IMG/VR virus record: IMGVR_UViG_3300032046_000022 | Coordinates: 3,261-67,260 of that record | From: a virus | DNA length: 64,000 bases | Strand: one strand, 5' to 3' | In this document: positions 1 to 64,000 of the stretch, one piece after another | Layout: every line of letters starts with the position of its first letter | Numbering within the stretch: the stretch's first letter is position 1 | The notes under the pieces: model-generated | Seen by the model: the letters and a program-made list of their open reading frames with translations, nothing else | Databases searched by the model: none | Told to the model about the DNA's origin: nothing | Translations under genes and position numbers: made by a program

Positions 1-67
1 CAACACCAAGATTCAGCTAATGGAATGTGACGAACGATAAACCAATTTCGAATGATGAGGGAATCTA

Positions 68-1972
68 ATGGCAATCGGTGATGATTTCACAGTAAATGCA
101 GCAGGTGACATCCGGCACGTGTCCGGCACCGACACGTTCACGGTGTTGCAATTCCACCGTTGGTTGCAGGACTTGGCAGACCAAGCGCAGGGATCGGGCA
201 ACGACCTGCTGGACATTACCAGCGTCACCCCGTCTGCCCGTGCGACCGACAACATTATCACGCTGAACGCGCCGTACAACATCGACGACGGGGCAGCGGA
301 ATTTCTGTACGACGGTTCCATCGAGCAGGACGGGGGCGACGTGATGTACTCCGGTCTGGTCGTGGTGGGAGCGGTCGCAGGCGCTACCACGTTGCAGGTG
401 GTGCAGGACGCGGCCCTGTATGACACGGACGCGCCATTCTGGGGAACTGGAATCAATGCGGACGCGGCGGCGAACATCCTGTGTCGTATGCTGATCAAGA
501 CGCGGGACGTTGCGGCAGACATCGACGGCAAGCGCATCCTTGTCTATGCCCGCGAATGGGGGCACACGTTCGCAGAGTTTTCGGTCACGATGGGGCTGGG
601 TAATTCAGTCGCGGCCATCTTCACGTCCACAGACCTGAACAACACAACCGTTGTTGGAACCGTGGCGACGTGGACGACAATCAGCAACACTGAGGGCTAC
701 CAGACCATCGACCTGCTGAACGGTGATGGTGCGAAGGCGTACTTCTCGCAGTGGAACAAGGCCGCATATTCTATCAACCAGCTCTACGAGCGTGCCAAGT
801 GGCTTACACGGCGCGGTTCGGCGGAGACACTGTACGGTCTGGACGGCGAACTGTTCCGTGGGATCACGCACGAAGTCTTGTGCGACGCCCCAAGTGCAAC
901 GCAGTTCAACGAACCGGAAGAAATCACATGGTCTGGCGGTAAGGGCCAGCTTCTGGCTTCGTTGGACGCTGACAGCGGCGCGATTCAGATCAACGTGGTC
1001 GCCACGGCGGGCACGTTCACGCGGCTGTCGGGCAGTTTCTTGACGGATGGATTCATGCCGGGGATGCAGGTGCAGTTTACCAACTTCACCCTAGGTGGGA
1101 ACAACGTCACCAAGATCATCAGCACCGTGTCGCAGTACGTCATCACGGTCACGAACACTTCCGGTTTGCAGGATGAAACCGGTGGTGGTAACGAACGGGC
1201 GCTCACGAACATCCTGTGGTTCCAGCTAGTCTCCGGCGTGGCCCCGACGAACAACCAGACGATCACGGGCACGACTTCCACCGCGACCGCTGTTGTCAAT
1301 GTTTCCATAACTTCGCGCAACCTGTCGCCTGTGTTCTTGGGGCAGTCTACGGGATCGGCAGTCATCGGTGCTTTCGGTATCGGCGTCGAAGCGGCAGACC
1401 TGACGCAGAACGACAAGCTGTTCGACCTGACGAACATCCTGCGGACACCGCCGAACAACCAGAAGTTCTACGTCTACGGACTTGTGCAGGACGAAGATCG
1501 TGTGCTTGTCACCAACGCGCAGACCGGCAACATCGACTTCGACCAGCTTGCATTGGGAACGGATCTTATTGGCGGGACAGAAACACAAGTGGATGTGGGC
1601 ATCGGGAACATCCCCGCCGACACACCACAGACCGGCTGTCTGCGTATCGAACTGGACAGCGGCATCTACCGCCGAGTCCCGTACCTGTCCCACGACAGTA
1701 GCCGCTACTTCACCATCGCGTCTACAGACTTCACAGACCCGAACGACGCGGCTTCAACCAACAACGTATTCATCGCCTACATCGACAAGGACGCGGGCGC
1801 GGGCACGGAAGAAATCACGCTGAAGTACAGCGGAGATCGCACCATGTTCGTGCGCGTGCGGGACGGTGGGGGCGTGACCAAGAACAACACGCCGATCAAG
1901 ACGTTCGAAACCACGACGTTGTTTACAGGGGGTGGCGGGTCAGCTACCGCCATTCGCACCCCTGACGCTTAG
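68..1972 (+). CDS. Virion structural protein (tail/fibre-associated), 634 aa
   Basis: Long T/G/D/N-rich beta-type ORF, RBS GAGG upstream, lies in the tail module ahead of the lysis genes. Confidence 0.6.
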   Translation: MAIGDDFTVNAAGDIRHVSGTDTFTVLQFHRWLQDLADQAQGSGNDLLDITSVTPSARATDNIITLNAPYNIDDGAAEFLYDGSIEQDGGDVMYSGLVVVGAVAGATTLQVVQDAALYDTDAPFWGTGINADAAANILCRMLIKTRDVAADIDGKRILVYAREWGHTFAEFSVTMGLGNSVAAIFTSTDLNNTTVVGTVATWTTISNTEGYQTIDLLNGDGAKAYFSQWNKAAYSINQLYERAKWLTRRGSAETLYGLDGELFRGITHEVLCDAPSATQFNEPEEITWSGGKGQLLASLDADSGAIQINVVATAGTFTRLSGSFLTDGFMPGMQVQFTNFTLGGNNVTKIISTVSQYVITVTNTSGLQDETGGGNERALTNILWFQLVSGVAPTNNQTITGTTSTATAVVNVSITSRNLSPVFLGQSTGSAVIGAFGIGVEAADLTQNDKLFDLTNILRTPPNNQKFYVYGLVQDEDRVLVTNAQTGNIDFDQLALGTDLIGGTETQVDVGIGNIPADTPQTGCLRIELDSGIYRRVPYLSHDSSRYFTIASTDFTDPNDAASTNNVFIAYIDKDAGAGTEEITLKYSGDRTMFVRVRDGGGVTKNNTPIKTFETTTLFTGGGGSATAIRTPDA

Positions 1973-2082
1973 GGTTTATCTGGGGCTGGAAACTGCGACC
2001 AGCGATCTAGTCCGAAGGCCAAGGACGACGCGGAAGTGGTGAGGCTTACAACCTACAGCCCCAGTTCAGATGGGGAAGTGTA

Positions 2083-3867
2083 ATGGCAACACCCACGCTG
2101 GGCAGTCCGCCAACCACGATCAACGCGGCGGATGTCAACACGAACTGGCTGATCACAGTCACTGCCGACTCGGAGTTCAAGAAGGAAGGCACGAACTCCA
2201 TGTCGGGCACCCTGCGTAATGATCTGTCTACGTGTCAGTACGGTCCTGTGACCGGCATCAGCATGGCGAGCCAGCACATGCGATGCTGGATCAACTTCGG
2301 CGCACTGCCCTACTTGGATACTGAAGCTGGCAGCGGGATGGAGTTCTGGGTGACGGACGGGACAAACACAGCCTACTGGATTGTGTTTGGTTCCGACACC
2401 TATTTCGGCGGCTGGAAAAACGTCATCGTTAATTTTGAGGGAACACCCAGTTCAGGGACAAAGCCGACAGGCAGCGTCACGACCTGGGGGTTTCGCTTCA
2501 ATCGCACAGCCGCGCCAGCAAACAAGATCAACACATGGGTCGATGCGCTGCGCTACGGCAACGGCTACGTCATCACAGGTGGGACTTCCGGCGACAAGGT
2601 GACGCTGGACAACATCTACACGGTGGACAAGGCCAGCGCCTACGGAGTTGTGGACAAAGTAGAGGGAGTGTTCTTTGGTTATGGCAAGCTGACCTTCGGC
2701 AACGGCGCGACCACGACCTACATCAACATCACTGGGCAGGTGTTGGTTTTCACCAATTCCAGAGTCGCCACCGGACTGTACGCGCTTATAGGGCAGGGGG
2801 CAGGCTGCGACATCACCATCAGCGCATCGGTGTTCAATTCTTCGGGGACGACGGATACCACGCGGTACGCCATCGACATGGACGACGCGAACCTCGCGGC
2901 CTTGTCGATGACGGCCAATTTCATCACACGTGCGGCGGCCTGCACGTTCAAGAGCGGGCAGACGGTTACAGGTAACACGTTCGACAACTGCGGCCAGATC
3001 ACGCCAGCAGGCGCGAACCTGTCCGGCAGCACGGTCAAGGGCTACGCGGGGACGGCGGACACGGCGGCACTGGTGTGGGACGTGAACACGGACCCGGACG
3101 GCTTGTTGGACAACATAGTGTTCACCAAGGGGTCAGCAGCAGCGCACGCGATTCAGCTTGGGCTGACCAGTCCGACCACGATCAATCTGAACGGGATCAC
3201 GTTCGCCAGCTACAACGCCGCAAACTCGCAGAATGATTCAGCTATACTTGTTTCCCGCACGACGGGTACAGTCACGATCTATGCCAATGGCTGCACGGGG
3301 ACAGTCAGTTACAAATCAGCCGGGGCAGCAGTTGAAATCATTCAGGATTCGGTTGCTTTCTCCGTCACGGTGAAAGACACAGCCGTGCCGCCAGTGGTTA
3401 TCAACAACGCGCTGGTGTTAGTGCTGGCTTCGGACGATACAGGGCCGATGCCCTACAACGAAACGGTGACGAGCATCACGAACGTCGGGACGACAGCAAC
3501 AGTGGCGCATACCGGACACGGCATGTTGACTAACGACAAGGTGCAGATTACAGGCGCGTCGCTGTGGCAGAACAATGGCGTGTTTTCGATCACCAGGACA
3601 AACGACAATGAATACACGTACACCTTGCCATCCGCCCCCGGTAGCAGTCCGACAGGTACGATCAAAGCGACCTACGCGGCGCTGTACGGTCTGACAAGCA
3701 GTGGCGTCGTTAGTAGCAGTCGTGTGTTCACAACGGATCAACCAATTATAGGGCGGGCGCGAAAGTACGGGACATCACCGCCTTACTATCAAACTGCGAA
3801 CTTCACGGGAATCATAGACTCGGTAACTGGATTCGCTGTGACCGTTCAATTACTTCCGGACGCATAA
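2083..3867 (+). CDS. Tail fibre/spike-like protein, 594 aa
   Basis: T/G/S-rich with a beta-helix-like middle; C-terminal TATVAHTGHGMLTNDKVQITGA motif of a type seen in phage tail proteins. Confidence 0.55.
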   Translation: MATPTLGSPPTTINAADVNTNWLITVTADSEFKKEGTNSMSGTLRNDLSTCQYGPVTGISMASQHMRCWINFGALPYLDTEAGSGMEFWVTDGTNTAYWIVFGSDTYFGGWKNVIVNFEGTPSSGTKPTGSVTTWGFRFNRTAAPANKINTWVDALRYGNGYVITGGTSGDKVTLDNIYTVDKASAYGVVDKVEGVFFGYGKLTFGNGATTTYINITGQVLVFTNSRVATGLYALIGQGAGCDITISASVFNSSGTTDTTRYAIDMDDANLAALSMTANFITRAAACTFKSGQTVTGNTFDNCGQITPAGANLSGSTVKGYAGTADTAALVWDVNTDPDGLLDNIVFTKGSAAAHAIQLGLTSPTTINLNGITFASYNAANSQNDSAILVSRTTGTVTIYANGCTGTVSYKSAGAAVEIIQDSVAFSVTVKDTAVPPVVINNALVLVLASDDTGPMPYNETVTSITNVGTTATVAHTGHGMLTNDKVQITGASLWQNNGVFSITRTNDNEYTYTLPSAPGSSPTGTIKATYAALYGLTSSGVVSSSRVFTTDQPIIGRARKYGTSPPYYQTANFTGIIDSVTGFAVTVQLLPDA

Positions 3868-4127
3868 TGAAAAAAATCGATATTTGGGAAAAGCGGTGCG
3901 AGTCCCTGAACCAAGCGGTGCAGAAACTTGAAGCAGACATTAGACAGTTGCAACAGCAGAACTCCATGCTGGTGATGGAGAAGCGCCAGTGGGAGGCCGA
4001 TAAGGCGATGCAGGGAGCAATTATCCAGCAGGCGCTGGCGAACTCGAATCAGACCAGCAACTCTTATCTGGAGGAGAACCGTCGGCTGCAAGAGGAGCTG
4101 AAAGCACTCAAGGAGAACAGGCTGTGA
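3867..4127 (+). CDS. Small coiled-coil protein
   Basis: TAATG-coupled ORF, Q/E/L heptads. Confidence 0.5.
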   Translation: MKKIDIWEKRCESLNQAVQKLEADIRQLQQQNSMLVMEKRQWEADKAMQGAIIQQALANSNQTSNSYLEENRRLQEELKALKENRL

Positions 4128-4271
4128 ATATCAACGACTACGCGGCGCACGTGCTTACTGAAGCGGCAAAGGCGTACGATGAGGGTGACAAGGCTGAGGC
4201 CGTGCGCCTGCTGGATGTGTTGATTCAAGTGATTGTGGAAAAGAGGGACGCAATCTCGAAAGAGTTGTGAA

Positions 4272-4895
4272 ATGGCGGTCACGATAGACTGGACAATGAA
4301 GATCATCTCGATCCCGAAGTCGGACTTGACGCTGGTGCAGTCCGATCCGTTCGAGGTGCGCGAACTTGATCTTGACTGGTTCAGGTTGCAGCTCAAAGAC
4401 CTTGAGGACAGCGCTGAAGGGATAGTCTGCCCCGACACGCATCGCCACAATACCGAGGTCACGCTGGGTGGTCTGACCTTCGCTCGCGTGATCGAGATCA
4501 TCAACGGCTACACGGTCTCGTTTGAGAATGGCAACTACGCGGTGAACCTTGTGGGTGCGAACTCGAATGTCGGGGACGTCACCAATCTGAACGAGGTTTC
4601 CGTGCGCACGCAGAACTCGGCCGGTTTGATCGTAAGCGAGACCGCAGACATCAACGCCATCCTCGCGTCGATTGGCGTGGCAATACTGGATGATCAGAGC
4701 GTGGAATCTGGCATATCGCTGCGCAACACTCAGCGTCTGATGCTTGCTGCGCTGGCAGGGATTCTAAGTGGGGCTGACGGTACGACGGTGACAATAAAGA
4801 ACGCAAAGGCGGGGGGCGGCGACAAGAACCGAATTGTGGCGACTGTGGATGAATTCGGAAACAGGACAGAACTGACTTACGATCTAACGAGCTGA
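4272..4895 (+). CDS. Virion structural protein
   Basis: MAVTIDWT start; C-terminal RIVATVDEFGNRT motif typical of phage tail-associated proteins. Confidence 0.5.
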   Translation: MAVTIDWTMKIISIPKSDLTLVQSDPFEVRELDLDWFRLQLKDLEDSAEGIVCPDTHRHNTEVTLGGLTFARVIEIINGYTVSFENGNYAVNLVGANSNVGDVTNLNEVSVRTQNSAGLIVSETADINAILASIGVAILDDQSVESGISLRNTQRLMLAALAGILSGADGTTVTIKNAKAGGGDKNRIVATVDEFGNRTELTYDLTS

Positions 4896-4896
4896 C

Positions 4897-5295
4897 GTGA
4901 ATGCTGCGAGATATTTTACACTTCGTTATTGGGCGCACAGATACTTTGCGATTCGCCCATACATCTCCGTTGTCCATGAAGCTGTTTGGCCTTTTGTCGC
5001 TGAGTCCAGGCTGTATGAATTTGAAAAGCAAAGGAGCTATCTATTCGTCGCGTCACAATATCAAGAGGCCGAAAGGACCGAGATTGTTTTTGTGGCTGAC
5101 CAGAAAATTGATTTCGCCACATCGTGCCCATGGATCGAGCTGGTGGCAGATTCTAGGATGTATGTGCATTCTGCCGGCCAGCGAAAGTTTTTGTTCTATG
5201 CCGCGCCGCTCGAGGAGTCGGAGAATCTTGGGCGAACATTTGCAGCGTTGCGGTCTTTTGATCACGCCGACAGCGCAAGAATAGGAACGATCTGA
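4897..5295 (+). CDS. Hypothetical protein
   Basis: Fills the gap in the operon, coupled to the next gene. Confidence 0.4.
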   Translation: MNAARYFTLRYWAHRYFAIRPYISVVHEAVWPFVAESRLYEFEKQRSYLFVASQYQEAERTEIVFVADQKIDFATSCPWIELVADSRMYVHSAGQRKFLFYAAPLEESENLGRTFAALRSFDHADSARIGTI

Positions 5296-5594
5296 TGAAG
5301 CATATTCAGCGGAAGCAGCCAAGAGAAGTGATTCCATGTACCATGGATTTTGTGAAGGCTTTGCCGGCGGGCGAGGCCATTAATACGCTCGATGTAAAGG
5401 TATATGATCCAGACGAGGTGGATGTATCATCCTCAATCATCTCTGGCACACCGACCAAAGTTGGCACAAAGGTAAGTCTCGTTGTCAAAGCCGGAACGTC
5501 TGGTCTCGATTACAAGATCGAATTCATAATTGTTACTACTCCTGGCGCGTACACGCTCGAGGAGGAAGTTGAATTACAGGTGAAAGAGACATGA
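5295..5594 (+). CDS. Fibre-tail adaptor-like Ig-fold protein
   Basis: KQPREVIPCTMDF...GTSGLDYKIEF...EEEVELQVKE pattern resembles phage fibre adaptor proteins. Confidence 0.55.
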   Translation: MKHIQRKQPREVIPCTMDFVKALPAGEAINTLDVKVYDPDEVDVSSSIISGTPTKVGTKVSLVVKAGTSGLDYKIEFIIVTTPGAYTLEEEVELQVKET

Positions 5595-5950
5595 TCAATA
5601 AAGAGCTAAAAGAAGAATTGGATCGTTTTGAGGACGACTTGATGGCGAAGGTGGTACAGTCCTCAAACGGGAGGAAAGGTTGGCTTTGGAATAATGTTGG
5701 CATCATCGCGTCGACGCTCGTTATATTAGGCTCGATGCTTGTTGCGTGGGGAAAGATTCAGGCCCAAATCGAGCATCTTAACTTCGAGGACGTTCGGCTA
5801 TTTGAGGTCGACAAGTCGATCGAACAGAAAGTTGATTCTCACAGAGTCGACTCATCGCGCCACACTGACAATGAATTCAAATCAGATGTGCGGACACAGC
5901 TGAATGAAATTCGCAATCTTTTGGTTCAACACATCGAGGCTCGAAGATAG
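5591..5950 (+). CDS. Single-TM membrane protein (lysis-associated)
   Basis: One hydrophobic helix then coiled coil, directly upstream of the endolysin. Confidence 0.5.
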   Translation: MINKELKEELDRFEDDLMAKVVQSSNGRKGWLWNNVGIIASTLVILGSMLVAWGKIQAQIEHLNFEDVRLFEVDKSIEQKVDSHRVDSSRHTDNEFKSDVRTQLNEIRNLLVQHIEARR

Positions 5951-5959
5951 GGAGGACTC

Positions 5960-6394
5960 GTGAAGTCAGAATTCATTATTATTCATCACAGTTTGACCGG
6001 CGACTCGCAGACCGTTTCGTGGCAAGCAATTCGCAAATATCATACAGAGACTTTGGGCTGGAACGATATAGGTTATCATTTTGGTATCGAACTGATAAAT
6101 GATCACTATGAGGTTCTGCTGGGTCGAATGCCGACAGAAGACGGCGCGCATTGCAAAGAAGAAGGCATGAACAGGCGCAGTCTTGGGATCTGTGTGGTTG
6201 GGAATTATGATGAAACCGATTTGCCACCGATCGCATTTAGACTTTTGGTTCGCTTGGTCTCGTCTCTTATGACTGCATATTCCATTCCTAAGACAAACTT
6301 GAAGCGGCACACAGACTATGCCGGCTATAAGTCGTGTCCAGGAAGAAAGTTTCCGTGGGACAGCTTGGTCAAGTCTGTGGGTGATATGTTATGA
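5960..6394 (+). CDS. Endolysin, N-acetylmuramoyl-L-alanine amidase (Amidase_2 / T7 lysozyme type)
   Basis: [30 protein letters not shown]...KSCPG motifs. Confidence 0.92.
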
Positions 6395-6789
6395 TTACGA
6401 TGCTACAAATTGTCGAGACGCTTCCGTTGCCGCAGGTGCATCACCATCTCGAGTGGACTTTTTATTTGTTTGGCGCTGTCCTTGCGCTGGCGATGAAGTG
6501 GTTTCGCTGGACGTATAATGGCTCCAAACAGGGCAAGACGGTGAAGGAAAGCACTCTCGAGTGGTTTGCTGTGGATCTGCTAGAAGATAGAGTGTCGTGG
6601 ATTACCACAATTGGCGTAGTGTGGGTGTTTGGTGTGGTATATTTGAATCGCGTTCCTTTCCTTTGGATGAATTGGATCCAGTCGATTCCGATCGAGGAAA
6701 GTATTGCGTTCTTATTCGGCTCGATGATGGAATGGGTCGCGCCAGCGGTTGTGAAATGGGTCGTGGCAAAGTTGCCAATTCAGCTCTAA
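6391..6789 (+). CDS. Putative holin
   Basis: About 3 hydrophobic segments, overlaps the amidase stop. Confidence 0.5.
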
Positions 6790-6807
6790 TGGAGAAGGCG
6801 GAACAAG

Positions 6808-7263
6808 ATGATAACGTGGTTGGCGGGAAAGATAGGTGCGCCAATTTGGCTGATGGAAATAGTCCTCGCCGCCGTCGCTGGTGGGGTGATCTTCTGGTAT
6901 ATAAAGCATCGAGAAGCCGTGGCCTACGATCAAGGACACGAAAGCGGGATCAAAGAGAATATAGAGGACCGGCTCAAGCCGTTGAAGAAGGAACTTGAGG
7001 ACAAGCAGGCGGCGGTTGCGGTGGATCGGCAACTGGTGGACAAGGACAAATCTAATGTGGCCGCAGAAAAAAGAAATTTGATTCAGCTGCGATCAGGAAT
7101 GGAACAGGAATATAGTAGACAGCTGAAGATGATTCAGTCTAGAGAGGCGGAGAGCGATGCAAGTATTGACATGCTTTCTGATGCTGAAGTTGTTAGCGCC
7201 TTGCGGTTGCAGCTTATCAGAAACAGAGCAATCATCGAAGCCTCCGCAGACACTAACAAATGA
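6808..7263 (+). CDS. Putative i-spanin
   Basis: N-terminal TM helix plus long coiled coil in the lysis cassette. Confidence 0.55.
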   Translation: MITWLAGKIGAPIWLMEIVLAAVAGGVIFWYIKHREAVAYDQGHESGIKENIEDRLKPLKKELEDKQAAVAVDRQLVDKDKSNVAAEKRNLIQLRSGMEQEYSRQLKMIQSREAESDASIDMLSDAEVVSALRLQLIRNRAIIEASADTNK

Positions 7264-7558
7264 AGAATTTCGCGAGGCGCTTCGTCAGCTTACTCGATTA
7301 GAGACCGCAATATATCAAATTGGAGTTGAGCGCCAAAATCTCGAGCGTGAAAAGGCGTTATGCGCTCGAGAGAAATTTAATCTAGAAAAGGAAACGGAGC
7401 TGGCCAGGAGAGAGACAGAGCTGGCTCAGCGGGAGCGTGATATAGAAAAGCAGCGCGCTGACTTTTTCGAGCAGGCATATAAATCTGTTACAAAAAAGCG
7501 GAGCGCCAGCTGCACGTTCAAGAAAATTATCTCGATCACGCTGTGGAAGTGCCATTGA
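7157..7558 (+). CDS. Putative o-spanin (overlapping frame)
   Basis: Overlaps the 3' end of the i-spanin; short hydrophobic N-terminus with Cys, then coiled coil. Confidence 0.4.
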   Translation: MQVLTCFLMLKLLAPCGCSLSETEQSSKPPQTLTNEEFREALRQLTRLETAIYQIGVERQNLEREKALCAREKFNLEKETELARRETELAQRERDIEKQRADFFEQAYKSVTKKRSASCTFKKIISITLWKCH

Positions 7559-7869
7559 TGGAGAGAATTATGATTTGGCTTTGGCTGGTGCTTGTACTAT
7601 TTGTGGCGTTGATTGCGCTCAGCGCGGGCCTGAATATTCGAAAGCGCGGTTTGCGCCGATATGTCTTCAATCTCTTGATCGGAGTTGATCAGTTCTTCAA
7701 CGCTGTGCTTGGTGGCGCGCCGGACGAGACTATCTCGAGCCGGTGCGGGCGTGGATGTGGACGATATTGGTACTGGACTCTTCTTGGAAAAATTCTAAAT
7801 GTGATCGATCCAGGACACATACAAGATGCGATGGCTAATGAAGAAGCGGACGCGCACCGTTCCGCTTAG
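7543..7869 (+). CDS. Conserved phage membrane protein
   Basis: DQFFNAVLGGAPDETISSR...IDPGH motif common in phage lysis regions. Confidence 0.55.
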   Translation: MEVPLMERIMIWLWLVLVLFVALIALSAGLNIRKRGLRRYVFNLLIGVDQFFNAVLGGAPDETISSRCGRGCGRYWYWTLLGKILNVIDPGHIQDAMANEEADAHRSA

Positions 7870-8329
7870 TCTGATATGCACTCTTCTTTCGTATGCCGCG
7901 TTCGCCGGCGACGTTAAATTAGTTTGGGATCCAAATAGCGAGACAGACCTTGCCGGCTATAAGGTGTATCGAGGCAACTCCTCGAGAACCTATGGCACTC
8001 CGGTTTCGCTTACGCTTGCACAGTCCAATCATCCAACTCCAGGCTACACGGCGACAGGATTAACTCCTGGAGCTACATACTTTTTTGCTGTGTCAGCGTA
8101 TAATACGGCCGGCCTAGAGAGCGGCTTTTCGAATGAAGTCTCAACAACTATTCCTACGGTGCTGGAAGGAGACTTGAATGGTGATTTGCAGGTGAATGTA
8201 GTCGACATCCAGCTGATGGTGAATACCATCCTTGGAGTAGCGACAACGGTTGGAGCGGACATGAACAAGGACGGGCAGGTGAATGTAGTTGATTTACAGC
8301 TTCTGATAAACAAGGTTCTTGGGAAATAA
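7826..8329 (+). CDS. Secreted FN3 + dockerin domain protein
   Basis: Signal peptide ending AFA; FN3 WDPNSETDLAGYKVY...YFFAVSAYN...ESGFSNEV; duplicated dockerin repeats GDLNGDLQVNVVD / ADMNKDGQVNVVD. Confidence 0.85.
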   Translation: MRWLMKKRTRTVPLSLICTLLSYAAFAGDVKLVWDPNSETDLAGYKVYRGNSSRTYGTPVSLTLAQSNHPTPGYTATGLTPGATYFFAVSAYNTAGLESGFSNEVSTTIPTVLEGDLNGDLQVNVVDIQLMVNTILGVATTVGADMNKDGQVNVVDLQLLINKVLGK

Positions 8330-8340
8330 GGAGAAATCGA

Positions 8341-8610
8341 ATGCAGGTAAAAGTGATTTGGGTTGCAAATTCTACCGACGAGCAAGTGTCTGAATATGGG
8401 ATATATACAGACGGCGCTCTCACAGCAAAAACCACGACACCAGAATACACGATGGATCTGGCTCCTGGCGTACACACGGTCGAAGTCTCCGCTTTCAACA
8501 TTTGGGGTGAGGGACCGAAGAGCGATCCGATTTCGTTGCCGGCAGGAGTTCCGTCCAAGCCGATGGGTGTTTCTGTCACGGTCACGGTGAGCGTAATAGT
8601 CAATCCGTGA
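8341..8610 (+). CDS. Stand-alone FN3-like protein
   Basis: W..N..DEQVSEYGIY...VEVSAFNIWGEGPKSDP pattern. Confidence 0.65.
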   Translation: MQVKVIWVANSTDEQVSEYGIYTDGALTAKTTTPEYTMDLAPGVHTVEVSAFNIWGEGPKSDPISLPAGVPSKPMGVSVTVTVSVIVNP

Positions 8611-8930
8611 ATAAGATCATTATGATTCTTGTCTTTCTATATGTCGACAAGCCAGTGGCTTCTCTGCAATTCGACATGCTGACGGCTGGGACCGTGACGC
8701 TCTCCGGCAGCGTGAACAAGCAGATCGCCATTGGAAGTGTCGGCGGGAAAACCCGCGTGATCATATACGGACTTGACCAAACAACATTCGTGGGCAAGTT
8801 TGCACAGATCGATGCAGACATTTCGCAAATTAGCGGCGTTGTCGGAGCGGACGCGGGCGCAACTCCGATCGCGGTAACGGTAAAGTCGCTGAGCCAACCA
8901 AAACACGTCAAAGTAGAAAAGGTAAAGTGA
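8607..8930 (+). CDS. Cohesin-like beta-sandwich protein
   Basis: VASLQFD...KQI...RVIIYGLDQTTF.G pattern resembles cohesin-like domains. Confidence 0.45.
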   Translation: MNKIIMILVFLYVDKPVASLQFDMLTAGTVTLSGSVNKQIAIGSVGGKTRVIIYGLDQTTFVGKFAQIDADISQISGVVGADAGATPIAVTVKSLSQPKHVKVEKVK

Positions 8931-8934
8931 CTGT

Positions 8935-8969
8935 GCAGCAACGCTCTTGAGCGTTGCTGCTTCTGTTTT
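8935..8969 (+). terminator. Rho-independent terminator
   Basis: GCAGCAACGCT/AGCGTTGCTGC stem followed by TTCTGTTTT. Confidence 0.7.
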
Positions 8970-9056
8970 GCCCCATAGATTTATTCTCGTACTTGTGCAG
9001 GGCGAGCCATGCATATTCATTCACATTAAAAATAAATTCTGGCGTTTCCGTTTTTC

Positions 9057-9067
9057 TGGGGATAATA
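9057..9067 (+). promoter_or_regulatory. Recurrent promoter motif TGGGGATAATA, copy 1
   Basis: Same 11-mer at 25523 and 34473, each intergenic at an operon start; contains a -10-like GATAAT. Confidence 0.55.
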
Positions 9068-9181
9068 TAAGTACACCGCAAAGAGGAGAGAAAGAAGGGG
9101 GATATGGGGGATATAAAAGTGGAGTTCTTTTTAGGAACTAAAAAGAGAATTTGACTGTCATCCTTTCCTGTCGGAAAGGAT

Positions 9182-9209
9182 GGTGGCGCTGTGCGCCACC
9201 TTTTCTTTT
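9182..9209 (+). terminator. Terminator/attenuator hairpin
   Basis: GGTGGCGC/GCGCCACC stem plus TTTTCTTTT. Confidence 0.6.
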
Positions 9210-9416
9210 GACAAGGAGAATTGAGATGGATGAACCAAGTACACTTTCAAGGTTCTTGAGGAAGATCGGAATAACGGTTGTGAATACTCCGCTGAGCAAC
9301 GCTCCTCTCCAGATGATTGAATATCCAGACTTCTCGGTGATAGCAAAGAAGGGATCCATACAAGTTTCCAAGTTTAATGTTGACACCTGGATCATAACGA
9401 AGGTCGTAGACAAGCA

Positions 9417-10124
9417 ATGTTAATAGATATGGCTGAGTATAAGGCGCAATCAAGTCCGCGTAGGATCATTCCTCCAAGACTCGCACCACTCCAGCTGTTA
9501 AAAAAGCAAACCGCTCAAGTCCAGCAATTCGAAGTGCAAAATTTGGCTTCTGTTTTCATGGATTTGTATCGACAGAAATATGGACTCAAGTTTGTCAATT
9601 TGAATAGAACGGCAGACCAGACGGCGCTCCGGCGCATCATCGTGATGTGCCAGCATAACGGCTGGCCGGTGAATGATTTTGTCGAGTATAACGTTCTGTG
9701 GTATAAGCAAAACCTTCCATACAGACCGTTGCCGACAAATTTTTGCGGCCAAAAGGCCGAGGATCGATACGAATCGTTTCTCCGCCGCGAAGGTTATATA
9801 ACAGCAGATGCGCCGGTGCCAACTCGACGGCGCGAGGAAGTTGATTCTATTGACGCAACGCGAGAGCGTGTCCGTTTGATGAGGATAAGACAGCAGCTTC
9901 CGGAACAGGCAGAAGAAGCGGCGGTCGAATACGCGAATGGAATTTCTGCCGGCTCCACTGAGCCGGCCAAGCCGCCAACAACTTGGATTAGATACACAAG
10001 GGAGCAACTGGTCGAGCTGCGCAAACAGCAAGTCTGGGCTGAAGCCAAAGAAGAATATATGAGAAGGTGGAGAGAGGAAGTGATTTATGGCCGCACCGCA
10101 GAATCTGAGGATGGACAATTTTAA
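9417..10124 (+). CDS. Hypothetical replication protein upstream of the helicase
   Basis: 235-aa ORF overlapping the helicase start; function inferred from position only. Confidence 0.45.
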   Translation: MLIDMAEYKAQSSPRRIIPPRLAPLQLLKKQTAQVQQFEVQNLASVFMDLYRQKYGLKFVNLNRTADQTALRRIIVMCQHNGWPVNDFVEYNVLWYKQNLPYRPLPTNFCGQKAEDRYESFLRREGYITADAPVPTRRREEVDSIDATRERVRLMRIRQQLPEQAEEAAVEYANGISAGSTEPAKPPTTWIRYTREQLVELRKQQVWAEAKEEYMRRWREEVIYGRTAESEDGQF

Positions 10125-11457
10125 TGGATTCGATTCAGGCTTTATAGATTCGCTTTTGCATTTGATGGTTTCGGACGTCAAATTCATGCGCGAGAATGAG
10201 GCCGGACTGAGAGCGGAGCTATTCGTAGACGACTTGCGAATGAAACTGGCTGATATAGCGCTGAAGTTCTACAAGTCGAGCGGTTGCGTGGCCAAGAATT
10301 TGTACTTGGATTTTATAAGCAAGATGTGCGATGATGAGCGTCTTCCAGAGGCGCGGATTCGTTTGCTGAAAGAGAAGGCGAGCGAGATACAGAAGGCGAG
10401 CGCAAATGCGGACTATGTCTCGTCGAGGCTCGAGCAGTATTTCTCTTTTGCAAAACTGAAAACGCTTCGTTACCAGTTGGACCGAATGATTGACTCTGGT
10501 GATGTGGAAGGCGCAAAGGGCGCGGTGAGAGCTACACAAATCGAGATCGGCAAGAATGGTCACAAGCCGGTGGATTATTTCGCGAATATTTCGCAGCGTG
10601 TTTTGCGTCGCGAGACTTTGCAGACGCAGGAGGATGGCGTTCAATTTTTGATTCCGACGCTTCATCAGAAGGGAGTGTTCGCGCATCGTGGCGAGATAAC
10701 GCTCGTGATCGCGCCGTCAAAGCGCGGCAAATCTGTCTTCCTCACCCATATCGGCCGGTGTGCAATTTTCACAGGCCACAACGTCCTGCACGTGAGCCTC
10801 GAGAATCCGATCTCGATGGTTGAGGACCGATATGATGCGATGCTGAGCGGGCTGGAAGTTGAACATTTGCGGCTTCTGGCTGATCGGCTCCAAACTAAAA
10901 TTGAGAAAGCCGCTGAGATGGCAAAAGGTCGACTGTATATTCTTTGGAAGATGGCCAGAACTTATTCGCCGATAGATTTGAAAGCGGATGTGGAGCGGAT
11001 GCGGATGGAGGGAAAACGGATCGACACGGTGATTATAGATTATGGCGAGCTATTGAAGCCGGTGGAGCGCCATGGCGGAGAATCCTCGATGCGCGCTATG
11101 CGCGATGATATTTTTGTGAACTTGCGCGGCATAGCTACAAAGTTGGATTTCGTATGCGTGACAGCTCAGCAGACGCCGTTGAAAAAGCGAACCAAGTTTC
11201 GGATCTATATGGAAGATGGCCAGGAGTCGAGCATGCCGGCTCAACACAGCAGTTTGATTATGACGCTGAACCAAACAAACGAGGAACAAGCTGCTGGTGA
11301 GATGCGACTTTATGTCGATGGATATTGGCATGGTCCGTCTGGTAAGCAAATTGGAGATATTCTTTTGAAACAGGATCTTGCGCGCATGCAATTTTGTCTA
11401 AAAGAGATTCCTGTTTTGCAAGGCGTGGAGGCTGTGACGGCGGCGACTTCGCCATAG
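10087..11457 (+). CDS. dnaB: Replicative DnaB-family (SF4) helicase
   Basis: Walker A APSKRGKS, HVSLEN, VIIDYGELL, TAQQ motifs. Confidence 0.85.
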   Translation: MAAPQNLRMDNFNGFDSGFIDSLLHLMVSDVKFMRENEAGLRAELFVDDLRMKLADIALKFYKSSGCVAKNLYLDFISKMCDDERLPEARIRLLKEKASEIQKASANADYVSSRLEQYFSFAKLKTLRYQLDRMIDSGDVEGAKGAVRATQIEIGKNGHKPVDYFANISQRVLRRETLQTQEDGVQFLIPTLHQKGVFAHRGEITLVIAPSKRGKSVFLTHIGRCAIFTGHNVLHVSLENPISMVEDRYDAMLSGLEVEHLRLLADRLQTKIEKAAEMAKGRLYILWKMARTYSPIDLKADVERMRMEGKRIDTVIIDYGELLKPVERHGGESSMRAMRDDIFVNLRGIATKLDFVCVTAQQTPLKKRTKFRIYMEDGQESSMPAQHSSLIMTLNQTNEEQAAGEMRLYVDGYWHGPSGKQIGDILLKQDLARMQFCLKEIPVLQGVEAVTAATSP

Positions 11458-11471
11458 ACGAGTTTTGGATT

Positions 11472-11826
11472 TTGTGGCGCAGGCATGTGTGCCGGTGGCT
11501 TTCAGTCTGGGTGCTCCATGTAGAGTGGAGGGGCACGCCCGTGCTGATTCCAAGGCTACTGCAATTTCATACCGGCATGGGGTCATGCGATCCCACCTGC
11601 GCCACTCAAGTTGTGGGTGCAGTCCAATGGTGGAGCTAGATAATTCAACAATTAGCCAAATGGTTGAATTGATATCTCACAAGATTGCTCTGGCTGAGGC
11701 GCGTGCCTTACTGCATCCACTCAAGTTGTGGAGACCGTGATGGGAACCAAGCCCCATATAACTGATGCAAGAGGGATACTTGCAGATGACGTTATGCCCG
11801 ATCCAGGACACGGGTCTCCACTCAAG
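11472..11826 (+). ncRNA. Tandem array of three structured RNA units (TTGTGG...CCACTCAAG)
   Basis: Three 10-12 bp closing stems with different sequences but identical termini, internal hairpins, no credible ORF. Confidence 0.55.
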
Positions 11827-12062
11827 AATGCCAGCCGACCGGCAGGAGGATGAGATGACAAGGAAGCTGGATACTGATTACTTGGTTCTGAAGCGGTGTA
11901 CGAAGGAACTTCTCAAATCGTCAAATGCGAGAATGCTCAAGGCCAATCTAGAATTCCTCATGGAAAAGTTTGTGATTCATCCAGACAAGGAATGGCAACG
12001 GGATTTCTGGTCCAAGCGCAAGTAGCCGCCCGAGCCGCCGTAACGAGTGTGAAGGAGGGGGA

Positions 12063-12494
12063 ATGAGAGATTCTGACACAGAATACATTAAGCGAATGGG
12101 GGATCGGATCGCCGAGCTGGAACGCGATCGGCAGATGTACGTCAACTCCTCGGATCGACTTACGGCTCAGGTGAAGGAGCTGGAGGCCACAATTTCCGAA
12201 AAGGACAAGTGCCTATATGAACTGGAGGATGAGATCATTCGTTTACAGCCCATAATAGACGCAGAGAACAAGCGCATCGCGGAGCTGGAGGCCGAGCTTG
12301 CAAAGATCAGGGCGCGAACTTGCAAGGCGTGCGCTCACTGGTACGACGAGTACCACGATGGATTTGCTACCTGCTCCAAGTGGTCCTCCTACTCGTTACC
12401 GGCTGATCCGAGATGCGGCGGTACACACTACGTCAAGACAGGTAAAGATGGATTCTGCTACCTTTGGGCTGAGAAAGAATCGGAGAGCGTATGA
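12063..12494 (+). CDS. Coiled-coil + Cys-rich hypothetical protein
   Basis: RIAELE repeats, CxxC. Confidence 0.55.
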   Translation: MRDSDTEYIKRMGDRIAELERDRQMYVNSSDRLTAQVKELEATISEKDKCLYELEDEIIRLQPIIDAENKRIAELEAELAKIRARTCKACAHWYDEYHDGFATCSKWSSYSLPADPRCGGTHYVKTGKDGFCYLWAEKESESV

Positions 12495-12742
12495 GTCACC
12501 CCTTCATAGTCAAGATCAGTCTAGACAAGGCAGAAGTTCGCATCGCGGGGCTGGAGGCTGAGAATCTTGCCCTAGTGAAGATGCTCAAAAGGTACGAGTG
12601 GCAGTTCTTCGAGGGGGGAGTTGGATATCCCAACGATGAAGAGACTTGTGCTATTTGTGAGGCGAAGCGGAGTGAGGGACATACCGAGGACTGTGCTTAC
12701 AATAAGTTGATGAAGAGTCCTACAGCGAGGGCGGGGAAATGA
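12491..12742 (+). CDS. Hypothetical Zn-finger protein
   Basis: CAIC...GHTEDC. Confidence 0.5.
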   Translation: MSHPFIVKISLDKAEVRIAGLEAENLALVKMLKRYEWQFFEGGVGYPNDEETCAICEAKRSEGHTEDCAYNKLMKSPTARAGK

Positions 12743-12835
12743 GTGAAGGGGAATGCAGCCGAGAAGAACAGGAAACTTTTCAGGCCGAAAATACGCCTGT
12801 CGAATCTAATGGAATTTGAAAAGGAGGATGCCGAG

Positions 12836-13333
12836 ATGAAGATGACTTTTCAGGAATTCACTTTGAAGTATCGTGGGGCGTACAAGAGCGACGGACAACC
12901 ATATGTGTTTCCAGCTGACATCGATGCTGTGGCCGGAAGTACGGGACTCGATAAGGCGCAGATAGTTGAGTGGATTTCGGCGTGGTACGAGATACAAGCG
13001 GCGTATGTCAAAGAGAGAAATTGTATGCCATCTATTAAGGAGATCATTGCCGAGTACAATCGCGCTCACGGAATAGTGGAGCCATCTCCGCCTCCTCCTA
13101 TTGTCCCGATCGCGGTCCCGCCAAGAGATCCGGCCGCGACGGTGGGCACGATGTTTGGCAGATATCAGCCACCGCGCACGGTGCCAACGGGCGTGGTGTG
13201 TTTGGCTCAGCTTACGGTGGATCAGTTTGTGGTGCTTATGCACGAGCTGATGGATCAGCATTCTGCTCCGGTTGTAGACGAGAAGGTCGCGATGCGAGCG
13301 AAATTACAGGCGGCGCTGGCGGCGCTGGAGTAG
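12836..13333 (+). CDS. Hypothetical protein
   Basis: AGGAGG RBS before ATG 12836. Confidence 0.55.
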   Translation: MKMTFQEFTLKYRGAYKSDGQPYVFPADIDAVAGSTGLDKAQIVEWISAWYEIQAAYVKERNCMPSIKEIIAEYNRAHGIVEPSPPPPIVPIAVPPRDPAATVGTMFGRYQPPRTVPTGVVCLAQLTVDQFVVLMHELMDQHSAPVVDEKVAMRAKLQAALAALE

Positions 13334-13377
13334 TAATTTGGACAGTGGAAATCCCTTGGTGCAGATCGGAGAATAAG

Positions 13378-13887
13378 ATGGATTGGTTAAACTGGAAAAG
13401 TATCGCAACAACTCTGGCGCTGGGTGCTTTGGGCGTATGCGGTAATTGGGCGAAAGGAACTTATAACGAGTACAAGAACGTAGTCACCAGTATCAATGCG
13501 CACATGGTCGAGGAGGCGCAGCAGCAACAACAACAAATCGAGACCAGAGCGTTGCTTAAGCAGATCGCGGCGGACATAGGCGACGTGAAGAAGATGACAT
13601 TGACTATCATGGGTGTGGCGAAGGTTCAGAGTGATGGCGGAGACGAGGCGAGCGCTCTCGTCAATCTAAACGGTCGCGCCATGATGTATAAAGAAGGACA
13701 GCGCGTGCGCGTGACTAACATGGTGTCGGCAGAGCAGGAATCTGTGATCGTCAAGATAAATGGCACGTTCACGATGCCAGACGAGGATAAACTTCTGTTG
13801 TTGTCGAAGAAGGCTGGGGCGATGCTTAGTCTCCAGCCGAATCAAGTGGCGAGAGTCAAGCTGGAGCCTGTATCGGGAGAGAAATAA
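13378..13887 (+). CDS. Membrane-anchored protein with RlpA-like double-psi beta-barrel C-terminus
   Basis: N-terminal hydrophobic helix, coiled coil, VRVTN...SVIVKING...LLLSKKAGAML...VKLE. Confidence 0.5.
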   Translation: MDWLNWKSIATTLALGALGVCGNWAKGTYNEYKNVVTSINAHMVEEAQQQQQQIETRALLKQIAADIGDVKKMTLTIMGVAKVQSDGGDEASALVNLNGRAMMYKEGQRVRVTNMVSAEQESVIVKINGTFTMPDEDKLLLLSKKAGAMLSLQPNQVARVKLEPVSGEK

Positions 13888-14551
13888 TGGAGAAATTTTG
13901 GTATCAGTTGGCGTGGTGTCTGCCGCGCCGGTTGGCGTATTGGTGCTTTGTTAGAGTTGCATCTCACGCCACAGCTGGTCGGTGGAGCAGCGAAATTCCT
14001 GACAATGTTTCGATAGTGACCGCTGCTGGTCGGTGGAAGGAATGAGGTGCGATGCCAATAATCAAAATATGTACTGAGGATGGGCGGGAAGTTGCAGTTA
14101 TTGATCCTGAAAAAGTAGGAGAGTGGAAAAAGACGATAAACGTGATTAGGGATGCTTGTGGCGAAGTCTGGGAGAAGGAGGAGAAAGAAAATGATGGTCC
14201 GAGAACTTTGGCTGGCAATTCCGACACGGACTAAGTCAGCAGTCAGATGGGCTGCGCTCGGATTCTTACTTGGACAGCTTATGGGGACGATCAATACGAT
14301 TCTGGCGGGCGTCGCATTGTTCCTTCGACTGAGGTGTGGATTATGATGGAATGTCGCTGGTGTCTGAAGATGGCGGAGACGAGTGGGCTGATAGTCGAGT
14401 TTGGTCGGAAATATCAAAGAAAAAGGAATATCCAAATTTGCGCGCCGTGTAAGATAAAGGCATTCGCAAGGCCGAAGCCGATAGAGTCCTTTCTCGAGGC
14501 AGGTTTGGCTGTGAGTCGGTCCTTCATTATATATAAGGCAGAGAAGACGGC

Positions 14552-15424
14552 GTGAACGCGGAACAGGTAATTTCTGGGCAACCGAGAGCGCATCGTGGCA
14601 CCGGAGGCGAGTGGACTATTCTGTGTCCATGGCATCAGGAGCATTCGCCCAGCTGTTGCGTGAATGTCGACAAGAAGGTTTTCATTTGTCACGGCTGCGG
14701 CGAAAAGGGCCGGCTCACAAAGCTGATCGCGCGTCTTCAAAACATAACGTGGAACGAAGCGGCGCGAATCGCTGATGAGGCTGTTCATTTTTATAGTAAG
14801 GAAATCGAATCAGGAAAAATTCAATTGCCGAAGGAATTCAGCCGCCTCCCTCGCGGTGGACATTTCGGGCAAATTGCTATGAGTTATCTTGCTGGCCGGC
14901 GGATCACCCAGGAGCAAGTGGTCCGGCATGGAATTGGATTTTGCATCACCGGAAAATATGCCTTTCGAATTATCGTGCCGATTCGTCTGAACGGTGCGCT
15001 GGTGAGTTTTGTTGCGCGCGATTTCACCGGCAAAGCGGAGCGCAAGGTCCGCTATCCAATAGGCGCTCGAGCGGCAGAAGCGATTTTCAATTATGATGCA
15101 GCGCTCGCTCACGCGAAAACTGTCGTGATAACAGAAGGCTGGGCGGACGCGCTTGCGGTCGAGCGCGTTATTCAGCGTGATGGAGTTCTTAATTCTTGGA
15201 CTGCGACCGCAATTGGTGGGAAGGAATTGACGATCGAAAAACGGGAATTGTTTCGACAATTCAAAAATTTTTTGATTGTGCTTGATAGAGATGCAGCGCG
15301 TGAGGCGGCACTTATGCGAGAGCAGCTGGATGCTTTTCGCAATGTGGCAGTGCGCATCGTTTCGGTGACGGCAAAAGACCCGGCAGAAGAGTCTGAAGAG
15401 AGTTTGATAACACTTTTGAGGTGA
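14552..15424 (+). CDS. DNA primase (CHC2 zinc finger + TOPRIM)
   Basis: CPWHQEHSPS...CHGCGEKG; TEGWAD; LDRD. Confidence 0.9.
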   Translation: MNAEQVISGQPRAHRGTGGEWTILCPWHQEHSPSCCVNVDKKVFICHGCGEKGRLTKLIARLQNITWNEAARIADEAVHFYSKEIESGKIQLPKEFSRLPRGGHFGQIAMSYLAGRRITQEQVVRHGIGFCITGKYAFRIIVPIRLNGALVSFVARDFTGKAERKVRYPIGARAAEAIFNYDAALAHAKTVVITEGWADALAVERVIQRDGVLNSWTATAIGGKELTIEKRELFRQFKNFLIVLDRDAAREAALMREQLDAFRNVAVRIVSVTAKDPAEESEESLITLLR

Positions 15425-15434
15425 GGGAGGCTGT

Positions 15435-15647
15435 GTGATAGTCGACACGAAAAGTTTGCTGACGCGGCGCGTTGCTGCGGAGTTGTATGGGGTGGCCGCG
15501 CAGGGACTGGATTACTTGATGCGGCGCGGTTATTTGCGTCCGGTTTTTTCGATGGGGCATACGAAATTGTTTTTGCGCCGGGACATTCTCGCTGTAAAAA
15601 AAATGAATCTCCGTCGTGGCCGGCCAAAGCAAAAAAAGGCTGTGTGA
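15435..15647 (+). CDS. Small helix-turn-helix (excisionase-like) protein
   Basis: LLTRRVAAELYGV...RRGYL...RRGRPK; GGGAGG RBS. Confidence 0.6.
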   Translation: MIVDTKSLLTRRVAAELYGVAAQGLDYLMRRGYLRPVFSMGHTKLFLRRDILAVKKMNLRRGRPKQKKAV

Positions 15648-15683
15648 ATTTGTCGAATAATCCGCCGCAAAACTCAGTGAAAT

Positions 15684-15716
15684 AAATGGCCAAAAGTTAT
15701 TTTTTGGCCATTTTTT
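15684..15716 (+). terminator. Rho-independent terminator
   Basis: AAATGGCCAAAA/TTTTGGCCATTT stem plus T run. Confidence 0.7.
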
Positions 15717-15889
15717 GTGTAAAGGTGTGCCCGTAACTGGTTGATTCTTATCAAGATCTGGGACACAAAAAAATGCATCATTTCTGGTGTGTGTTCATGC
15801 ACCTTCTGTGGATCGACACTGTCCGCGAATGCATAAACATTGGAGAAAATAATCCTTTTTATCTGAAAGCATTAGGCGCAAGATAATGG

Positions 15890-16456
15890 TATGAGATACG
15901 AAATACATACAGGGAGGGGGGTGGCGGGAAGCCAAACGAAATAACTCGCGGAAACGCGACCCCAACTGAGGCCGAAAACGGCTGACTGGGGCAACGCCGG
16001 AAGCGGGAAAAAAGAAAGGGCAGAGAGCGCGGTGGCCTCGGCAGATGGTGAAGTCCGGCGGCGAAATTCCGACCGGAGCCAAACTCTCATAAGAGAAAAA
16101 ACCCAGCGGGAAAAGGGGCGGTAAGACGCCAACCGAAAACAAAAAAATCCAGAGCCAAAACAAACGAGACCCCGAAAGCGATGATCCACGAAAGTGGGAA
16201 GCCAGTAGGCAAAATCTCTGAGGCGACGAGCAGACTGAACTGCTTGCAGACCGGTAACAGTCCGGTTACGGACGAAATCTAGGACTCGTGATACTCCATC
16301 CCAGAATAGCAGCGCAGAATCCAAAGCGATTTGAAACTGCGGCACGCGCGAAAAAACGGATCGACGGTAAGATGGACGGGTAGCGAGCGACGGAGAGTAG
16401 AAAAAACTGATGTGGCGAAGACGCGCGAAAGCGCTGAGCCGTCTCTAAAATGAATT
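15890..16456 (+). ncRNA. Candidate large structured ncRNA (about 570-600 nt)
   Basis: No + strand ORF, purine-rich, many hairpins with GAAA-type loops; ends at the first twister ribozyme. Confidence 0.6.
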
Positions 16457-16533
16457 GCAGAGTGGCGGGAAGGAAACGCATTTCCTTTCCGCAAATGCGC
16501 TGGCTCATGGCGAGTCACCGGTCACAAGTCCGG
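16457..16533 (+). ncRNA. Twister ribozyme 1 (circularly permuted)
   Basis: GCAGAGTG-P1 hairpin-AAATGCGC-P3-CCGGTCACAAGTCCGG; A replaces U at the cleavage site. Confidence 0.75.
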
Positions 16534-16542
16534 AAGGAGACT

Positions 16543-17076
16543 ATGGAAAACGAAAAAGTACAGACGCTCGAGGGAACGTTTCGCAAACTGTTTGCTGTGT
16601 CGACGAACTTGCCGCTGAAGCTCGAATGTGATGTGAAGCCAGTGCTGGACGGAAAGATCCGCGAGAACGCTGAGCGGCTCGCTTTCGTCCTGGCCGGCAA
16701 TGCCTATTTTACGATAGAGAATACTCAAAGCGGAAATCGCTTCACGTTCCGCGTGAGCGCGAACAAAAAGGAAAGCGAAGTCACCCATTGGGTCTGTGTT
16801 CTCACCGGACCGGATAATCTTTCCAATTACACTTTCATTGGCTTTATCAAAGCCGGCGAATTCTTCCACAGTCGCAAGGGCGGCATCGGAAACGATGCAC
16901 AGAGCGTTCGAGTTTTTGCTTGGTTCTTCAAGAATCTGAAAGCAAACTCAGTGCCGGAATTCATTTTGTTCTGGCATATGGGGCGATGTTGCCGTTGCGG
17001 ACGTGCTCTTACAGTGCCGGAATCGGTGGCGGCTGGGATCGGTCCTGAGTGCGCCAGCATGGTGTCTGGATTCTAG
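16543..17076 (+). CDS. DUF6011-like Zn-finger protein
   Basis: GRCCRCGRALTVPESVAAGIGPEC; AAGGAG RBS directly after ribozyme 1. Confidence 0.7.
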   Translation: MENEKVQTLEGTFRKLFAVSTNLPLKLECDVKPVLDGKIRENAERLAFVLAGNAYFTIENTQSGNRFTFRVSANKKESEVTHWVCVLTGPDNLSNYTFIGFIKAGEFFHSRKGGIGNDAQSVRVFAWFFKNLKANSVPEFILFWHMGRCCRCGRALTVPESVAAGIGPECASMVSGF

Positions 17077-17149
17077 CAGAGTGGGACCGGTGCTCGACGC
17101 CGGTCTTAATGCGCTGCGCTCATGGTGAGCGCACCGGTCACAAGTCCGG
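17076..17149 (+). ncRNA. Twister ribozyme 2
   Basis: GCAGAGTG-GGACCGG..CCGGTCT-TAATGCGC-TGCGCTCA/TGAGCGCA-CCGGTCACAAGTCCGG. Confidence 0.85.
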
Positions 17150-17160
17150 AGGAGGCTAAG

Positions 17161-17349
17161 ATGAACGCAAAACAGATAAAAGAGATCGCGACGGCGGCGG
17201 CATATTTGAAGTCCGCTGAGGATGAATATTACAAATATCACACCAAGAATAATATGATAGGACTCGCGCTTGCCGATCTTATGAAAAGAGCAAAGCTGAT
17301 CTACGAAGACGCTCTAAAAGGAATTTCGCTTGAGGAGAGCGGTCGATAG
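17161..17349 (+). CDS. Small hypothetical protein
   Basis: GGAGG RBS, between ribozymes 2 and 3. Confidence 0.6.
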   Translation: MNAKQIKEIATAAAYLKSAEDEYYKYHTKNNMIGLALADLMKRAKLIYEDALKGISLEESGR

Positions 17350-17421
17350 CAGAGTGGGTCCGGCGCTCGACGCCGGTCTTAATGCGCGGCTCCATGGTGG
17401 AGCCTCCGGTCACAAGTCCGG
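17349..17421 (+). ncRNA. Twister ribozyme 3
   Basis: Same core with variant P3 GGCTCCA/TGGAGCC. Confidence 0.85.
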
Positions 17422-17444
17422 TTTTTGAAATTGGAGACAAGAAA

Positions 17445-18131
17445 ATGAACGCGAACAATTCTATCATCATCACCGATCGCAACTTGACCACAACCGAAGA
17501 GCAGGCAATTCTCGAAACGGGAATGATGGATCTGGCAGACTTTATGGACACCTTCCAGTATCTGGCCTTTGTGCTTGACGGCTCCGGAAGTATGTTTTGG
17601 GGTATCAATTCAGGCGACGGTCTTAACAAGGTGGAATTGGAGAAGAAGGTTATTCTCCGTTATGCCAAAGATAAGATTGGCGCGAAGGCGGACGGGATGA
17701 AAGTGGCGATCGTCGAGTTTGGCAGCAAGGCCCACATCCATCTTCGTGGCTCCAGTAGTCTGGCGGAAATCGAGGGCGGCGTGAATTTGATCGGGCATAT
17801 GGGCGGCGGAACCAATGCAAGCAAAGGAATCCGCGCTGGCTTGACTCTTCTCAAGAAGGGGAAGGGCATGATTCCGCGAATCATCTTGACGAGCGATGGT
17901 CAGATTCAGGATCTCCATCTTTGTCTCGAAGCGGCAGAACAGGCGAAGAGTGCTGGCGTGATCATCGATACCATTTACATCGGTGGCGGGTCTGAATGCG
18001 ATCACGGGAATGGCGAAATGCTCCGGCGGATCAGTTCAATTACCGGTGGCGTTCACGAGGAGATCACGGGAATGGGTGACTTCGAAGTGAAGTTCCTCAA
18101 GGTTGCGGACCGCATTCTTATCTCCGCATAA
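17445..18131 (+). CDS. von Willebrand factor A domain protein
   Basis: MIDAS DGSGSM, GGTN, LTSDG, IDTIYIG, ITGG. Confidence 0.85.
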   Translation: MNANNSIIITDRNLTTTEEQAILETGMMDLADFMDTFQYLAFVLDGSGSMFWGINSGDGLNKVELEKKVILRYAKDKIGAKADGMKVAIVEFGSKAHIHLRGSSSLAEIEGGVNLIGHMGGGTNASKGIRAGLTLLKKGKGMIPRIILTSDGQIQDLHLCLEAAEQAKSAGVIIDTIYIGGGSECDHGNGEMLRRISSITGGVHEEITGMGDFEVKFLKVADRILISA

Positions 18132-18142
18132 ATCTAATCAGT

Positions 18143-18217
18143 GCAGAGTGGGCTGGAGCAATCGCGCTCCGGCTTAATGCGCTGCGCTCGTGGTGAGCGC
18201 ACCGGTCACAAGTCCGG
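18143..18217 (+). ncRNA. Twister ribozyme 4
   Basis: Same core, P1 GGCTGGAGC/GCTCCGGCT. Confidence 0.85.
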
Positions 18218-18228
18218 AGGAGACTAAG

Positions 18229-18948
18229 ATGAACGCAAAGATGATTTTGAATAAATTGTATTCGTCTTTTTCCAAACAGGCTGACAGTGTAGAGGCGCGA
18301 TGTAGCGCTCTGGTTCAGGCTGTTGGAATTATGACGGGCGTTTGTGGAAGCCTGAAAGTTCTTCAGCTGCGCAATCCAAACGCGATGTACGTTCCTGCGG
18401 ACTCTGAAAAGCTGTGGGATCGCGCGAACAAGTGCAAGGCGCAAGCGATGGGCACAACATTTATTCACGAGAAAGAAGTCTCGCTCAGAATGTGCTTGCT
18501 TACACTTCAGAAGATGGCTGCGAAGGTGAGTCCGCCAAATCTGGAAGATTTTATTGCTAGGCTGGAAGTGAAACAGAAGGCGAAAGCAGAGAAGGTGGCG
18601 CGGGATGTAATCGCAAAAGCAAAGCGCACATCTCCGCGAGCGCCCAAGGTGGTCGGCTCGACTGCGAGTCCACGCTCTGTGAAGTCTACGGGGCATCCGT
18701 CTAATCTGGCTCCGCTTGGTCCAGACGGCGTGCCGCAATGGCGTCCTGGCTCGAGCGCCGATATTATTACTCAAGTCCTTTTCTCGAAACCGCAGATCAC
18801 GAAAGAAGAAGTGGTTGCGGCGGTAACGGGAAAGTTTCAGTCTTCCAATTTGGTTTGTCGCGTCATGATGGTCGCAGGATTTCTGATCAAGTTCGGAAAG
18901 CTGCGCCGCGTGAAAGTGAACGGGAAACCTGGGTGGGAGAGAATCTAA
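18229..18948 (+). CDS. Hypothetical protein with C-terminal winged-helix-like domain
   Basis: C-terminus resembles that of ORF 25539-26189. Confidence 0.55.
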   Translation: MNAKMILNKLYSSFSKQADSVEARCSALVQAVGIMTGVCGSLKVLQLRNPNAMYVPADSEKLWDRANKCKAQAMGTTFIHEKEVSLRMCLLTLQKMAAKVSPPNLEDFIARLEVKQKAKAEKVARDVIAKAKRTSPRAPKVVGSTASPRSVKSTGHPSNLAPLGPDGVPQWRPGSSADIITQVLFSKPQITKEEVVAAVTGKFQSSNLVCRVMMVAGFLIKFGKLRRVKVNGKPGWERI

Positions 18949-18953
18949 TCAGT

Positions 18954-19027
18954 GCAGAGTGGGCTGGAGCAATCGCGCTCCGGCTTAATGCGCGAGCGGG
19001 CTGTCCGCTCACCGGTCACAAGTCCGG
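18954..19027 (+). ncRNA. Twister ribozyme 5
   Basis: Same core, P3 GAGCGGG/TCCGCTC. Confidence 0.85.
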
Positions 19028-19045
19028 AAAATGGAGACAAAGAAA

Positions 19046-19525
19046 ATGACAAAGGAAACGATCGAAGGAATGCTCACGCGAATCGCTTTGGAATTCGACC
19101 GAGATTATCTCAATGAAATTGGGTTGGTGATCGGAGTCAAATTCACGAGATTTTTTAGTGACTGGCGGGAAATGCAGTACGGGCTGTGTGGTGTGACGTT
19201 TGGGATGTATGACGGGAACACGCGAGTCATATATTTGAATGCTTATTTCCACAAGATGCTGGAGCATGGTTTTTTTCTTAGTGAAGTAAAAGGTGTGATT
19301 TTTCACGAGTTGTGCCACGGCGCTCTTTTGAATTCGCTTCAGCCGATTCGACTTGGTATGTATCAGAGTGGACCAGCCGGTGATCATGGACCGGATTTCG
19401 AGGCGCTCGAGCACCGGTATTCCGATTATATTCGCAAGGATCGATTGCAGGCGATGATGCCCGATATTCTGGGCTGGATGCGCCATAACGTTCCGGCGAA
19501 ATTGCGAGAGGAGAGTGGTCGATAG
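19046..19525 (+). CDS. SprT-like zinc metalloprotease
   Basis: IYLN...VIFHELCH...DHGPDF. Confidence 0.75.
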   Translation: MTKETIEGMLTRIALEFDRDYLNEIGLVIGVKFTRFFSDWREMQYGLCGVTFGMYDGNTRVIYLNAYFHKMLEHGFFLSEVKGVIFHELCHGALLNSLQPIRLGMYQSGPAGDHGPDFEALEHRYSDYIRKDRLQAMMPDILGWMRHNVPAKLREESGR

Positions 19526-19598
19526 CAGAGTGGGACCGGTGCTCGACGCCGGTCTTAATGCGCTGCGCTCATGGTGAGCGCACCGGTCACAAGTCCGG
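19525..19598 (+). ncRNA. Twister ribozyme 6
   Basis: Identical to copy 2 over 74 nt. Confidence 0.85.
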
Positions 19599-19615
19599 AA
19601 AACGGAGATAAAAAA

Positions 19616-19870
19616 ATGCCTTTGCTTAGAAACATGACGGATGCTCAGGTGATTGAACGGATCAGCGGTTTGGTTCGGTATGTCAGTAATTGGGTCGACG
19701 GTGAATTGGTGCTTAATGGTTTCGACGGCGCGTATAAAATCGACATCGAAGTAAAAGTGCAGGGAAAGAAAAACGTTGAGCATCTTCGCATGCTGGGTGG
19801 TGTTCTCCAGGAGATCAGTCTGATGATCGACCGGCGTGAGGGATTTCAGCCGAGCGAAGAAGAACTATAA
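19616..19870 (+). CDS. Small hypothetical protein
   Basis: GGAG RBS after ribozyme 6. Confidence 0.6.
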   Translation: MPLLRNMTDAQVIERISGLVRYVSNWVDGELVLNGFDGAYKIDIEVKVQGKKNVEHLRMLGGVLQEISLMIDRREGFQPSEEEL

Positions 19871-19875
19871 GTATA

Positions 19876-19948
19876 GCAGAGTGTGACCGGCGCTCAATGC
19901 CGGTCTTAATGCGCCGACTCAAGGTGGGTCGACCGGTCACAAGTCCGG
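19876..19948 (+). ncRNA. Twister ribozyme 7
   Basis: Same core, P3 CGACTCA/TGGGTCG. Confidence 0.85.
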
Positions 19949-19971
19949 ATTTTGAAATTGGAGACAAGAAG

Positions 19972-20373
19972 ATGGCGACAATTATAGTTGAGTGCGATGC
20001 TTGCGGAACCAAGAACAAGATCGAGGATAGCAAAGCACAGACGGCGCGCTGTGGGCGTTGCCGGAATCCGTTGTTGGACGCGGTCCAAGAACAGCTTGGT
20101 CTTTTTGACGATGACGAAGACGAAGACGAAGACGAAGACGAAGACGAAGACGAAGACGCCGCTGGCGCTTCTCAGCCGCTGGGCAAGATCTTTGCCGGCG
20201 GGACGCTCCCTCATGGGACGAAGTTCACCGGCGCTCAGCCGACGGCGGCGGATGTGATGATGGATTTGTTTGGCGCTTCTGGTCTGAATACTCTGTGCAA
20301 GATTCCGTGCAAGGATTGCGGGCGGATGTTTATCGGACCAGTGACTCAGACGCTGTGCGCGAATTGTGAGTAG
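19972..20373 (+). CDS. Zn-ribbon protein with acidic (DE)n linker
   Basis: CDACGTKN...CGRC; DEDEDE tract; CKDCG...CANC. Confidence 0.65.
   Translation: MATIIVECDACGTKNKIEDSKAQTARCGRCRNPLLDAVQEQLGLFDDDEDEDEDEDEDEDEDAAGASQPLGKIFAGGTLPHGTKFTGAQPTAADVMMDLFGASGLNTLCKIPCKDCGRMFIGPVTQTLCANCE
20113..20157 (+). repeat. (GACGAA)7 coding microsatellite
   Basis: Seven perfect hexamers plus GAC. Confidence 0.95.
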
Positions 20374-20506
20374 AGCGTGCCGGCGCAGAAGGCCGGTGTG
20401 TGTTATGTTTGTGGGAAGATGAAAGAAAAGAAGATGGCGACATCGGCTATGCGCAACTTCTGCGCTCTCCGGTTGGCCAAGAATATGTTTGGTTCTGCTT
20501 AGTTTT

Positions 20507-20579
20507 GCAGAGTGGGACCGGCGCTCAATGCCGGTCTTAATGTGCCGACTCAAGGTGGGTCGACCGGTCACAAGTCCGG
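20507..20579 (+). ncRNA. Twister ribozyme 8
   Basis: Same core, TAATGT variant giving G-U in P2. Confidence 0.8.
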
Positions 20580-20594
20580 AAAATGGAGACGAAG

Positions 20595-21107
20595 ATGCAT
20601 TTTGTAATAGGAGAGTCTGTGCAGTTTAGAGGCCGGCAGGGAAAGGTTGTTCTTGGCGTGGTGTTCTCAGCAAATAGATGTCGCTCCAAATATATGGTTC
20701 GAGCGGGGTCGGGCAAAGTTTATAACGTTCCGGATCGGATGCTTGAATCTGTTCTTGGTGTGAGTGGCGCTGAAGCCGAGAAGATGGTGACGGCTGGTCT
20801 TGATTTTATGGATCGGCGTGCTGAGTTATTCAGGGCGAGTCGTAAGCGAATGGGCGAGTGCATGAAGGATCGCACTGACAAGCTGCGCTCCGGAATGGCT
20901 GTGCAAGTTTATTCGCTCGGGAAATGGAGCCGGACAGAGATCGTTCGCGTTCTTCCGGAAGTTGGCAAGGTTACAGTTCTGAATCCAGCAGCGATTCTGT
21001 ATCATCGTGAGCGGATAGATTCGGCTCTCGACGGTCTGATTTCCAGATTGATGAAGAAACGGAGAGACACCATCACGGTGCTTGCGAATAGAATCTGTGT
21101 GATGTAG
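20595..21107 (+). CDS. Hypothetical protein with two SH3/KOW-like beta domains
   Basis: FVIGESVQF...GVV and LRSGMAVQV patterns; GGAG RBS. Confidence 0.55.
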   Translation: MHFVIGESVQFRGRQGKVVLGVVFSANRCRSKYMVRAGSGKVYNVPDRMLESVLGVSGAEAEKMVTAGLDFMDRRAELFRASRKRMGECMKDRTDKLRSGMAVQVYSLGKWSRTEIVRVLPEVGKVTVLNPAAILYHRERIDSALDGLISRLMKKRRDTITVLANRICVM

Positions 21108-21180
21108 CAGAGTGGGACCGGTGCTCGACGCCGGTCTTAATGCGCTGCGCTCATGGTGAGCGCACCGGTCACAAGTCCGG
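21107..21180 (+). ncRNA. Twister ribozyme 9
   Basis: Identical to copies 2 and 6. Confidence 0.85.
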
Positions 21181-21191
21181 AGGAGACTAAC

Positions 21192-21476
21192 ATGAAGTCA
21201 GTGGCAAAAGGCTACACACGAGCTGAATTCGAGCGCGTGGAGTTGGACGGCTGTGAGTTTGATATTGTCGTGGATTATGCGGCGGCGTGTGTGGATGATT
21301 TTGACATTATCGAAGTGAAATCCGTGGGCGGTTATGGCGTGCCGTGCTCTCTGCGGGGTCTCAAGATCGGAGAGCCGCTCGAGCGATGGGTGGACCGCCA
21401 TCACGCTGGTGTGATTATTGAACTGGCCCAGAACCATCTTGCCGAGCACAGAGAAGACTGGCGATGGGATTCCTAG
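21192..21476 (+). CDS. Small acidic hypothetical protein
   Basis: GGAGGAG RBS after ribozyme 9. Confidence 0.6.
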   Translation: MKSVAKGYTRAEFERVELDGCEFDIVVDYAAACVDDFDIIEVKSVGGYGVPCSLRGLKIGEPLERWVDRHHAGVIIELAQNHLAEHREDWRWDS

Positions 21477-21546
21477 CAGAGTGGACCGGTGTTGAGTGCC
21501 GGTCTAATGCGCCGACTCAAGGTGGGTCGACCGGTCACAAGTCCGG
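21476..21546 (+). ncRNA. Twister ribozyme 10
   Basis: Same core, P1 GACCGGT/GCCGGTC, P3 as in copy 7. Confidence 0.85.
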
Positions 21547-21554
21547 AGGAGACT

Positions 21555-21980
21555 ATGGAAACAGAAAAGTTGAACACGGTGAAATCTCTTTTCGATGTTT
21601 TGAGTCAACTTTTTACGATGCTCGAAATCAAGGTCGATGTGCGAGTGAATTCTGACGACGCAGTCGAAATCGACGGCTGGCTTTGGGCGTATGTCGATAA
21701 GATGACAGAGAGAACGAATGTTATTGGTGGCGTGCGCACGAATTTGTTGTTCGATTGTTTTGTGATTGGTGTTACGAAATATTCGTCGGCCACGCGCTGG
21801 TGTCCGGAAGAATTGGACAGAGCTGAATTGGACAGAGTTCACGGTTCGTATAATGCTGCAAAACGAATGGCTTCGCTGTATTTCGAAAGCAGGGTCGACG
21901 GCGCGCTCGAGCAAGTTGAGTTTGGTCAGTCCGAGATGGATAAGATTGAGATTAAAAAAGCGCTTGATGAGCTACTGTGA
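21555..21980 (+). CDS. Hypothetical protein
   Basis: GGAGGAG RBS after ribozyme 10. Confidence 0.6.
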   Translation: METEKLNTVKSLFDVLSQLFTMLEIKVDVRVNSDDAVEIDGWLWAYVDKMTERTNVIGGVRTNLLFDCFVIGVTKYSSATRWCPEELDRAELDRVHGSYNAAKRMASLYFESRVDGALEQVEFGQSEMDKIEIKKALDELL

Positions 21981-21993
21981 TGAGGGCGCTTAG

Positions 21994-22128
21994 AGGAATA
22001 GAAGGATGCTTGCGGAAAATCCTGATTTGGTTATTGCGTTCCATAGTAATATATCAGCATCAAAAGGAACGCAGAACTGTATCAGCCAAGCGGCGGCGCT
22101 TAGAATCGTGGTCGAGATTATTGAATAG
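21994..22128 (+). pseudogene. C-terminal fragment of a SLOG/DUF2493-like gene
   Basis: RNRRMLAENPDLVIAFHSNISASKGTQNCISQA...VEIIE*, preceded in frame by TAG. Confidence 0.5.
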
Positions 22129-22197
22129 CAGAGTGGAGGCTCCAGCAGATCATCTTCTGCTGTCCTTTAATGCGCTTAGAGCCGGTCACAAGTCCGG
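22128..22197 (+). ncRNA. Twister ribozyme 11 (no P3)
   Basis: GCAGAGTG-P1 (CAGCAGA/TCTGCTG)-TAATGCGCT-TAGA-GCCGGTCACAAGTCCGGC. Confidence 0.8.
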
Positions 22198-22370
22198 CCA
22201 GCAAGTGTGGGCGAACGCGGGCCAAATCCGCAATCGCCAAATCGCTGTCTCCAACAGCGCATTCCGGTGACTGAGCAGGAACATCGGGAAATCGCGTCGA
22301 TTTCAAGGCTCGCGCTTCACCGCGCCGCCATTTCCTGCTCACAAATGCGCTTGTAGAAAAGGAGACTAAA

Positions 22371-22913
22371 ATGGTGAGTGCGACATTTGTGGGTTGTTTC
22401 AAGATTTTGCGGGAAGGTTTGCGTCGCGAGTTGACTCAGCGGGGCCATTTGGTCACGCATTATTTCGAGTCGATGGATGGGCAACCGCTCGCTCTCAATT
22501 TCCAGAATAGCGCAGATGACACAATCACTGTGTTCTGGGGACCGAAGAACAATCGACACAAGCTGGTTGATCCAGACTCGAAGATGCTGGCTGATGCAAT
22601 CGAAAAATCTCTTGACGAAAAGGTTCAGCCTCCGCCGGCGATAAAAAGATCGTCACCGCAACAAGCCGCTGCGCCAAAACAGAAACCGCAACAAGCCGCT
22701 GCGCCAAAACAGAAACCGCAAGGTGGTGTTTTTGTAACAGATGCTGATTATGCCGAGCTGCAGAGATTGCGCTCGATGGCCAATCACGGCGTTTGGATCG
22801 GCAATGCTGTTTATGCCGCGATGAAGGAAGAGATGCGCATCGGCTATGTCCCGATGGAAGCGCGGCAGAAAATAAACACTTCATTTGATAGGTTATGGAG
22901 GATGATGGCGTGA
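22371..22913 (+). CDS. Hypothetical protein with a 10-aa tandem repeat
   Basis: AAGGAG RBS; PQQAAAPKQK x2. Confidence 0.6.
   Translation: MVSATFVGCFKILREGLRRELTQRGHLVTHYFESMDGQPLALNFQNSADDTITVFWGPKNNRHKLVDPDSKMLADAIEKSLDEKVQPPPAIKRSSPQQAAAPKQKPQQAAAPKQKPQGGVFVTDADYAELQRLRSMANHGVWIGNAVYAAMKEEMRIGYVPMEARQKINTSFDRLWRMMA
22655..22721 (+). repeat. 30-bp tandem duplication
   Basis: ACCGCAACAAGCCGCTGCGCCAAAACAGAA x2 plus a partial copy. Confidence 0.9.
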
Positions 22914-24658
22914 TATTAACCTATGATTCTGAGGCGAATATTTTCAAGTTGGAGTCGGCTTACGAAGATAGGGAGATTCCGAAAGCCGCGAATTTTATTT
23001 GGAACAGACTTGTCGAAAAACACTGGGCGACGCAAGATCTCTCGAAGGCGAGAATGCTCGCCCAGTATGCTGATTCGGCTTGTCAAGTTGTACTGAAGGC
23101 CGCGCTGGAAAAACAGGCGGCGATTTTAGAGTTGTCCTCCGCTACATCTGCAGACCTTTCGATTCCTGCTCCTGATGGCCTGGAGTATTATGGCTTTCAG
23201 AAGGCAGGAGTTGCATTCGCTTTGGAGAAGAAGCGCGTTCTGATCGCTGACGAAATGGGTCTTGGTAAGACGATTCAGGTTATTGGCGTTATTAACGCGC
23301 TTCAGACGATTCGGAAAGTTCTCATAATTACCAAGGCATCACTGCGCCTGAATTGGCTTGGCGAAGTCCGCCGTTGGCTTACGAGGAGCCTGTCAGTGGA
23401 ATTGGCGTACAGCGCGATCTGGCCAGTGGCAGATATCATCATTATAAATTATGATATTCTTGTGCGCCACAAAGCGCAGATTGACGCTGTGGATTGGGAT
23501 CTGCTCGTGATGGACGAGTCCCATCTTATCAAGAATCCGAAGGCGCAGCGCACTGCAATGGTTCTGGGGCGCGTTCCTAAAAAACCTGACGAGCCGAAGG
23601 TGTCGGCGATTCGCGCTCGATATGCGATAGCGACAACGGGATCACCAATCGAAAATAGTCCGATCGAGATTTTCGGGATTCTGCGCTATTTGGATGCGCG
23701 GTCGTGGCCGAGTTTTTGGAGTTTTGTCCAGCGCTATTGCGATGCGCACAATGATGGATATGGCTGGGATTTTTCTGGTGCAAGTAATAAGGAGGAGTTG
23801 CAGCGCAAGCTGCGAGAGACGGTCATGATTCGCCGGTTGAAGCGCGACGTTCTCAAGGATCTGCCGGAAAAGCAATATCAAGTGATAGAGATTCCGGTCG
23901 AAGACAGCGGTTTGAAAAAATTTCTTGCGGAAGAATTGAGCGAGTGGAATAGGAAGACTGCCGAATTGCAGACGCTGCGCGAAGCGGTCAAGGCTGCAAA
24001 ACTGGCTGGAAACGAAGATGCCTATCGCCAGCTGGTGGCCGCGCTCGCTGAGGGTTTGAAAGTGAAGTTTGAAGAATTCAGCGAGAAACGCCACGAAACG
24101 GGCGTGCGAAAATTGCCGTATGTGATAGATTATTTGCAGGAAATTATGGAAGAGGAACCGCACAAGGCGCTTGTCTTCGGACATCATCGCGACGTTCTCG
24201 AGCGGCTCCATCGCGAATTCAAAAATTCGCTTCTGATTCACGGTGGCATTCAACCAGATAAGAGGCAAGCAATAGTCGACCGGTTTCAAACTGACGAAAG
24301 TGTGGGTCTGTTTTTTGGCTCGATTGGAGCGGCTGGTGCCGGTCTGAATATGACGGCGGCGAGTCATGTGATTTTTGTAGAAGAAGATGTGGTTCCAGAG
24401 CGCATTCGGCAAGCCGAAGATCGCGCTCACCGAATTGGTCAAAAGAATTCAGTTCTGGTGACTCACCTTGTGCTCGAAGGTTCTCTGGATGCGCATCTCG
24501 CCAAGATTGCGGCTGGGAAAGCAGCCAATATCGAGGTGATTCTGGGGACCAATAACAGCCAATTTGAGCTAATCGAAACCGGTTTGTGGGGAAACCTATG
24601 CGCCGATCCTAAAAAACCCAGCCTTGCCCAGCAGGAGCGTGATGTATGCCCATTTTGA
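22895..24658 (+). CDS. SNF2-family (HARP/SMARCAL1-like) helicase
   Basis: LIADEMGLGKT, DESH, TGSP, QAEDRAHRIGQ. Confidence 0.92.
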   Translation: MEDDGVILTYDSEANIFKLESAYEDREIPKAANFIWNRLVEKHWATQDLSKARMLAQYADSACQVVLKAALEKQAAILELSSATSADLSIPAPDGLEYYGFQKAGVAFALEKKRVLIADEMGLGKTIQVIGVINALQTIRKVLIITKASLRLNWLGEVRRWLTRSLSVELAYSAIWPVADIIIINYDILVRHKAQIDAVDWDLLVMDESHLIKNPKAQRTAMVLGRVPKKPDEPKVSAIRARYAIATTGSPIENSPIEIFGILRYLDARSWPSFWSFVQRYCDAHNDGYGWDFSGASNKEELQRKLRETVMIRRLKRDVLKDLPEKQYQVIEIPVEDSGLKKFLAEELSEWNRKTAELQTLREAVKAAKLAGNEDAYRQLVAALAEGLKVKFEEFSEKRHETGVRKLPYVIDYLQEIMEEEPHKALVFGHHRDVLERLHREFKNSLLIHGGIQPDKRQAIVDRFQTDESVGLFFGSIGAAGAGLNMTAASHVIFVEEDVVPERIRQAEDRAHRIGQKNSVLVTHLVLEGSLDAHLAKIAAGKAANIEVILGTNNSQFELIETGLWGNLCADPKKPSLAQQERDVCPF

Positions 24659-25009
24659 ATAGGTCTAGAACGCTTTCCGGCAAGCGCCGAAAGCCTAAAA
24701 TTCAGTCTTGCCGGCGCTCGTCGGCCGCAACCAAGTCGGCTCAGCCGTTGGTTCAAAAAATCTACGGAAAAAGGGAGTCTCCGCCTCGGCCATACGAAGG
24801 GATGGTGCCGGCTCAACTCGGAGCGCTTGGTCCGAATGTTGCATTTTACTTTCCGGAAGGACATCAGTTTCTCACTGGGGTTGTGATTTACAATGGCTCC
24901 GGAAATACGTTTTGTCGGCTCCGCTGCATAAAGCCACTTGCCACAACAGAGTCGATCGAAGAGCTGACTCTGTGCTCGAGTTCTTGGGTTATGGTCAAAC
25001 GGGAGGATT

Positions 25010-25495
25010 ATGATGCGCAAAAGGAGAAAGATGCCAGAGTTTCAAGTTCAAAAATATGCCGAGAATCTGGCATGGAAGGCTTTCCTGAAAAGTAAAGATC
25101 CGGCGCTCGAGTTGCAGGATTTTCTTCAGGAGGCGCGGATGGTTTTGATTAAAGCGGCGCGTGAATATAACTTTGATCGCGGCGCGAAACTGAGCAGCTA
25201 TTCCATCGCCAAGCTGATTGGTCGATTCAAACATATGGAGCGTGAGTTTCGACATCTGCCGCAAACTATCGCCGTGGATCAGTTGCCGGAGGTCAGCAAG
25301 GTGCCTGATAATTTCTGGCTGCGCGTGGTCGACGTGCTGGCGTCGAAAGGAAACGAAAAGGCGAAGGCGCTGCTGCGGACGCTTTTGAATCACTATCGCA
25401 ATTTGAGTCGATGCTCGCTCGCGGACTTGCAACGAGTTTCCGGAATGAGTGATAAGGATATGCGCGCCGCTCTGTTCCAGCTTTCGAGATATTGA
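25010..25495 (+). CDS. Phage sigma-70-like factor (region 2)
   Basis: LQDFLQEARMVLIKAAREYNFDRGAKLSSY resembles sigma region 2; C-terminal HTH. Confidence 0.7.
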   Translation: MMRKRRKMPEFQVQKYAENLAWKAFLKSKDPALELQDFLQEARMVLIKAAREYNFDRGAKLSSYSIAKLIGRFKHMEREFRHLPQTIAVDQLPEVSKVPDNFWLRVVDVLASKGNEKAKALLRTLLNHYRNLSRCSLADLQRVSGMSDKDMRAALFQLSRY

Positions 25496-25522
25496 AAAGA
25501 TTTTTCGCCAAACCATTTTATT

Positions 25523-25533
25523 TGGGGATAATA
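25523..25533 (+). promoter_or_regulatory. TGGGGATAATA promoter motif, copy 2
   Basis: GATAAT ends 7 nt before ATG 25539, which has no RBS, suggesting a leaderless mRNA. Confidence 0.55.
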
Positions 25534-25538
25534 ATAAC

Positions 25539-26189
25539 ATGGGCGTTCAAAAGATAAGTTGTTGCATGTGCGCAAAAAACTTTAACACTCCAGAGCATGT
25601 GAACTCTGGCAAGATTTTTATACCATCCATGGTTTGTAAGGATTGTTATGAGCGGCTGGCTCGCGATCCGCACATGTGCTTTGGCAAACAGCATCCGAAA
25701 GGACTCCCGCTCGCGGACTTGAGCGAGGAACAGTGTGCGCGGTGTCAGGATTATAAGGTGTGTGTGAAGTGGCCCCAAAACCTAGTTGTTTGGATTCCAC
25801 CAGCAGAAGAAGGAGACTCTGAAATGGCTGACAAGAACAAGAAGAAGGAAAAGAAGACTCCGCCGCCGGAAGCGGCTGGAAAGAAGAAGCCGGTGGCTGC
25901 TGCAACCGGAAAGAAGAAGCCGGCGGTGACGGCGAAAGAGAAAAAGCCGTTTGTGAAGTTTGCGGAGGATCTGCAATTTCGCGACGGGACGAGCATTGTG
26001 GTGGTCATGAAGGCGCTCACAGCGAAACCGGAGATCACTTTGGAAGAGCTGTGCAAGACGATCGAGGCCTCCGGCGTGAAGTCCGACAACGTCAGAGCCA
26101 GGGCGCTGAAGGGATTTTCCTACATGAAGGATCGCGGACTCATGGGCAAGAAGATCGAAGACGACAAGATCATCTTCTACAAAAAGTGA
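25539..26189 (+). CDS. Cys-rich + Lys-rich + winged-helix-like DNA-binding protein (internal start 25824)
   Basis: CxxC motifs; GKKKP repeats; AGGAG RBS before internal ATG. Confidence 0.55.
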   Translation: MGVQKISCCMCAKNFNTPEHVNSGKIFIPSMVCKDCYERLARDPHMCFGKQHPKGLPLADLSEEQCARCQDYKVCVKWPQNLVVWIPPAEEGDSEMADKNKKKEKKTPPPEAAGKKKPVAAATGKKKPAVTAKEKKPFVKFAEDLQFRDGTSIVVVMKALTAKPEITLEELCKTIEASGVKSDNVRARALKGFSYMKDRGLMGKKIEDDKIIFYKK

Positions 26190-26209
26190 CGCTCGCCGGT
26201 CCTCTCTTG

Positions 26210-26250
26210 AATGGGCGCGATTCTATTTGTTCGAGTCGTGCCCATTTTTG
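26210..26250 (+). terminator. Rho-independent terminator
   Basis: AATGGGCGCGATTC/GAGTCGTGCCCATT stem plus T run. Confidence 0.7.
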
Positions 26251-26267
26251 CTTATAGGAGATTTGCC

Positions 26268-27227
26268 GTGTATATTCTTGGTGCGGGGATGGCTGGCTGC
26301 TTGGCTGGTGTTTTGAATAGTGATGCCATTCTGCTCGAACAGGCTCCCTCCAAAGGAGAAATTCCAACCCACAAGGCTCTGCTTCGTTTCCGCTCTGATA
26401 AGATCGGGAAAATATGCGCTATCAATTTCGACAAAGTGGCAGTGAAAAAGTCCATCTATTATGATGGCCGCGAATACCGGACGCCGGATTTGCGGCTTGT
26501 CAATCTGTATTCGAAAAAGGTGGCTGGCGGCTATTATGCGCGATCCATCTTGGACTTGAGCGATGTGGAGCGCTATATTGCGCCGGAAGGTTTTCACGAG
26601 ATGCTTTTGAAGCGCTGCGCTGGGCGCATTCATTACGGCTGCTCGGTGACGGCGCTGAATCGGGAAGTGATACGGCTGGCAGACACTCGTGATCCGGTGG
26701 AGCGCGTGGGAGAGCCTGTGATTTCCACTTTGCCGATGCCGATTATGTGCAAGATTGTTGGGCGGGATCATGCTGTGGAGTTCTGGCAGGAATATATAAA
26801 TGTGATCAGATACCGCGTGAAAAACTGCAATATCTACCAGACCATGTATTATCCAGATCCGTCGATTGCGATATATCGTGCCTCAGTCTTGCGCGATCTG
26901 CTCATTATTGAAGCTGTGAAGAACGCGCCGAACGATGAGGCGGCGGACCAGCTTGTTTTCGAAAGTCTGGGAATAAGGAAAAGCGATGTCGAGCTGATGG
27001 ACTATTCAAAACAGATGGGCAAAATCGCGCCGGTGCCGGAGGACTTTCGAAAGGACACCATCCTAAACTTGACAATAAGATTTGGCGTGTATTCGCTTGG
27101 CAGGTTCAGCTGCTGGCGAAACGTTCTGCTGGACGACGTATATGATGATGCGCTCAAGATAAGAAGTTTCATCGACCGGCCGATGTATGATGTCGTGCTG
27201 GCCTCGCACGAAGGAGGAGTCGCGTGA
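26268..27227 (+). CDS. FAD-dependent Rossmann oxidoreductase
   Basis: ILGAGMAG, ISTLPM, YSLGRFSCW. Confidence 0.8.
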   Translation: MYILGAGMAGCLAGVLNSDAILLEQAPSKGEIPTHKALLRFRSDKIGKICAINFDKVAVKKSIYYDGREYRTPDLRLVNLYSKKVAGGYYARSILDLSDVERYIAPEGFHEMLLKRCAGRIHYGCSVTALNREVIRLADTRDPVERVGEPVISTLPMPIMCKIVGRDHAVEFWQEYINVIRYRVKNCNIYQTMYYPDPSIAIYRASVLRDLLIIEAVKNAPNDEAADQLVFESLGIRKSDVELMDYSKQMGKIAPVPEDFRKDTILNLTIRFGVYSLGRFSCWRNVLLDDVYDDALKIRSFIDRPMYDVVLASHEGGVA

Positions 27228-28048
27228 ATATTGTGAAGCCAAAAGTGGAGTTGATCAATTACACCCAAGCCGCGCTCGAGTTGCTTCTCTTCACCAAGGG
27301 GACGCGGTTGCAAGGTCGAACCACGTTGGACGAAATAAAAGCATGGTCGTATGAAACCAAGATGGAGCATTTGGCGTATATGCGCGACACCATTAAAAGT
27401 TCCTGGGAGTTCATAGATTATGTGTTTTTGATTTCTGGTGTGAGTCGTGCATTTACTCACCAATTTGTTCGGACGCGGGACCAAGCTGGCATAGATGATC
27501 CGGCATTCGGCTCTCCGGCCGCGAATCCTGCGGTGGCTGCATTCGCCCAGGAATCGCAGCGCACGGTGGACGCTTCTGAGAATGGCGTGGTGATGCCGCC
27601 GGTGCATCCGGAGAATTATGAGTTGTTCGAGGTAGCGCTCGACTTCGAAACCATGGCATATAAACAAGCGTTGGATAGCGGAGAGCCGGCGCAGAACGCT
27701 CGCGCTCTTTTGCCGACAGCGGTGTCGACGAGCATTATTGCCAAGCTGAGTCTGCGGGCGCTTCATCATATGGCCGAAGTTCGACTCTGTACACGGACGC
27801 AAGGCGAATATCAAAATGTTTTTCGGATGATGCGTGAAGCTGTGTATAGGGTGCATCCGTGGGCGCTGGGTTGGATCGAAGTTTTCTGCGTGAACCACGG
27901 CACTTGCTGCTTTCCGCGTTATACTGAGTGTCCGATTCAGGCGCTTACTTATCTGCCAGACAAAAACCAGCTGATCGATATATATGGTGTGTGGGAGGAT
28001 GTGCGACACGAAGCGACGCCGGCGTCAAGGTCCGGCAAAACTATGTGA
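27224..28048 (+). CDS. thyX: Flavin-dependent thymidylate synthase-like protein
   Basis: GVSRAFTHQFVRTR...FAQESQR, ARALLP, RLCTRTQGE. Confidence 0.85.
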   Translation: MNIVKPKVELINYTQAALELLLFTKGTRLQGRTTLDEIKAWSYETKMEHLAYMRDTIKSSWEFIDYVFLISGVSRAFTHQFVRTRDQAGIDDPAFGSPAANPAVAAFAQESQRTVDASENGVVMPPVHPENYELFEVALDFETMAYKQALDSGEPAQNARALLPTAVSTSIIAKLSLRALHHMAEVRLCTRTQGEYQNVFRMMREAVYRVHPWALGWIEVFCVNHGTCCFPRYTECPIQALTYLPDKNQLIDIYGVWEDVRHEATPASRSGKTM

Positions 28049-28226
28049 TGAGGCCGCCATGATGACGATTGGGAGAGACGGGAAGGTTGAATATAAAAAA
28101 GAAGGCACAGGTTGCGCGCTCGCGCAGGTGGCTTCTGTTTTTGTGATTCCGTTTTTTTTGTTGATTGCGGTTGCCTTTTTGATTTCGAAGTGCAATTGAG
28201 GCGACTTGTTTGGAGAGGAAATCTGT

Positions 28227-28808
28227 ATGATGGGATGGATCGGAGTTGATCTGGACGGAACGCTTGCCAATTACAGCCACTGGGAAGGTGAGGAGCATAT
28301 CGGTGCGCCGGTGCCGGCAATGGTGAGTCGCGTGAAGGCGTGGCTCAACGCCGGCGAGGACGTTCGGATATTCACGGCGCGTGTGGCAAACGGACCGGCG
28401 CAGCTTGAGCATATAAAAAGATGGTGTCTTGAACATCTCGGTCGTATTCTTCCAATCACAAACGTAAAGGATTTTGGTATGGCCATTTTGTGGGATGACC
28501 GATGTGTGCAAGTCGGAATGAATACCGGAAGGCGTGTGGGTGAGGAGGGAGTGATGAGCGACGAAATAATCAATCATCCTGCGCATTATACACGAGGCAA
28601 ATTTGAAGTGATCGATGTGATCGAAGATTGGAATCTGGATTGGCATTTGGGGAACGTGGTGAAGTATGTTGGACGCTATGGCCATAAAGGATCCGATCTT
28701 GGTGATTTGAAAAAGGCGCGGTGGTATTTGAACAGGAAGATACAGGTGATGGAAGGAACTCAGAATGAGAACTTGGATGGTGACGGGCGGAACGAGCGGG
28801 CTGGGTGA
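28227..28808 (+). CDS. HAD phosphatase fused in frame to DUF3310
   Basis: VDLDGT, FTAR, WDDR; then INHPAHYT...GNVVKY...DLKKARWYL. Confidence 0.75.
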   Translation: MMGWIGVDLDGTLANYSHWEGEEHIGAPVPAMVSRVKAWLNAGEDVRIFTARVANGPAQLEHIKRWCLEHLGRILPITNVKDFGMAILWDDRCVQVGMNTGRRVGEEGVMSDEIINHPAHYTRGKFEVIDVIEDWNLDWHLGNVVKYVGRYGHKGSDLGDLKKARWYLNRKIQVMEGTQNENLDGDGRNERAG

Positions 28809-29487
28809 GGAGATATTGAATGTCCTCTGCCGATCAGCATATAGAGTTGGAAGTAGACCAATAGCAGACCGCGAGAGCGCGGTGGTTCACGACATTCGAT
28901 GCGACTTTACAGATTGGCGCGGCGCTGTGTTTGAGATAGAGCGTAGCATCAGAACTGTCGGCTATCTTCCGAATGTTTTGGTCAATTGTGCTGGGAAGAA
29001 TCTGATCTGCGAAACGGACGAGATGGAGGAGCAAAGTTTTTCTGATGTATTTCGCGTGAACGTATTTTTCCCGCTGATGTTGACGGCAAAGCTGGTCAAA
29101 GACAATTTGTTCGGAGTGCGTCCGATTGTGGTGAATATAGGCTCGAGCGCGTCGACTCAGGCTGGCGCGTACAGTGCCGCGTATGTTGCAAGCAAACACG
29201 CGCTCACCGGCGTTACAAGATCTCTGGCCAAGGACTATGGAGACCGGATTCGTGTTTGCCAAATCAACTTTGGCAAGCTGGGCGGAACAAAGATGTCGCG
29301 CTATATCGATCAGCGACAAGCGGAGCTGCGCGGAATCACGGTGCAGGAGGAGCGTGACCGGCAACGTTTTGGCTGGAAGGACGGAAAGGAAATTCCGCTG
29401 CGCGCCGCCGCTCAGTTTGTGATTGAAATGGTCGAAGAGGATTTCTCGGAGACAGAAAACGGAGGAGTGGTGCGCTATGGGTGCTAG
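28765..29487 (+). CDS. Short-chain dehydrogenase/reductase 1
   Basis: TGGTSGLG, NCAG, YVASK. Confidence 0.9.
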   Translation: MRTWMVTGGTSGLGEEILNVLCRSAYRVGSRPIADRESAVVHDIRCDFTDWRGAVFEIERSIRTVGYLPNVLVNCAGKNLICETDEMEEQSFSDVFRVNVFFPLMLTAKLVKDNLFGVRPIVVNIGSSASTQAGAYSAAYVASKHALTGVTRSLAKDYGDRIRVCQINFGKLGGTKMSRYIDQRQAELRGITVQEERDRQRFGWKDGKEIPLRAAAQFVIEMVEEDFSETENGGVVRYGC

Positions 29488-30274
29488 CAAAAAATCGCTT
29501 CTGATGTTTGGTGGTGCGCGTTCAAATTCGGTTGGTTGGGCGATTGCGAAATACTTTGCGCGTGGCGGCTGGCGGGTGATCGTTTGCGATCTGAAAGGCG
29601 CTTGCGATAGCGCACCGCTCGAGGATGGAGTGGAATTCTGTTATACCGATTTGATGAATGATGTTGAGATTCAGAGCGCTGTTCGTGCTGGCGTGGATAT
29701 TTTCCGGGACCAATTTGCCGGCATGATATATGCTGCCGGCTACAATCGAATCGCCTCGGTGCAGGAATACACAAGGGAGAACTGGGAGACTACGCTGCGG
29801 TTGAATTTGACGGCTCCGTTTCTCTGTATGCAGGAATTTTTGAAACAGACCGCACTCGCGCGGTTTCCCGTCGACTTGTGCCACAGCCCGTTCCATTATG
29901 TGATTCTGGGATCAAATACGTCGTATGTGGCCAAGACAAAGTCAGCAGCATACGGCGCGTCCAAGGCCGGTGTGGTCCATATGGCGGCGTGTATGAGTCG
30001 CGAGTTGGCTCCGCAAGGGTATCGTGTGACGGTCCTGAATTTCGGGCCGGTGCTTGATACGGATATGGATATGAACACCCAGATTGAACTGTGGGCGCAA
30101 CGGGGATGGAATCGCGAGCAGTATATGAAAGAGATAGTCAAAAATGTTCCGCTCAAGAGATTCACGTTGCCAGAAGAGATTGCGCAGGTGGCATGGTTTG
30201 CTATGAATATTCCGGCGGGCGAGATGTTCAGCGGGCGCGCTATCAATTTCGATGGTGGCCAGCAGCAGGGATGA
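29477..30274 (+). CDS. Short-chain dehydrogenase/reductase 2
   Basis: GGARSNSVG, YGASK, VPLKRF, FDGG. Confidence 0.9.
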   Translation: MGASKKSLLMFGGARSNSVGWAIAKYFARGGWRVIVCDLKGACDSAPLEDGVEFCYTDLMNDVEIQSAVRAGVDIFRDQFAGMIYAAGYNRIASVQEYTRENWETTLRLNLTAPFLCMQEFLKQTALARFPVDLCHSPFHYVILGSNTSYVAKTKSAAYGASKAGVVHMAACMSRELAPQGYRVTVLNFGPVLDTDMDMNTQIELWAQRGWNREQYMKEIVKNVPLKRFTLPEEIAQVAWFAMNIPAGEMFSGRAINFDGGQQQG

Positions 30275-30299
30275 CAATAAAAAAAGAAAGGCGGCTGCG

Positions 30300-30632
30300 A
30301 TGACGAACAATTCAGGAGCAAGCGCTCCTCCTATCAGAGAAATCAATTGCGGGAATTGCGGAGTTACACTCAAAGTACACGAGCCGCTTATGGTCAATCT
30401 CAGAAATCCGTCGATCACGCAGCTCTCCATGATCGCCTATGCCGGAACAGAAGAGCGGACCTGTTTGCGCTGTGGCGCGGAGCACATGCCTATATTCGTC
30501 AAAGCTGAGATTGGCTGGGTGGCGATAAAAAAGGAAGACAATCAGCAGCAGCGAATTATTCCTGCGAATGCGCCAGCTCCTCTATCAAAAGAGCAATTTG
30601 AAAAGATAATGAAAAACGCGAAAAAGGCTTGA
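30300..30632 (+). CDS. Zn-ribbon hypothetical protein
   Basis: CGNCG...CLRCG. Confidence 0.5.
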   Translation: MTNNSGASAPPIREINCGNCGVTLKVHEPLMVNLRNPSITQLSMIAYAGTEERTCLRCGAEHMPIFVKAEIGWVAIKKEDNQQQRIIPANAPAPLSKEQFEKIMKNAKKA

Positions 30633-30653
30633 TTAAAAGAAAGGCGACTGGAG

Positions 30654-33600
30654 ATGGCTGAATTCGTCCACCTACATGTTCACGATCAATATAGCATGCT
30701 GGATGGAATTTGCAAGACCACGGAAATGGTACAGAAGGCAAAGGCGCTTGGATACAAGGCGCTTGCTCAGACTAATCACGGGAATGTCGATGGCGTTGTC
30801 AAATTTTACAAGGAATGCAAAAGGCAGGATGTGAAGCCGATCGTTGGCTGCGAGCTGTATGTGGTCGACAAATTCGAGAAGGTAAAGGGACTCAAACGAT
30901 ATCACACGCTGGCGCTGGCCAAAAACTTTGCTGGCTTTCAGAATATTATGCGGGCGCTCACGGTGGCGAACCAAGAGCAGTTCTACCATCGTCCGCTTTT
31001 GACTTGGGAACAAGTGCTTGGTCTCGAAGATGTGGTGATAATGAGCGCTTGTGTGAGCGGCGTGCTGTCGCATCCGAATTTTGTAGATTTGGTCAAGAAA
31101 TTCAAGAAGAGATTTGGTCAAGACTTTTTTCTCGAGACGCAGCCGATGCTGAACTGGAAGCCGCAGACGGAGGTGTTCAAGAAGGCGCTCGAAATATCAA
31201 AGCGTGTCGGCATTCCGATCGTGGCCACAAACGACATTCACTATCTGAACGAAGACCAAAACACCGCGCACGAGGCGGCGCTTTGTATAGGGCAACATGC
31301 GTTCATGGACGATGCGCGAAACAAGAAACCGCGCTGGAAATTTGATGTCACCGGCTTGTATATGAAAACATCAGCAGAGATGCGAGAGACGCTGGTGGCC
31401 GAAGGTTGTCCGCAGAAGCTGGCTGACCAGATGTTAGAAAACAGTCTCCAGCCGGCAGACCGGTGCAATTTCGAGATTCCTAAAATGCTTGTGAGCCTTC
31501 CGATGCCGAAGCGCTTTGCCCATATCAAAAAACCAGCGGAAAAAATCTTGAGTGATTTGGCGTATGCTGGTCTGGATAAGATGGGCAAGTCTGGCGAGAA
31601 TAAGTATCGTGAGCGGCTCCAACACGAGCTGAATGAAGTCTGCAGTCTGGGTTTTCCGGTTTATTTTCTTGTGCTCACAGACTTGATTTGGTGGTGCAGA
31701 GAACACAATCTGATGGTTGGTCCTGGGCGCGGCTCTGTTGGCGGCAGTCTGCTTGCGTGGTGTCTCGAGATCACAAGCGTTGACTCTGTGGCGTGGAATC
31801 TTTCGTTTGAGCGGTTCATCAGTCCTGGCCGCATAGACTTGCCGGATATAGATGTTGATTTTCAGGACGACCGGCGTGAGGAGATCATCAGTTATTTGCG
31901 CAAGCAATATGGCGAGGAGAATGTGGCGCAGGTGCGCACGTTCAACGAGATGCACGGGAGACAAGCGCTCCGTGATGCCTCGAGAGTTTTTAGTGTCTCG
32001 AACGAAGAAGCCAGCCGTGCTGCCAAGGCGATCATAAAGCGGAGCGGCGGCGATGCGCGGGAGGACTATTCGATCGAGGATGCCTTTTCGCTTTTTGAAG
32101 AGTGCAAAGAATTCAAGCGCAAATATCCAAAGGTGGTAAAGGTTGCGCAAGCGCTCGAGGGAATTATTCGGCAAGGCGGAATACATGCCGCCGGCGTGGT
32201 GGTCTCGAAGGAAACGCTGTATGACGGCAAGCGCTGTGTGGTGATAAACGCGAAGGATAATGTCCGCTCAGTCAATTGGGATAAGCGCGATCTGGATGAT
32301 TTCGGACTGATGAAGCTGGATGTTCTTGGGCTGAGTACGCTGACGGTTCTGTGCAGGGCGAAGGAACTGATAATGGAGAACCACGCCGTGGATGTGGTAT
32401 ACGAAAACATTCCGCTGGATGATCAGAAGGTGCTCGAGAATTTTCGCAAGGGAAACACGATCGGGGTGTTTCAGTTTGGCACGACCGGCTTGAGTGTATA
32501 TTGTCGAGAAGTTGGTATCGAGGATTTTAATCGGCTGGTTGACGTGAACGCGCTCTGGCGTCCTGGCACACTGAAGTCTGGGATGACTACCGAATATTGT
32601 GAGATAAAAAACCAGCACAAAGCGGTCACATCAGTTTCGGAATTTTATGACAAATTGACCGCTGACACTTTCGGGATCATGCTATATCAGGAGCAGATCA
32701 TGCAGGTGTTATACCAAGGTGCGGGCATCGGTTGGCGCACAGTGGACACTATTCGCAAAGTGATTTCAAAAAGCGAAGGAACGGCGAAGCTGGCCAGCTT
32801 CAAAAAGGAATTCATGGACGGCTGCGCTCTCCGGGAAACTATGAGCGAGGAAGAAGCGAGCGCGGTATTTGACAAGATGGTATTTTTCGGCTCGTATGGC
32901 TTCAACAGAAGTCACGCAGTGGCATACACCATGCTCGGCTATTGGACTATGTGGCTGAAAGTTTATTATCCGACAGAATTTTATTGTTCGCTGATAAACT
33001 TCGCCACTATCGACAAGCGTACCGAATACGTTGATGATGCGCGCAAGAACGGTGTCAAGGTTTTGCTGCCGGACATAAACTTTTCCGACAAGAATTGGAA
33101 AATAGATGGACTGAATACCTTGCGTGCTGGCTTGAATAGCGTGTCCTCAGTTTCCGACCGCTCTGCAAACGAGATCATTCGGGCGCGTGCGAGCAAGTGG
33201 ATCGATCTTGAATCATTTCTGAAAGCGGTGCCGCGTCGTGTCGTGAATAAGCGCGTGGTGCAGAACCTTGGTCGTGCCGGCGCTCTCCGATCCTTGTGTG
33301 TTGGCGTGCTGTCAAGTCAGAATATAGATGAAGTGTTTGGCGGCAAATTCGAGTTGGATCCAGACGACGAGGCGGAGGCTGTGCTTAGATTGGTTGGCGA
33401 CGTTGTTGATTTTAGTCCGTCTTCTGATCCGTTGTATAGAATCTCTGCACTTGTGCGACGTGTAAAAAAAAGGATCGAATTGCAGACGGTGAAGAGTGTG
33501 CTCAACAAAGAATTGGCTGGCGGCTCCGAAGCGAATTTTATCGGGCGCATCGACAAAATCAAATACGGATATCGCGATCGCATAACGAAAGACGCGACAA

Positions 33601-34451
33601 GTCGCGGATTTGCGGACGACCTGGGCGGCGCGTATTGCAACTTCTTCGATGGCACCAGCCATATTATGCTGACGTTCGATCCTAATCTCACACACAAAGG
33701 CGAAAATATCACCTATAAGAAGCGAATCGAAGCGGCAGAAGATTGTTGGGTGCTGTTGCGCACTTCTGTTATGGCGACGCGCCATGGCCGCGATATAAAA
33801 TTGCTCGTGAGGAAATTAACTTTCCTCGAGGAGCTGACCGGTGAAGTTGATTTGGCTTTTTTGCCCATGTTGCCGCTGGGCAAAAGGGAAGACAATCCTT
33901 GTCGGCTATTCGAGGAAGAACTTGCCGACTGCACAGCGTGTTCGCTGCGGCAGAGTTGTCGCGCTCCGGTGCCTCCTAGCATCGGCAAATTTGATGCCAT
34001 GGTAATAGCAGAGGCTCCAGGAGAGAGGGAGGATAAGGCCGGCTCCGGTTTGGTTGGTCGATCTGGAAGCGTGCTATGGAATGCGCTTGCTGAGCGGAAA
34101 ATTTTGCGTCCATATTTATATGTGAACAATGTCGTCAAATGTAGACCGCCGGACAATAAACTTTCGAACATATCCTATGCTCACAAATGCGGACAACTCT
34201 GGTTGGACCGCGAAATAAGAGCGGTGAATCCGCTTGTGGTTTTGGTGATGGGCGGAACGGCGGCGGACTTTTTTACTCGCGACGCAAAAATCACAGAGCT
34301 GTGTGGCAAGGTTATTTGGAATAGCAAATATGAATGCTGGGTGGTGTATTGTTTGCATCCTGCAGCGACACTTTATGAGCCTTCTAAAAGAGCAGAGTTT
34401 TTGAAAGCAATAGACAAATTTGCCGCATTGTTGGTAAGACTGTATAAATAA
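30654..34451 (+). CDS. dnaE: DNA polymerase III alpha (family C) with C-terminal family-4 uracil-DNA glycosylase domain
   Basis: PHP HLHVHDQYSMLDG, GRGS, PDIDVDF, YGFNRSHA; C-terminal CTACSL...AEAPG...VKCRPP...HPAA. Confidence 0.93.
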   Translation: MAEFVHLHVHDQYSMLDGICKTTEMVQKAKALGYKALAQTNHGNVDGVVKFYKECKRQDVKPIVGCELYVVDKFEKVKGLKRYHTLALAKNFAGFQNIMRALTVANQEQFYHRPLLTWEQVLGLEDVVIMSACVSGVLSHPNFVDLVKKFKKRFGQDFFLETQPMLNWKPQTEVFKKALEISKRVGIPIVATNDIHYLNEDQNTAHEAALCIGQHAFMDDARNKKPRWKFDVTGLYMKTSAEMRETLVAEGCPQKLADQMLENSLQPADRCNFEIPKMLVSLPMPKRFAHIKKPAEKILSDLAYAGLDKMGKSGENKYRERLQHELNEVCSLGFPVYFLVLTDLIWWCREHNLMVGPGRGSVGGSLLAWCLEITSVDSVAWNLSFERFISPGRIDLPDIDVDFQDDRREEIISYLRKQYGEENVAQVRTFNEMHGRQALRDASRVFSVSNEEASRAAKAIIKRSGGDAREDYSIEDAFSLFEECKEFKRKYPKVVKVAQALEGIIRQGGIHAAGVVVSKETLYDGKRCVVINAKDNVRSVNWDKRDLDDFGLMKLDVLGLSTLTVLCRAKELIMENHAVDVVYENIPLDDQKVLENFRKGNTIGVFQFGTTGLSVYCREVGIEDFNRLVDVNALWRPGTLKSGMTTEYCEIKNQHKAVTSVSEFYDKLTADTFGIMLYQEQIMQVLYQGAGIGWRTVDTIRKVISKSEGTAKLASFKKEFMDGCALRETMSEEEASAVFDKMVFFGSYGFNRSHAVAYTMLGYWTMWLKVYYPTEFYCSLINFATIDKRTEYVDDARKNGVKVLLPDINFSDKNWKIDGLNTLRAGLNSVSSVSDRSANEIIRARASKWIDLESFLKAVPRRVVNKRVVQNLGRAGALRSLCVGVLSSQNIDEVFGGKFELDPDDEAEAVLRLVGDVVDFSPSSDPLYRISALVRRVKKRIELQTVKSVLNKELAGGSEANFIGRIDKIKYGYRDRITKDATSRGFADDLGGAYCNFFDGTSHIMLTFDPNLTHKGENITYKKRIEAAEDCWVLLRTSVMATRHGRDIKLLVRKLTFLEELTGEVDLAFLPMLPLGKREDNPCRLFEEELADCTACSLRQSCRAPVPPSIGKFDAMVIAEAPGEREDKAGSGLVGRSGSVLWNALAERKILRPYLYVNNVVKCRPPDNKLSNISYAHKCGQLWLDREIRAVNPLVVLVMGGTAADFFTRDAKITELCGKVIWNSKYECWVVYCLHPAATLYEPSKRAEFLKAIDKFAALLVRLYK

Positions 34452-34472
34452 AATTTCCCAAACCGCTTCCGG

Positions 34473-34483
34473 TGGGGATAATA
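34473..34483 (+). promoter_or_regulatory. TGGGGATAATA promoter motif, copy 3
   Basis: Intergenic after dnaE; shares upstream CCAAACC with copy 2. Confidence 0.55.
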
Positions 34484-34663
34484 CTATAAGGAGACGCATG
34501 AGAACACACACGGTCCAGAGCTGTGATATAGTGAGATATTTGTTGAGTCTGGAGGGAAAGCCAGTGTGCTTTGGTCGAATTGGTAGGCAGAGTCGCCGGT
34601 TTGATGTTGCGATTATGCTGAGTTGGTTTCTCGTGATTTTCATCACTCTATTAGGATTCGGCT

Positions 34664-35155
34664 ATGGAAAATAAACCAACAAACGAAGAAAAGGTTCTGG
34701 AGAACCTTGTGATTTCTCCAGAGATAGATGTGGAGATGTCGAGACAAGCAGCGCTATTTGCGCAGATGGCGTTTGCGGCGGCACACGCAAAGAACAGAGC
34801 CGATCAGCAAAAGCTGGCGCTTGAAATGCTCGAAGCGGATCTGGATACGGCGGCGCGCAAGGCGCTCACAGCACAGGGAGAAAAGATTCGTGAGGCGGCG
34901 ATCGAGGCCATTATTAAGAAGAATGGCAATTGGGTCGACATGTATAACGCCTATCTTCGAGAGCGTCTCGAACTTGGAATTGTCGAGGCGGCGACCGAAG
35001 CATTCAAGCAGCGCGCTATGATGCTATCAGGTCTCGGCGCGATGCGCAGGGCGGAGATGGAGCAGGAACAAGGGATGCAAATCAAAACCGTCTCCGGAAG
35101 AGCGACAGAAGTTTTGACGCGGAAATTCAATCGCGAAAAAGGGCGAGTTGAATAG
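34664..35155 (+). CDS. UvsY-like recombination mediator
   Basis: Helical; KIREAAIEAII...AFKQRAMML; upstream of SSB and RecA. Confidence 0.55.
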   Translation: MENKPTNEEKVLENLVISPEIDVEMSRQAALFAQMAFAAAHAKNRADQQKLALEMLEADLDTAARKALTAQGEKIREAAIEAIIKKNGNWVDMYNAYLRERLELGIVEAATEAFKQRAMMLSGLGAMRRAEMEQEQGMQIKTVSGRATEVLTRKFNREKGRVE

Positions 35156-35311
35156 CATGACACTCGGGTGGTTTTTCGCGATCGTGATAACGCTGAGCGT
35201 GATATTCCTGATTGTCATGGTTTTGTTTTCCAAGGTTATAATCGAGGGAGTTGCCGCGTTTCTCGCGAGAGTTGTGAACAAGTCTGAATATAAAAAAAGG
35301 GAGAGGAGATT

Positions 35312-36343
35312 GTGATGGCTGAAAAGTCTTTGCAGGATTTTGCGAATGAGGCGAAACGGACCGCCGATGCGGAGCGAGGAAGAAAAGAATTCTACACCCC
35401 TCCAGCGGGGCGGCAAGCCAACCTTCGCATCTTGGAGTGGCCAGGACACGTTCCGTGCTGGATTCAATCGTATGTTCATTATTTGGAAACGTCCGAAGGA
35501 AAAAGAGTTCTCACCTGCGGCGACGAGAACTGCTATACCTGTAGTCGGCTTCACGAAATGACGAGTAGCCAAAACAAGGCAGACATGGAGTTTGTTCGGC
35601 AGTCGTCGCGCAAGATGAAAGTGATCATGTATGTATTGGACTGGGACAATCTTAGTGCCGGTCCACAGCTTTGGGAGCCGAAGAACACTCAGAACTGCAA
35701 TACTTGGGCGACGTTGCTTTCGCTTTTTCTTTCGGAAGAGTGGGGCGACCGTGTTTACAAATTCAACCAAGGAGTTCTGATTGCGCTGAACATCGTGAAA
35801 GAGATGCGCAAGATGCGCTCCGGCCAGATGGAGATGTCCATCCAGAAATCCCTCGTGCCGATGCCGACGCAGCGTCCGCTTCCATATAAGCGCGATGCGC
35901 AAGGCAATCACCTGATTCAAGTTTCTCTGCCAAACGGGAATAAGCAAATTTTCAAGTTGCCGGAATTGTCAGAGGCGATCACGGTTTATGATGAGGATTA
36001 TCATCGACAATGCTGGGGTGATGAACCGTCTGCTGCTGATGCTTTCGGCGGTTCGAGCGCTGCTGTGTTTGATGAAGTCGAAACCGCTGGTGGTGGCTCC
36101 GAGGAGGCCGGTGCGGGCGATGATGCCTTTGCAACTGTAGGCGATTCTGATTGGGGCGCTCCGCCGACTCCGGTGAGCGCTGATGTCTTTTCTGATAGTG
36201 GTGCAGCCGCTCAATCAACGAAAGCACCAGCTCCGCCAACTCGCACACAGGCACAGGCTCCGGTGCGCAGACCGGCGCGTCCGCAGCCGGCGAGAGGAAA
36301 GTCCATCCCGGCGCGTGGTAGGCCATCACCAAAAAAACGTTAA
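35312..36343 (+). CDS. gp32-like single-stranded DNA-binding protein
   Basis: LRIL...HY...TC...CYTC zinc motif, acidic C-terminal region. Confidence 0.65.
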   Translation: MMAEKSLQDFANEAKRTADAERGRKEFYTPPAGRQANLRILEWPGHVPCWIQSYVHYLETSEGKRVLTCGDENCYTCSRLHEMTSSQNKADMEFVRQSSRKMKVIMYVLDWDNLSAGPQLWEPKNTQNCNTWATLLSLFLSEEWGDRVYKFNQGVLIALNIVKEMRKMRSGQMEMSIQKSLVPMPTQRPLPYKRDAQGNHLIQVSLPNGNKQIFKLPELSEAITVYDEDYHRQCWGDEPSAADAFGGSSAAVFDEVETAGGGSEEAGAGDDAFATVGDSDWGAPPTPVSADVFSDSGAAAQSTKAPAPPTRTQAQAPVRRPARPQPARGKSIPARGRPSPKKR

Positions 36344-36358
36344 GCACAGAAGGCGGCT

Positions 36359-37249
36359 ATGAGGAATCCTCCGAGACAAGCGGCGCAGACTTCCGTTCTT
36401 GACATCAGTAAGCTGGCGGAGAAGGCGAAGAAGATGTATGGATCGGACGCTGTGATTATTCCTGGCAGAGATGCGGACTTTATGCTTCAGCGTATGAGTC
36501 ACTGGATCGACGCCGGAAGATTCAACGCGGTTCTGGGTCACGAAGTGAAGGGGATTCCTTGCGGCTATTATTGCGAGATCAGCGGCGGCGAAAGTGCTGG
36601 CAAGACCACGTTGGCGTATCATCTTATCGGACGAGCGCAAGCGGCAGGTGCGGTAGTTTGGCTTGCGGACGTGGAACATAGTTTTGATTCAGAGTGGGCG
36701 CGGAAGCAGGGGATCGAAATAAACAACTTGATCAATATAGAGACGGCATACACAGAAGGAAAAAAATACAAAGTTGATCACGTTGATGAGGCATTTCGAA
36801 AATGGGAGGATCTGATTCGCGAAGCGTGGTCGCTATATCAGCGCCATCAGTTGCTGGTTGTTGATAGTCTTGCAGCTTTGCTCCCTCGCGAGCAGTTGGA
36901 AGGCGACTACGGTGAGCGGAGCGTGGCCGCGCTCGCCAGAGCTATGGCTGTCAACATGCCGAAATTCCAGTCGGCGCTATTGGAAACGAAAACGGCGTGT
37001 ATATTTGTGAATCAGATCCGCGACAAGTTGGGCGTGCTGTTTGGCGAGAAGGAAACCACTCCAGGAGGCCGCGCCAAGAACTTCTATTTCAGCAGTCGTA
37101 TCTCTGTAAAGCGCATGAAAGTCGAACTGAAGGCGAATGTCCCGATTGGGCTGCGCTCGCGGGTGAAAAACAAGAAGAACAAGATCGGACAGCCGTTCCT
37201 AGAAGTGGAAATGCTTATAGATTTTGACAAAGGACTTCTCTTGATATGA
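36359..37249 (+). CDS. recA: RecA/UvsX recombinase
   Basis: GGESAGKTT, DVEHS, VVDSLAAL, NQIRDK, TTPGGRA. Confidence 0.93.
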   Translation: MRNPPRQAAQTSVLDISKLAEKAKKMYGSDAVIIPGRDADFMLQRMSHWIDAGRFNAVLGHEVKGIPCGYYCEISGGESAGKTTLAYHLIGRAQAAGAVVWLADVEHSFDSEWARKQGIEINNLINIETAYTEGKKYKVDHVDEAFRKWEDLIREAWSLYQRHQLLVVDSLAALLPREQLEGDYGERSVAALARAMAVNMPKFQSALLETKTACIFVNQIRDKLGVLFGEKETTPGGRAKNFYFSSRISVKRMKVELKANVPIGLRSRVKNKKNKIGQPFLEVEMLIDFDKGLLLI

Positions 37250-37273
37250 TTTTTCAGAGAGTGAGAATCTTGC

Positions 37274-37723
37274 ATGGTTAAAAGTCCTCACGCAAAAGGT
37301 GCGGCTTTCGAACGCAGAATAGTGAAAATGTTTAACAGTAATTGGGGGGTCAAGTTGGTGCGCACGCCACAAAGTGGCGGATGGGGACAGGCGCATACTA
37401 AGGGAGATCTGGTCGATCCAGAGCGCAAATTCCCGTATTTCGTGGAGTGTAAGAATCAGCAATATTGGAATCTTTGGGGCGCGCTGTTCGATGGCGAGGG
37501 GCCGCTTATGAAGTGGTGGAGCAAAGCGGCCAAACAGGCAAAGCAGGAAGATCGTATGCCGCTGCTAATAATTGGACAGGACTATCAGTCTCCGCTCGTG
37601 GTCGCGCCGCTGTTAAGAAGTATCGGGAGCAGACCGCATGCGTTTTTGTTCGCTCCGGAGCATGGCGCTCTTTGCCTGATGCGTTTTTCTGATTTTCTGA
37701 AGTATTACAAGACGACTTTATAG
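37274..37723 (+). CDS. Holliday junction resolvase (PD-(D/E)XK)
   Basis: KGAAFER...RTPQSGG...GDL...VECK. Confidence 0.8.
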   Translation: MVKSPHAKGAAFERRIVKMFNSNWGVKLVRTPQSGGWGQAHTKGDLVDPERKFPYFVECKNQQYWNLWGALFDGEGPLMKWWSKAAKQAKQEDRMPLLIIGQDYQSPLVVAPLLRSIGSRPHAFLFAPEHGALCLMRFSDFLKYYKTTL

Positions 37724-37763
37724 GTGGGACAGTTTAGAACCGGCTGGAGAGTGTGAGAAAGCA

Positions 37764-38162
37764 ATGCCCGTTGTTGATGGTGTTCTGAAGTCGAAAAATC
37801 CACGGTGGAGCAACCTGCGCGCAAAGTTTGTTCCAAATTCTGTGTTAAGAGTTTGTTTGGAAAAAGAGCCGGATAACCAAACTCTCGTCACGATCAAGAA
37901 AGAGCGTGATCGGATCGAGACTGTGATTTCGCCGGCTGAGAAGATCGAGTGGTATGCCAGTATCGAGTTCTATCTCCAGGCAGTGCGCGAAATCAATTCA
38001 ACCGTTGCAGTCGGAGGAGCTGTTGCTCCGGAAGTTATGGTGCAGCTCGACAGCTGTGTTGCGCGAATATTGGAAATCGAAAGCGGCGCAGCGGAGAAGT
38101 TGCTCAATACTAGACGATCGAATCCGACCAAAACTGCGGCTGGATTTCACAGAACGAAGTGA
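37764..38162 (+). CDS. Hypothetical protein
   Basis: ORF within the operon. Confidence 0.5.
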   Translation: MPVVDGVLKSKNPRWSNLRAKFVPNSVLRVCLEKEPDNQTLVTIKKERDRIETVISPAEKIEWYASIEFYLQAVREINSTVAVGGAVAPEVMVQLDSCVARILEIESGAAEKLLNTRRSNPTKTAAGFHRTK

Positions 38163-38204
38163 ACTGAACCAGCCGGTTCTAAACTGTCTCTTAGGAAAAT
38201 CAAC

Positions 38205-39269
38205 GTGAATATTCTAGTAACAGGCGACTGGCATATCCACAATTATCCTCAATTCGCAAAGCCGTGGCGTGAGGGGCTGAACACGCGGGTGCGCGATGCA
38301 TTGGAGGCGCTCAACGTTATTCCTGGGCTGATTCGCAAGTATCGCGTGAAGGCATTTTGTCATTTGGGCGATTGGAATATGAACGCGAGCAATGATTATA
38401 GACTGGTCAATGTTACGCGGGAGCTGTCTATGGCTTGCGCGAACGAAGTTCGATTGCAGGGAGGCGCGGTTATAAACATTCACGGCAATCACGACACGGT
38501 GAGTGCGGACTCTGCAATTCATAACAATTATCCATATTTGGCAGAATATCACAGAACGACCGGAATAGACGGCGTTCGATTTTATTGCGTTGGCTATAAT
38601 GACAAATTGCCTGATATAGCTTCGCTCGATTTGAGCGCAGAGCTGTCGGTGTTTTTGCTGCATAAAGATTTGGAGGGCGGCAAGACGGCGCAGGGTTTTG
38701 TCTATCGGACGGATGTGGCTGTCGGCCAGCTGTATTTCGAAGCGGTAAAAAAGGCGCTGAGCGGGCGCGTGATTTTTCTGGCTGGACATTACCATCATCC
38801 GCAAAAGATTGGTGCTGTGCAGGTGGTGGGCGCTCCGATTCAGCACAATCGTGGCGACATGGGAGATCGGCGTGGTGTTTTGCTATTGAACACAGAGACG
38901 TTCGAGATATGGCGGATTCCGATCGATGGTCCGATGTTTCACGAAGTGAGTTGGCCGGCGCTCAAGTTTATTTGTCCATGCTGTAAAAATGCGCGCAAAT
39001 ATGTGGAGAGCGATTATGTGACGGTAGCTGTGGAACGTGCTGGCGTGGATTATGATGCGGCGCGAGCGTGGACGAAGAGTTATGGACTGAATCTGAATGC
39101 GGCTGTGATTATTCGCTCGCTGGCGGTGACGGCGAAAGCTAAAAATAACGTGCCGGACGTGAGTATTCTGAACGAAGACGATTTGCTGAAAAAGTATCTC
39201 ATGGAGAAAGAGAAGTTGGGTTCTGTCGCGGCGCAAGAACTGATTCAGCTTGGGAGGGAGCTGACATGA
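38205..39269 (+). CDS. sbcD: SbcD/Mre11 metallophosphoesterase nuclease
   Basis: GDWH, LGD, GNHD, GHYH. Confidence 0.85.
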   Translation: MNILVTGDWHIHNYPQFAKPWREGLNTRVRDALEALNVIPGLIRKYRVKAFCHLGDWNMNASNDYRLVNVTRELSMACANEVRLQGGAVINIHGNHDTVSADSAIHNNYPYLAEYHRTTGIDGVRFYCVGYNDKLPDIASLDLSAELSVFLLHKDLEGGKTAQGFVYRTDVAVGQLYFEAVKKALSGRVIFLAGHYHHPQKIGAVQVVGAPIQHNRGDMGDRRGVLLLNTETFEIWRIPIDGPMFHEVSWPALKFICPCCKNARKYVESDYVTVAVERAGVDYDAARAWTKSYGLNLNAAVIIRSLAVTAKAKNNVPDVSILNEDDLLKKYLMEKEKLGSVAAQELIQLGRELT

Positions 39270-39553
39270 AAAAGGGAAAGAGGCCAATTCGCGTGCTGTG
39301 GCCGAGACAGCCGGTGCTTTTGGGCGAGAAGATTGCGCATATCGTATTTGCCAAAAATCAGCCGCAATATCTTCCGTTGCCGGCGCTTAGAAGTAAGGCC
39401 GGAGTTGTGACTACAAGGTGGCGAATGAGTTGGAGAGATCGGCTTCTGGCACTGTGGACCGGAAATGTTTATGTGCAGGCTTCCACATTTAACCATCCAC
39501 TTCAGCCGTTGCGTGTGATGATTGTGGCTCCGCGTAAAGAGGATGTGTTATGA
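39266..39553 (+). CDS. Conserved phage hypothetical protein
   Basis: FAKNQPQYLPLPA...FNHPLQP. Confidence 0.55.
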   Translation: MKKGKRPIRVLWPRQPVLLGEKIAHIVFAKNQPQYLPLPALRSKAGVVTTRWRMSWRDRLLALWTGNVYVQASTFNHPLQPLRVMIVAPRKEDVL

Positions 39554-41322
39554 TCAAAGTTATTGAAATCGAAGCACGGAATTTTCTCACGTTTCGTGAA
39601 TTGCCGCCGACCAAAATCGACAATCTTGGTTTGGTATTCGTGCGCGGAAAGAATCTCGATGATCTGAATGCAGACTCTAATGATGCAGGCAAGACAAATT
39701 TGTTCAACGTGATCAGCTGGGTTCTATATGAGCGGCTGGCCAAGGCCGGCAACCGAATAGTCGGAGATGAAGTGATAAACTCTGTGGCCGGCGAGGAATG
39801 CTGGGCGCGAGCGCGGCTCGAGGTGGACGGTGCTGAATATGTTATATCGCGCTTTCGTGGGAGCAGAGGGCAGAAAAACGGCGCGGTGATTTCGGGCGCG
39901 CTCACGGCTGCGGGAAGGCGCTCTGCCACAAACGAGGAGATCGAAACTATTCTGGGCATGACGTATTCGATGTTTCTGTCCTCAGTGTTTTGGGCGCAAG
40001 GAACCGCCACACGTCGACTTACACAATTGACAGACGCTGAATATAAGGCGCTATTTGATGAGCTGGTCGGGACAGAGCATTTCGAAGCCAAACGGAAAAA
40101 GCTGGCGCGCAAGATTGGCGAGTTTGACGAAATGCTTCAGGCGCTCGAAATCACGATTGGTCGGCTGAACGGCGGACTGGCTGTGGCTTTCGAGGCGCTG
40201 GAGAATACGAAACCGAAATGGCCGAAATTGGATCTTGTTTTTTTGAAGGAATGTGCGACTCGGCTCGATGAATTAGGACTTGCCAGCTCAGAAACTCTGT
40301 CCGCGCTGGATACGGCGAAGCGCTCTGTCTCGACTATTGAGGCGGATCTGGTTTTGAAAAGATCAGCGCTGGATCGTCTTGAGCGCTCGGAGAAGGCCGC
40401 GCAGGTGTCCGTTGAAAAGAAAATCTGCAGTTTGTGCAGACAGGTTCTGGAAAGCGATCAAGCAGCGACTCAGTTGTTGCAAGAAGTGAAGCGATGTCGA
40501 CATGAGGTGGCGAATGTAATTTCTGAGATGGCTGTTCTCGCCGGCAATCTGGCGATTGCGAAAAATCGGCGCGATAAACTAGAAGAGAAGATGGCAAAGG
40601 TGCTTATCGAGCACAGAAAAATCAAAGAGAACGCTGATGGTCGGCTTCCGTTCGAGTTGAAGCACAAATACGGTTTGTCGACGGCGCTTGCGCTCCTCGA
40701 GGAGGACCGAAAAAAAGAAGCAGATGCAGAATTGACGAAAAAGTTGAACTCGCTGCTACTCGACCGTAAAAGGAACGAAATAAAAAAGACAGACGTGCAG
40801 GCGCTCAAAAGCAAATATGAGATTTTGGTACGCGCTTATGGACCGTTGGGCATGAAGTCTATGCGTCTTGAGGAGCTGACTCCGCTTTTGAATAGCAAGG
40901 CGGCGGAATATAGCGACCGACTGAGCGGCGGGATGCTGCAGGTTCGATTTTCTACGACCACAGAATTGAAAACAGGCGAAGTGAAAGAGAAATATTGCGT
41001 GGAAGTGCAGAAGGACGCCGGTGTGAATTTTCAATTGAGCGGCGGCGGGATGACACGCAAGGCGGACTTGATTGCAGCGTTTGCGCTGGATGAAGTTCGT
41101 GAAGCGATGACAAATAAGCGCATGCTTGTGAAAGTGTATGATGAAGCGACAGACGGACTGGACGCTGCGGGCGAAGCCTCGGTGGTGGATCTGCTCCGTA
41201 GTCGGATGTCGGGCACAGCATTTTTCGTGAGCCACAAGAGTTTGGTTGGCGAAAATATGTTTGATGGTATCTGGGAAGTTGCGCGGGAAAACAACGAGTC
41301 TCGATTATGTGTGGTGAAGTAA
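39550..41322 (+). CDS. sbcC: SbcC/Rad50 ATPase
   Basis: NDAGKT, zinc hook CSLC, LSGG, DEATDGLD, SH. Confidence 0.88.
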   Translation: MIKVIEIEARNFLTFRELPPTKIDNLGLVFVRGKNLDDLNADSNDAGKTNLFNVISWVLYERLAKAGNRIVGDEVINSVAGEECWARARLEVDGAEYVISRFRGSRGQKNGAVISGALTAAGRRSATNEEIETILGMTYSMFLSSVFWAQGTATRRLTQLTDAEYKALFDELVGTEHFEAKRKKLARKIGEFDEMLQALEITIGRLNGGLAVAFEALENTKPKWPKLDLVFLKECATRLDELGLASSETLSALDTAKRSVSTIEADLVLKRSALDRLERSEKAAQVSVEKKICSLCRQVLESDQAATQLLQEVKRCRHEVANVISEMAVLAGNLAIAKNRRDKLEEKMAKVLIEHRKIKENADGRLPFELKHKYGLSTALALLEEDRKKEADAELTKKLNSLLLDRKRNEIKKTDVQALKSKYEILVRAYGPLGMKSMRLEELTPLLNSKAAEYSDRLSGGMLQVRFSTTTELKTGEVKEKYCVEVQKDAGVNFQLSGGGMTRKADLIAAFALDEVREAMTNKRMLVKVYDEATDGLDAAGEASVVDLLRSRMSGTAFFVSHKSLVGENMFDGIWEVARENNESRLCVVK

Positions 41323-41504
41323 TAGGCGAAACCGGTATAATAGCCTTGACGAGCGAGGACGGGCTGAACCTTATGGCAACCTGTCTCTTCGCAGACAGAA
41401 GCGGCTTAACTTTGCGGCCTTTGGTCTCCTTTCTCCGCAAAGTTTGGTCAACGCGGCGACCACGATGAAGCGCATTCTCGGAGCCGCTTCTGTTGGAGAA
41501 AAAG

Positions 41505-41789
41505 ATGCCAGATGGGAATGTCAAAGATAATCAGTTTTTTGTTAGTATAAACTTTCCTGAAATAAAAGTTCCTTCTGCTGGTATCCCGATTGCTGCTGCA
41601 CGAGAAACGTTATTCAATACGATGGTTGGTCTTCTGCACACTTTGTCCGCACCGGACATAGGCGAAATCGAGCGGCAAGTTATCGCTGGAAAATTAGCGC
41701 TGCTGATATATGAAGCGGCTGCGACTGCTGCGGCTTTGCAAGTTGATGATCAGCTTATTAAGTCTATGGGGCAATTTGGGAGCGAGTGA
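41505..41789 (+). CDS. Hypothetical protein
   Basis: GGAG RBS after a structured leader. Confidence 0.55.
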   Translation: MPDGNVKDNQFFVSINFPEIKVPSAGIPIAAARETLFNTMVGLLHTLSAPDIGEIERQVIAGKLALLIYEAAATAAALQVDDQLIKSMGQFGSE

Positions 41790-42160
41790 TGCTTATTGGT
41801 GCTCTTATATTCGCCGGCGGAACGTTTTTTGGAATATTGGCAGTTCTGTGTCTGCTCGGATTATGCTCTGCCGGAGCGGCTCCTGAGTCAGAAGAGATTC
41901 CGATCAAGATCTTCAGCTATTTTCTCGAAGGAGGCTCGAAGTTGAATTGCAAGCGCTGCAATAAGGACACCGACAGAGTGATCACAGGAGTTGGAGCCGA
42001 CTGTTTTTTAGTTGAACCGGTGTGCACAGACTGCTACTTGGTTGGTCTTCGCGAGCACGTTGATGAAAGCTGGCGAATGGATGTGACTTTTTACATAAAA
42101 GACAAGGAATACAAAATGGTCTCCATTGCCGGAAAGAAGAGATCAGAGGAGATTAAGTGA
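41786..42160 (+). CDS. Membrane protein with CxxC motifs
   Basis: N-terminal TM; CKRC/CTDC. Confidence 0.5.
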   Translation: MMLIGALIFAGGTFFGILAVLCLLGLCSAGAAPESEEIPIKIFSYFLEGGSKLNCKRCNKDTDRVITGVGADCFLVEPVCTDCYLVGLREHVDESWRMDVTFYIKDKEYKMVSIAGKKRSEEIK

Positions 42161-42342
42161 ATTGGTATAATTTTTCAATTGGATTTATATTCGGTGCGGT
42201 AGTGGCGGCCGTTATTCTCAAGTTTGCGTTTGGTCGATATTGCGCAAAGTGTCTGGAGACGATAGGACGTATTCGAGAGTGAAACTTTGTTGCGGGGCGC
42301 TTCTGTGCGCTGCCCGCGTTTTTCCAAATCAAGGAGACTGAA

Positions 42343-42534
42343 ATGTTGATATTCAAATTGTATAAGGACAGAAGAGGCGAATGGCGCTGGAGATTATTGT
42401 CAAGGAACGGCAGAATCGTGGCAACTTCTGGCGAGGGATATAAGCGGCGCGGTGCGGCGCTGAAGATGATCCGATGGATTTTGGAAGGTGGAGCGTCGGA
42501 CGATTTCGTCGTCGAGGCTGAAGGAAAGCAATGA
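42343..42534 (+). CDS. DUF1508/YegP-family protein
   Basis: FKLYKDRRGEWRWRL...NGRIVATSGEGY. Confidence 0.85.
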   Translation: MLIFKLYKDRRGEWRWRLLSRNGRIVATSGEGYKRRGAALKMIRWILEGGASDDFVVEAEGKQ

Positions 42535-43388
42535 AGACAGAGCAAATGAACACATACAAACGGCTGCTGAAAAAGATAGATTTGTCCAAGCCGTTTGTGC
42601 TGTCAAGTTCGGATCGTTCGGCGCTCACGCGGGAATTTGCAGACAAGGCTCCTGGCGTGAACGATGATGCCAGTTTTGCGAATTTCTTCGAAGCGCCGAG
42701 ACCGTATTTGTTCTTGCACGTTGTGCGAGTCTTGAACGTGGGCTGGCTGGTGCTGAGACATATGGGCGCGTTTGATAAGGCCGGAAGATATCGCGTTCTT
42801 GACATAGGCGCTGGTCGCGCAGAGATGATGATGATTCTGCGCGGCTACTTTCGCAAGAAAGGCGCGTTGCTATGCTACACCGGATTCGACGTTGATATTC
42901 GTAAGGCAGAATTGTTTTCCCAGCTGTATGGGCGCTGCGATCCTGCAAGATTCAATTATAAGATTGGAGATTTTCGACAAGGTTTTCCGTTTGCGAAATG
43001 CTCATTCGAAGGTGCGACTTGCACGGAAGTTTTGGAGCATGTGAAACAAGATGAAGGAAAAAGAATGCTCAAAGACGCGGCGAGAGTTTTGAGTCGTGGC
43101 GGCATTCTGGTCTTGACGACTCCAGACAGGCAAGGCGCGAAAAAAACCATGAGCAAATTCCACGTTCACGAGTGGAGCCACGAAGAACTGATTTATACGC
43201 TCGACGAAGTTGGTTTCAAGATAATAGAGAAGATGTGGCTGGGCGTTCCCAAAAACGCGCTGAAGAGATTCATGCCGGTCGGCTATCAAGATCGAATAAA
43301 TGGAGATTTGGTGCGCGCCGTTATGGGTCCGGCGTCCGGAGAGCGCGGGAACTATCAGTGTCTGGTTTGCCAAAAGAAGTGGAAATGA
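42531..43388 (+). CDS. Class I SAM-dependent methyltransferase
   Basis: VLDIGAG, EVLEHV, GGILVLTTP, HVHEW. Confidence 0.85.
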   Translation: MKTEQMNTYKRLLKKIDLSKPFVLSSSDRSALTREFADKAPGVNDDASFANFFEAPRPYLFLHVVRVLNVGWLVLRHMGAFDKAGRYRVLDIGAGRAEMMMILRGYFRKKGALLCYTGFDVDIRKAELFSQLYGRCDPARFNYKIGDFRQGFPFAKCSFEGATCTEVLEHVKQDEGKRMLKDAARVLSRGGILVLTTPDRQGAKKTMSKFHVHEWSHEELIYTLDEVGFKIIEKMWLGVPKNALKRFMPVGYQDRINGDLVRAVMGPASGERGNYQCLVCQKKWK

Positions 43389-43412
43389 CGAGAGAATGGG
43401 GGAAAGCAGAAA

Positions 43413-43874
43413 ATGCCAAGGCTATATTCTCACAGTTTCGATCCTGCAATTAACTGTCTGAAAGACGAGTCGCTCCTGGACGCGCTCGAGCGTGAGCGCA
43501 GGGAAAAGGACGCCAGAATAAACAACCTGGAAAATCAGATCAACAAACTGTCCGCTTTCATCATAGAGAATGTGCCCGGAGAGCCATCTCAGAGTCAAGG
43601 CGCGGTCGACACGGCGATTCGACTTCTGTCCGCGCCAAATAAAGATCGGGAGAACGACGATGCCAGGAAGAACCACGAAGACGACCGGCGGGAAGTTCCG
43701 GAACACATGGGGCGGGAAAGTGAGAGCGCGCAAAACGACAAAAGCGAAAGCGCGCCGACAAATGAATTTGTTGCGAGCTGTCAAGCACGGCTGGAAACCG
43801 AAAACAAAGCGGAAAAGCCGGTAACAAGAAAGTGGAAGCCTCCCAACAACAGCTACAGACCAAAAACAAAATAA
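43413..43874 (+). CDS. Hypothetical protein
   Basis: GEPSQSQGAVDTAIRLL segment; 3' half overlaps another ORF. Confidence 0.45.
   Translation: MPRLYSHSFDPAINCLKDESLLDALERERREKDARINNLENQINKLSAFIIENVPGEPSQSQGAVDTAIRLLSAPNKDRENDDARKNHEDDRREVPEHMGRESESAQNDKSESAPTNEFVASCQARLETENKAEKPVTRKWKPPNNSYRPKTK
43660..43824 (+). CDS. Small highly basic protein (overlapping frame)
   Basis: GGGAG RBS; MPGRTTK...TTKAKARRQMNLLRAVKHGWKP. Confidence 0.5.
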   Translation: MPGRTTKTTGGKFRNTWGGKVRARKTTKAKARRQMNLLRAVKHGWKPKTKRKSR

Positions 43875-44159
43875 GACTCGCACAGAAGCCGGCAATATAG
43901 AGAATATCGAGCGCAAGAACGCTCGAATAGCGTATATTCGCTCGATGCGATCGGATAGTATAGGCGTGGAAGTGCATACTCTTTGTCAAATAGACGTTAA
44001 GCCTATGACAAATCCAGCTTTAAGATTTGAATGGAGTCGAGAAACTCTGGAAGGATATGCGAGCGTATGGCAAGACTAATTGGAATTGAGGGACTGGATT
44101 TGGGTGAAAAAGCGGCAGAGGGGCTAAGACAGCGCACTCAAAATCCTGGGAGGAGTTAG

Positions 44160-44909
44160 ATGCCTTTCGGTCCTGGTGGAATACCTGCAGGAATGAAAAA
44201 GAAAGGTGGTGCGGGCCGCCCTCGCGCTGGTGCAGCGGGCATGCGCTGGAAGAATCCGAAGTCGCGCACGCCAGAGCAGCGTGAACTTGATTTGGCGCGC
44301 GAGAGCGACATGTACTTCGGGCGCGCCATGACCATCCACTCGATCGCAAAAGAGATCGGTGTATCTGGCACTCAGATTTATCGCGACTTGATTCTGATCA
44401 GAAGACGAGCACAAGCCGCGATCGTGAAGCCGGTGGAAGAGCTGAAAACCGAGATGGTGACGGCGCTCAGATATATCCAGAACGAGGCGCTCCAGGCTTG
44501 GGATCGCAGTCAGGAAGATTCCGAGGCGATCGAGACGACCGAGCGCGTGAGCGATGTTATCAATGGCAAGAACGCGCTGCGGCGTGTGGGCGGAAAGCTG
44601 ATTCACCCAGCCAAAAAGAAAACCAAAGCAACCGTGATGAAGCGAGAGGGGCAGGTTGGTGACGCTCGATTCCTAGAGTGCGCTCGCAAGTGTGTTGATG
44701 ATATCGGTCTGATCCTCGGCGTGAATGTCCCGTTGGTTCAGGATGGGGTCGACCAAATGAAAGCACAGGATGACGCTCACCAGCTTCTCGAGGGGCGGCT
44801 CAAGCAGCTGCATGCGGCGGTTGTGCCGCCAAACCAGCCTGCCACAACTCAGGCAGGCGCTCCAGCGGGCGAGCAGCCAGCGACATCAAAGGCTGAGACG
44901 GTGAATTGA
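44160..44909 (+). CDS. terS: Terminase small subunit-like HTH protein
   Basis: IAKEIGVSGTQIYRDL HTH, GDARFL motif, upstream of TerL. Confidence 0.65.
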   Translation: MPFGPGGIPAGMKKKGGAGRPRAGAAGMRWKNPKSRTPEQRELDLARESDMYFGRAMTIHSIAKEIGVSGTQIYRDLILIRRRAQAAIVKPVEELKTEMVTALRYIQNEALQAWDRSQEDSEAIETTERVSDVINGKNALRRVGGKLIHPAKKKTKATVMKREGQVGDARFLECARKCVDDIGLILGVNVPLVQDGVDQMKAQDDAHQLLEGRLKQLHAAVVPPNQPATTQAGAPAGEQPATSKAETVN

Positions 44910-45262
44910 GCGGCGCTGTGTTTTGGGGCGGACAGGGTTTCGGGTGCTCAGGGCAGACAGGGAGCAGGGAAAGATGCATCGGACGCAGGCGAGCGCTGTC
45001 GAACACCATCGAGCGCAGGGAAAACCGGACCGAATGGGCGTTCACAGGGCGAAAGCGCTCTCGAAACAACCCAAAAACAAGGGCCCAAAGCCTCGCGAGG
45101 AGGCCAAGGCTGTGCGATCGTCCTCTCTCGAGGGGAAACCTATGCCCAGCCGTGCAAATTGGCGGGAGCGGCTTGTCTTTTGGGTCGAACAGGGACTTGC
45201 CGGCGATCAATTTGAGGGTCTGTGTGCAGAATCGAGCATTCTGGCCGTGGCGCTACCAGGGA

Positions 45263-45300
45263 GTTTGCTGACGGGGGTTTGCTGACGGGGGTTTGCTGAC
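45263..45300. repeat. 14-bp tandem repeat between terS and terL
   Basis: GTTTGCTGAC at 45263, 45277 and 45291 separated by GGGG. Confidence 0.9.
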
Positions 45301-45476
45301 TTTTTCTGTGTCTCGCGATGTCCGGCGTTGGGCCGGGAGCGCAAAATGCAGCATTTTCGGTGTGTTTTTGTGTGCGGTGGGGGGTGGCTCCCTCGCGGCC
45401 GCCGGAGAGTGTGTGTTAGCCTACAAACGATTTTCCAAAAATTTTTCAAAAAATCCAAAATTCGGACAGGCGATTC

Positions 45477-46802
45477 ATGGCATCATTTAGCATGGCTGAG
45501 CAAATGGCTGCGCTCTCAGACCCGGACAGGAAAGCCGTGCTTGGCGGGCTGAAAAAAGAGCAGCTTGACGGATTGCAATACGATTGGAGATTCTGGGCAA
45601 GGCCAAAACAGCTTCCGCCGTCGATAGATTTCAACACATGGTTGATTCTGGCAGGCCGTGGTTGGGGCAAGACTCGCACCGGCGCAGAATGGCTTCGTGA
45701 GCAAGTGGAGAAAAAAGGGAAGCGCAGACTCGCGCTCGTGGGCGCGACCGCAGCGGATGCGCGAGATATCATGGTGGAAGGAGAAAGCGGAATCCTGGCC
45801 GTGAGTCCGTCTTGGTTTCGTCCGATATATCAGCCGTCCAAACGCCGACTCAAGTGGCCAAACGGCGCTGTGGCGACGGTGTTTTCCGCCGACAAGCCGG
45901 ATCGACTGCGCGGACCTTCGCACGATTGCGCTTGGGCCGACGAACTCGCCGCGTGGCGAGATCCGGAGGCTTGGGACATGCTTATGCTCACGCTGCGCAT
46001 TGGCCAAAAGGTTGCCCAGGTTGCGGTAACAACGACTCCAAAGCCTCTCCCGCACATCAAAAACCTGATCGGAAAACAAGGCGTTACGATCACCAAGGGA
46101 ACCACATACGAAAACCTTGCAAACCTGAGTCCACGTTTCCGCGAGGAGATTCTTGCGGCGTATGAAGGCACGCGACTGGGGCGGCAGGAGATTAATGCCG
46201 AGCTGCTGGACGATGCTCCTGGAAGTTTGTGGAAGCGCACGCAGATTGACCAGTTCCGCGTTAAGCGCTCACCAGACCTTGTCAAAGTTGTGATCGGAGT
46301 CGATCCGGAGTCCTCAAGCGGCGATCAAAGCGCTGAGACCGGCATCGTGGCCTGCGGAGCGGGCGTGGACAAGCACGGCTATCTGATCGAAGACGCAACC
46401 ATTCGCGGGACGCCAGCGGTTTGGGGGCATCGTGTTGTGTCGACGTTCTATAAGATGAAAGCAAACTATGTGGTGGCCGAAGCGAACAATGGCGGCGAGA
46501 TGGTTGCTCACGTTATCAAAACGATAGACGCAAACGTGCCGGTGAAGATGGTATATGCCTCTCGCGGAAAATATACGCGAGCCGAGCCTGTCGCGTCCAT
46601 GGCCGAAAAAGGCGAGATGCACCACGTTGGCTGGTATCCAGAATTGGAGGATCAGCTGTGCCAGTGGACTCCTGGAACAAGCGAGAAATCTCCAGACCGA
46701 CTTGATGCTTATGTCTGGGGGATGACGGAACTGTTTATAACGGGCGTGCAAGGTGGGCCGCGTCGATTGGTGGGTCCAACTTCGTCCAGAAAGAGAAGAT
46801 GA
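45477..46802 (+). CDS. terL: Terminase large subunit
   Basis: AGRGWGKT, LRGP, WADE, TTTP, IGVDP, SPDRLDA. Confidence 0.95.
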   Translation: MASFSMAEQMAALSDPDRKAVLGGLKKEQLDGLQYDWRFWARPKQLPPSIDFNTWLILAGRGWGKTRTGAEWLREQVEKKGKRRLALVGATAADARDIMVEGESGILAVSPSWFRPIYQPSKRRLKWPNGAVATVFSADKPDRLRGPSHDCAWADELAAWRDPEAWDMLMLTLRIGQKVAQVAVTTTPKPLPHIKNLIGKQGVTITKGTTYENLANLSPRFREEILAAYEGTRLGRQEINAELLDDAPGSLWKRTQIDQFRVKRSPDLVKVVIGVDPESSSGDQSAETGIVACGAGVDKHGYLIEDATIRGTPAVWGHRVVSTFYKMKANYVVAEANNGGEMVAHVIKTIDANVPVKMVYASRGKYTRAEPVASMAEKGEMHHVGWYPELEDQLCQWTPGTSEKSPDRLDAYVWGMTELFITGVQGGPRRLVGPTSSRKRR

Positions 46803-48379
46803 ATATGGCGACCAAAGCAGAAGAAGTTAGCGATCCGGGATTGAGCGCCTCGGTTGCGTCCACGCACCCAGATTATGACGAAAATATCGAGGTCTGGCAG
46901 CGGTGTCGCGACGTGATTGACGGAAGCGACGCGGTGAAAGGAAAAGGCGAACTATACCTGCCGAAACTTCCTGGACACGACACGCAGGCGTATCTTGATT
47001 ATAAGATGCGCGCTATGTTCTACGGCGCGGTGAAGCGCACCATCAAGGGCATGAGCGGGATGGTGTTTATGATTCCGCCGACGGTGGAGAACTTGCCGGA
47101 CGATGTGAAATATCTTCTGAAGGACGCTACGTTCACCGGCACTCCGTTTGCTGGATTCTGCAAACAGGTTTTCGGTGAAGTTGTGGGCATGGGCCGCTCC
47201 GGAATATTGGTCGACATGCCGAAGGTGGGCGCGGCGGAGCAGCGTCCATATATGATTCATTACTCGGCGGAGCAGATACTGAATTGGCGCGAGGAACGTC
47301 GCAATGGGCGCATGGTCACGACGCTGGTTGTGCTCAGCGAGATATACGAAGATCCTGATCCGGACGACTTGTACGTTATGGCGCAATGCGACCAATACCG
47401 CGTATTGGATCTGATGACCGTCGACGAAATTACCGGCGAGCCGTTGTTGACGCCAATCTACCGCATGCGCATCTATCGCACATTTGCGCGTGCCGACACG
47501 ACCGTAGACAAATCTGGATATTTCTTGTACGACTCGATCATTCCTGTGAAGAACGGCGCTCCGCTCGACTTCATTCCGTTTGTGCCGGTCGGACCGGAGG
47601 AGAATTCTTTCCGCATTCAGCAATCTCCAATTCTGGATATGGTCGAAGTTGTCCTGAGTCATTTCCGCACGAGCGCAGATCTTGAAAACGGCCGGCACTG
47701 GTGCGGGACTCCGCAGCCGTGGCTGGCCGGCTTTCCAGACAAGCCGACATACCAGATTGGCGGAGATCAAATCTGGACCACGAGCGAGCCGACAGCAAAG
47801 GCCGAGATGCTTGAATTTCGTGGGACCGGATTGGGCGCGCTCGAGAAGGCGCTCGATGAAAAAGAGCAGAAACTCGCGGTCCTGGGCATGCGGCTTCTGG
47901 AAACGCAGCGGAAAGGCCAAGAGCAGCCGGAGGCGCTGCGGCTTCGAATGATGGGCGACGTTTCGACGCTCGCCGGCATAGTGCAGACCGTAAGTCAGGC
48001 GCTCACCAAGGCTGTAAACTGGGCTGTGAATTGGGCGTTGGCTTCTCTGAGCGGCGATCTCGAAGTGACGCTGAACAAAGATTACGACGAGATGCTTCTT
48101 ACCGCGCAGGACATACAAGTGCTGACGATGCTGTGGCAGAGCGAAGGCATAAGCTATAAGACCCTGTATTCGAATCTGCAGCGCGGCAAGATGGCACGCG
48201 AAGGCGTGGACTCGCAAGGTGAGTTTGACGAGATTCAAACCGAGCGTGAGGAAAAGGAAAAGTTGGCGCGTGAGTTGAATCCGAATTATGACGAGATGCG
48301 AGCTGCAGCGGCTATCGCAGCACAGCGTGGGCGTGGCGATCAGGGTGGCGATCAGGGCGGCGATCAGTCTCAGGAGTAA
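46799..48379 (+). CDS. Portal protein (DUF4055 type)
   Basis: HPDY...YLPK...RAMFY...IPFV...SADLE; follows TerL. Confidence 0.88.
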   Translation: MNMATKAEEVSDPGLSASVASTHPDYDENIEVWQRCRDVIDGSDAVKGKGELYLPKLPGHDTQAYLDYKMRAMFYGAVKRTIKGMSGMVFMIPPTVENLPDDVKYLLKDATFTGTPFAGFCKQVFGEVVGMGRSGILVDMPKVGAAEQRPYMIHYSAEQILNWREERRNGRMVTTLVVLSEIYEDPDPDDLYVMAQCDQYRVLDLMTVDEITGEPLLTPIYRMRIYRTFARADTTVDKSGYFLYDSIIPVKNGAPLDFIPFVPVGPEENSFRIQQSPILDMVEVVLSHFRTSADLENGRHWCGTPQPWLAGFPDKPTYQIGGDQIWTTSEPTAKAEMLEFRGTGLGALEKALDEKEQKLAVLGMRLLETQRKGQEQPEALRLRMMGDVSTLAGIVQTVSQALTKAVNWAVNWALASLSGDLEVTLNKDYDEMLLTAQDIQVLTMLWQSEGISYKTLYSNLQRGKMAREGVDSQGEFDEIQTEREEKEKLARELNPNYDEMRAAAAIAAQRGRGDQGGDQGGDQSQE

Positions 48380-48382
48380 TTC

Positions 48383-50068
48383 GTGCCAGAGCTGTGGGAG
48401 CGAATCTATAAAGTTGCGGACGCAGCGCAGCCGAAATTCCGGACTGCGCTTTTGGATGTCTTCGATCAAGTCAAATATGATGTAAAATTTAGAGCGCTTC
48501 AACGGGCGCTCGGCAATGGCGACACTGTGGCTGCTTGGAATTCCATCCCATGGGAAGCCATTCCGGATATGGAGGCAACTCAAGATCTAAACAAAATCCT
48601 CGGAGACATATTCAAAAATGCCGGCTCCAAAACTATGGCTGATATGATGGGGAAGCCAAAGGTCGAATTCAACGCGATCGACGAGGACACGGCGACGTTC
48701 TGGGCGCAGAACGAAAGCAGCTATTTGATAACGCACATCACAGAGCAGATGCGTTCTAGTATTCAGAGAGCGGTCCAGAACGCTTTTCTTGACGGTCTCG
48801 CGCCACCAAACAAGCAGGTGTTTACTGTCCTGGAGCACGCGATCAATATCCGGGAAGATCTTGGTTTGAATGCAAGGCAGGTTAGCTCCATGGATAAATA
48901 TCGGAGCGATTTGCGCTGGAGCGGAATTACCGGACCAGCATATGACAAACTTGTCGCGAAGCGGCAGCATGAATTTCTCCTGGCGCGGACCGACATGATA
49001 GCGCGCACAGAAACAATTCAATCGGCGGCTGAAGGCCAGCGCGCAACCTGGGACATGCAAATTGCCGAAGGTCGACTTGATTCGGCGCGGTGGGAGGTCG
49101 AATGGCTTGTCACGCCGGATGATGTTACTTGCAAGCGGTGTTTTTCTATGAGGGGAAAGCGCCGCTCTATCAACGGCGTGTACCAAGGTGTGCCATATTC
49201 GGGCGGACCGGCAGGTCGTGGTACGAAAGGTCCAACACTTCATCCGAATTGCCGATGCACAGAACGGCTGGTCCCGAGGCGCGGGCGCGCCTCGGGACCG
49301 AAGAGAAAGACTCGCACAGCGCTGCGGGCGCAACAGGTGAAAATTCCTCCGACCTTTGTGCCGCCGCAGACTCCACCATCATCTTCGCAGACTCCTGAAT
49401 ATGATGGTGTAAAGTTTGAATGGCCGGCGGAAGTTGCTCGTGAGTATCCAGAGATGATGAGGGCGATTGGCAGCTCTACACGAATCGACGATTGGGATCT
49501 TGACGTTATTCGCCGGCACGTGAGAGATATCAATCTGATCCCGACGGAGGCGTTACAAAAACTCGCTAATTCAGGCGTGATGTTTCACATCGGAGACGGT
49601 GGTGTCGTTAAGCTGGACAGGATGGAGCGCCTAAAAGGTGTCCAGCCTCGCGGCTGGTCAGAGGGATCGATGTGGGATGATGTCGGCGGCTGTTATGGCA
49701 ACAACTGGGTTTTGGTCGGGAACGCGAGGGGCGGCAGTGTGAGCGTGGCGCTTCACGAAGCAGGGCACGCTGTGGGTGAGCATTATTATGTCAGAAGTCG
49801 GCGTGAATTTCAGAAGGTAGGTGTCGCTCTGGAATCGGTTGAGCACAGTCAAACCTGGAAGAAGATTCACACGCGGTTATACAAGGCCGGAGTTCTCGGA
49901 GATTATTATAGGCAGGGAGGAGCGGGCGCATATGCGGGAATGGAAGAGCTGTGGGCGGAGTCGTTCGCGACGTATCACAAGTCCGGCGCGTTGGAGTGTA
50001 CTCGCCAATATGGAAAGGCTGTAACGAGATACATCGAATATGCGATGAAGAGCGGAAAGGCGATGTGA
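48383..50068 (+). CDS. MuF-like minor head protein fused to an HEXXH metallopeptidase domain
   Basis: IARTE, TCKRC, PTLHPNCRC; Pro linker; LHEAGH...EELWAESFA. Confidence 0.82.
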   Translation: MPELWERIYKVADAAQPKFRTALLDVFDQVKYDVKFRALQRALGNGDTVAAWNSIPWEAIPDMEATQDLNKILGDIFKNAGSKTMADMMGKPKVEFNAIDEDTATFWAQNESSYLITHITEQMRSSIQRAVQNAFLDGLAPPNKQVFTVLEHAINIREDLGLNARQVSSMDKYRSDLRWSGITGPAYDKLVAKRQHEFLLARTDMIARTETIQSAAEGQRATWDMQIAEGRLDSARWEVEWLVTPDDVTCKRCFSMRGKRRSINGVYQGVPYSGGPAGRGTKGPTLHPNCRCTERLVPRRGRASGPKRKTRTALRAQQVKIPPTFVPPQTPPSSSQTPEYDGVKFEWPAEVAREYPEMMRAIGSSTRIDDWDLDVIRRHVRDINLIPTEALQKLANSGVMFHIGDGGVVKLDRMERLKGVQPRGWSEGSMWDDVGGCYGNNWVLVGNARGGSVSVALHEAGHAVGEHYYVRSRREFQKVGVALESVEHSQTWKKIHTRLYKAGVLGDYYRQGGAGAYAGMEELWAESFATYHKSGALECTRQYGKAVTRYIEYAMKSGKAM

Positions 50069-50244
50069 TGGCGAATTTCGAGCCTGAGATTTTGGATAAT
50101 GGTGACATTATTGTTTATGCTCGCGCAACCGAGGGAAATATAAAAGGAGATGGTTATTACACGCTAAAGAAGGGAACGCAGGAGCACGCGAACCAACTTG
50201 CCCAGATGAAAGAAAGGGAGTATCGGCGTGCTGAGAGAAAATGA
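50068..50244 (+). CDS. Small protein coupled to MuF (possible immunity partner)
   Basis: TGATG coupling, 58 aa. Confidence 0.45.
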   Translation: MANFEPEILDNGDIIVYARATEGNIKGDGYYTLKKGTQEHANQLAQMKEREYRRAERK

Positions 50245-50878
50245 ATGGAGGGGCAATAAGCAATTCGAAGGCGTGGTGGCGGTCTGCACACGCGGCGCGC
50301 TTTTGACGGAAGTTCTTGCCGGCATCTTGTCGAATATTATGCCGCGCATTCTTGGTGGTCGATATTGGACTATCCGCACCACATTCAAAGATCCAATTCC
50401 GGATGCGCAGAATTTAGTCACCGAAGAAGCGCTCACGTTGAATCCGCAGTTTATCTGGTATGTCGAGGAAGACACGGTGCCGCCGGCAGGAGTGCTTACT
50501 CAGATGATTCATAAAAGTTCTGAGGTTGTGGTGACAGATTATTTGCTCGAAGGTGGGAAGCAGATGTCCATTCACCGAGAAGGTGAGGCTGTGCCGTATA
50601 GCGGAATGGGCTGTATGCTCGTGAATCGAACTGTGTTCAATAAGATTCAGAAGCCGTGGTTTGAGTGCGGAGCTTGGACGTGGACCGGCTCTGGCTTCTC
50701 CGAACATTCCTTTTCGCTTTCTGGGCATCAAGATGTTGGATTTTTTGTCAAGCTGTACGAGGCTGATATTCACGCTGTGGCGCTACCAGAAGGCTGGCGT
50801 TGTCGGCATTTGCGCCTCGAGGAGCTGGGCGGGCGGAACACCGATCGCGGGCTGCATAAAATCAGAGAGATAAAGTGA
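50228..50878 (+). CDS. GT-A fold glycosyltransferase-like protein
   Basis: WYVEED, GMGCMLV...VF...PWF, GHQDVGF. Confidence 0.7.
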   Translation: MLRENEWRGNKQFEGVVAVCTRGALLTEVLAGILSNIMPRILGGRYWTIRTTFKDPIPDAQNLVTEEALTLNPQFIWYVEEDTVPPAGVLTQMIHKSSEVVVTDYLLEGGKQMSIHREGEAVPYSGMGCMLVNRTVFNKIQKPWFECGAWTWTGSGFSEHSFSLSGHQDVGFFVKLYEADIHAVALPEGWRCRHLRLEELGGRNTDRGLHKIREIK

Positions 50879-51456
50879 CGAGGCTCACCGTTGTTATTCC
50901 GACAAGAGAGACTTCGCTTCCGGACGACAACGCGACCATCGCGACGTTGCGAGCACAGACGTTTCGCGATTTCAAGATCATAGTTCAGCACGATTGGAAG
51001 CGCGGCGCAAATTGGGCGCGCAACGCTGGCTTTCAATTTGTGGATACAGAGCTGGTTCTGTTTTGCGATGACGACATAATCTGGAATCCGAAGGCGCTCG
51101 AGAAGATGATCTTGCGTCTGGACAAAACAGATTTGGCGTCTTATGTCTATTGTGGTTATGAGATGGGCGGAAAGTATTATTGCATGCGCACATTTGACGC
51201 GGACATCTTGAGAAGCGTCAATTACATATCAACCATGTCCATAATCCGCACGGCGGACTTTGTCGGCTTCGACGAAAAGATTCTGCGGTTTCAGGATTGG
51301 GATCTTTGGCTGTCGACTCTGGCGAACGGGAAAGTTGGCGTCTGGTGTGGCGAGTGTTTGTTCTCGACACCGATTCGCATTGGCATCACCCACAATAACG
51401 AATTCACGCCGCACGAGGCGGCTTTTGCTATTAAAAGGAAACATCATCTGTCATGA
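50875..51456 (+). CDS. GT2 glycosyltransferase
   Basis: VVIP, ARNAG, FCDDD, GFDE, QDWDLW. Confidence 0.88.
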   Translation: MTRLTVVIPTRETSLPDDNATIATLRAQTFRDFKIIVQHDWKRGANWARNAGFQFVDTELVLFCDDDIIWNPKALEKMILRLDKTDLASYVYCGYEMGGKYYCMRTFDADILRSVNYISTMSIIRTADFVGFDEKILRFQDWDLWLSTLANGKVGVWCGECLFSTPIRIGITHNNEFTPHEAAFAIKRKHHLS

Positions 51457-52139
51457 AAGTTGCCGTCTATACCTTGACACGAGACCGGCTCAAATACACG
51501 CAACATTGTTTTGAAACTTTGCAGAAGCGGGCCGGATGTGCATACGATCATTTCGTTCTCGACAACGGATCAGCGGACGGAACGCAAGACTGGCTGAGAA
51601 GGAATGTCGGACTATTTAAGCATATTCACTTGCTCAACGAAAATGTCGGGATCAGCGCCGGCTCGAATAGAGCTATCGAAATGATTCAGCATTCCGACGC
51701 TTATGATCTGATCATTAAGATGGACAATGACTGCGAAGTTATTTCCGAGAATATGATCGGACAGATGGTGGAGATATTTTCTGATGTTCAAAAGTTCTCA
51801 GCACGCTTTGTTCTTTCGCCCAGAGTCGAGGGCATCGTGAATCAGCCGACTCGTGCGAGATATACGACGCTGGGGGGACGGCGTGTGGGAATAACAGGGA
51901 TTGTTGGCGGTTTATTCTTGGTCGCGTCCGCTGCGGTCCTTTGCACATACAGATATGATGAGAATCTGCCGCTTGCGTGGGGACAGGACGATATGTTTTG
52001 CAAGTGGTTCAAATCTCAAGGCGGCGAAGTTGGATATGTAGAAGGCTTGGTGGTGAATCACTTCGAGACGACCGGGGGCCAAGCCGAGCGGTATCCCGAT
52101 TATTTTAAGCGGAAGTGGGCAGAGGAGAAGCGAGAATAA
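51453..52139 (+). CDS. GT2 glycosyltransferase
   Basis: VLDNGSADGT, NVGISAGSN, KMDND. Confidence 0.88.
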   Translation: MKVAVYTLTRDRLKYTQHCFETLQKRAGCAYDHFVLDNGSADGTQDWLRRNVGLFKHIHLLNENVGISAGSNRAIEMIQHSDAYDLIIKMDNDCEVISENMIGQMVEIFSDVQKFSARFVLSPRVEGIVNQPTRARYTTLGGRRVGITGIVGGLFLVASAAVLCTYRYDENLPLAWGQDDMFCKWFKSQGGEVGYVEGLVVNHFETTGGQAERYPDYFKRKWAEEKRE

Positions 52140-52720
52140 TGGAGCGAATTGTTTTTGCAGAATCTTGGGTTCACCTTGAGAGTGAAGAGCAAAAGGCGAT
52201 TATCGGCTGGCTCATTCCTCGAGCTGCTGGCAAACGGCTTTTGGCGGTTGGGGTTGGAAATTGCGCTTTGTTTGAGCGTCTTCCTGAGACTTCTGTCTTC
52301 GGCATTACTGTCTCGAAAGAGGAGTGCGCGCTCGCTCGAGAGAAAAGATTCGCCTGCGATCTTGTGGATAAGTACACTTCTGGCATAATGCGGTTGCCGC
52401 CTGGATTCGATTACATCGTCGATTCAGAGCCATTTTCCTATGCAGAGACTCTTGGTGAGATAAATAATTTGCTGTTTGATTACCAAAGATTGCTTGCTCC
52501 AGCTGGCTCTTTGATTTCTCATATTGGCGGAATGCGCTATCGGTGGTCAAGACTCGGATCACTGTATCCACAAGCGCCGCCTGTGACTCCTCTGGAAAAG
52601 TGCAAGCAGTGGGTGGAGCCATATTTCCTCTGGCAGGAGTCTGGTGGCGGAATTATAGAATTGCGACCAAGGAGGCATTTTGAAAAGGTGGGAGAAGTAC
52701 ACAGAGGAGAACACTCCTAA
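52139..52720 (+). CDS. Methyltransferase-like protein
   Basis: LLAVGVGN, FDYIVD, LAPAG. Confidence 0.55.
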   Translation: MERIVFAESWVHLESEEQKAIIGWLIPRAAGKRLLAVGVGNCALFERLPETSVFGITVSKEECALAREKRFACDLVDKYTSGIMRLPPGFDYIVDSEPFSYAETLGEINNLLFDYQRLLAPAGSLISHIGGMRYRWSRLGSLYPQAPPVTPLEKCKQWVEPYFLWQESGGGIIELRPRRHFEKVGEVHRGEHS

Positions 52721-53288
52721 GTATCACGACGACATTTGGCGAGATGATGTAAAGGGAAAAATTAGCCATTACGATGCAGGTCGGCCGGCAGAGCTGGCGA
52801 AACATGTTGCTGCAGGAATGCGAGTCTGTGATCTTGGTGCCGGTTTGTGGGGGTCCGCTCAGTGGTTGATTGAGGAGACTGATTTTGACATTCAAGTCTA
52901 TGCAGTCGACTTTTCCCGATATGCTATGGACTGGCTGTTTGATCGTAACAGTAAGGACTCGCGACTACATGTTCAATACGATCTTGCTGACCAAACGACA
53001 TTTCCTGAGGGATTCTTTGATGTTGTGATGGCAGGTGAACTTCTCGAGCATTATGAGGAGCCAGACCGACTTGTGCGAGAGATGGCGCGAATTTGCAGAC
53101 CAAAAGGCTGGATGACAATCTCGACAGTTGATATGCACAGCAATGCTGCGATACGGAATGAGGTGGTCTATCCCTGTCATGTCTGGGAATTTGAGCCTGA
53201 CGATTTGATTGGTTTGTTCCATCCGTATGGGGAAGTCGCGTATTGGTATTTCGGCAACTATCATATGCTTGATTGCTGGAAGAGATGA
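52680..53288 (+). CDS. Class I SAM methyltransferase
   Basis: VCDLGAG, FDVV...ELLEH. Confidence 0.85.
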   Translation: MKRWEKYTEENTPKYHDDIWRDDVKGKISHYDAGRPAELAKHVAAGMRVCDLGAGLWGSAQWLIEETDFDIQVYAVDFSRYAMDWLFDRNSKDSRLHVQYDLADQTTFPEGFFDVVMAGELLEHYEEPDRLVREMARICRPKGWMTISTVDMHSNAAIRNEVVYPCHVWEFEPDDLIGLFHPYGEVAYWYFGNYHMLDCWKR

Positions 53289-53875
53289 AGAGAATTAGAG
53301 AAGCCAACAAGAACACGCAGCAGGAGTGGGACCAAATTTATTCTGATCCAGAGTTGGCAACTCGCTGGACTCAGTGGTTTGATGGCTCGCTTGTTGAGGC
53401 TGTGATAAGGCATATTCCAAAAGGGACAAAGGTTCTTGATGTTGGGTGTGGGGTCGGCTTCTCTGAATATGTTTTTCAGAAGATGAAAGGTAGGCAAGAC
53501 CTGCTGCTGTATGGTCTGGATTCGTCCGCAAAGGCAGTTGAATATCTGCGCCGACACAGTTCTGTTGTTTGGGAGGGCATTCTCCATTGGGATGTCGTTA
53601 CAGATTTTCCGTTTCGTGAAAAGGCGTTTGATGTCGCTATGGCTTGTGAGATTCTCGAGCATCTCGAATCTCCAGAGGCTCTTGTTAAGGAGCTTGCTCG
53701 TGTCGGGAAAAGGATGATCGTGACTGTTCCTAACAAACTTGAAGTTGATACAGAGTATCATATTTGGGAATTCGATGAGTCTGATGTTCTTGCTTTTCTT
53801 TCGCCATACGGAAAGACAAGCATCGAGATTGCAAGAAACAACTGTCAAATAGTCGGAGTGTGCGAATGCAAGTAA
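53285..53875 (+). CDS. Class I SAM methyltransferase
   Basis: VLDVGCGVG, EILEHL, TVPN. Confidence 0.88.
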   Translation: MKRIREANKNTQQEWDQIYSDPELATRWTQWFDGSLVEAVIRHIPKGTKVLDVGCGVGFSEYVFQKMKGRQDLLLYGLDSSAKAVEYLRRHSSVVWEGILHWDVVTDFPFREKAFDVAMACEILEHLESPEALVKELARVGKRMIVTVPNKLEVDTEYHIWEFDESDVLAFLSPYGKTSIEIARNNCQIVGVCECK

Positions 53876-54561
53876 TTATAACATCATATTGTCGACTGAA
53901 GTATTTGAGGCAGACCGTCGAATCCCTGCGCCAGGACGACATCCAATTGTTCATCGCAGATGGCGGCTCCGACGATGAAACCAAGGAATATATAAAGAGC
54001 GCGGCGGACGGCTGGCTGTTCTTCGAAAACAATCCTGGTGCGGACGTTTTGAAAACAGCTGGCATAAAAGAGTTTGTGACAGAGCGTGAGTTTTTGATCT
54101 CGTCAGACGACCTTCGCTATCCAGCCGGTTACAGTCGGCTGATTACAGAGCAATATCGAAAAATAAATCCAGCGAACAAAAAGCCGGAATGGACTTTTGT
54201 CGCGTGTAACATGCCGATGATAGAAGAAAACCATCTCGACTCTCCGGCGTGGAAGATGGTGAACGGAGTCCAGTTGCTTCCGGTGGCAACTTCTCAGGTG
54301 GCTGGCGCAATACTCGATCTCGAGGCGTGCAAATCGGTCGGATACTTTCCTGTGTATGGCAGAAGTGGCCAGGGCGATTGGGCAATCAGCAAACGTTTGC
54401 GCGAGGTCGGATATCATTTAGCGTACTGGCGCGCTCCGATTATAGGACATATTGGCCAGGATAAATGGCATGACTTTCCAGAGTATTCCGCTGCATTCAA
54501 GAACGACGAAGACTCGTGGATCGAAAGCGCTATGTGGGACAAATTGAAAGGCAAAGTGTAA
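53866..54561 (+). CDS. GT2 glycosyltransferase
   Basis: IADGGSDDET, SSDD, GQGDW. Confidence 0.8.
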   Translation: MQVIITSYCRLKYLRQTVESLRQDDIQLFIADGGSDDETKEYIKSAADGWLFFENNPGADVLKTAGIKEFVTEREFLISSDDLRYPAGYSRLITEQYRKINPANKKPEWTFVACNMPMIEENHLDSPAWKMVNGVQLLPVATSQVAGAILDLEACKSVGYFPVYGRSGQGDWAISKRLREVGYHLAYWRAPIIGHIGQDKWHDFPEYSAAFKNDEDSWIESAMWDKLKGKV

Positions 54562-54571
54562 AAGAGAGTCA

Positions 54572-55114
54572 GTGTATTTTATGCCATACATAATTGACGC
54601 AGACGATTTTTATGAGGGGAACGATCAACTCGCTCTCTTGCGTGAGATAAAGCGTGCGCTTCCAGATTTCAAGATTACCGTGTTCACCGTGATTGGGCGC
54701 TGCTCTTATGTTTGGTTGCGTGAAATAAAAGAAGACTATTCTTGGATCGATATGGTGCCGCATGGATTATTGCACGAAACGTCGCGCGAGTGCGAGCGCT
54801 GGGATTATGCAGAATCGATCCATTACTTGAAATTTCTCGAGCCGTATGATTTGACAAAGGGATTCAAGGCTCCAGGTTGGCAGATCTCTAACGATATGTA
54901 TCAGGCGCTCAAGTTTAGAAAATATTGGGTGGCTGATCAGGCGTATAACGACGCTCGAAGACCGGCCGACTTGCCGGCGTATATTTTGGATGCGCCAAAC
55001 AAATTGCATTTTCACATTCAGGATGTTTGTGGTAACGGATTGGGTGAGTCGCTTCCGATCATCCTCGGATTAAACAACAATCAAGGATTCGAGTTTATCA
55101 AAAATGTTATATGA
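54572..55114 (+). CDS. Polysaccharide deacetylase-like (NodB fold)
   Basis: DADD, TVF, PHGLLH, FKAPGW. Confidence 0.7.
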   Translation: MYFMPYIIDADDFYEGNDQLALLREIKRALPDFKITVFTVIGRCSYVWLREIKEDYSWIDMVPHGLLHETSRECERWDYAESIHYLKFLEPYDLTKGFKAPGWQISNDMYQALKFRKYWVADQAYNDARRPADLPAYILDAPNKLHFHIQDVCGNGLGESLPIILGLNNNQGFEFIKNVI

Positions 55115-55793
55115 CATAATAATTCCTCACACAAACATTCCTGGCTCCGACCGGCTGGCTTACGAGTGTGTCAGCTCAATTCAAAGGCATAGCAAAGATT
55201 TTAGAATCATTTGGATTCAAAATGGCGGCGAGATTCCTCCGGCAGTATCTAAATTATTTTCCAAGTTGAGCGGTTTGTCTGTGGAATACAACGTGGAGAA
55301 TGTTGGATTTCTAAAAGCTGCGAATCAGGGACTGAAGGTGGCAACTGCTGAGTATGTCGTGCTTTTGAATAACGACACTGAAGCAGTGTCGGGCTGGCTC
55401 GACAAATTGCGCGAGCCGCTGAAGTGGCCGGTGGTTCTTTCAGGGCCGCGTACTACAACAGAACAGAGTTGGCAAGGTAAAGCACCGGCCGGAGTGGGCG
55501 CGAAGATTCTAGGAACGCACGCGATGTTGGCGTTCTTCTGTGTGATGATGGATCGGCGCGTATTGAGCGCAGTTGGTCTGCTGGATGAAGACTTCGGCGT
55601 TGGGTTTGGTGATGATGATAATTATTGTGCGCGGGTCCATGCGGCTGGGTTGCGAATAGCGCTTGTGCAAGACTTGGTAATTCCGCACAAACACAGATTC
55701 ACATTTAATGCCATCTATGGTGAAAAAGAAGTGAAGGCCATGCAAAGGACCGCTTTGAATTTACACTACAAGAAGATGGAAAATATGTTTTAA
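55104..55793 (+). CDS. GT2 glycosyltransferase
   Basis: NVGFLKAANQG, LLNND, VGLLDEDF, DDDNYC. Confidence 0.88.
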   Translation: MLYDIIIPHTNIPGSDRLAYECVSSIQRHSKDFRIIWIQNGGEIPPAVSKLFSKLSGLSVEYNVENVGFLKAANQGLKVATAEYVVLLNNDTEAVSGWLDKLREPLKWPVVLSGPRTTTEQSWQGKAPAGVGAKILGTHAMLAFFCVMMDRRVLSAVGLLDEDFGVGFGDDDNYCARVHAAGLRIALVQDLVIPHKHRFTFNAIYGEKEVKAMQRTALNLHYKKMENMF

Positions 55794-55861
55794 TCCTTTT
55801 GAATTTGGGCATATAATCTGCTTGGGGCGGATTTCCACGAACTGCGGGAGGCAGTGGATAA

Positions 55862-56683
55862 ATGGCAAAACTAAACAAAGGCGTTCTGTCCAGCAAGGAA
55901 GAGCTGGAACAGGTCGAAGAGAAGTATCGTGATTTGTACACAGAAAAGGACGGAAAGTTCTATCTCGATATCGAGATGATTGACGACATGCCGCAGGTTG
56001 GCGGGCTGAAGTCGGCGTTGCAAAAAGAGCGGGACGCGAACAAGCAGCTCAAGAAGGATCTTCAGGTCACGGCTGACAAGTACAAAGATGTTGATCCGGA
56101 AAAGGCGCGAGAGGCGTTGAAGAAACTTCAAGAATTGGAAGACAAACAGCTTCTCGATGCCGGCAAGATGGAAGAGGTCGTTACCAAGCGGACCGAGCGC
56201 ATGCAGCAGGATCACCAGCAACAGATCCAAGGTTTCCAGGGCAAGCTGACAGAAAAGGAGACCGAGCTGGAAGTTACGCGGCGGCATCTCGCAAATCTTC
56301 AGATCGAGGCTGCAATTACTCGTGTGCTTACTTCAAAGACCGGCAAAGATCTTGGAATAATTCCACAAGCAATTCCGGACATCGTTCGCAGAGCGCGTGA
56401 CATTTTTCATCTTGAAGAAAAGACCGGCAATGTCATTCCGCATCGCAGCGACGGAACCATTCTTTTCGGGAAAGATCCAAGTGCGCCTATGCCTATGGAT
56501 GAATGGCTTTCTGGTTTGAAGCCAGATTGTCCACACTACTTCATGCCGTCCGGTGGGGCCGGAGCCGGCAATGACGGAACGGGCGCTGCTCCGAAAAAAG
56601 AACGATCGAAAATGTCGCCAGCTGAAAAGGCTGTGTACATCGGCAAATATGGCCAGGAGGCTTATTTGAGTTTGCCGCTGTAG
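55862..56683 (+). CDS. Capsid scaffolding protein
   Basis: LY.EKDGKF.LD, LKSALQKER, coiled coil, PHYF..SGGAG, YLSLP. Confidence 0.82.
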   Translation: MAKLNKGVLSSKEELEQVEEKYRDLYTEKDGKFYLDIEMIDDMPQVGGLKSALQKERDANKQLKKDLQVTADKYKDVDPEKAREALKKLQELEDKQLLDAGKMEEVVTKRTERMQQDHQQQIQGFQGKLTEKETELEVTRRHLANLQIEAAITRVLTSKTGKDLGIIPQAIPDIVRRARDIFHLEEKTGNVIPHRSDGTILFGKDPSAPMPMDEWLSGLKPDCPHYFMPSGGAGAGNDGTGAAPKKERSKMSPAEKAVYIGKYGQEAYLSLPL

Positions 56684-56745
56684 TGTGTGCACAACGTTAT
56701 GGCGGGAGGCCAATCCATTAACTTTAACTGAGTGAGGAAAATTCA

Positions 56746-57711
56746 ATGGCAGGAACAAAAACAGATTTCGTCATTTACGAAGAGCAGTTCTTCGGCGGAA
56801 TGACGGAGACTCTTCTGCAGAATTCCGACGCCTTCAACGGTGCCTCCCAGAACGCTATTCGTTTAGTGCCACGGAGGCTTAAGGGCGATTATGAACAGGA
56901 ATCCTTCATGAAGGAAGTTTCCGGAATTGTTTCGCGGCGCGACATCACGAGCGTTGCGGACGCGTCGGATCTCAAATTGGAACAGGACGAGCTGGTCGGC
57001 GTGAAACTCAATCGCAAGATTGGGCCGGTTACGCAGTCGAGAGACGCTTTCAGAAAGATCGCGCAAGATCCGGCAACTTTCTCTTTCATCCTGGGCCAGC
57101 AGTGGGGGCAAGCGGTCATGGTCGACTACGTCGATTCTGCCGTTCGTTCTGCAGTGGCGGCGTTGGGGGGACAGCTCAGTCTTCGCACATTGGACGGTGG
57201 GAACACGCTCACCCATACAATTCTTGCGACCGGCTTGTCCAAATTCGGGGACGCCCAGAAGAATGTCATTTGCTGGGTGATGCACTCGAAACAGTGGTTC
57301 GATTTGGTCAAGGTCTCGATTAGCGACAAGATCACCAACATCGCAGATGTGACGATCGTACAGGGAACGGCGGCAACGCTGGGCCGGCCAACGATTGTGA
57401 CCGATAGCGCGGCGCTGGTGGTCAGTGGCTCTGTCGATCAATATCTTACGCTTGGTCTTGTTGCGGACGGTGTTGTCATTGACGAGTCCGAAGAGCGGGA
57501 CATCGTGTCTGATGTGATCACCGGTAAGGAAAACATTCTGATCCGACTTCAGGGCGAGTATGCCTTCAATCTGCGGGTGAAGGGATTCGCTTGGAACATG
57601 CTTTCTGGTGGCGTGAATCCGTCAGATGCGGCAGTCGGAACGGACACCAATTGGTTAAAGAGAGTTGGCGACAAGAAAGCCTGTGCCGGCGTTATGATCT
57701 TGACCAAGTAG
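56746..57711 (+). CDS. Major capsid protein
   Basis: 321 aa after the scaffold; FNGASQNAI, WVMHSK, QGEY...VKGFAW. Confidence 0.85.
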   Translation: MAGTKTDFVIYEEQFFGGMTETLLQNSDAFNGASQNAIRLVPRRLKGDYEQESFMKEVSGIVSRRDITSVADASDLKLEQDELVGVKLNRKIGPVTQSRDAFRKIAQDPATFSFILGQQWGQAVMVDYVDSAVRSAVAALGGQLSLRTLDGGNTLTHTILATGLSKFGDAQKNVICWVMHSKQWFDLVKVSISDKITNIADVTIVQGTAATLGRPTIVTDSAALVVSGSVDQYLTLGLVADGVVIDESEERDIVSDVITGKENILIRLQGEYAFNLRVKGFAWNMLSGGVNPSDAAVGTDTNWLKRVGDKKACAGVMILTK

Positions 57712-57785
57712 GCTGGTGGATTTCCGGTGACTCCTCGAACATTTCTTGTTTGTAGTGTGCTGTTCTAGGTGTAGCAGCCTCGGGG

Positions 57786-57826
57786 AAGGGACGCCGGAAG
57801 AGATTTCTGGTGTCCCTTTTTCTTTG
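57786..57826 (+). terminator. Terminator after the capsid gene
   Basis: AAGGGACGCCGGAA/TTCTGGTGTCCCTT plus T run. Confidence 0.75.
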
Positions 57827-57842
57827 CTGGAGGCAAAGAAAC

Positions 57843-58265
57843 ATGAGCGTTCTAAAGGTGTTGGTGTATTCTCCAAATTTTCATCCCGAGTTGCGGGCAC
57901 GCATGAAGACGTTTGCAATTTCGAAGTATCCAAACGCGAACATGGTAATCGAGCGCGTGGACAATTTTATTAACGGAAGCGATCTTGAGCAGGCTGATGC
58001 GATTATTATTCTTCTTGGCAAAACAGAACAGATCGGAACTCCGTATGCAGAGAAAGGCGTGCTGGTGAGTGTGTTTGATCCAGAATTCGAGGCTGTCAGC
58101 ACGCCACCGGAGCCGCCGAAGATCACAATAGAAGAAGTGTCAGCGCCAGGAAGAACCATAGATGGATCGCCGCTGTTCATCAGCCCGATGCCGGAGATTC
58201 CGGTGATACAAGTGGCGCAAGAAGGTGTAGCTGAGCCGGTGCGCGGGCGGAGGAGGCCGAGATAG
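57843..58265 (+). CDS. Hypothetical head-associated protein
   Basis: GGAGG RBS, position. Confidence 0.5.
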   Translation: MSVLKVLVYSPNFHPELRARMKTFAISKYPNANMVIERVDNFINGSDLEQADAIIILLGKTEQIGTPYAEKGVLVSVFDPEFEAVSTPPEPPKITIEEVSAPGRTIDGSPLFISPMPEIPVIQVAQEGVAEPVRGRRRPR

Positions 58266-58787
58266 ATGGCTGTTACGATTGTTGCAACTCCAGGTGCGGA
58301 CGATGCCAATTCGTATATCGACACTGATGCCGCTGAAGATTATTTCGATCTTCGTGCGCCGACGGCTCCTAATTGGCTCGCTGAGACTGAAGAAGACGAC
58401 AAGGCGCGGGCGTTAATTACAGCGACACGGCTGCTGGATCAGATGGTGGATTGGGATGGTGATGTGGCCAGCGAAACGCAAGCGCTCTCGTGGCCGCGTT
58501 ATGGTTTGGTGGATGCGAACGGTATTGAAATCGCCGGCGACGAATTGCCTGATGAGCTGAAATGGGCAATTTGTGAATTTGCCGAAACACTTTTGGTCTC
58601 TGATAGGACCGCCGATCTTGCGACTCAGGGGATTTCGGCGCTCAGCGTTGGCTCTGTGAGCATAGATTTCATGTCAGGTCAACCGCCGGTGCGCGCTGTT
58701 CTGCCGGACATCGTTTGGGATTATGTGAGTCGATGGGGAACGCGGCGCGATATCTCGAGCGGCTCCGCTACCATCGTGAGAGCGTGA
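58266..58787 (+). CDS. Head-tail adaptor (DnaT-like family)
   Basis: ANSY, ALITATR, QALSWPR, VGSVSI. Confidence 0.8.
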   Translation: MAVTIVATPGADDANSYIDTDAAEDYFDLRAPTAPNWLAETEEDDKARALITATRLLDQMVDWDGDVASETQALSWPRYGLVDANGIEIAGDELPDELKWAICEFAETLLVSDRTADLATQGISALSVGSVSIDFMSGQPPVRAVLPDIVWDYVSRWGTRRDISSGSATIVRA

Positions 58788-58788
58788 T

Positions 58789-59157
58789 ATGGGTGGATTA
58801 TCTCAGCTCGTAACAAATGCTGTGGCGACGGCGAAAGGAATCACGTCCGATCTCCAGGTTGTCGTGCAATATGAGAAATTTATTGGCGACGAGAAAGAGC
58901 ACGAAGGAATAATCGGTCGACGGCTATATGATGATTCAGTGTCATATAAAGCGGTGATGGAAAGTCGCACAAGATTTGTTTCCATCGATGACGGCGTGCA
59001 AGGTGTGAATATTTCATCGCTCCAATTCCTTGATCCGCTTGCCATCTCAGTGCGCGATCGCATCACGCTTCCGGACGGCAGCAGGCCACAGATTATTTCA
59101 GTTGAAGGCGCAGTCGGCCCGAACGGTGTATATTTCGCGCCAAAGGTTTTGTTCTAA
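58789..59157 (+). CDS. Head closure protein
   Basis: Size, position, DRITLPDG. Confidence 0.6.
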   Translation: MGGLSQLVTNAVATAKGITSDLQVVVQYEKFIGDEKEHEGIIGRRLYDDSVSYKAVMESRTRFVSIDDGVQGVNISSLQFLDPLAISVRDRITLPDGSRPQIISVEGAVGPNGVYFAPKVLF

Positions 59158-59705
59158 TGTCCACGGTCCGAGAAGCGATGACCAAGGGATTCGAACAATG
59201 GTTTACCGAGAGCATGAATTATACCATTGGAGTGATAAAAGGGAATTGGCTCACAGGTCCGCGCCCGGAGCGGCTTGGAGTCGTCAAAGGAAACCTGCGC
59301 AGTCGCATCGTCGGCAAAACAGTGGCCGACGGTTTTGTGGTTGGAACGAGAGTTGTGTATGGAATCGCGTGGGAGAAGGGAATAAAAGCGCACACAATTC
59401 GTGCCAAGGGAGCGAAGGCGCTCATGATCCCGCTCGGCTCGCACCTATCGAGAGCTGGTCGCTGGACGGGAAAATTAAAAAGGGCCACTGGCTTAACAAA
59501 GATAAAAGGCGGCGGGAAGCTGCGATCAAATCTCGGCAACCTTGCGATCTTTCGCAAATCTGTTCACATACCAAAGCAAGCGCCGAGAAAGTTCTTAGAG
59601 CCAGGAGCCCGCGAAGCGCTTCCTAGTGTGTACAAGATTGGCAATAGAATTTTCGGCGACGCATTCATCAGCGCGTGTTTCAAGAACAAGACTGTGGGAA
59701 AGTGA
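59157..59705 (+). CDS. Neck protein (HK97 gp10-like)
   Basis: GNLRSRI, VYG...E.G, PRKFLEP. Confidence 0.65.
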   Translation: MSTVREAMTKGFEQWFTESMNYTIGVIKGNWLTGPRPERLGVVKGNLRSRIVGKTVADGFVVGTRVVYGIAWEKGIKAHTIRAKGAKALMIPLGSHLSRAGRWTGKLKRATGLTKIKGGGKLRSNLGNLAIFRKSVHIPKQAPRKFLEPGAREALPSVYKIGNRIFGDAFISACFKNKTVGK

Positions 59706-59706
59706 C

Positions 59707-60144
59707 ATGAATCTCGAGGGCGCTTTTGATATTTTGCGGACAGAATTAAATTCACGGCTGGTGCCGTATGATTTTCCGAATATGGTTTCCACCACACCAA
59801 AGCATCCAGATCATGTTGAGTCAGATGATGAGTTTCCATATATCTGTATGGAATACTCTGGCGAGACGCCGGAGTATGAAGGATCGGATTTTAGGTGGAT
59901 ACAACCCAGCAGAGAGATGGCAGAGATTAGAGTGTTCTTGGCGTTGGGCGAAGCTGCTACGAGCGCGCTCTCAGTCGAGCTGCTGAAACTCGTACAGAAA
60001 GTTAGAGACACGATTGTGGCGATCACATCTAATACGGCAAACAGTTTTCGCATCCGAGTCAATGGTGTCGAAACGCAATATGAACCATCAGGAAGATGGG
60101 CGCTCGCGGTGATCACTGTGGTCATTGGAGCATATGGCAATTAA
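59707..60144 (+). CDS. Tail terminator-like protein
   Basis: FPYI motif, just before the tail tube gene. Confidence 0.55.
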   Translation: MNLEGAFDILRTELNSRLVPYDFPNMVSTTPKHPDHVESDDEFPYICMEYSGETPEYEGSDFRWIQPSREMAEIRVFLALGEAATSALSVELLKLVQKVRDTIVAITSNTANSFRIRVNGVETQYEPSGRWALAVITVVIGAYGN

Positions 60145-60184
60145 ACCGGCTGGGTGATCCAGCTAAGCAAACGGAGAAAGTGGC

Positions 60185-61225
60185 ATGAGAGGAATTGATT
60201 TACAGATGGCGTTCAGCCTGAATAAGCAGAGCGCGATCGGCACAGCGGTGGATGTCTCTGACGTCGACCGAATGTTGCCATATCGCACTTTCGCTCCGGC
60301 CACCCAGGATTTTCCTGATGCACTCAGCGACAAAGACTGGTATGGCAAGGGCAATTCGTTCGCGTCGTTTTGGGATCCAATCACCAAGCGTGTGACTCTG
60401 GCCAGCCGCGAATATTCTCTTTCGCATCTGTCAGCGCTTTTTGCGCCGGCCATGGTCATGGGAGCCTTGGAGACAACCAATCCCAACTCGGCCCAAGGGA
60501 CTGTGTTTGCCCACAAGTTTACTTTCCAAGATCCGAAGACGAGTCCGGAGCCGATATATACCACCGTGATAGAGAAGATGGGCGGGATATATCAGCGCGC
60601 GATCAGCGGCGTGGTTGTTGAGCAGTTTACATTCAACGGCGTTCGTACCGATCACGTCACGGTTGCGTGGCAGGGATGGGGCCGGAAGATGGAGACTGAT
60701 GCAACTTCGTTGCCGGCGCTTTCCGCTCAGTCGTTCTTCAAAACCATCCTCGGCACATTCAAGTTTAGCGCGGCTCCGGCTACGACAAACATCTCGACGA
60801 AGATCATCAGCTGGAATTTGACGCTGAACCAGAACGCGACACCGTGGTATATGCCAGGATCCGCACCTGGTGAGGAGTCGCTTGTTACTCGTGGACTGAT
60901 CGGCAAGCAGGGTGCCTCCGGTCAGATCGTGGTTCTGCTTGGTGATGCCGTTCAGAAGGCGCTGTTTGAAGCAAACACCGAGTGCGCGCTTCAGATTGTG
61001 CTCAGAGGAGATCAGATTGGGACCACTGGGATGTATTACCAAGTCACGATCGAAATCCCCCATCTCAAGATTCCTACTGAGGCGTTCGGCGAAGAGCAGG
61101 ATCAGGTCACATACACCATTCCATTTACAGAGCAGTCGATTCTGTATGGTGGTGTGGACGACTATGTCTCTGTCACCGTTCAGACGGACGAGGACGATTC
61201 GGCGTTGCTTGAGGTTTCTCCATAA
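60185..61225 (+). CDS. Major tail tube protein
   Basis: 346 aa, beta-rich, precedes the chaperones and tape measure. Confidence 0.72.
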   Translation: MRGIDLQMAFSLNKQSAIGTAVDVSDVDRMLPYRTFAPATQDFPDALSDKDWYGKGNSFASFWDPITKRVTLASREYSLSHLSALFAPAMVMGALETTNPNSAQGTVFAHKFTFQDPKTSPEPIYTTVIEKMGGIYQRAISGVVVEQFTFNGVRTDHVTVAWQGWGRKMETDATSLPALSAQSFFKTILGTFKFSAAPATTNISTKIISWNLTLNQNATPWYMPGSAPGEESLVTRGLIGKQGASGQIVVLLGDAVQKALFEANTECALQIVLRGDQIGTTGMYYQVTIEIPHLKIPTEAFGEEQDQVTYTIPFTEQSILYGGVDDYVSVTVQTDEDDSALLEVSP

Positions 61226-61249
61226 AGAAGTGGGCATCTCGTTGCGCTC

Positions 61250-61891
61250 ATGATGATCGGAGTGGCAAGGCCGACACGAGGATTGGAGTTTTCGGAATCG
61301 TCCCAGTCGATTGATCGGAATCTTTATGGGTTTTCACACGCCATAGAGCGGACTTGGGATAGGGCTATTCCAGACTCTTTCAACTACTTGGTCGCTTTGC
61401 TGCTCCGATTATATTCGCCAGATTTCATTTGGATTGTCGAGGAGGATGTCGTGGTTCCTCAAGGTGGTTTTGCGGCTTTACTTGAGGCGGACTCTGATAT
61501 TGCTGCGCTCGATTATCCTCTGAAAAGGCAAGCCGGCGTGTCGTCTAGCAAGCGCGATAAGAGCGGGAATATCATTTGGCTCTCGACCGGCTGTATGCTT
61601 ATAAGGCGGAGAGTTTTTGATTCATTAGAGCCTCCATGGTTTCGGAGCGGTTATACGACCGGCTCTGTACATGAAGGGAGTTCATGTAAAGCAAAAAGAT
61701 TGGTGCTGCTTGAAACAGATTTTCCGTATGGCGGACAAGATGTCTATTTTAGTTGGATGGCTAGGGAAGCCGGTTTCAAGCTGGTGGCGGTCGACAAAGT
61801 GGTGGCTGGACATTTGAATTTGGAGGCGCTGGGCGCTTCTGATGCGAATGCCGGATGCCACAAAATAACAATAGTGAAACCAAGGAGTTAA
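61250..61891 (+). CDS. Glycosyltransferase-like paralog of 50228-50878
   Basis: WIVEED, GCMLI...VF...PWF, GGQDVYF, GHL.LE.LG...GCHKI. Confidence 0.7.
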   Translation: MMIGVARPTRGLEFSESSQSIDRNLYGFSHAIERTWDRAIPDSFNYLVALLLRLYSPDFIWIVEEDVVVPQGGFAALLEADSDIAALDYPLKRQAGVSSSKRDKSGNIIWLSTGCMLIRRRVFDSLEPPWFRSGYTTGSVHEGSSCKAKRLVLLETDFPYGGQDVYFSWMAREAGFKLVAVDKVVAGHLNLEALGASDANAGCHKITIVKPRS

Positions 61892-61895
61892 TAAG

Positions 61896-62660
61896 ATGGA
61901 ATCGCAATTCAAATACGAGCTGACTGCAGAGCAGCTTGGATTTCTGTTTAGGATTCGACACGACTCGGGAAAGCCGTTCGATGTTCACGTCACGATGAAG
62001 CCATATGGCAATCGTGAGATGATTCAACTGCTGAAAGAGCGCGCCGGTCATATGCAGCAGGCGAAGGATGATTATGATGCGTGGGATGTGAAGGAAGGAA
62101 ACACGCTCATCGGTCGCGAATTTTTCGACAAGCATGCAATAAAAGTCAAGTTGAACGGGGTGACGCTGAGCGATCCGCAGTTTGAAAAGCTGGATGCGCG
62201 TTGGAACGTCCGCGAAGTTACCATCGAGCAGGGATACAACGGGATATATCGCGCCACGACGGAGCCGGAAGATGAATTCCGTGTTGTTGATGTGGAAGAG
62301 ATCTTGGGCGATGCTGCGATCCGCACTAAGTTTATGATGACGGACGCTGAAGAAAAAGAGCATGTCATTCTGATCAATCATCTTTTTGATTATCCGAATG
62401 CTATGGATTCGCTTAGCTGGGATCGGGCGCAGATTCAGCAGGGACTCCGGCAGGGCGGTTGGCGCGTGCAGTATAATCACGAGTCTTTGAATTCCCTTTA
62501 CGGTAAGAAAATTCAGTCGCTCGAGGGCGTGACGCTCGACGGGCAACCGTGTGCGAAAGAGAACAAGGACGAGTGGGTGGATGCGGTCCCGTATTTGATG
62601 AAGCGGGCGGCACTCAACTTTTTGTTCTCTCGAGCTGAGAGAGCAACAAGGGGAAACTGA
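61896..62660 (+). CDS. Tail assembly chaperone (gpG-like)
   Basis: Ends in slippery G GGA AAC TGA; position. Confidence 0.7.
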   Translation: MESQFKYELTAEQLGFLFRIRHDSGKPFDVHVTMKPYGNREMIQLLKERAGHMQQAKDDYDAWDVKEGNTLIGREFFDKHAIKVKLNGVTLSDPQFEKLDARWNVREVTIEQGYNGIYRATTEPEDEFRVVDVEEILGDAAIRTKFMMTDAEEKEHVILINHLFDYPNAMDSLSWDRAQIQQGLRQGGWRVQYNHESLNSLYGKKIQSLEGVTLDGQPCAKENKDEWVDAVPYLMKRAALNFLFSRAERATRGN

Positions 62661-63067
62661 TCACCCTGGAGGGGTTCAGATCCGCGCTCCAGGTACACGT
62701 GGCAGGTGGTTTTGCGGGATGCGAACACGAGCCGAGTTGGCAGAGACTGTACTCTGTAATTGCGAGACCGGAAGACTCGCAAGAGCGGAAGGCACAGGCG
62801 ATGGTCGCAATCAGAGAATTGAAGCCGAAATGTCAAAAGTTGCTGATGAATCCAACCGCATGCCACGGCTGCGAGCACAGTCCGATAAAAGATTCTTCGG
62901 ACGAGAGTCGAAATTTGTTTCAAATATATTCTGGCTTATTAAGCACTACGGCGCGGATGGTCGATGCAGCAAAGTTTGGATGGCTCAAGAGCGACGAAAT
63001 AACGGCGCTCGAATTCTCTCTGATGCGGCTATACGAAGCTGCGCTCCAATCACGGAGGAGCATCTGA
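62657..63067 (+). CDS. -1 frameshift extension of the tail chaperone (gpT-like)
   Basis: -1 frame is open from the slippery site to 63067. Confidence 0.65.
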   Translation: MITLEGFRSALQVHVAGGFAGCEHEPSWQRLYSVIARPEDSQERKAQAMVAIRELKPKCQKLLMNPTACHGCEHSPIKDSSDESRNLFQIYSGLLSTTARMVDAAKFGWLKSDEITALEFSLMRLYEAALQSRRSI

Positions 63068-63068
63068 T

Positions 63069-64000
63069 ATGCCGGAATTATTTTTCAAGGTTTCTGTTGT
63101 AGGTGGCAAGGCAGCAATCACAGAACTGAATTCTCTCGACTCCGCGTATAGCAAGGTCGGCACATCCAGTACGAAGAGTTTTCAGACCGCAGAAAAAGCC
63201 GCGAGCACGTTTGGCAATAGTCTCAATTCGATCAGAAATATCGCGGTCGGCATGGCGGCGTCTATGGGCGCGATGGGCATTGCCGAGCAGATGCGTGAAT
63301 GGGTTGCGGCCGGTATAGAGACTGAGAAGCAATGGGCCAATGTCACCACGCTGATCGATGAGTCCGTCCAATACACAGACGCGCTATATGCCAGTTTGAA
63401 GAGATTAGGTCCGACGCTTGGCACGACCGCAGAGCTGGCCAAGGGCATGTATCTCGCGCTCTCTGCGAATATCCCAGCAGAAAAATCTGTTAAATTTATG
63501 GAAACGGCGGCTAAGTTTGCCAAAGCCGCTGTGACGGATACATTTACTTCTGTCGACTTGCTTACTACGGTCTTGAATGCCTACGGAATGCAGGTGGAGG
63601 AGGCTGTCAACGTTTCGGACAAATTATTCCAGATGGTGAGAAAAGGGAAGACGACCGGAGACATGCTGGCGAATTCCCTTGGTGTAGTTATCCCGACGGC
63701 TGCGGCTCTCAAAGTTGACTTGAATGAATTGGGTGCGGCGTTTGCTACCATGACGCAATCTGGTATAAATGCGCACATGACCACGACGTCTTTGAATCAG
63801 GCGATGATTTCGTTTCTGAACCCAACCAAACAAGCAAAAGAAAAAGCAAAAGAGCTGGGAGTTGAACTCTCTGCCGCACATCTGAAGACCGTTGGACTGG
63901 CGCAGGCGCTGGGCGAGCTGGCGCGAGCATCTAAGAAGGACGACGAAGCGATCTCGATATTCTTTGGAAACATCAGAGCATTAAGAGCGGCTATGGCGCT
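63069..64000 (+). CDS. Tail tape measure protein (TP901 type), runs off the window
   Basis: MPELFFKV...ELAKGMYLALSA...LNAYG...GKTT...ELGAAFATMT; Ala-rich, no stop seen. Confidence 0.88.
   Translation, partial: MPELFFKVSVVGGKAAITELNSLDSAYSKVGTSSTKSFQTAEKAASTFGNSLNSIRNIAVGMAASMGAMGIAEQMREWVAAGIETEKQWANVTTLIDESVQYTDALYASLKRLGPTLGTTAELAKGMYLALSANIPAEKSVKFMETAAKFAKAAVTDTFTSVDLLTTVLNAYGMQVEEAVNVSDKLFQMVRKGKTTGDMLANSLGVVIPTAAALKVDLNELGAAFATMTQSGINAHMTTTSLNQAMISFLNPTKQAKEKAKELGVELSAAHLKTVGLAQALGELARASKKDDEAISIFFGNIRALRAAMA

Follow-up and report, generated by a model that had tools for sequence, protein, structure and literature searches.

Twister-P5 ribozymes between small genes of a tailed phage: a probable ribozyme-punctuated accessory operon

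The 64,000-nt stretch of viral DNA analysed here (the window) is a tailed-phage contig whose phage genes include TerL, portal, MCP, DnaE, and primase. Between the primase on one side and an SNF2 helicase on the other lies an array of small genes separated by copies of a predicted self-cleaving ribozyme, and this array heads a unit that runs on into the helicase, ThyX, and DnaE. The arrangement raises the question of what the ribozymes would do there: release single-gene messages, supply ends for circular RNAs, mark the transcript for decay, or act mainly as DNA repeats.

Eleven Twister-P5 copies and their fold

Rfam cmscan at the gathering threshold returned 11 matches to Twister-P5 (RF02684), all on the + strand and within 16456-22197. 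Every copy is full-length (model positions 1-58) and scores 39.8-46.7 bits, against a cut-off of 37.6. A laxer Rfam scan of positions 10000-30000 gave no further twister, the entire 67,260-nt viral record contains these 11 copies and none elsewhere, and none of 14 control genomes was matched in a Twister-P5 search. At 11 copies per 5.7 kb, the density is the highest among the records examined. The type-P5 twister class was reportedly described by Roth et al. in 2014. The features of the locus are listed below; cut positions are predictions, and identities refer to L063, the nearest relative found.

15684-15713: terminator-like hairpin, preceding an ORF-poor leader
15714-16455 (+): ORF-poor leader 5' of the first ribozyme, purine-rich from ~15880
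16456-16533 (+): twister 1, 39.8 bits, cut predicted after 16493; long P1, A at N-1
16543-17076 (+): gene 1, 177 aa, DUF6011 motif at C-terminus; phrog_20259
17075-17149 (+): twister 2, cut predicted after 17107; same sequence as twisters 6 and 9
17161-17349 (+): gene 2, 62 aa, no family found
17348-17421 (+): twister 3, cut predicted after 17380
17445-18131 (+): gene 3, 228 aa, VWA domain; 58% identity with L063 gene 6242-6943
18142-18217 (+): twister 4, cut predicted after 18175
18229-18948 (+): gene 4, 239 aa, no family found; 45% identity with L063 7030-7704
18953-19027 (+): twister 5, cut predicted after 18986
19031-19525 (+): gene 5, 164 aa, possible other start 19046; no family found
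19524-19598 (+): twister 6, cut predicted after 19556
19616-19870 (+): gene 6, 84 aa, no family found
19875-19948 (+): twister 7, cut predicted after 19907
19972-20373 (+): gene 7, 133 aa, zinc-ribbon N-terminus (58% identity with L063 7791-8150), acidic repeat
20374-20502 (+): decayed junction, with a P1-like hairpin and a repeat of the leader and start of gene 7, then a 41-aa ORF (20377-20502)
20506-20579 (+): twister 8, cut predicted after 20538; AAUGU variant (G-U in P2)
20583-21107 (+): gene 8, 174 aa, possible other start 20595; no family found
21106-21180 (+): twister 9, cut predicted after 21138
21192-21476 (+): gene 9, 94 aa, no family found
21475-21546 (+): twister 10, cut predicted after 21505
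21555-22128 (+): gene 10 (141 aa, 21555-21980) and a 40-aa ORF (22006-22128), without a ribozyme in between
22127-22197 (+): twister 11, cut predicted after 22168; without P3, P1 bulged; then 173 nt untranslated
22371-22913 (+): first gene 3' of the array, 180 aa; 31% identity with L063 9423-9998
22895-24658: SNF2 helicase, following the 180-aa gene

Homology to twisters already characterised, such as env22 with its cut at U5|A6 (PMC5408937), placed each cleavage position 5' of the conserved AAUG. AATG is also present in the P1 loop, and two of the predicted positions were adjusted by eye. Site-specific self-cleavage at these positions is a prediction for the 11 copies. The bounds of the original prediction, 16493 and 22168, coincide exactly with the first and last predicted cuts.

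Minimum free energy (MFE) folding gave the P2-P1-P3-P4 arrangement in 11/11 copies. Invariant across the 11-copy alignment are GCAGAGUG, AAUG, GC, and CCGGUCACAAGUCCGG; the conserved core GCAGAG.G, UAAUGC-GC, GGUC.CAAG is kept, and the Rfam consensus nucleotides in L1, L2, and L4 as well as the A 3' of the scissile bond are matched. Covariation was evaluated on 29 copies from 5 sources in an alignment fitted to the model, a procedure that itself favours the structure; with this bias, paired cells amounted to 95.8%, versus 72.0% in shuffles and 32-42% in slid controls, and double changes were found in 19/26 pairs. By helix, the same model-fitted alignment gave 100% paired cells for P2, 94.8% for P1, 96.9% for P3, and 98.1% for P4, with double changes in 17/21 pairs of P1-P4. 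Pseudoknot T1 (L1 with L4) was 98.8% paired in this fitted alignment, with double changes in 2/3 pairs, and T2 (GC of L2 with L4) was 83.3% paired, its misses arising because rows with a 4-pair P2 shift columns (pseudoknot definitions from PMC5408937). The covariation of P1-P4 and T1 shows selection at the RNA level.

A P5 stem was sought as a flank-to-flank duplex, which in 10/11 copies was no better than in shuffles; copy 10 alone exceeded them (-8.8 versus -4.0, sd 1.8 kcal/mol). Since P5 is described as optional within the class (PMC5408937), its lack is compatible with Twister-P5 membership. By score, core, helices (P1, P2, P4; P3 is optional in the class), and pseudoknots (T1, T2), the array copies belong to RF02684, while 10/11 are without the P5 stem.

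Placement among genes and in related phages

The ribozymes are fitted tightly between the genes. At 6/10 junctions, the UAG stop of the upstream gene overlaps the first two ribozyme bases, and at the remaining 4/10 the gap is 3-10 nt. In 10/11 copies, a start codon with a GGAG-type Shine-Dalgarno site lies 3-23 nt past P4, the site itself beginning 0-12 nt 3' of P4. Three leader classes, each reused behind different twister copies, reach into the first codons. Copies 2, 6, and 9 are identical, twisters 4 and 5 have an identical 5' half and upstream flank (52 nt, family D8), and 5' and 3' half types are combined as mosaics. Decayed copies were also detected (families D5 and D12), and the repeats in the decayed junction after gene 7 correspond to D5 and D7. 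At the decayed junction 20374-20502, no ribozyme core is left and there is no Rfam match; this junction and the two two-ORF units imply that one ribozyme per gene is not obligatory.

L063, whose helicase is 51% identical, carries 6 twisters in the matching slot, from primase/HTH to helicase, and these bound the orthologues of the VWA, gene-4, and zinc-ribbon genes at corresponding junctions. Between syntenic flanks, the two phages differ in their remaining cassettes. An ORF-poor stretch (5131-5695) precedes the first L063 twister, as the leader does in the window, though the two gave no alignment. P4 is CCGG/CCGG in 11/11 window copies and of CAG/CTG or TAG/CTA type in 6/6 L063 copies, a split that indicates concerted evolution inside each genome. 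The stop-twister-Shine-Dalgarno-start layout recurs across 4-6 consecutive small genes in three unrelated IMG/VR phage records, and a pattern scan returned additional same-strand twister runs of 3-5.

A close known parallel is provided by prophage hammerhead clusters, in which same-strand self-cleaving ribozymes likewise lie on either side of one gene or a short block of genes whose identity varies, an arrangement read as processing long phage transcripts to mRNAs of one gene each (PMC3088659). The ribozyme class differs, and clusters named in that source have 2-3 ribozymes, versus 11 here; prophage hammerheads cleave in vitro and in E. coli, and the array twisters are predicted to cleave. The array belongs with these ribozyme-flanked phage gene clusters of the Perreault 2011 type.

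Probable processing into single-gene messages

We consider it probable that 16456-22197 forms an operon of accessory genes punctuated by ribozymes, situated within the replication module of a tailed dsDNA phage, and that its polycistronic transcript is processed to monocistronic mRNAs. A single + strand transcript, starting within 15714-15880, would traverse the array (the leader, 15714-16455, has no Rfam match, and a sigma-70 scan identified no promoter). On emerging, every 71-78-nt twister would fold locally, a distant pairing partner being unnecessary because P1 and P3 are closed hairpins, and would then cut itself. The expected products are a ~600-nt leader RNA, ten single-gene mRNAs, two of which would carry an additional small ORF, and a downstream message that covers the helicase and the gene before it.

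The ten predicted excised units are 273-811 nt each; they begin with AAUGC-GC-P3-P4 (AAUGU in unit 8) and end with GCAGAGUG-P1-U, end sequences that the original prediction had given correctly. The N-1 base is U in 10/11 copies and A in copy 1, and P3 is absent only from copy 11, which forms no unit's 5' end. Each mRNA would start with a 5'-OH and the compact 3' two-thirds of a twister (P3, P4, T2), with the start codon 3-23 nt on. Its 3' end, right behind the stop codon, would consist of GCAGAGUG, then the P1 hairpin, then a 2',3'-cyclic phosphate. Every cistron would in this way receive its own standard, context-insulated ribosome-binding module and hairpin-capped ends with unusual chemistry, and its stability and expression would be uncoupled from those of its neighbours. 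Through its repeated ribozyme-plus-leader modules, the locus would also serve as a cassette region that acquires and loses genes as entire units. In RiboJ-type insulators of operons, a self-cleaving ribozyme just 5' of the ribosome-binding site strips off the upstream context, and a hairpin stays behind at the new 5' end; these are engineered and of another ribozyme class, whereas the array occurs naturally, with a copy ahead of nearly every gene.

This processing reading builds on the observed identity, positions, covariation, and conserved layout of the ribozymes, and supposes that they cleave in vivo and would thereby influence stability and translation. The effect on stability could go either way: where the host has RNase J, RNA with a 5'-OH can be targeted for decay, as with glmS, in whose decay RNase J1 is involved. 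A ribosome terminating at an overlapping stop would sit over the 5' portion of the ribozyme and might compete with its folding. On the supporting side, a transcript-processing role has been suggested for twister as well (PMC6765202), and a 2',3'-cyclic phosphate restricts how far the Tornado upstream fragment is removed in human cells (PMC13622603).

Cleavage might instead serve mainly as a decay or timing signal, 5'-OH ends and the lost 5' triphosphate shortening accessory mRNA life and separating the downstream replication genes. The place of the array at the head of a unit continuing into helicase, ThyX, and DnaE would suit such a role, and ribozyme cleavage does control glmS mRNA decay (PMC6765202). 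We nevertheless find this unlikely: with P3/P4 structured at the new 5' end and P1 as a hairpin at the new 3' end, the termini seem shielded rather than exposed, and one ribozyme would suffice to split the block from downstream genes, leaving eleven unexplained. Improbable as the main account, too, is that the 75-100-bp modules act in DNA, as recombination scaffolds or selfish repeats that shuffle cassettes, with RNA cleavage secondary. The identical copies, the shared 52-nt half, the mosaics, the decayed copies, P4 types that differ between the two phages, and the variable cassettes between syntenic flanks all speak for it; maintenance of the catalytic core and pseudoknot, with helices varying by compensatory substitutions, is unexpected for a pure DNA repeat. 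Recombination in DNA and processing of the transcript are compatible and not mutually exclusive.

Possible but improbable circular products

The original prediction held that the excised units would carry RtcB-compatible ends, which would permit circular or end-clamped mRNAs. Its premises stood. The 5'-OH and 2',3'-cyclic phosphate it named would be expected from a twister cut, though such ends are common to all self-cleaving ribozyme products and hence uninformative on circles. The substrate preference of RtcB is as it stated (PMC3458531), as is the engineered, twister-flanked Tornado precedent (PMC13622603, PMC12628768). The absence of RtcB from the window was upheld by a search of the phage record; RtcB or an RNA ligase was found in 0/11 records (that of the window phage, 84% complete, and 10 other array-bearing ones). 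The circular or clamped mRNAs themselves gained nothing, and several results oppose them.

That host RtcB joins the ends of each unit into an exonuclease-resistant circular single-gene mRNA is, in our estimate, quite improbable. The end chemistry suits the enzyme (PMC3458531), and in Tornado endogenous RtcB circularises twister-flanked inserts, the circular mRNAs being translated in E. coli with 1.5-fold more GFP (PMC12628768, PMC13622603). RtcB is frequent in prokaryotes (10/14 control genomes), the invariant core and the self-contained P1 and P3 make the two ends of each unit compatible as twister halves, and P2-type end pairing appears in the linear MFE structure of 4/10 units. All ten hypothetical head-to-tail junctions, however, refold as a complete twister, so that, at the measured twister cleavage rate of 1-10 per min (PMC5408937), a circle would be cut again. 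Adapters joined by RtcB come off again when the ribozyme that stays with them is active, and the twister 3' fragment is said to have a buried 5' end (PMC8782182). A ligation stem outside the ribozyme was found in 0/10 units when flank complementarity was compared with shuffles, and the two halves form just 3-5 intermolecular base pairs. Moreover, stop codon and Shine-Dalgarno site adjoin the ribozyme (at most 10 nt away or overlapping, and 0-12 nt past P4, respectively), so translation would unfold both end pieces. The idea of circular products is not new: Perreault et al. 2011 considered splicing or circularisation of prophage genes flanked by hammerheads and detected neither outcome, the search for circles being reported as data not shown (PMC3088659). 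The same pairing could act as a clamp, the halves of one unit, complementary via P2 and T1, reassembling after the cut and protecting both termini unligated. This we hold to be highly improbable, since only 3-5 intermolecular pairs form in 9/10 units, the gain over separately folded halves is ~-3 to -4.6 kcal/mol at the secondary-structure level, any half pairs equally with its just-severed partner or with another unit's half, and the pairing would be disrupted by ribosomes occupying the stop and the Shine-Dalgarno site.

RNA circles are possible on chemical grounds but unsupported, and transient ones may occur. Hammerhead circular RNAs hold their ribozyme inactive in the circle through alternative folds, unlike the array ribozyme, which folds locally and strongly. 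Tornado expression of circular RNA by twisters and RtcB is said to go back to Litke and Jaffrey in 2019. It shares with the array a twister-flanked insert and RtcB-joinable 5'-OH and 2',3'-cyclic phosphate ends, but it discards its ribozymes, whereas the two halves kept by an array unit would rebuild an active twister on ligation, and it needs an engineered stem mimicking RtcB substrates (47-nt scar), which the array units are without (PMC13622603, PMC12628768). Viroids, satellites, and retrozymes also arise as monomers that ribozymes release from a transcript, either multimeric or flanked by repeats, with split-ribozyme ends and a host ligase that closes a ribozyme-containing circle (PMC7761336, PMC4918200). 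These are non-coding, replicating or retrotransposing RNAs, whereas the array units are protein-coding phage mRNAs.

A decidedly long shot is that twister-bounded cassettes alternate between a linear and a circular state, the mRNA being closed by host RtcB or by the twister's own reverse reaction and reopened by the rebuilt ribozyme. A fraction of every single-gene message would then be endless and exonuclease-shielded at any moment, and the array would represent Tornado's equivalent in nature and might offer a way of moving cassettes at the RNA level.

Twister array and its predicted products

Searching the window with Rfam covariance models revealed eleven full-length Type-P5 twisters (RF02684), all on the + strand, with scores of 39.8–46.7 bits that in every case exceed the curated cut-off of 37.6. 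A permissive Rfam scan of positions 10000–30000 detected no further twisters; the entire 67,260-nt viral record contains the same eleven and none besides, and none were found in 14 control genomes. The scissile bond was set 5′ of the conserved AAUG by homology to characterised twisters; in the env22 twister, cleavage is reported between U5 and A6 (PMC5408937). The features of the array are as follows.

16456–22197, + strand: eleven twisters, numbered 1–11 from 5′ to 3′
16543–22128: ORFs of the array, genes 1–10
Predicted cuts: after 16493, 17107, 17380, 18175, 18986, 19556, 19907, 20538, 21138, 21505, and 22168
Cut-to-cut lengths of units 1–10 (predicted RNAs between successive cuts): 614, 273, 795, 811, 570, 351, 631, 600, 367, and 663 nt
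20374–20502: decayed junction 3′ of gene 7

The first and last of these cuts coincide exactly with the limits of the original prediction, which had also described the unit ends correctly: the predicted RNAs start with AAUGC (AAUGU in unit 8), followed by GC, P3, and P4, and end with GCAGAGUG, the P1 hairpin, and a U. In six of the ten junctions, the ribozyme shares its first two bases with the UAG stop codon that closes the upstream gene, and in the remaining four, stop codon and ribozyme are separated by 3–10 nt. On the downstream side, a start codon is located 3–23 nt past P4 in ten of the eleven copies and is preceded by a GGAG-type Shine-Dalgarno sequence, which directly adjoins P4 in five copies.

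MFE folding returned the P2-P1-P3-P4 arrangement for the eleven copies, with copy 11 lacking the optional P3. A covariance model made from the window copies and then used for search and alignment recovered these eleven, along with six copies from L063, the record of the closest relative, and twelve from three phage loci that are unrelated. Standard pairs occupied 95.8% of the alignment cells, compared to 72.0% in column shuffles and 32–42% with slid partners, and both-sided changes were seen in 19 of 26 pairs, among them two of the three in pseudoknot T1. Because this alignment had been fitted to the model, it is biased towards the structure, but the margin is large. The P5 stem, reported to be an optional element of the class (PMC5408937), is missing in ten of the eleven window copies. 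Only for twister 10 does the upstream flank pair with the downstream Shine-Dalgarno region (within 21461–21560; −8.8 kcal/mol vs. −4.0, sd 1.8, in shuffles); this pairing might represent a P5-like stem or might occlude the ribosome-binding site.

Phage context and arrays in other phages

The contig belongs to a tailed dsDNA phage, with genes for a large terminase, portal, MuF-like protein, and major capsid protein downstream of the array, which is surrounded by genes for a primase, an SNF2 helicase, ThyX, and a DnaE-UDG fusion; a tRNA search found none. Most genes of the array, all of them small, have no family assignment; the exceptions encode DUF6011, VWA, and zinc-ribbon proteins. A terminator-like hairpin (15684–15713) precedes the leader (15714–16455) and the array. 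The leader is ORF-poor and, from ~15880, purine-rich and T-poor; it has no Rfam match, and a scan of it for σ70-like promoters picked up none.

In L063, whose helicase is 51% identical, the six twisters occupy the corresponding position, with the primase/HTH genes on one side and the helicase on the other, and the genes flanking the array are syntenic (31–54% identity). Three genes are common to both arrays and have ribozymes at the same junctions: those for the VWA protein (58%) and the zinc-ribbon protein, and gene 4 (45%); other cassettes differ. An ORF-poor leader of ~600–700 nt is found ahead of the first twister in both phages (5131–5695 in L063), with no alignable conservation between the two; cleavage at twister 1 would set the leader free as a separate RNA. 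Helicase relatives were located at 63 loci in IMG/VR; in the 50 records searched out of these, twisters above the cut-off were present only in L063, the closest. All eleven window copies have a CCGG/CCGG P4, and P4 is of the CAG/CTG or TAG/CTA type in all six L063 copies. Since P4 is thus uniform in each genome and different between genomes, copies are closer to their genome-mates than to their positional counterparts, a pattern indicating that copies inside a genome undergo gene conversion or are re-seeded repeatedly.

In a biased sample of 48 records, picked for carrying the same P4 16-mer, 35 contained at least one Twister-P5 above the cut-off and nine contained 3–8 matches at E ≤ 0.001. 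Three of these nine, unrelated to the window, have the order stop-twister-Shine-Dalgarno-start along successive small ORFs of one strand. Scanning IMG/VR with a strict motif yielded at least 119 stretches, with 3–5 same-strand matches in five loci among the matches listed. The highest twister number among the records examined is the eleven copies of the window. An unrelated 35.6-kb phage record, L247, carries a twister array (G064:C1:14000-21000, − strand) whose copies lack P3 and have P2 of the GGU/ACC or GGG/CCC type instead of GCA/UGC; it shows the same architecture made from a different twister subtype.

DnaE is at most 34% identical to its counterparts in isolated phages, where a blastn search with a twister copy gave no match. 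Against genome contigs, the helicase had one match (36%, on a 3-kb Clostridia MAG contig) and the portal had none, while the exact P4 16-mer occurred in at least 120 stretches from many phyla and was uninformative on the host. The MuF-like head protein (48383–50068) has a C-terminal Pfam ATLF-type domain (E 4e-14; cf. phage MuF-fused toxin-like domains). The DnaE-UDG fusion (30654–34451) is 1265 aa long and joins a DnaE-type polymerase III alpha subunit to a C-terminal uracil-DNA glycosylase domain.

Probable transcript processing and possible fates of unit ends

Cleavage by these ribozymes, whose identity, placement, covariation, and conservation as an array are established by the comparisons, is predicted from their class. 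The reading we favour, and consider fairly probable, is that the twisters cut a polycistronic transcript during transcription, which would produce a leader RNA, ten single-cassette mRNAs, and a downstream message. At its 5′ end, each mRNA would carry a standard structure beside the ribosome-binding site; its 3′ end would be capped by a hairpin and bear a cyclic phosphate. Going by the ribozyme class and by what is reported on hammerhead clusters and twister reporters (PMC6765202, PMC3088659), we infer that cleavage would occur in vivo and would affect stability and translation. The ribozyme family is already known, as is this kind of setting; the density, regularity, and conservation in a diverged relative are noteworthy. 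The roles of self-cleaving ribozymes in bacteria and phages are described as largely open (PMC6765202), and the array is an unusually clean natural test case, with ten short cassettes, a single ribozyme type, a conserved stop-ribozyme-RBS architecture, a layout kept in the relative, and the same design in unrelated phages.

A much less probable alternative is that host RtcB closes the excised units into circular mRNAs. The RtcB-compatible ends on which this proposal was built are chemically sound but generic (to our knowledge, every self-cleaving ribozyme leaves a 5′-OH and a 2′,3′-cyclic phosphate), and sequence features argue against stable circles. RtcB is reported to join such ends (PMC3458531). 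However, all ten head-to-tail junctions fold as a complete twister (−32 to −39 kcal/mol), so that ligation, as had been anticipated, would be predicted to regenerate the ribozyme. Measured twister cleavage rates are given as 1–10 per min (PMC5408937); in cyPhyRNA-seq, RtcB-ligated adapters were cut off again where the fragment keeps an active ribozyme, and the authors describe the twister 3′ fragment as having a buried 5′ end (PMC8782182). In the engineered Tornado system, circularisation is reported to work because the ribozymes are discarded and an added stem presents the ends as a natural RtcB substrate (PMC13622603, PMC12628768), whereas each phage unit keeps the 3′ part of a twister at its start and the 5′ part of the following copy at its end. 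The absence of RtcB noted for the window extends to the whole phage record, which encodes neither RtcB (PF01139) nor a PF09414 ligase, and RtcB was absent from ten other array-bearing records; a PF09511 search of the record also gave no match, which is uninformative, since control genomes lacked matches too.

Another improbable reading is a non-covalent end clamp formed by the twister halves at the unit ends. Their supposed complementarity is seen in the whole twister at each junction, but as separate strands the halves form only 3–5 pairs in nine of ten units (ca. −3 to −4.6 kcal/mol), and in none of the ten does complementarity outside the ribozyme exceed that of shuffles; both results weigh against circles as well. 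P2-type end pairing was present in four of ten units, a long-range MFE result for whole units that weighs little either way. The stop codon and ribosome-binding site lie so tight against the ribozyme that both end pieces would be opened by ribosomes finishing or starting translation there. For hammerhead clusters in prophages, it was suggested in 2011 that cleavage and ligation could give spliced or circular products, and the authors report having detected neither (data not shown, PMC3088659). The literature found on natural twister arrays, phage ribozyme operons, and natural ribozyme-made circular mRNAs consisted of reviews, engineering papers, and Perreault 2011 (Roth 2014, Weinberg 2015, and supplements were outside the scope); no paper on natural twister arrays making circular mRNAs was found in it, and a high-throughput twister assay (PMC11662667) does not mention phage, tandem, or operon. 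A small, transient circular fraction of units is possible. With generic chemistry, the idea in print for hammerhead clusters, and sequence features against stable circles, little is added on circular mRNAs.

A decay or timing role for the 5′-OH ends is another reading of low probability, and the repeats may act mainly at the DNA level, shuffling cassettes, which is compatible with co-transcriptional cleavage. Twisters 2, 6, and 9 are identical in sequence, twisters 4 and 5 do not differ over the 52 nt of the 5′ half with its flank, and 5′ and 3′ halves are combined as mosaics across the window copies. Three leader classes recur behind different copies, extending into the first codons. The decayed junction, which has no Rfam match, contains a P1-like hairpin (74%) together with a second version of the leader and start of gene 7 (AAGAAGATGGCGAC); a 41-aa ORF follows, and the ribozyme core is lost.

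Another remnant (22329–22351) resembles the P1 3′ strand plus AAAUGCGCU of twister 1 (83%) and has no P4 behind it; the gene at 22371 has its ribosome-binding site just after this remnant. That gene (22371–22913) contains an exact 30-nt tandem duplication (22655–22714), and a GAC/GAA codon repeat at 20107–20166 encodes an acidic run in gene 7.

Follow-up and report, generated by a model that had tools for sequence, protein, structure and literature searches.

Type-P5 twister ribozymes at the gene junctions of a phage accessory operon, and sequence evidence for block exchange among the copies

A total of 11 matches to the Twister-P5 family (RF02684) were identified by covariance-model scan in the window, the whole stretch of 64,000 nucleotides analysed (positions 3,261 to 67,260 of IMG/VR virus record IMGVR_UViG_3300032046_000022). 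All 11 scored above the gathering score of 37.6 bits (39.8-46.7 bits), all lie on the + strand, as do the genes between them, and no further match was found outside the array in the 67,260-bp record. The copies occupy successive gene junctions in a region bounded by the primase/HTH genes on one side and the SNF2 helicase gene on the other. Arrays at the equivalent locus were identified in three related uncultured phages, referred to as G001, G002 and G007, of which the SNF2 proteins are 39-51% identical.

Upstream of the first ribozyme lies a non-coding leader (15648..16455, + strand) with no credible ORF, including a terminator-like hairpin just 3' of the HTH gene (15684-15713; 13 pairs plus a T tract); a gap of 550-800 nt is present at the equivalent place in G001 and G002. 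Copy 1 (16456..16533; 39.8 bits) carries a P1 stem starting with GCGG, as do the first copies of G001 and G002, and its closest copies in other genomes are B1 and W1, reciprocally. The first cassette gene, gA (16543..17076), codes for a DUF6011 protein (PF19474, E=5.5e-13; phrog_20259), and its homologues in G002 (51% identical) and G007 (47%) are located at different array positions. Copy 2 (17075..17149; 46.7 bits) has the same sequence as copies 6 and 9, and is followed by gB (17161..17349; 62 aa), which starts with MNAK, ends with EESGR* and is without homologue in the three relatives. Next to copy 3 (17348..17421; 43.3 bits) is gC (17445..18131), a gene for a vWA-domain protein (PF00092, E=4e-12) with homologues in all three relatives.

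The remaining copies are likewise covariance-model matches. Copy 4 (18142..18217) precedes gD (18229..18948; 239 aa), also starting with MNAK, with 45-48% identity to its G001 homologue and with homologues in G002 and G007. The P1 arm of copy 5 (18953..19027), GGCTGGAG, recurs in the ribozyme 3' of gD in G001 and in that 3' of gD plus gE in G002. The product of gE (19046..19525) contains an HExxH motif, ends with EESGR* and has homologues in G002 (40%) and G007. Copy 6 (19524..19598), gF (19616..19870; 84 aa, 31% identical to a G002 homologue), copy 7 (19875..19948) and gG (19972..20373) follow, the last encoding an N-terminal Zn-ribbon and an acidic D/E repeat, with 57% identity over 44 aa to its G001 homologue. 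A 41-aa ORF (20377-20502) separates gG from copy 8 (20506..20579), after which are located gH (20595..21107; 170 aa, 32% identical to a G002 homologue), copy 9 (21106..21180), gI (21192..21476; 94 aa, without homologue in G001, G002 and G007), copy 10 (21475..21546) and gJ (21555..21980; 141 aa), of which a weak homologue exists in G007 (26% over 102 aa, E=2.7e-10). A 40-aa ORF (22006-22128) leads to copy 11 (22127..22197), characterized by a long P1 and no P3, and a spacer of 173 nt separates this copy from gK (22371-22913, + strand), which forms a conserved downstream anchor together with the SNF2 helicase gene (22895-24658, + strand).

When 32 copies were aligned by structure across three phages, pairing was found in 93.5% of the cells in the twister stems, compared with 30-43% when the 3' partners are slid. 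Double changes were detected in 17 of the 23 pairs, and the pseudoknot pair was UA in 23 and CG in 3 copies. Covariation thus supports stems P1, P2 and P4, with P3 optional, and the pseudoknot, the arrangement of type P5, while GCAGAG, the T and GC of the (T)AATGC core, and GTC.CAAG are invariant. Judged by score and covariation, the repeats are intact type-P5 twister ribozymes, a known class of self-cutting RNA for which the reported source is Roth et al. in 2014, and this assignment fully explains them. They fit closely between the genes: the upstream stop codon of copies 2-11 ends between 10 nt before and 2 nt inside the ribozyme (for six of the 10 it is a TAG that overlaps ribozyme bases 1 and 2), and an ATG stands 8-23 nt 3' of copies 1-10.

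Each ribozyme would cut a polycistronic transcript just 5' of the central AAUGC, at a position predicted from the twister consensus as 17107^17108 for copy 2, and the cutting would yield one mRNA per gene. On this prediction each mRNA would start at a 5'-OH; the hairpins P3 and P4 would come next, ahead of the ribosome-binding site, and the 3' end would comprise the stop codon, the 5' core and a P1 hairpin with a terminal 2',3'-cyclic phosphate. Among RNA runs, none was found to contain this stretch. Over 7.7 kb there were five promoter-like sites (4.7 expected), with none inside a ribozyme.

The sequence-only reading had described the copies as mosaics, and realignment bore this out. A stretch of 77 nt, including a T before and an A after, is invariant between copies 2, 6 and 9, slightly more than the 74 nt originally given. 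Copy 4 shares its P1 with copy 5 (22/22) together with 11 identical nucleotides upstream, and its P3 is nearly that of copies 2, 6 and 9 (16/17), so that its 5' half with the upstream flank is copy 5 and its 3' half with 22 nt downstream is approximately copy 2. The same P3 is found in copies 7, 8 and 10 (16/16). Downstream, copies 3 and 7 have 22 nt in common with one mismatch, and copies 5 and 8 have 11 nt exactly or 16 nt with one mismatch. The shared gene ends also proved real at the nucleotide level: gB and gE, both ending with EESGR*, share 16 nt upstream of their ribozymes, copies 3 and 6, with one mismatch, and the genes 3' of copies 2 and 4, both starting with MNAK, share 22 nt with one mismatch. 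P1, P3 and flanks are thus combined block-wise, and the common tracts reach 11-22 nt into adjacent gene ends or starts. Among the 55 window copy pairs, extensions of at least 10 nt with at most one mismatch were detected for two pairs upstream and eight pairs downstream; the chance of such an extension from random anchors is about 1e-4. Since the downstream flanks hold the ribosome-binding site, part of their similarity may be functional, but this function leaves the tracts running into coding sequence unexplained.

For pairs picked after inspection of the data, the contrast between blocks was strong by Fisher test. Copies 4 and 5 differ at 0 of 43 positions in upstream flank, core and P1 and at 9 of 17 in P3 (p=1.6e-6), and copies 2 and 4 differ at 13 of 22 positions in P1 and thereafter at 2 of 66 (p=3.4e-8). 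A like pattern was observed for G002 copies 2 and 11 (p=1.1e-8) and for G001 copies 1 and 3 (p=3.1e-9), and block-wise identity is present in all three closer arrays. A recombination test on the 11-copy alignment, as proposed in the sequence-only reading, gave none of 5000 permutations with a PHI as low as observed; the PHI signal was weak elsewhere (p 0.002-0.16 in G002, 0.04-0.22 in G001). In the independent sample X3, a G>A change at 17155, backed by 14 new 31-mers, fell on the sole site that separates the copy-2 flank from the copy-4 and copy-9 flanks.

Comparison between genomes leads in the same direction. The number of copies is 11 in the window and 6, 15 and 15 in the relatives (15 in G002), and the gene sets differ. 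For 42 of the 47 copies the nearest copy lies within its own genome, against a mean of 12.1 and a maximum of 26 under label shuffles, indicating that the copies recombine or gene-convert. The P4 stems are all CCGG/CCGG in the window, CTGG/CCAG in 14 of 15 copies of G002, and all CAG/CTG or TAG/CTA in G001. Positional signatures persist at the array edge, in the first copies, and 3' of gD, as expected from incomplete homogenisation. In G007 the copies are heterogeneous (mean identity 0.66, near-identical pairs absent), and homogenisation is therefore not a general rule. Taken with block identity and PHI, the neighbour counts make it clear that blocks of sequence have passed between the copies, through recombination or gene conversion. 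That part of the earlier proposal stands; its extension to whole genes is plausible.

The relatives differ in gene content by units that ribozymes delimit, and the DUF6011 gene, which opens the array in the window, stands in block 12 in G002 and in the last block in G007, so that relatives with the same order and content, which would have contradicted the proposal, were not what was found. Some of the breaks, however, fall at junctions that now have no ribozyme, such as the overlapping gD and gE of G002 and a three-ORF block of the same genome (an ORF, a gA-like gene and a Zn-ribbon gene). The term "shuffled" is also too strong. The backbone vWA-gD-gE-gF-gH is collinear with G002 and vWA-gD-gE-gJ with G007; five of the six gene families in common with G002 are collinear (P = 0.036 under random order), and of the 10 cassette genes, eight are represented by a homologue among the relatives, seven in G001/G002 and gJ in G007. 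Genome-wide, homologues were found for 36 of 100 crude ORFs, at a stricter E-value and with no more than 65% of G001 available; on this rough comparison the plasticity of the array is not exceptional. Because SNF2 identity is only 39-51%, a breakpoint is not placeable at the nucleotide level inside a repeat. No paralogous genes were found inside one array, and tandem duplication of whole units is therefore not evident. The GC content of the cassettes (0.44-0.56) is almost inside the range of the other genes (0.446-0.601), giving no sign of recent import.

The reading preferred here, with a probability of roughly 0.7, is that the ribozymes punctuate an old accessory operon, that their copies recombine, and that gene units may be slowly shuffled by homologous recombination, as with the promoter-early stem-loop (PeSL) cassettes of T4-type phages. 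The full model of the sequence-only reading went further, to an integrase-free, integron-like platform actively shuffled by frequent excision of circles, reinsertion and reordering, and is unlikely. The geometry would suit it, the 77-nt identical direct repeats being 2.4 and 1.6 kb apart, and so would the encoded RecA, the differing content of the relatives with the relocated DUF6011 gene, and the mini-circles documented for the analogous PeSL repeats in the accessible part of Arbiol et al. (2010, PMC2839356). In sample X2, two joints that go back along the array have the geometry of circles or tandem duplications, but both hold no 31-mer absent from the reference order, at a depth of about 4, and are possible de Bruijn graph paths; with no new 31-mer in either, they are uninformative on circles. 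The backbone order is kept across SNF2 divergence to 39-51% identity, no close relative of the window phage, including one with a different order, was found, and neither a site-specific recombinase nor a recombination site other than the ribozyme was detected. More improbable is repeated copy-and-paste, in which a unit of ribozyme plus ribosome-binding site was inserted before pre-existing genes and the common flanks are the inserted unit, not exchanged gene sequence. The ribozyme between gD and gE, where the G002 genes overlap without one, would fit such insertion, as would the two classes of ribosome-binding site common to the downstream flanks and the identity of 12 of the 15 P1 stems of G002. 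The common tracts, however, also extend into genes on both sides, into the preceding one upstream (copies 3/6 and 4/5; copies 6/14 of G002) and into the opening codons of the following one, the assortment of P1 and P3 does not follow that of the ribosome-binding flank, and neither target duplications nor transposition functions were seen; moreover, copy-and-paste is itself one form of recombination between copies.

An origin without any recombination, by old duplications that diverged, with fast compensatory stem change giving the mosaic and selection on ribosome-binding and stop contexts giving the flanks, was already disfavoured and is very improbable. P1 and P3 are indeed free to vary, with many compensatory changes, and in G007 a strong common consensus for ribosome binding stands beside quite different ribozymes. 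Yet a single 17-nt stem would have to change nine times while the 43 positions beside it stayed fixed, with the reverse pattern in other copy pairs. Such an origin would also leave unexplained why three dispersed copies are identical over 77 nt, why P4 stems are genome-specific in positionally homologous arrays, and why identity reaches into unrelated coding sequence. Hardly credible is an assembly artefact, that is, repeats leading the assembler to chimeric ribozymes or a wrong cassette order. Although the Logan contigs (k=31) from the probable source sample are interrupted at the majority of ribozyme copies and alternative paths occur in another sample, the exchange cores of 8-17 nt are too short for collapse at usual k, X1 contigs cover copies 3, 5 and 11 entirely with both unique flanks and no differences, the window order is collinear with G002 and G007, and a like mosaic is found in three independently assembled phages.

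According to the preferred reading of recombining copies, the host operon is old, largely collinear and accessory, in an uncultured sediment phage lineage. The alignments indicate that the dispersed 70-78-nt direct repeats recombine mutually, by gene conversion or unequal exchange, with exchange points in three near-invariant cores, GCAGAGTG, TAATGCGC and the P4 hairpin. This exchange leads to genome-specific copies and to mosaics of P1, P3 and flanks, and where it carries 10-22 nt of the adjacent gene end or start, to the chimeric termini EESGR* and MNAK. Through like exchanges, gene units between ribozymes would now and then be lost, duplicated, brought in or relocated. The agents are probably the phage's own RecA (36359..37249, + strand; PF00154, E=7.6e-53), of which the homologues in G001 and G002 are 60-62% identical, and Mre11/Rad50-like proteins; a Metallophos protein and an AAA_23 protein are encoded. 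Modular shuffling would then proceed slowly through homologous recombination, as with PeSLs, and not through site-specific capture of the integron type.

A dual role is a tentative extension: as RNA, the repeats would cut the operon into single-gene messages, and as DNA, their cores would serve as portable homology for RecA-type recombination that moves gene units. If true, units would be swapped, deleted, imported and relocated within and between co-infecting phages in an integrase-free cassette system, which would explain why bacterial and phage ribozymes cluster beside ever-changing small genes.

The association of ribozymes with variable phage genes has served the discovery of new ribozyme classes. 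According to review PMC6765202, the biological function of most self-cleaving ribozymes in bacteria and phages has yet to be settled. In the available text of Perreault et al. (2011, PMC3088659), several hammerheads flank single phage genes or short blocks of inconstant identity, and it was proposed that long phage transcripts are processed into mRNAs for single genes; a like statement is made for twister in the review (PMC6765202). The word "recombination" has no occurrence in that available text of PMC3088659. As far as this text goes, ribozymes flanking single genes or short blocks are common to both systems, and the system described here differs in having one class in 11-15 copies that occupy nearly all junctions, in an array positionally conserved in four phages and with explicit evidence of sequence exchange between copies. 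The array is a clean case of concerted, block-wise ribozyme exchange that reaches adjacent genes, and no literature on recombination between ribozyme copies in phages was found in a search that covered only a minority of subscription journals.

Integrons contain promoterless single-gene cassettes in one orientation with structured repeats, read from an upstream leader. They have an IntI-type tyrosine recombinase encoded beside the array, an attI site, a Pc promoter, and attC sites that recombine as folded single strands. The array resembles them in its promoterless single-gene units of one orientation, in repeats that vary in sequence and keep structure, and in the upstream leader, but differs from them: no IntI-type or other tyrosine or serine recombinase was found in the window record, its repeats are, by their predicted structure, functional RNAs on the sense strand, and its gene order is kept over long divergence. 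The earlier phrase "without an integrase" agrees with zero matches to tyrosine (PF00589; 14 of 14 control genomes positive) and serine recombinases (PF00239) in the 67-kb record, which is 84% complete. With no such machinery, homologous shuffling of the PeSL type is a more fitting analogue than the integron. Concerted evolution by gene conversion is familiar from dispersed and tandem repeats such as rRNA operons, and here, too, within-genome paralogues are closer than positional orthologues and edge copies escape homogenisation; the window units differ in being only 70-78 nt long, exchanged patchily, module by module, with tracts that spill into unrelated adjacent genes.

PeSL cassettes of T4-type phages are reportedly the subject also of Comeau et al. 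in 2014. In the accessible part of Arbiol et al. (2010, PMC2839356), homologous recombination between PeSL repeats was proposed to insert, delete or replace genes and to make mini-circles. PeSLs consist there of sigma-70 promoters and terminators, whereas the window repeats are ribozymes without promoter-like content and hold no early promoter with terminator stem-loop; PeSL breakpoints and circles were established with near-identical phages and PCR, and the window is known from sequence comparison of distant relatives. So far as that part of the source describes them, the two systems are alike in having short repeated regulatory elements placed among non-essential ORFan genes in a lytic phage proficient in recombination. 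Ribozyme punctuation could also drive modular gene turnover, a testable route parallel to that of the PeSLs of T4-type phages.

A total of 11 type-P5 twister ribozymes were identified by an Rfam search of the window, all on the plus strand between 16456 and 22197 and all above the Rfam gathering score (39.8-46.7 against 37.6 bits), and no further twister was detected by Rfam in the whole source record, an IMG/VR entry that is linear, 67,260 bp long and 84% complete, with the window at its bases 3261-67260. Upstream of the array are the genes for a primase (14552-15424) and a small conserved protein, read as HTH-like and without a Pfam family (15435-15647), and downstream are gK and the SNF2 helicase gene (22371-24658). 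The ten small cassette genes between the copies, gA to gJ, encode DUF6011 (gA), vWA (gC) and Zn-ribbon (gG) proteins and seven proteins without family. The ATG of a small gene lies 8-23 nt 3' of each of copies 1-10, and the stop codon upstream of copies 2-11 ends between 10 nt before and 2 nt inside the ribozyme; six of these stop codons are a TAG whose AG forms the first ribozyme bases.

When 32 copies from three phages were aligned, standard pairs occupied 93.5% of the cells, against 30-43% with the partners slid, and both-sided changes were found in 17 of 23 pairs; one pseudoknot pair changes from U-A to C-G in three copies of G002, one of three distant uncultured phages with the same array. 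The copies are almost certainly type-P5 twister ribozymes, for which self-cleavage is predicted. The cleavage site is presumably 5' of AAUGC, as predicted from the twister consensus, and would fall at 17107^17108 in copy 2. The 15 twisters of G007, another of these phages (L170 5418-14802), carry the core GCAGAGGG with the loop GGTCCCAAG, and the other three phages carry GCAGAGTG with GGTCACAAG; this switch is a covarying predicted pseudoknot pair. A single RBS consensus, AAAAAGGAGAGAACAACATG, follows many of the G007 copies though the ribozymes differ.

The array is bordered by non-coding DNA on both sides. The leader between the HTH-like gene and the first ribozyme (15648-16455, 800 nt) is purine-rich, includes a strong terminator-like hairpin (15684-15713), and could contain an operon promoter or structured RNA; a gap of 550-660 nt is present at the same place in G001 (L001 5131-5695), the third distant phage, and in G002. 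Promoter and terminator scans of the region gave no enrichment. Copy 11, with a long P1, is separated from gK by a spacer of 173 nt (22198-22370), and both G001 and G002 have a spacer of similar length behind their final copies; the last copy of G007 is 97 nt, and its P1 is very long. A second variable region, about 3 kb of unique ORFs without twisters (11465-14435), separates the replicative helicase and primase genes, which directly adjoin in G001 and G002.

For the mosaic analysis, the copies were split at the invariant cores and typed by the variable stems P1 and P3. P1 is of type B in copies 2, 6 and 9, B' in copy 3, D in copies 4 and 5, F in copies 7 and 8, H in copy 10, and unique in copies 1 and 11. 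P3 is of type A in copies 2, 6 and 9 and, with one change, in copy 4, C in copy 3, E in copy 5, G in copies 7, 8 and 10, unique in copy 1 and missing from copy 11. A stretch of 77 nt is the same in copies 2, 6 and 9. Common flanks, each with at most one mismatch unless exact, were found upstream of copies 3 and 6 (16 nt), downstream of copies 2 and 4 (22 nt), for copies 3 and 7 (22 nt) and for copies 5 and 8 (16 nt), together with 11 nt upstream of copies 4 and 5; random anchors extend to 10 nt with P ~1e-4. The common gene ends EESGR* are explained by the flank of copies 3 and 6, and the common gene starts MNAK by that of copies 2 and 4. Every flank identity listed in the sequence-only reading was recovered, plus further ones. 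The genes gA and gJ, otherwise unrelated, resemble each other around their starts (16534-16566 and 21547-21578), with a common RBS and first codons that are similar (AGGAGACTATGGAAA…; MENEK and METEK); the array end at which gA homologues stand in G002 and G007 is that of gJ. The sequence GGAGAGTGG just upstream of copy 6, considered as the scar of a truncated ribozyme core, was dropped, as the window contains 14 matches to the 9-mer outside the ribozyme copies when one mismatch is allowed, close to the hand-estimated chance level.

A strict incompatibility of P1 and P3 types was also dropped; the types are compatible as unordered states, so that the argument for recombination depends on block-wise distances. 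Copies 4 and 5 show 0/43 differences up to the central core and then 9/17 in P3 (p=1.6e-6), and copies 2 and 4 show the reverse, 13/22 in P1 and 2/66 afterwards (p=3.4e-8); these pairs were picked after inspection, and the effect sizes are large. Block-wise identity is also seen in G002 and G001. The PHI test, with 3' stem arms left out against covariation artefacts, gave 0/5000 permutations as low as the observed value in the window, and was weaker in G002 (p 0.002-0.16) and G001 (0.04-0.22). The nearest neighbour lies in the own genome for 42 of 47 copies (label shuffles: mean 12.1, maximum 26), and the stems of P4, a near-invariant hairpin, are genome-specific. Cross-genome signatures survive in the first copy of each array (P1 beginning GCGG) and in the copy after gD (P1 arm GGCTGGAG), as would be expected if an old array had been homogenised only in part. 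The G007 copies are not homogenised (mean identity 0.66), indicating that uniformity of the ribozymes is not needed for function. The 11-nt tract preceding both copy 4 and copy 5 is part of the coding sequence in gD (…ERI*) but follows the stop codon of vWA, and it is missing from the G001 vWA gene, suggesting that a tract passed from copy 5 to copy 4. A weak hint of copy exchange comes from sequencing sample X3, in which one contig (depth 4.2, 14 new 31-mers) has G>A at 17155, the sole site separating the copy-2 flank from those of copies 4 and 9. The proposed recombination between repeats is well supported by block-wise identity, PHI (less strongly in G002 and G001 than in the window) and own-genome neighbours, and we give exchange between copies a probability of about 0.85.

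Whether such exchange also moves genes was judged from the three relatives, in which the array occupies the same locus, namely G001 (51,887 bp; 6 copies; SNF2 ~51% identical to that of the window), G002 (81,032 bp, complete; 15 copies, 14 over the cut-off; ~52%) and G007 (82,928 bp, complete; 15 copies, 12 over the cut-off; ~40%), the last found via the DUF6011 cassette. With slashes for ribozymes, the window reads gA / gB / vWA / gD / gE / gF / gG / gH / gI / gJ, and G001 reads a / vWA / gD / gG / HNH-like plus two. G002 has five small ORFs with a ribozyme between each / vWA / gD plus gE / x / gF / gH / two ORFs / ORF plus gA-like plus Zn-ribbon / x / HNH-like, and G007 four ORFs with a ribozyme between each / vWA / x / gD / Zn-ribbon / gE plus two / x / x / gJ-like / two ORFs / gA-like plus one. 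The reading frame of the G002 gE homologue (L153 reverse strand; 6852-7301 of the reverse complement) is still open at the ribozyme boundary and continues for 23 nt inside, so that the ribozyme core and P1 5' arm encode the final residues (…QQSGLES*).

Gene content thus differs among the phages in ribozyme-bounded units, and gA, first in the window, is near the array end in G002 and G007, so that order and content are not the same and the refuting condition named in the sequence-only reading does not apply; the position of the Zn-ribbon gene also differs, on the basis of short-domain similarity only. Against a freely shuffled array, 8 of the 10 window cassettes have a homologue in some relative, and the backbone is collinear, 5 of the 6 families common to the window and G002 keeping their order (P=0.036, random order). 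Some synteny breaks fall at junctions now without a ribozyme (the gD/gE overlap in G002; the gA-like gene inside a three-ORF block).

Direct traces of cassette movement were sought in contigs, paralogues and composition. Excised cassette circles were searched for in Logan contigs; among the sequencing runs listed with this stretch, none is an RNA run. Two joints going back in sample X2 (19571>18191 and 21504>19907) have a geometry that fits circles or duplications, but they were rejected as evidence: every 31-mer and 33-mer of both is already in the reference order, and at depth ~4 the joints may be paths of the assembly graph. The GAC/GAA (Asp/Glu) repeat in gG (20100-20160) draws contigs of many other organisms (summed depth 180-380, all four runs) and gives spurious joints, and it accounts for the rejected joint 20159>21895 and the pile-up at 19939-20205. 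Depth differences between contigs of sample X1 were left out of the evidence. Paralogous genes were absent from the arrays, and cassette GC was unremarkable, with no compositional foreignness seen. No tyrosine or serine recombinase is encoded in the searched record (84% complete); other encoded proteins are DnaE, RecA, and Metallophos and AAA_23 proteins, the latter two read as Mre11/Rad50-like. The DnaE-type polymerase (30654-34451) carries a C-terminal uracil-DNA glycosylase domain (PF03167, residues 1115-1255). These observations altogether confirm the repeat mosaic and partly support its interpretation as shuffling: that copy exchange drives gain, loss and relocation of cassettes is a tentative reading, with odds slightly below even, consistent with the differing units and the moved gA; joints, paralogues and GC gave no direct evidence of it. 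Active integron-like shuffling is unlikely.

A close relative of the window phage was not found in GenBank phages, IMG/VR or JGI metagenomes. Megablast of 14000-24000 against GenBank phages and tblastn of gD gave no match, and a gD profile search of IMG/VR returned G001 and nothing else. The best cultured SNF2 relative is that of Thermus phage MN1 (40% identical); three further SNF2 proteins are 100% (P0001, on a 60,418-bp contig), 63% (P0002) and 59% (P0003) identical. Two markers were discarded: the exact P4 16-mer hit 62 stretches of IMG/VR (56 with one match, six with two), about the hand-estimated chance level and without an array, and the window-type ribozyme pattern hit six short, unrelated contigs in JGI metagenomes. 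The common twister-P5 consensus pattern was found in >119 stretches of IMG/VR contigs, and several contigs have three or more copies, which indicates that uncultured phages often have operons punctuated by ribozymes.

Hammerhead ribozymes flanking single, variable prophage genes were described in 2011, with the proposal that long transcripts are cut to single-gene mRNAs (PMC3088659), and the same flanking and transcript-cutting idea is given for twister in a review (PMC6765202); recombination is discussed in neither. The literature searched, in which few subscription journals are included, yielded no paper that describes ribozyme copies recombining with one another. The integron is a poor fit to the ribozyme array, because no integrase is present and gene order is conserved among relatives. 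In mechanism the array comes closest to the PeSL cassettes of T4-type phages, in which repeated promoter-terminator units recombine with one another, shuffling ORFans and yielding mini-circles (PMC2839356).
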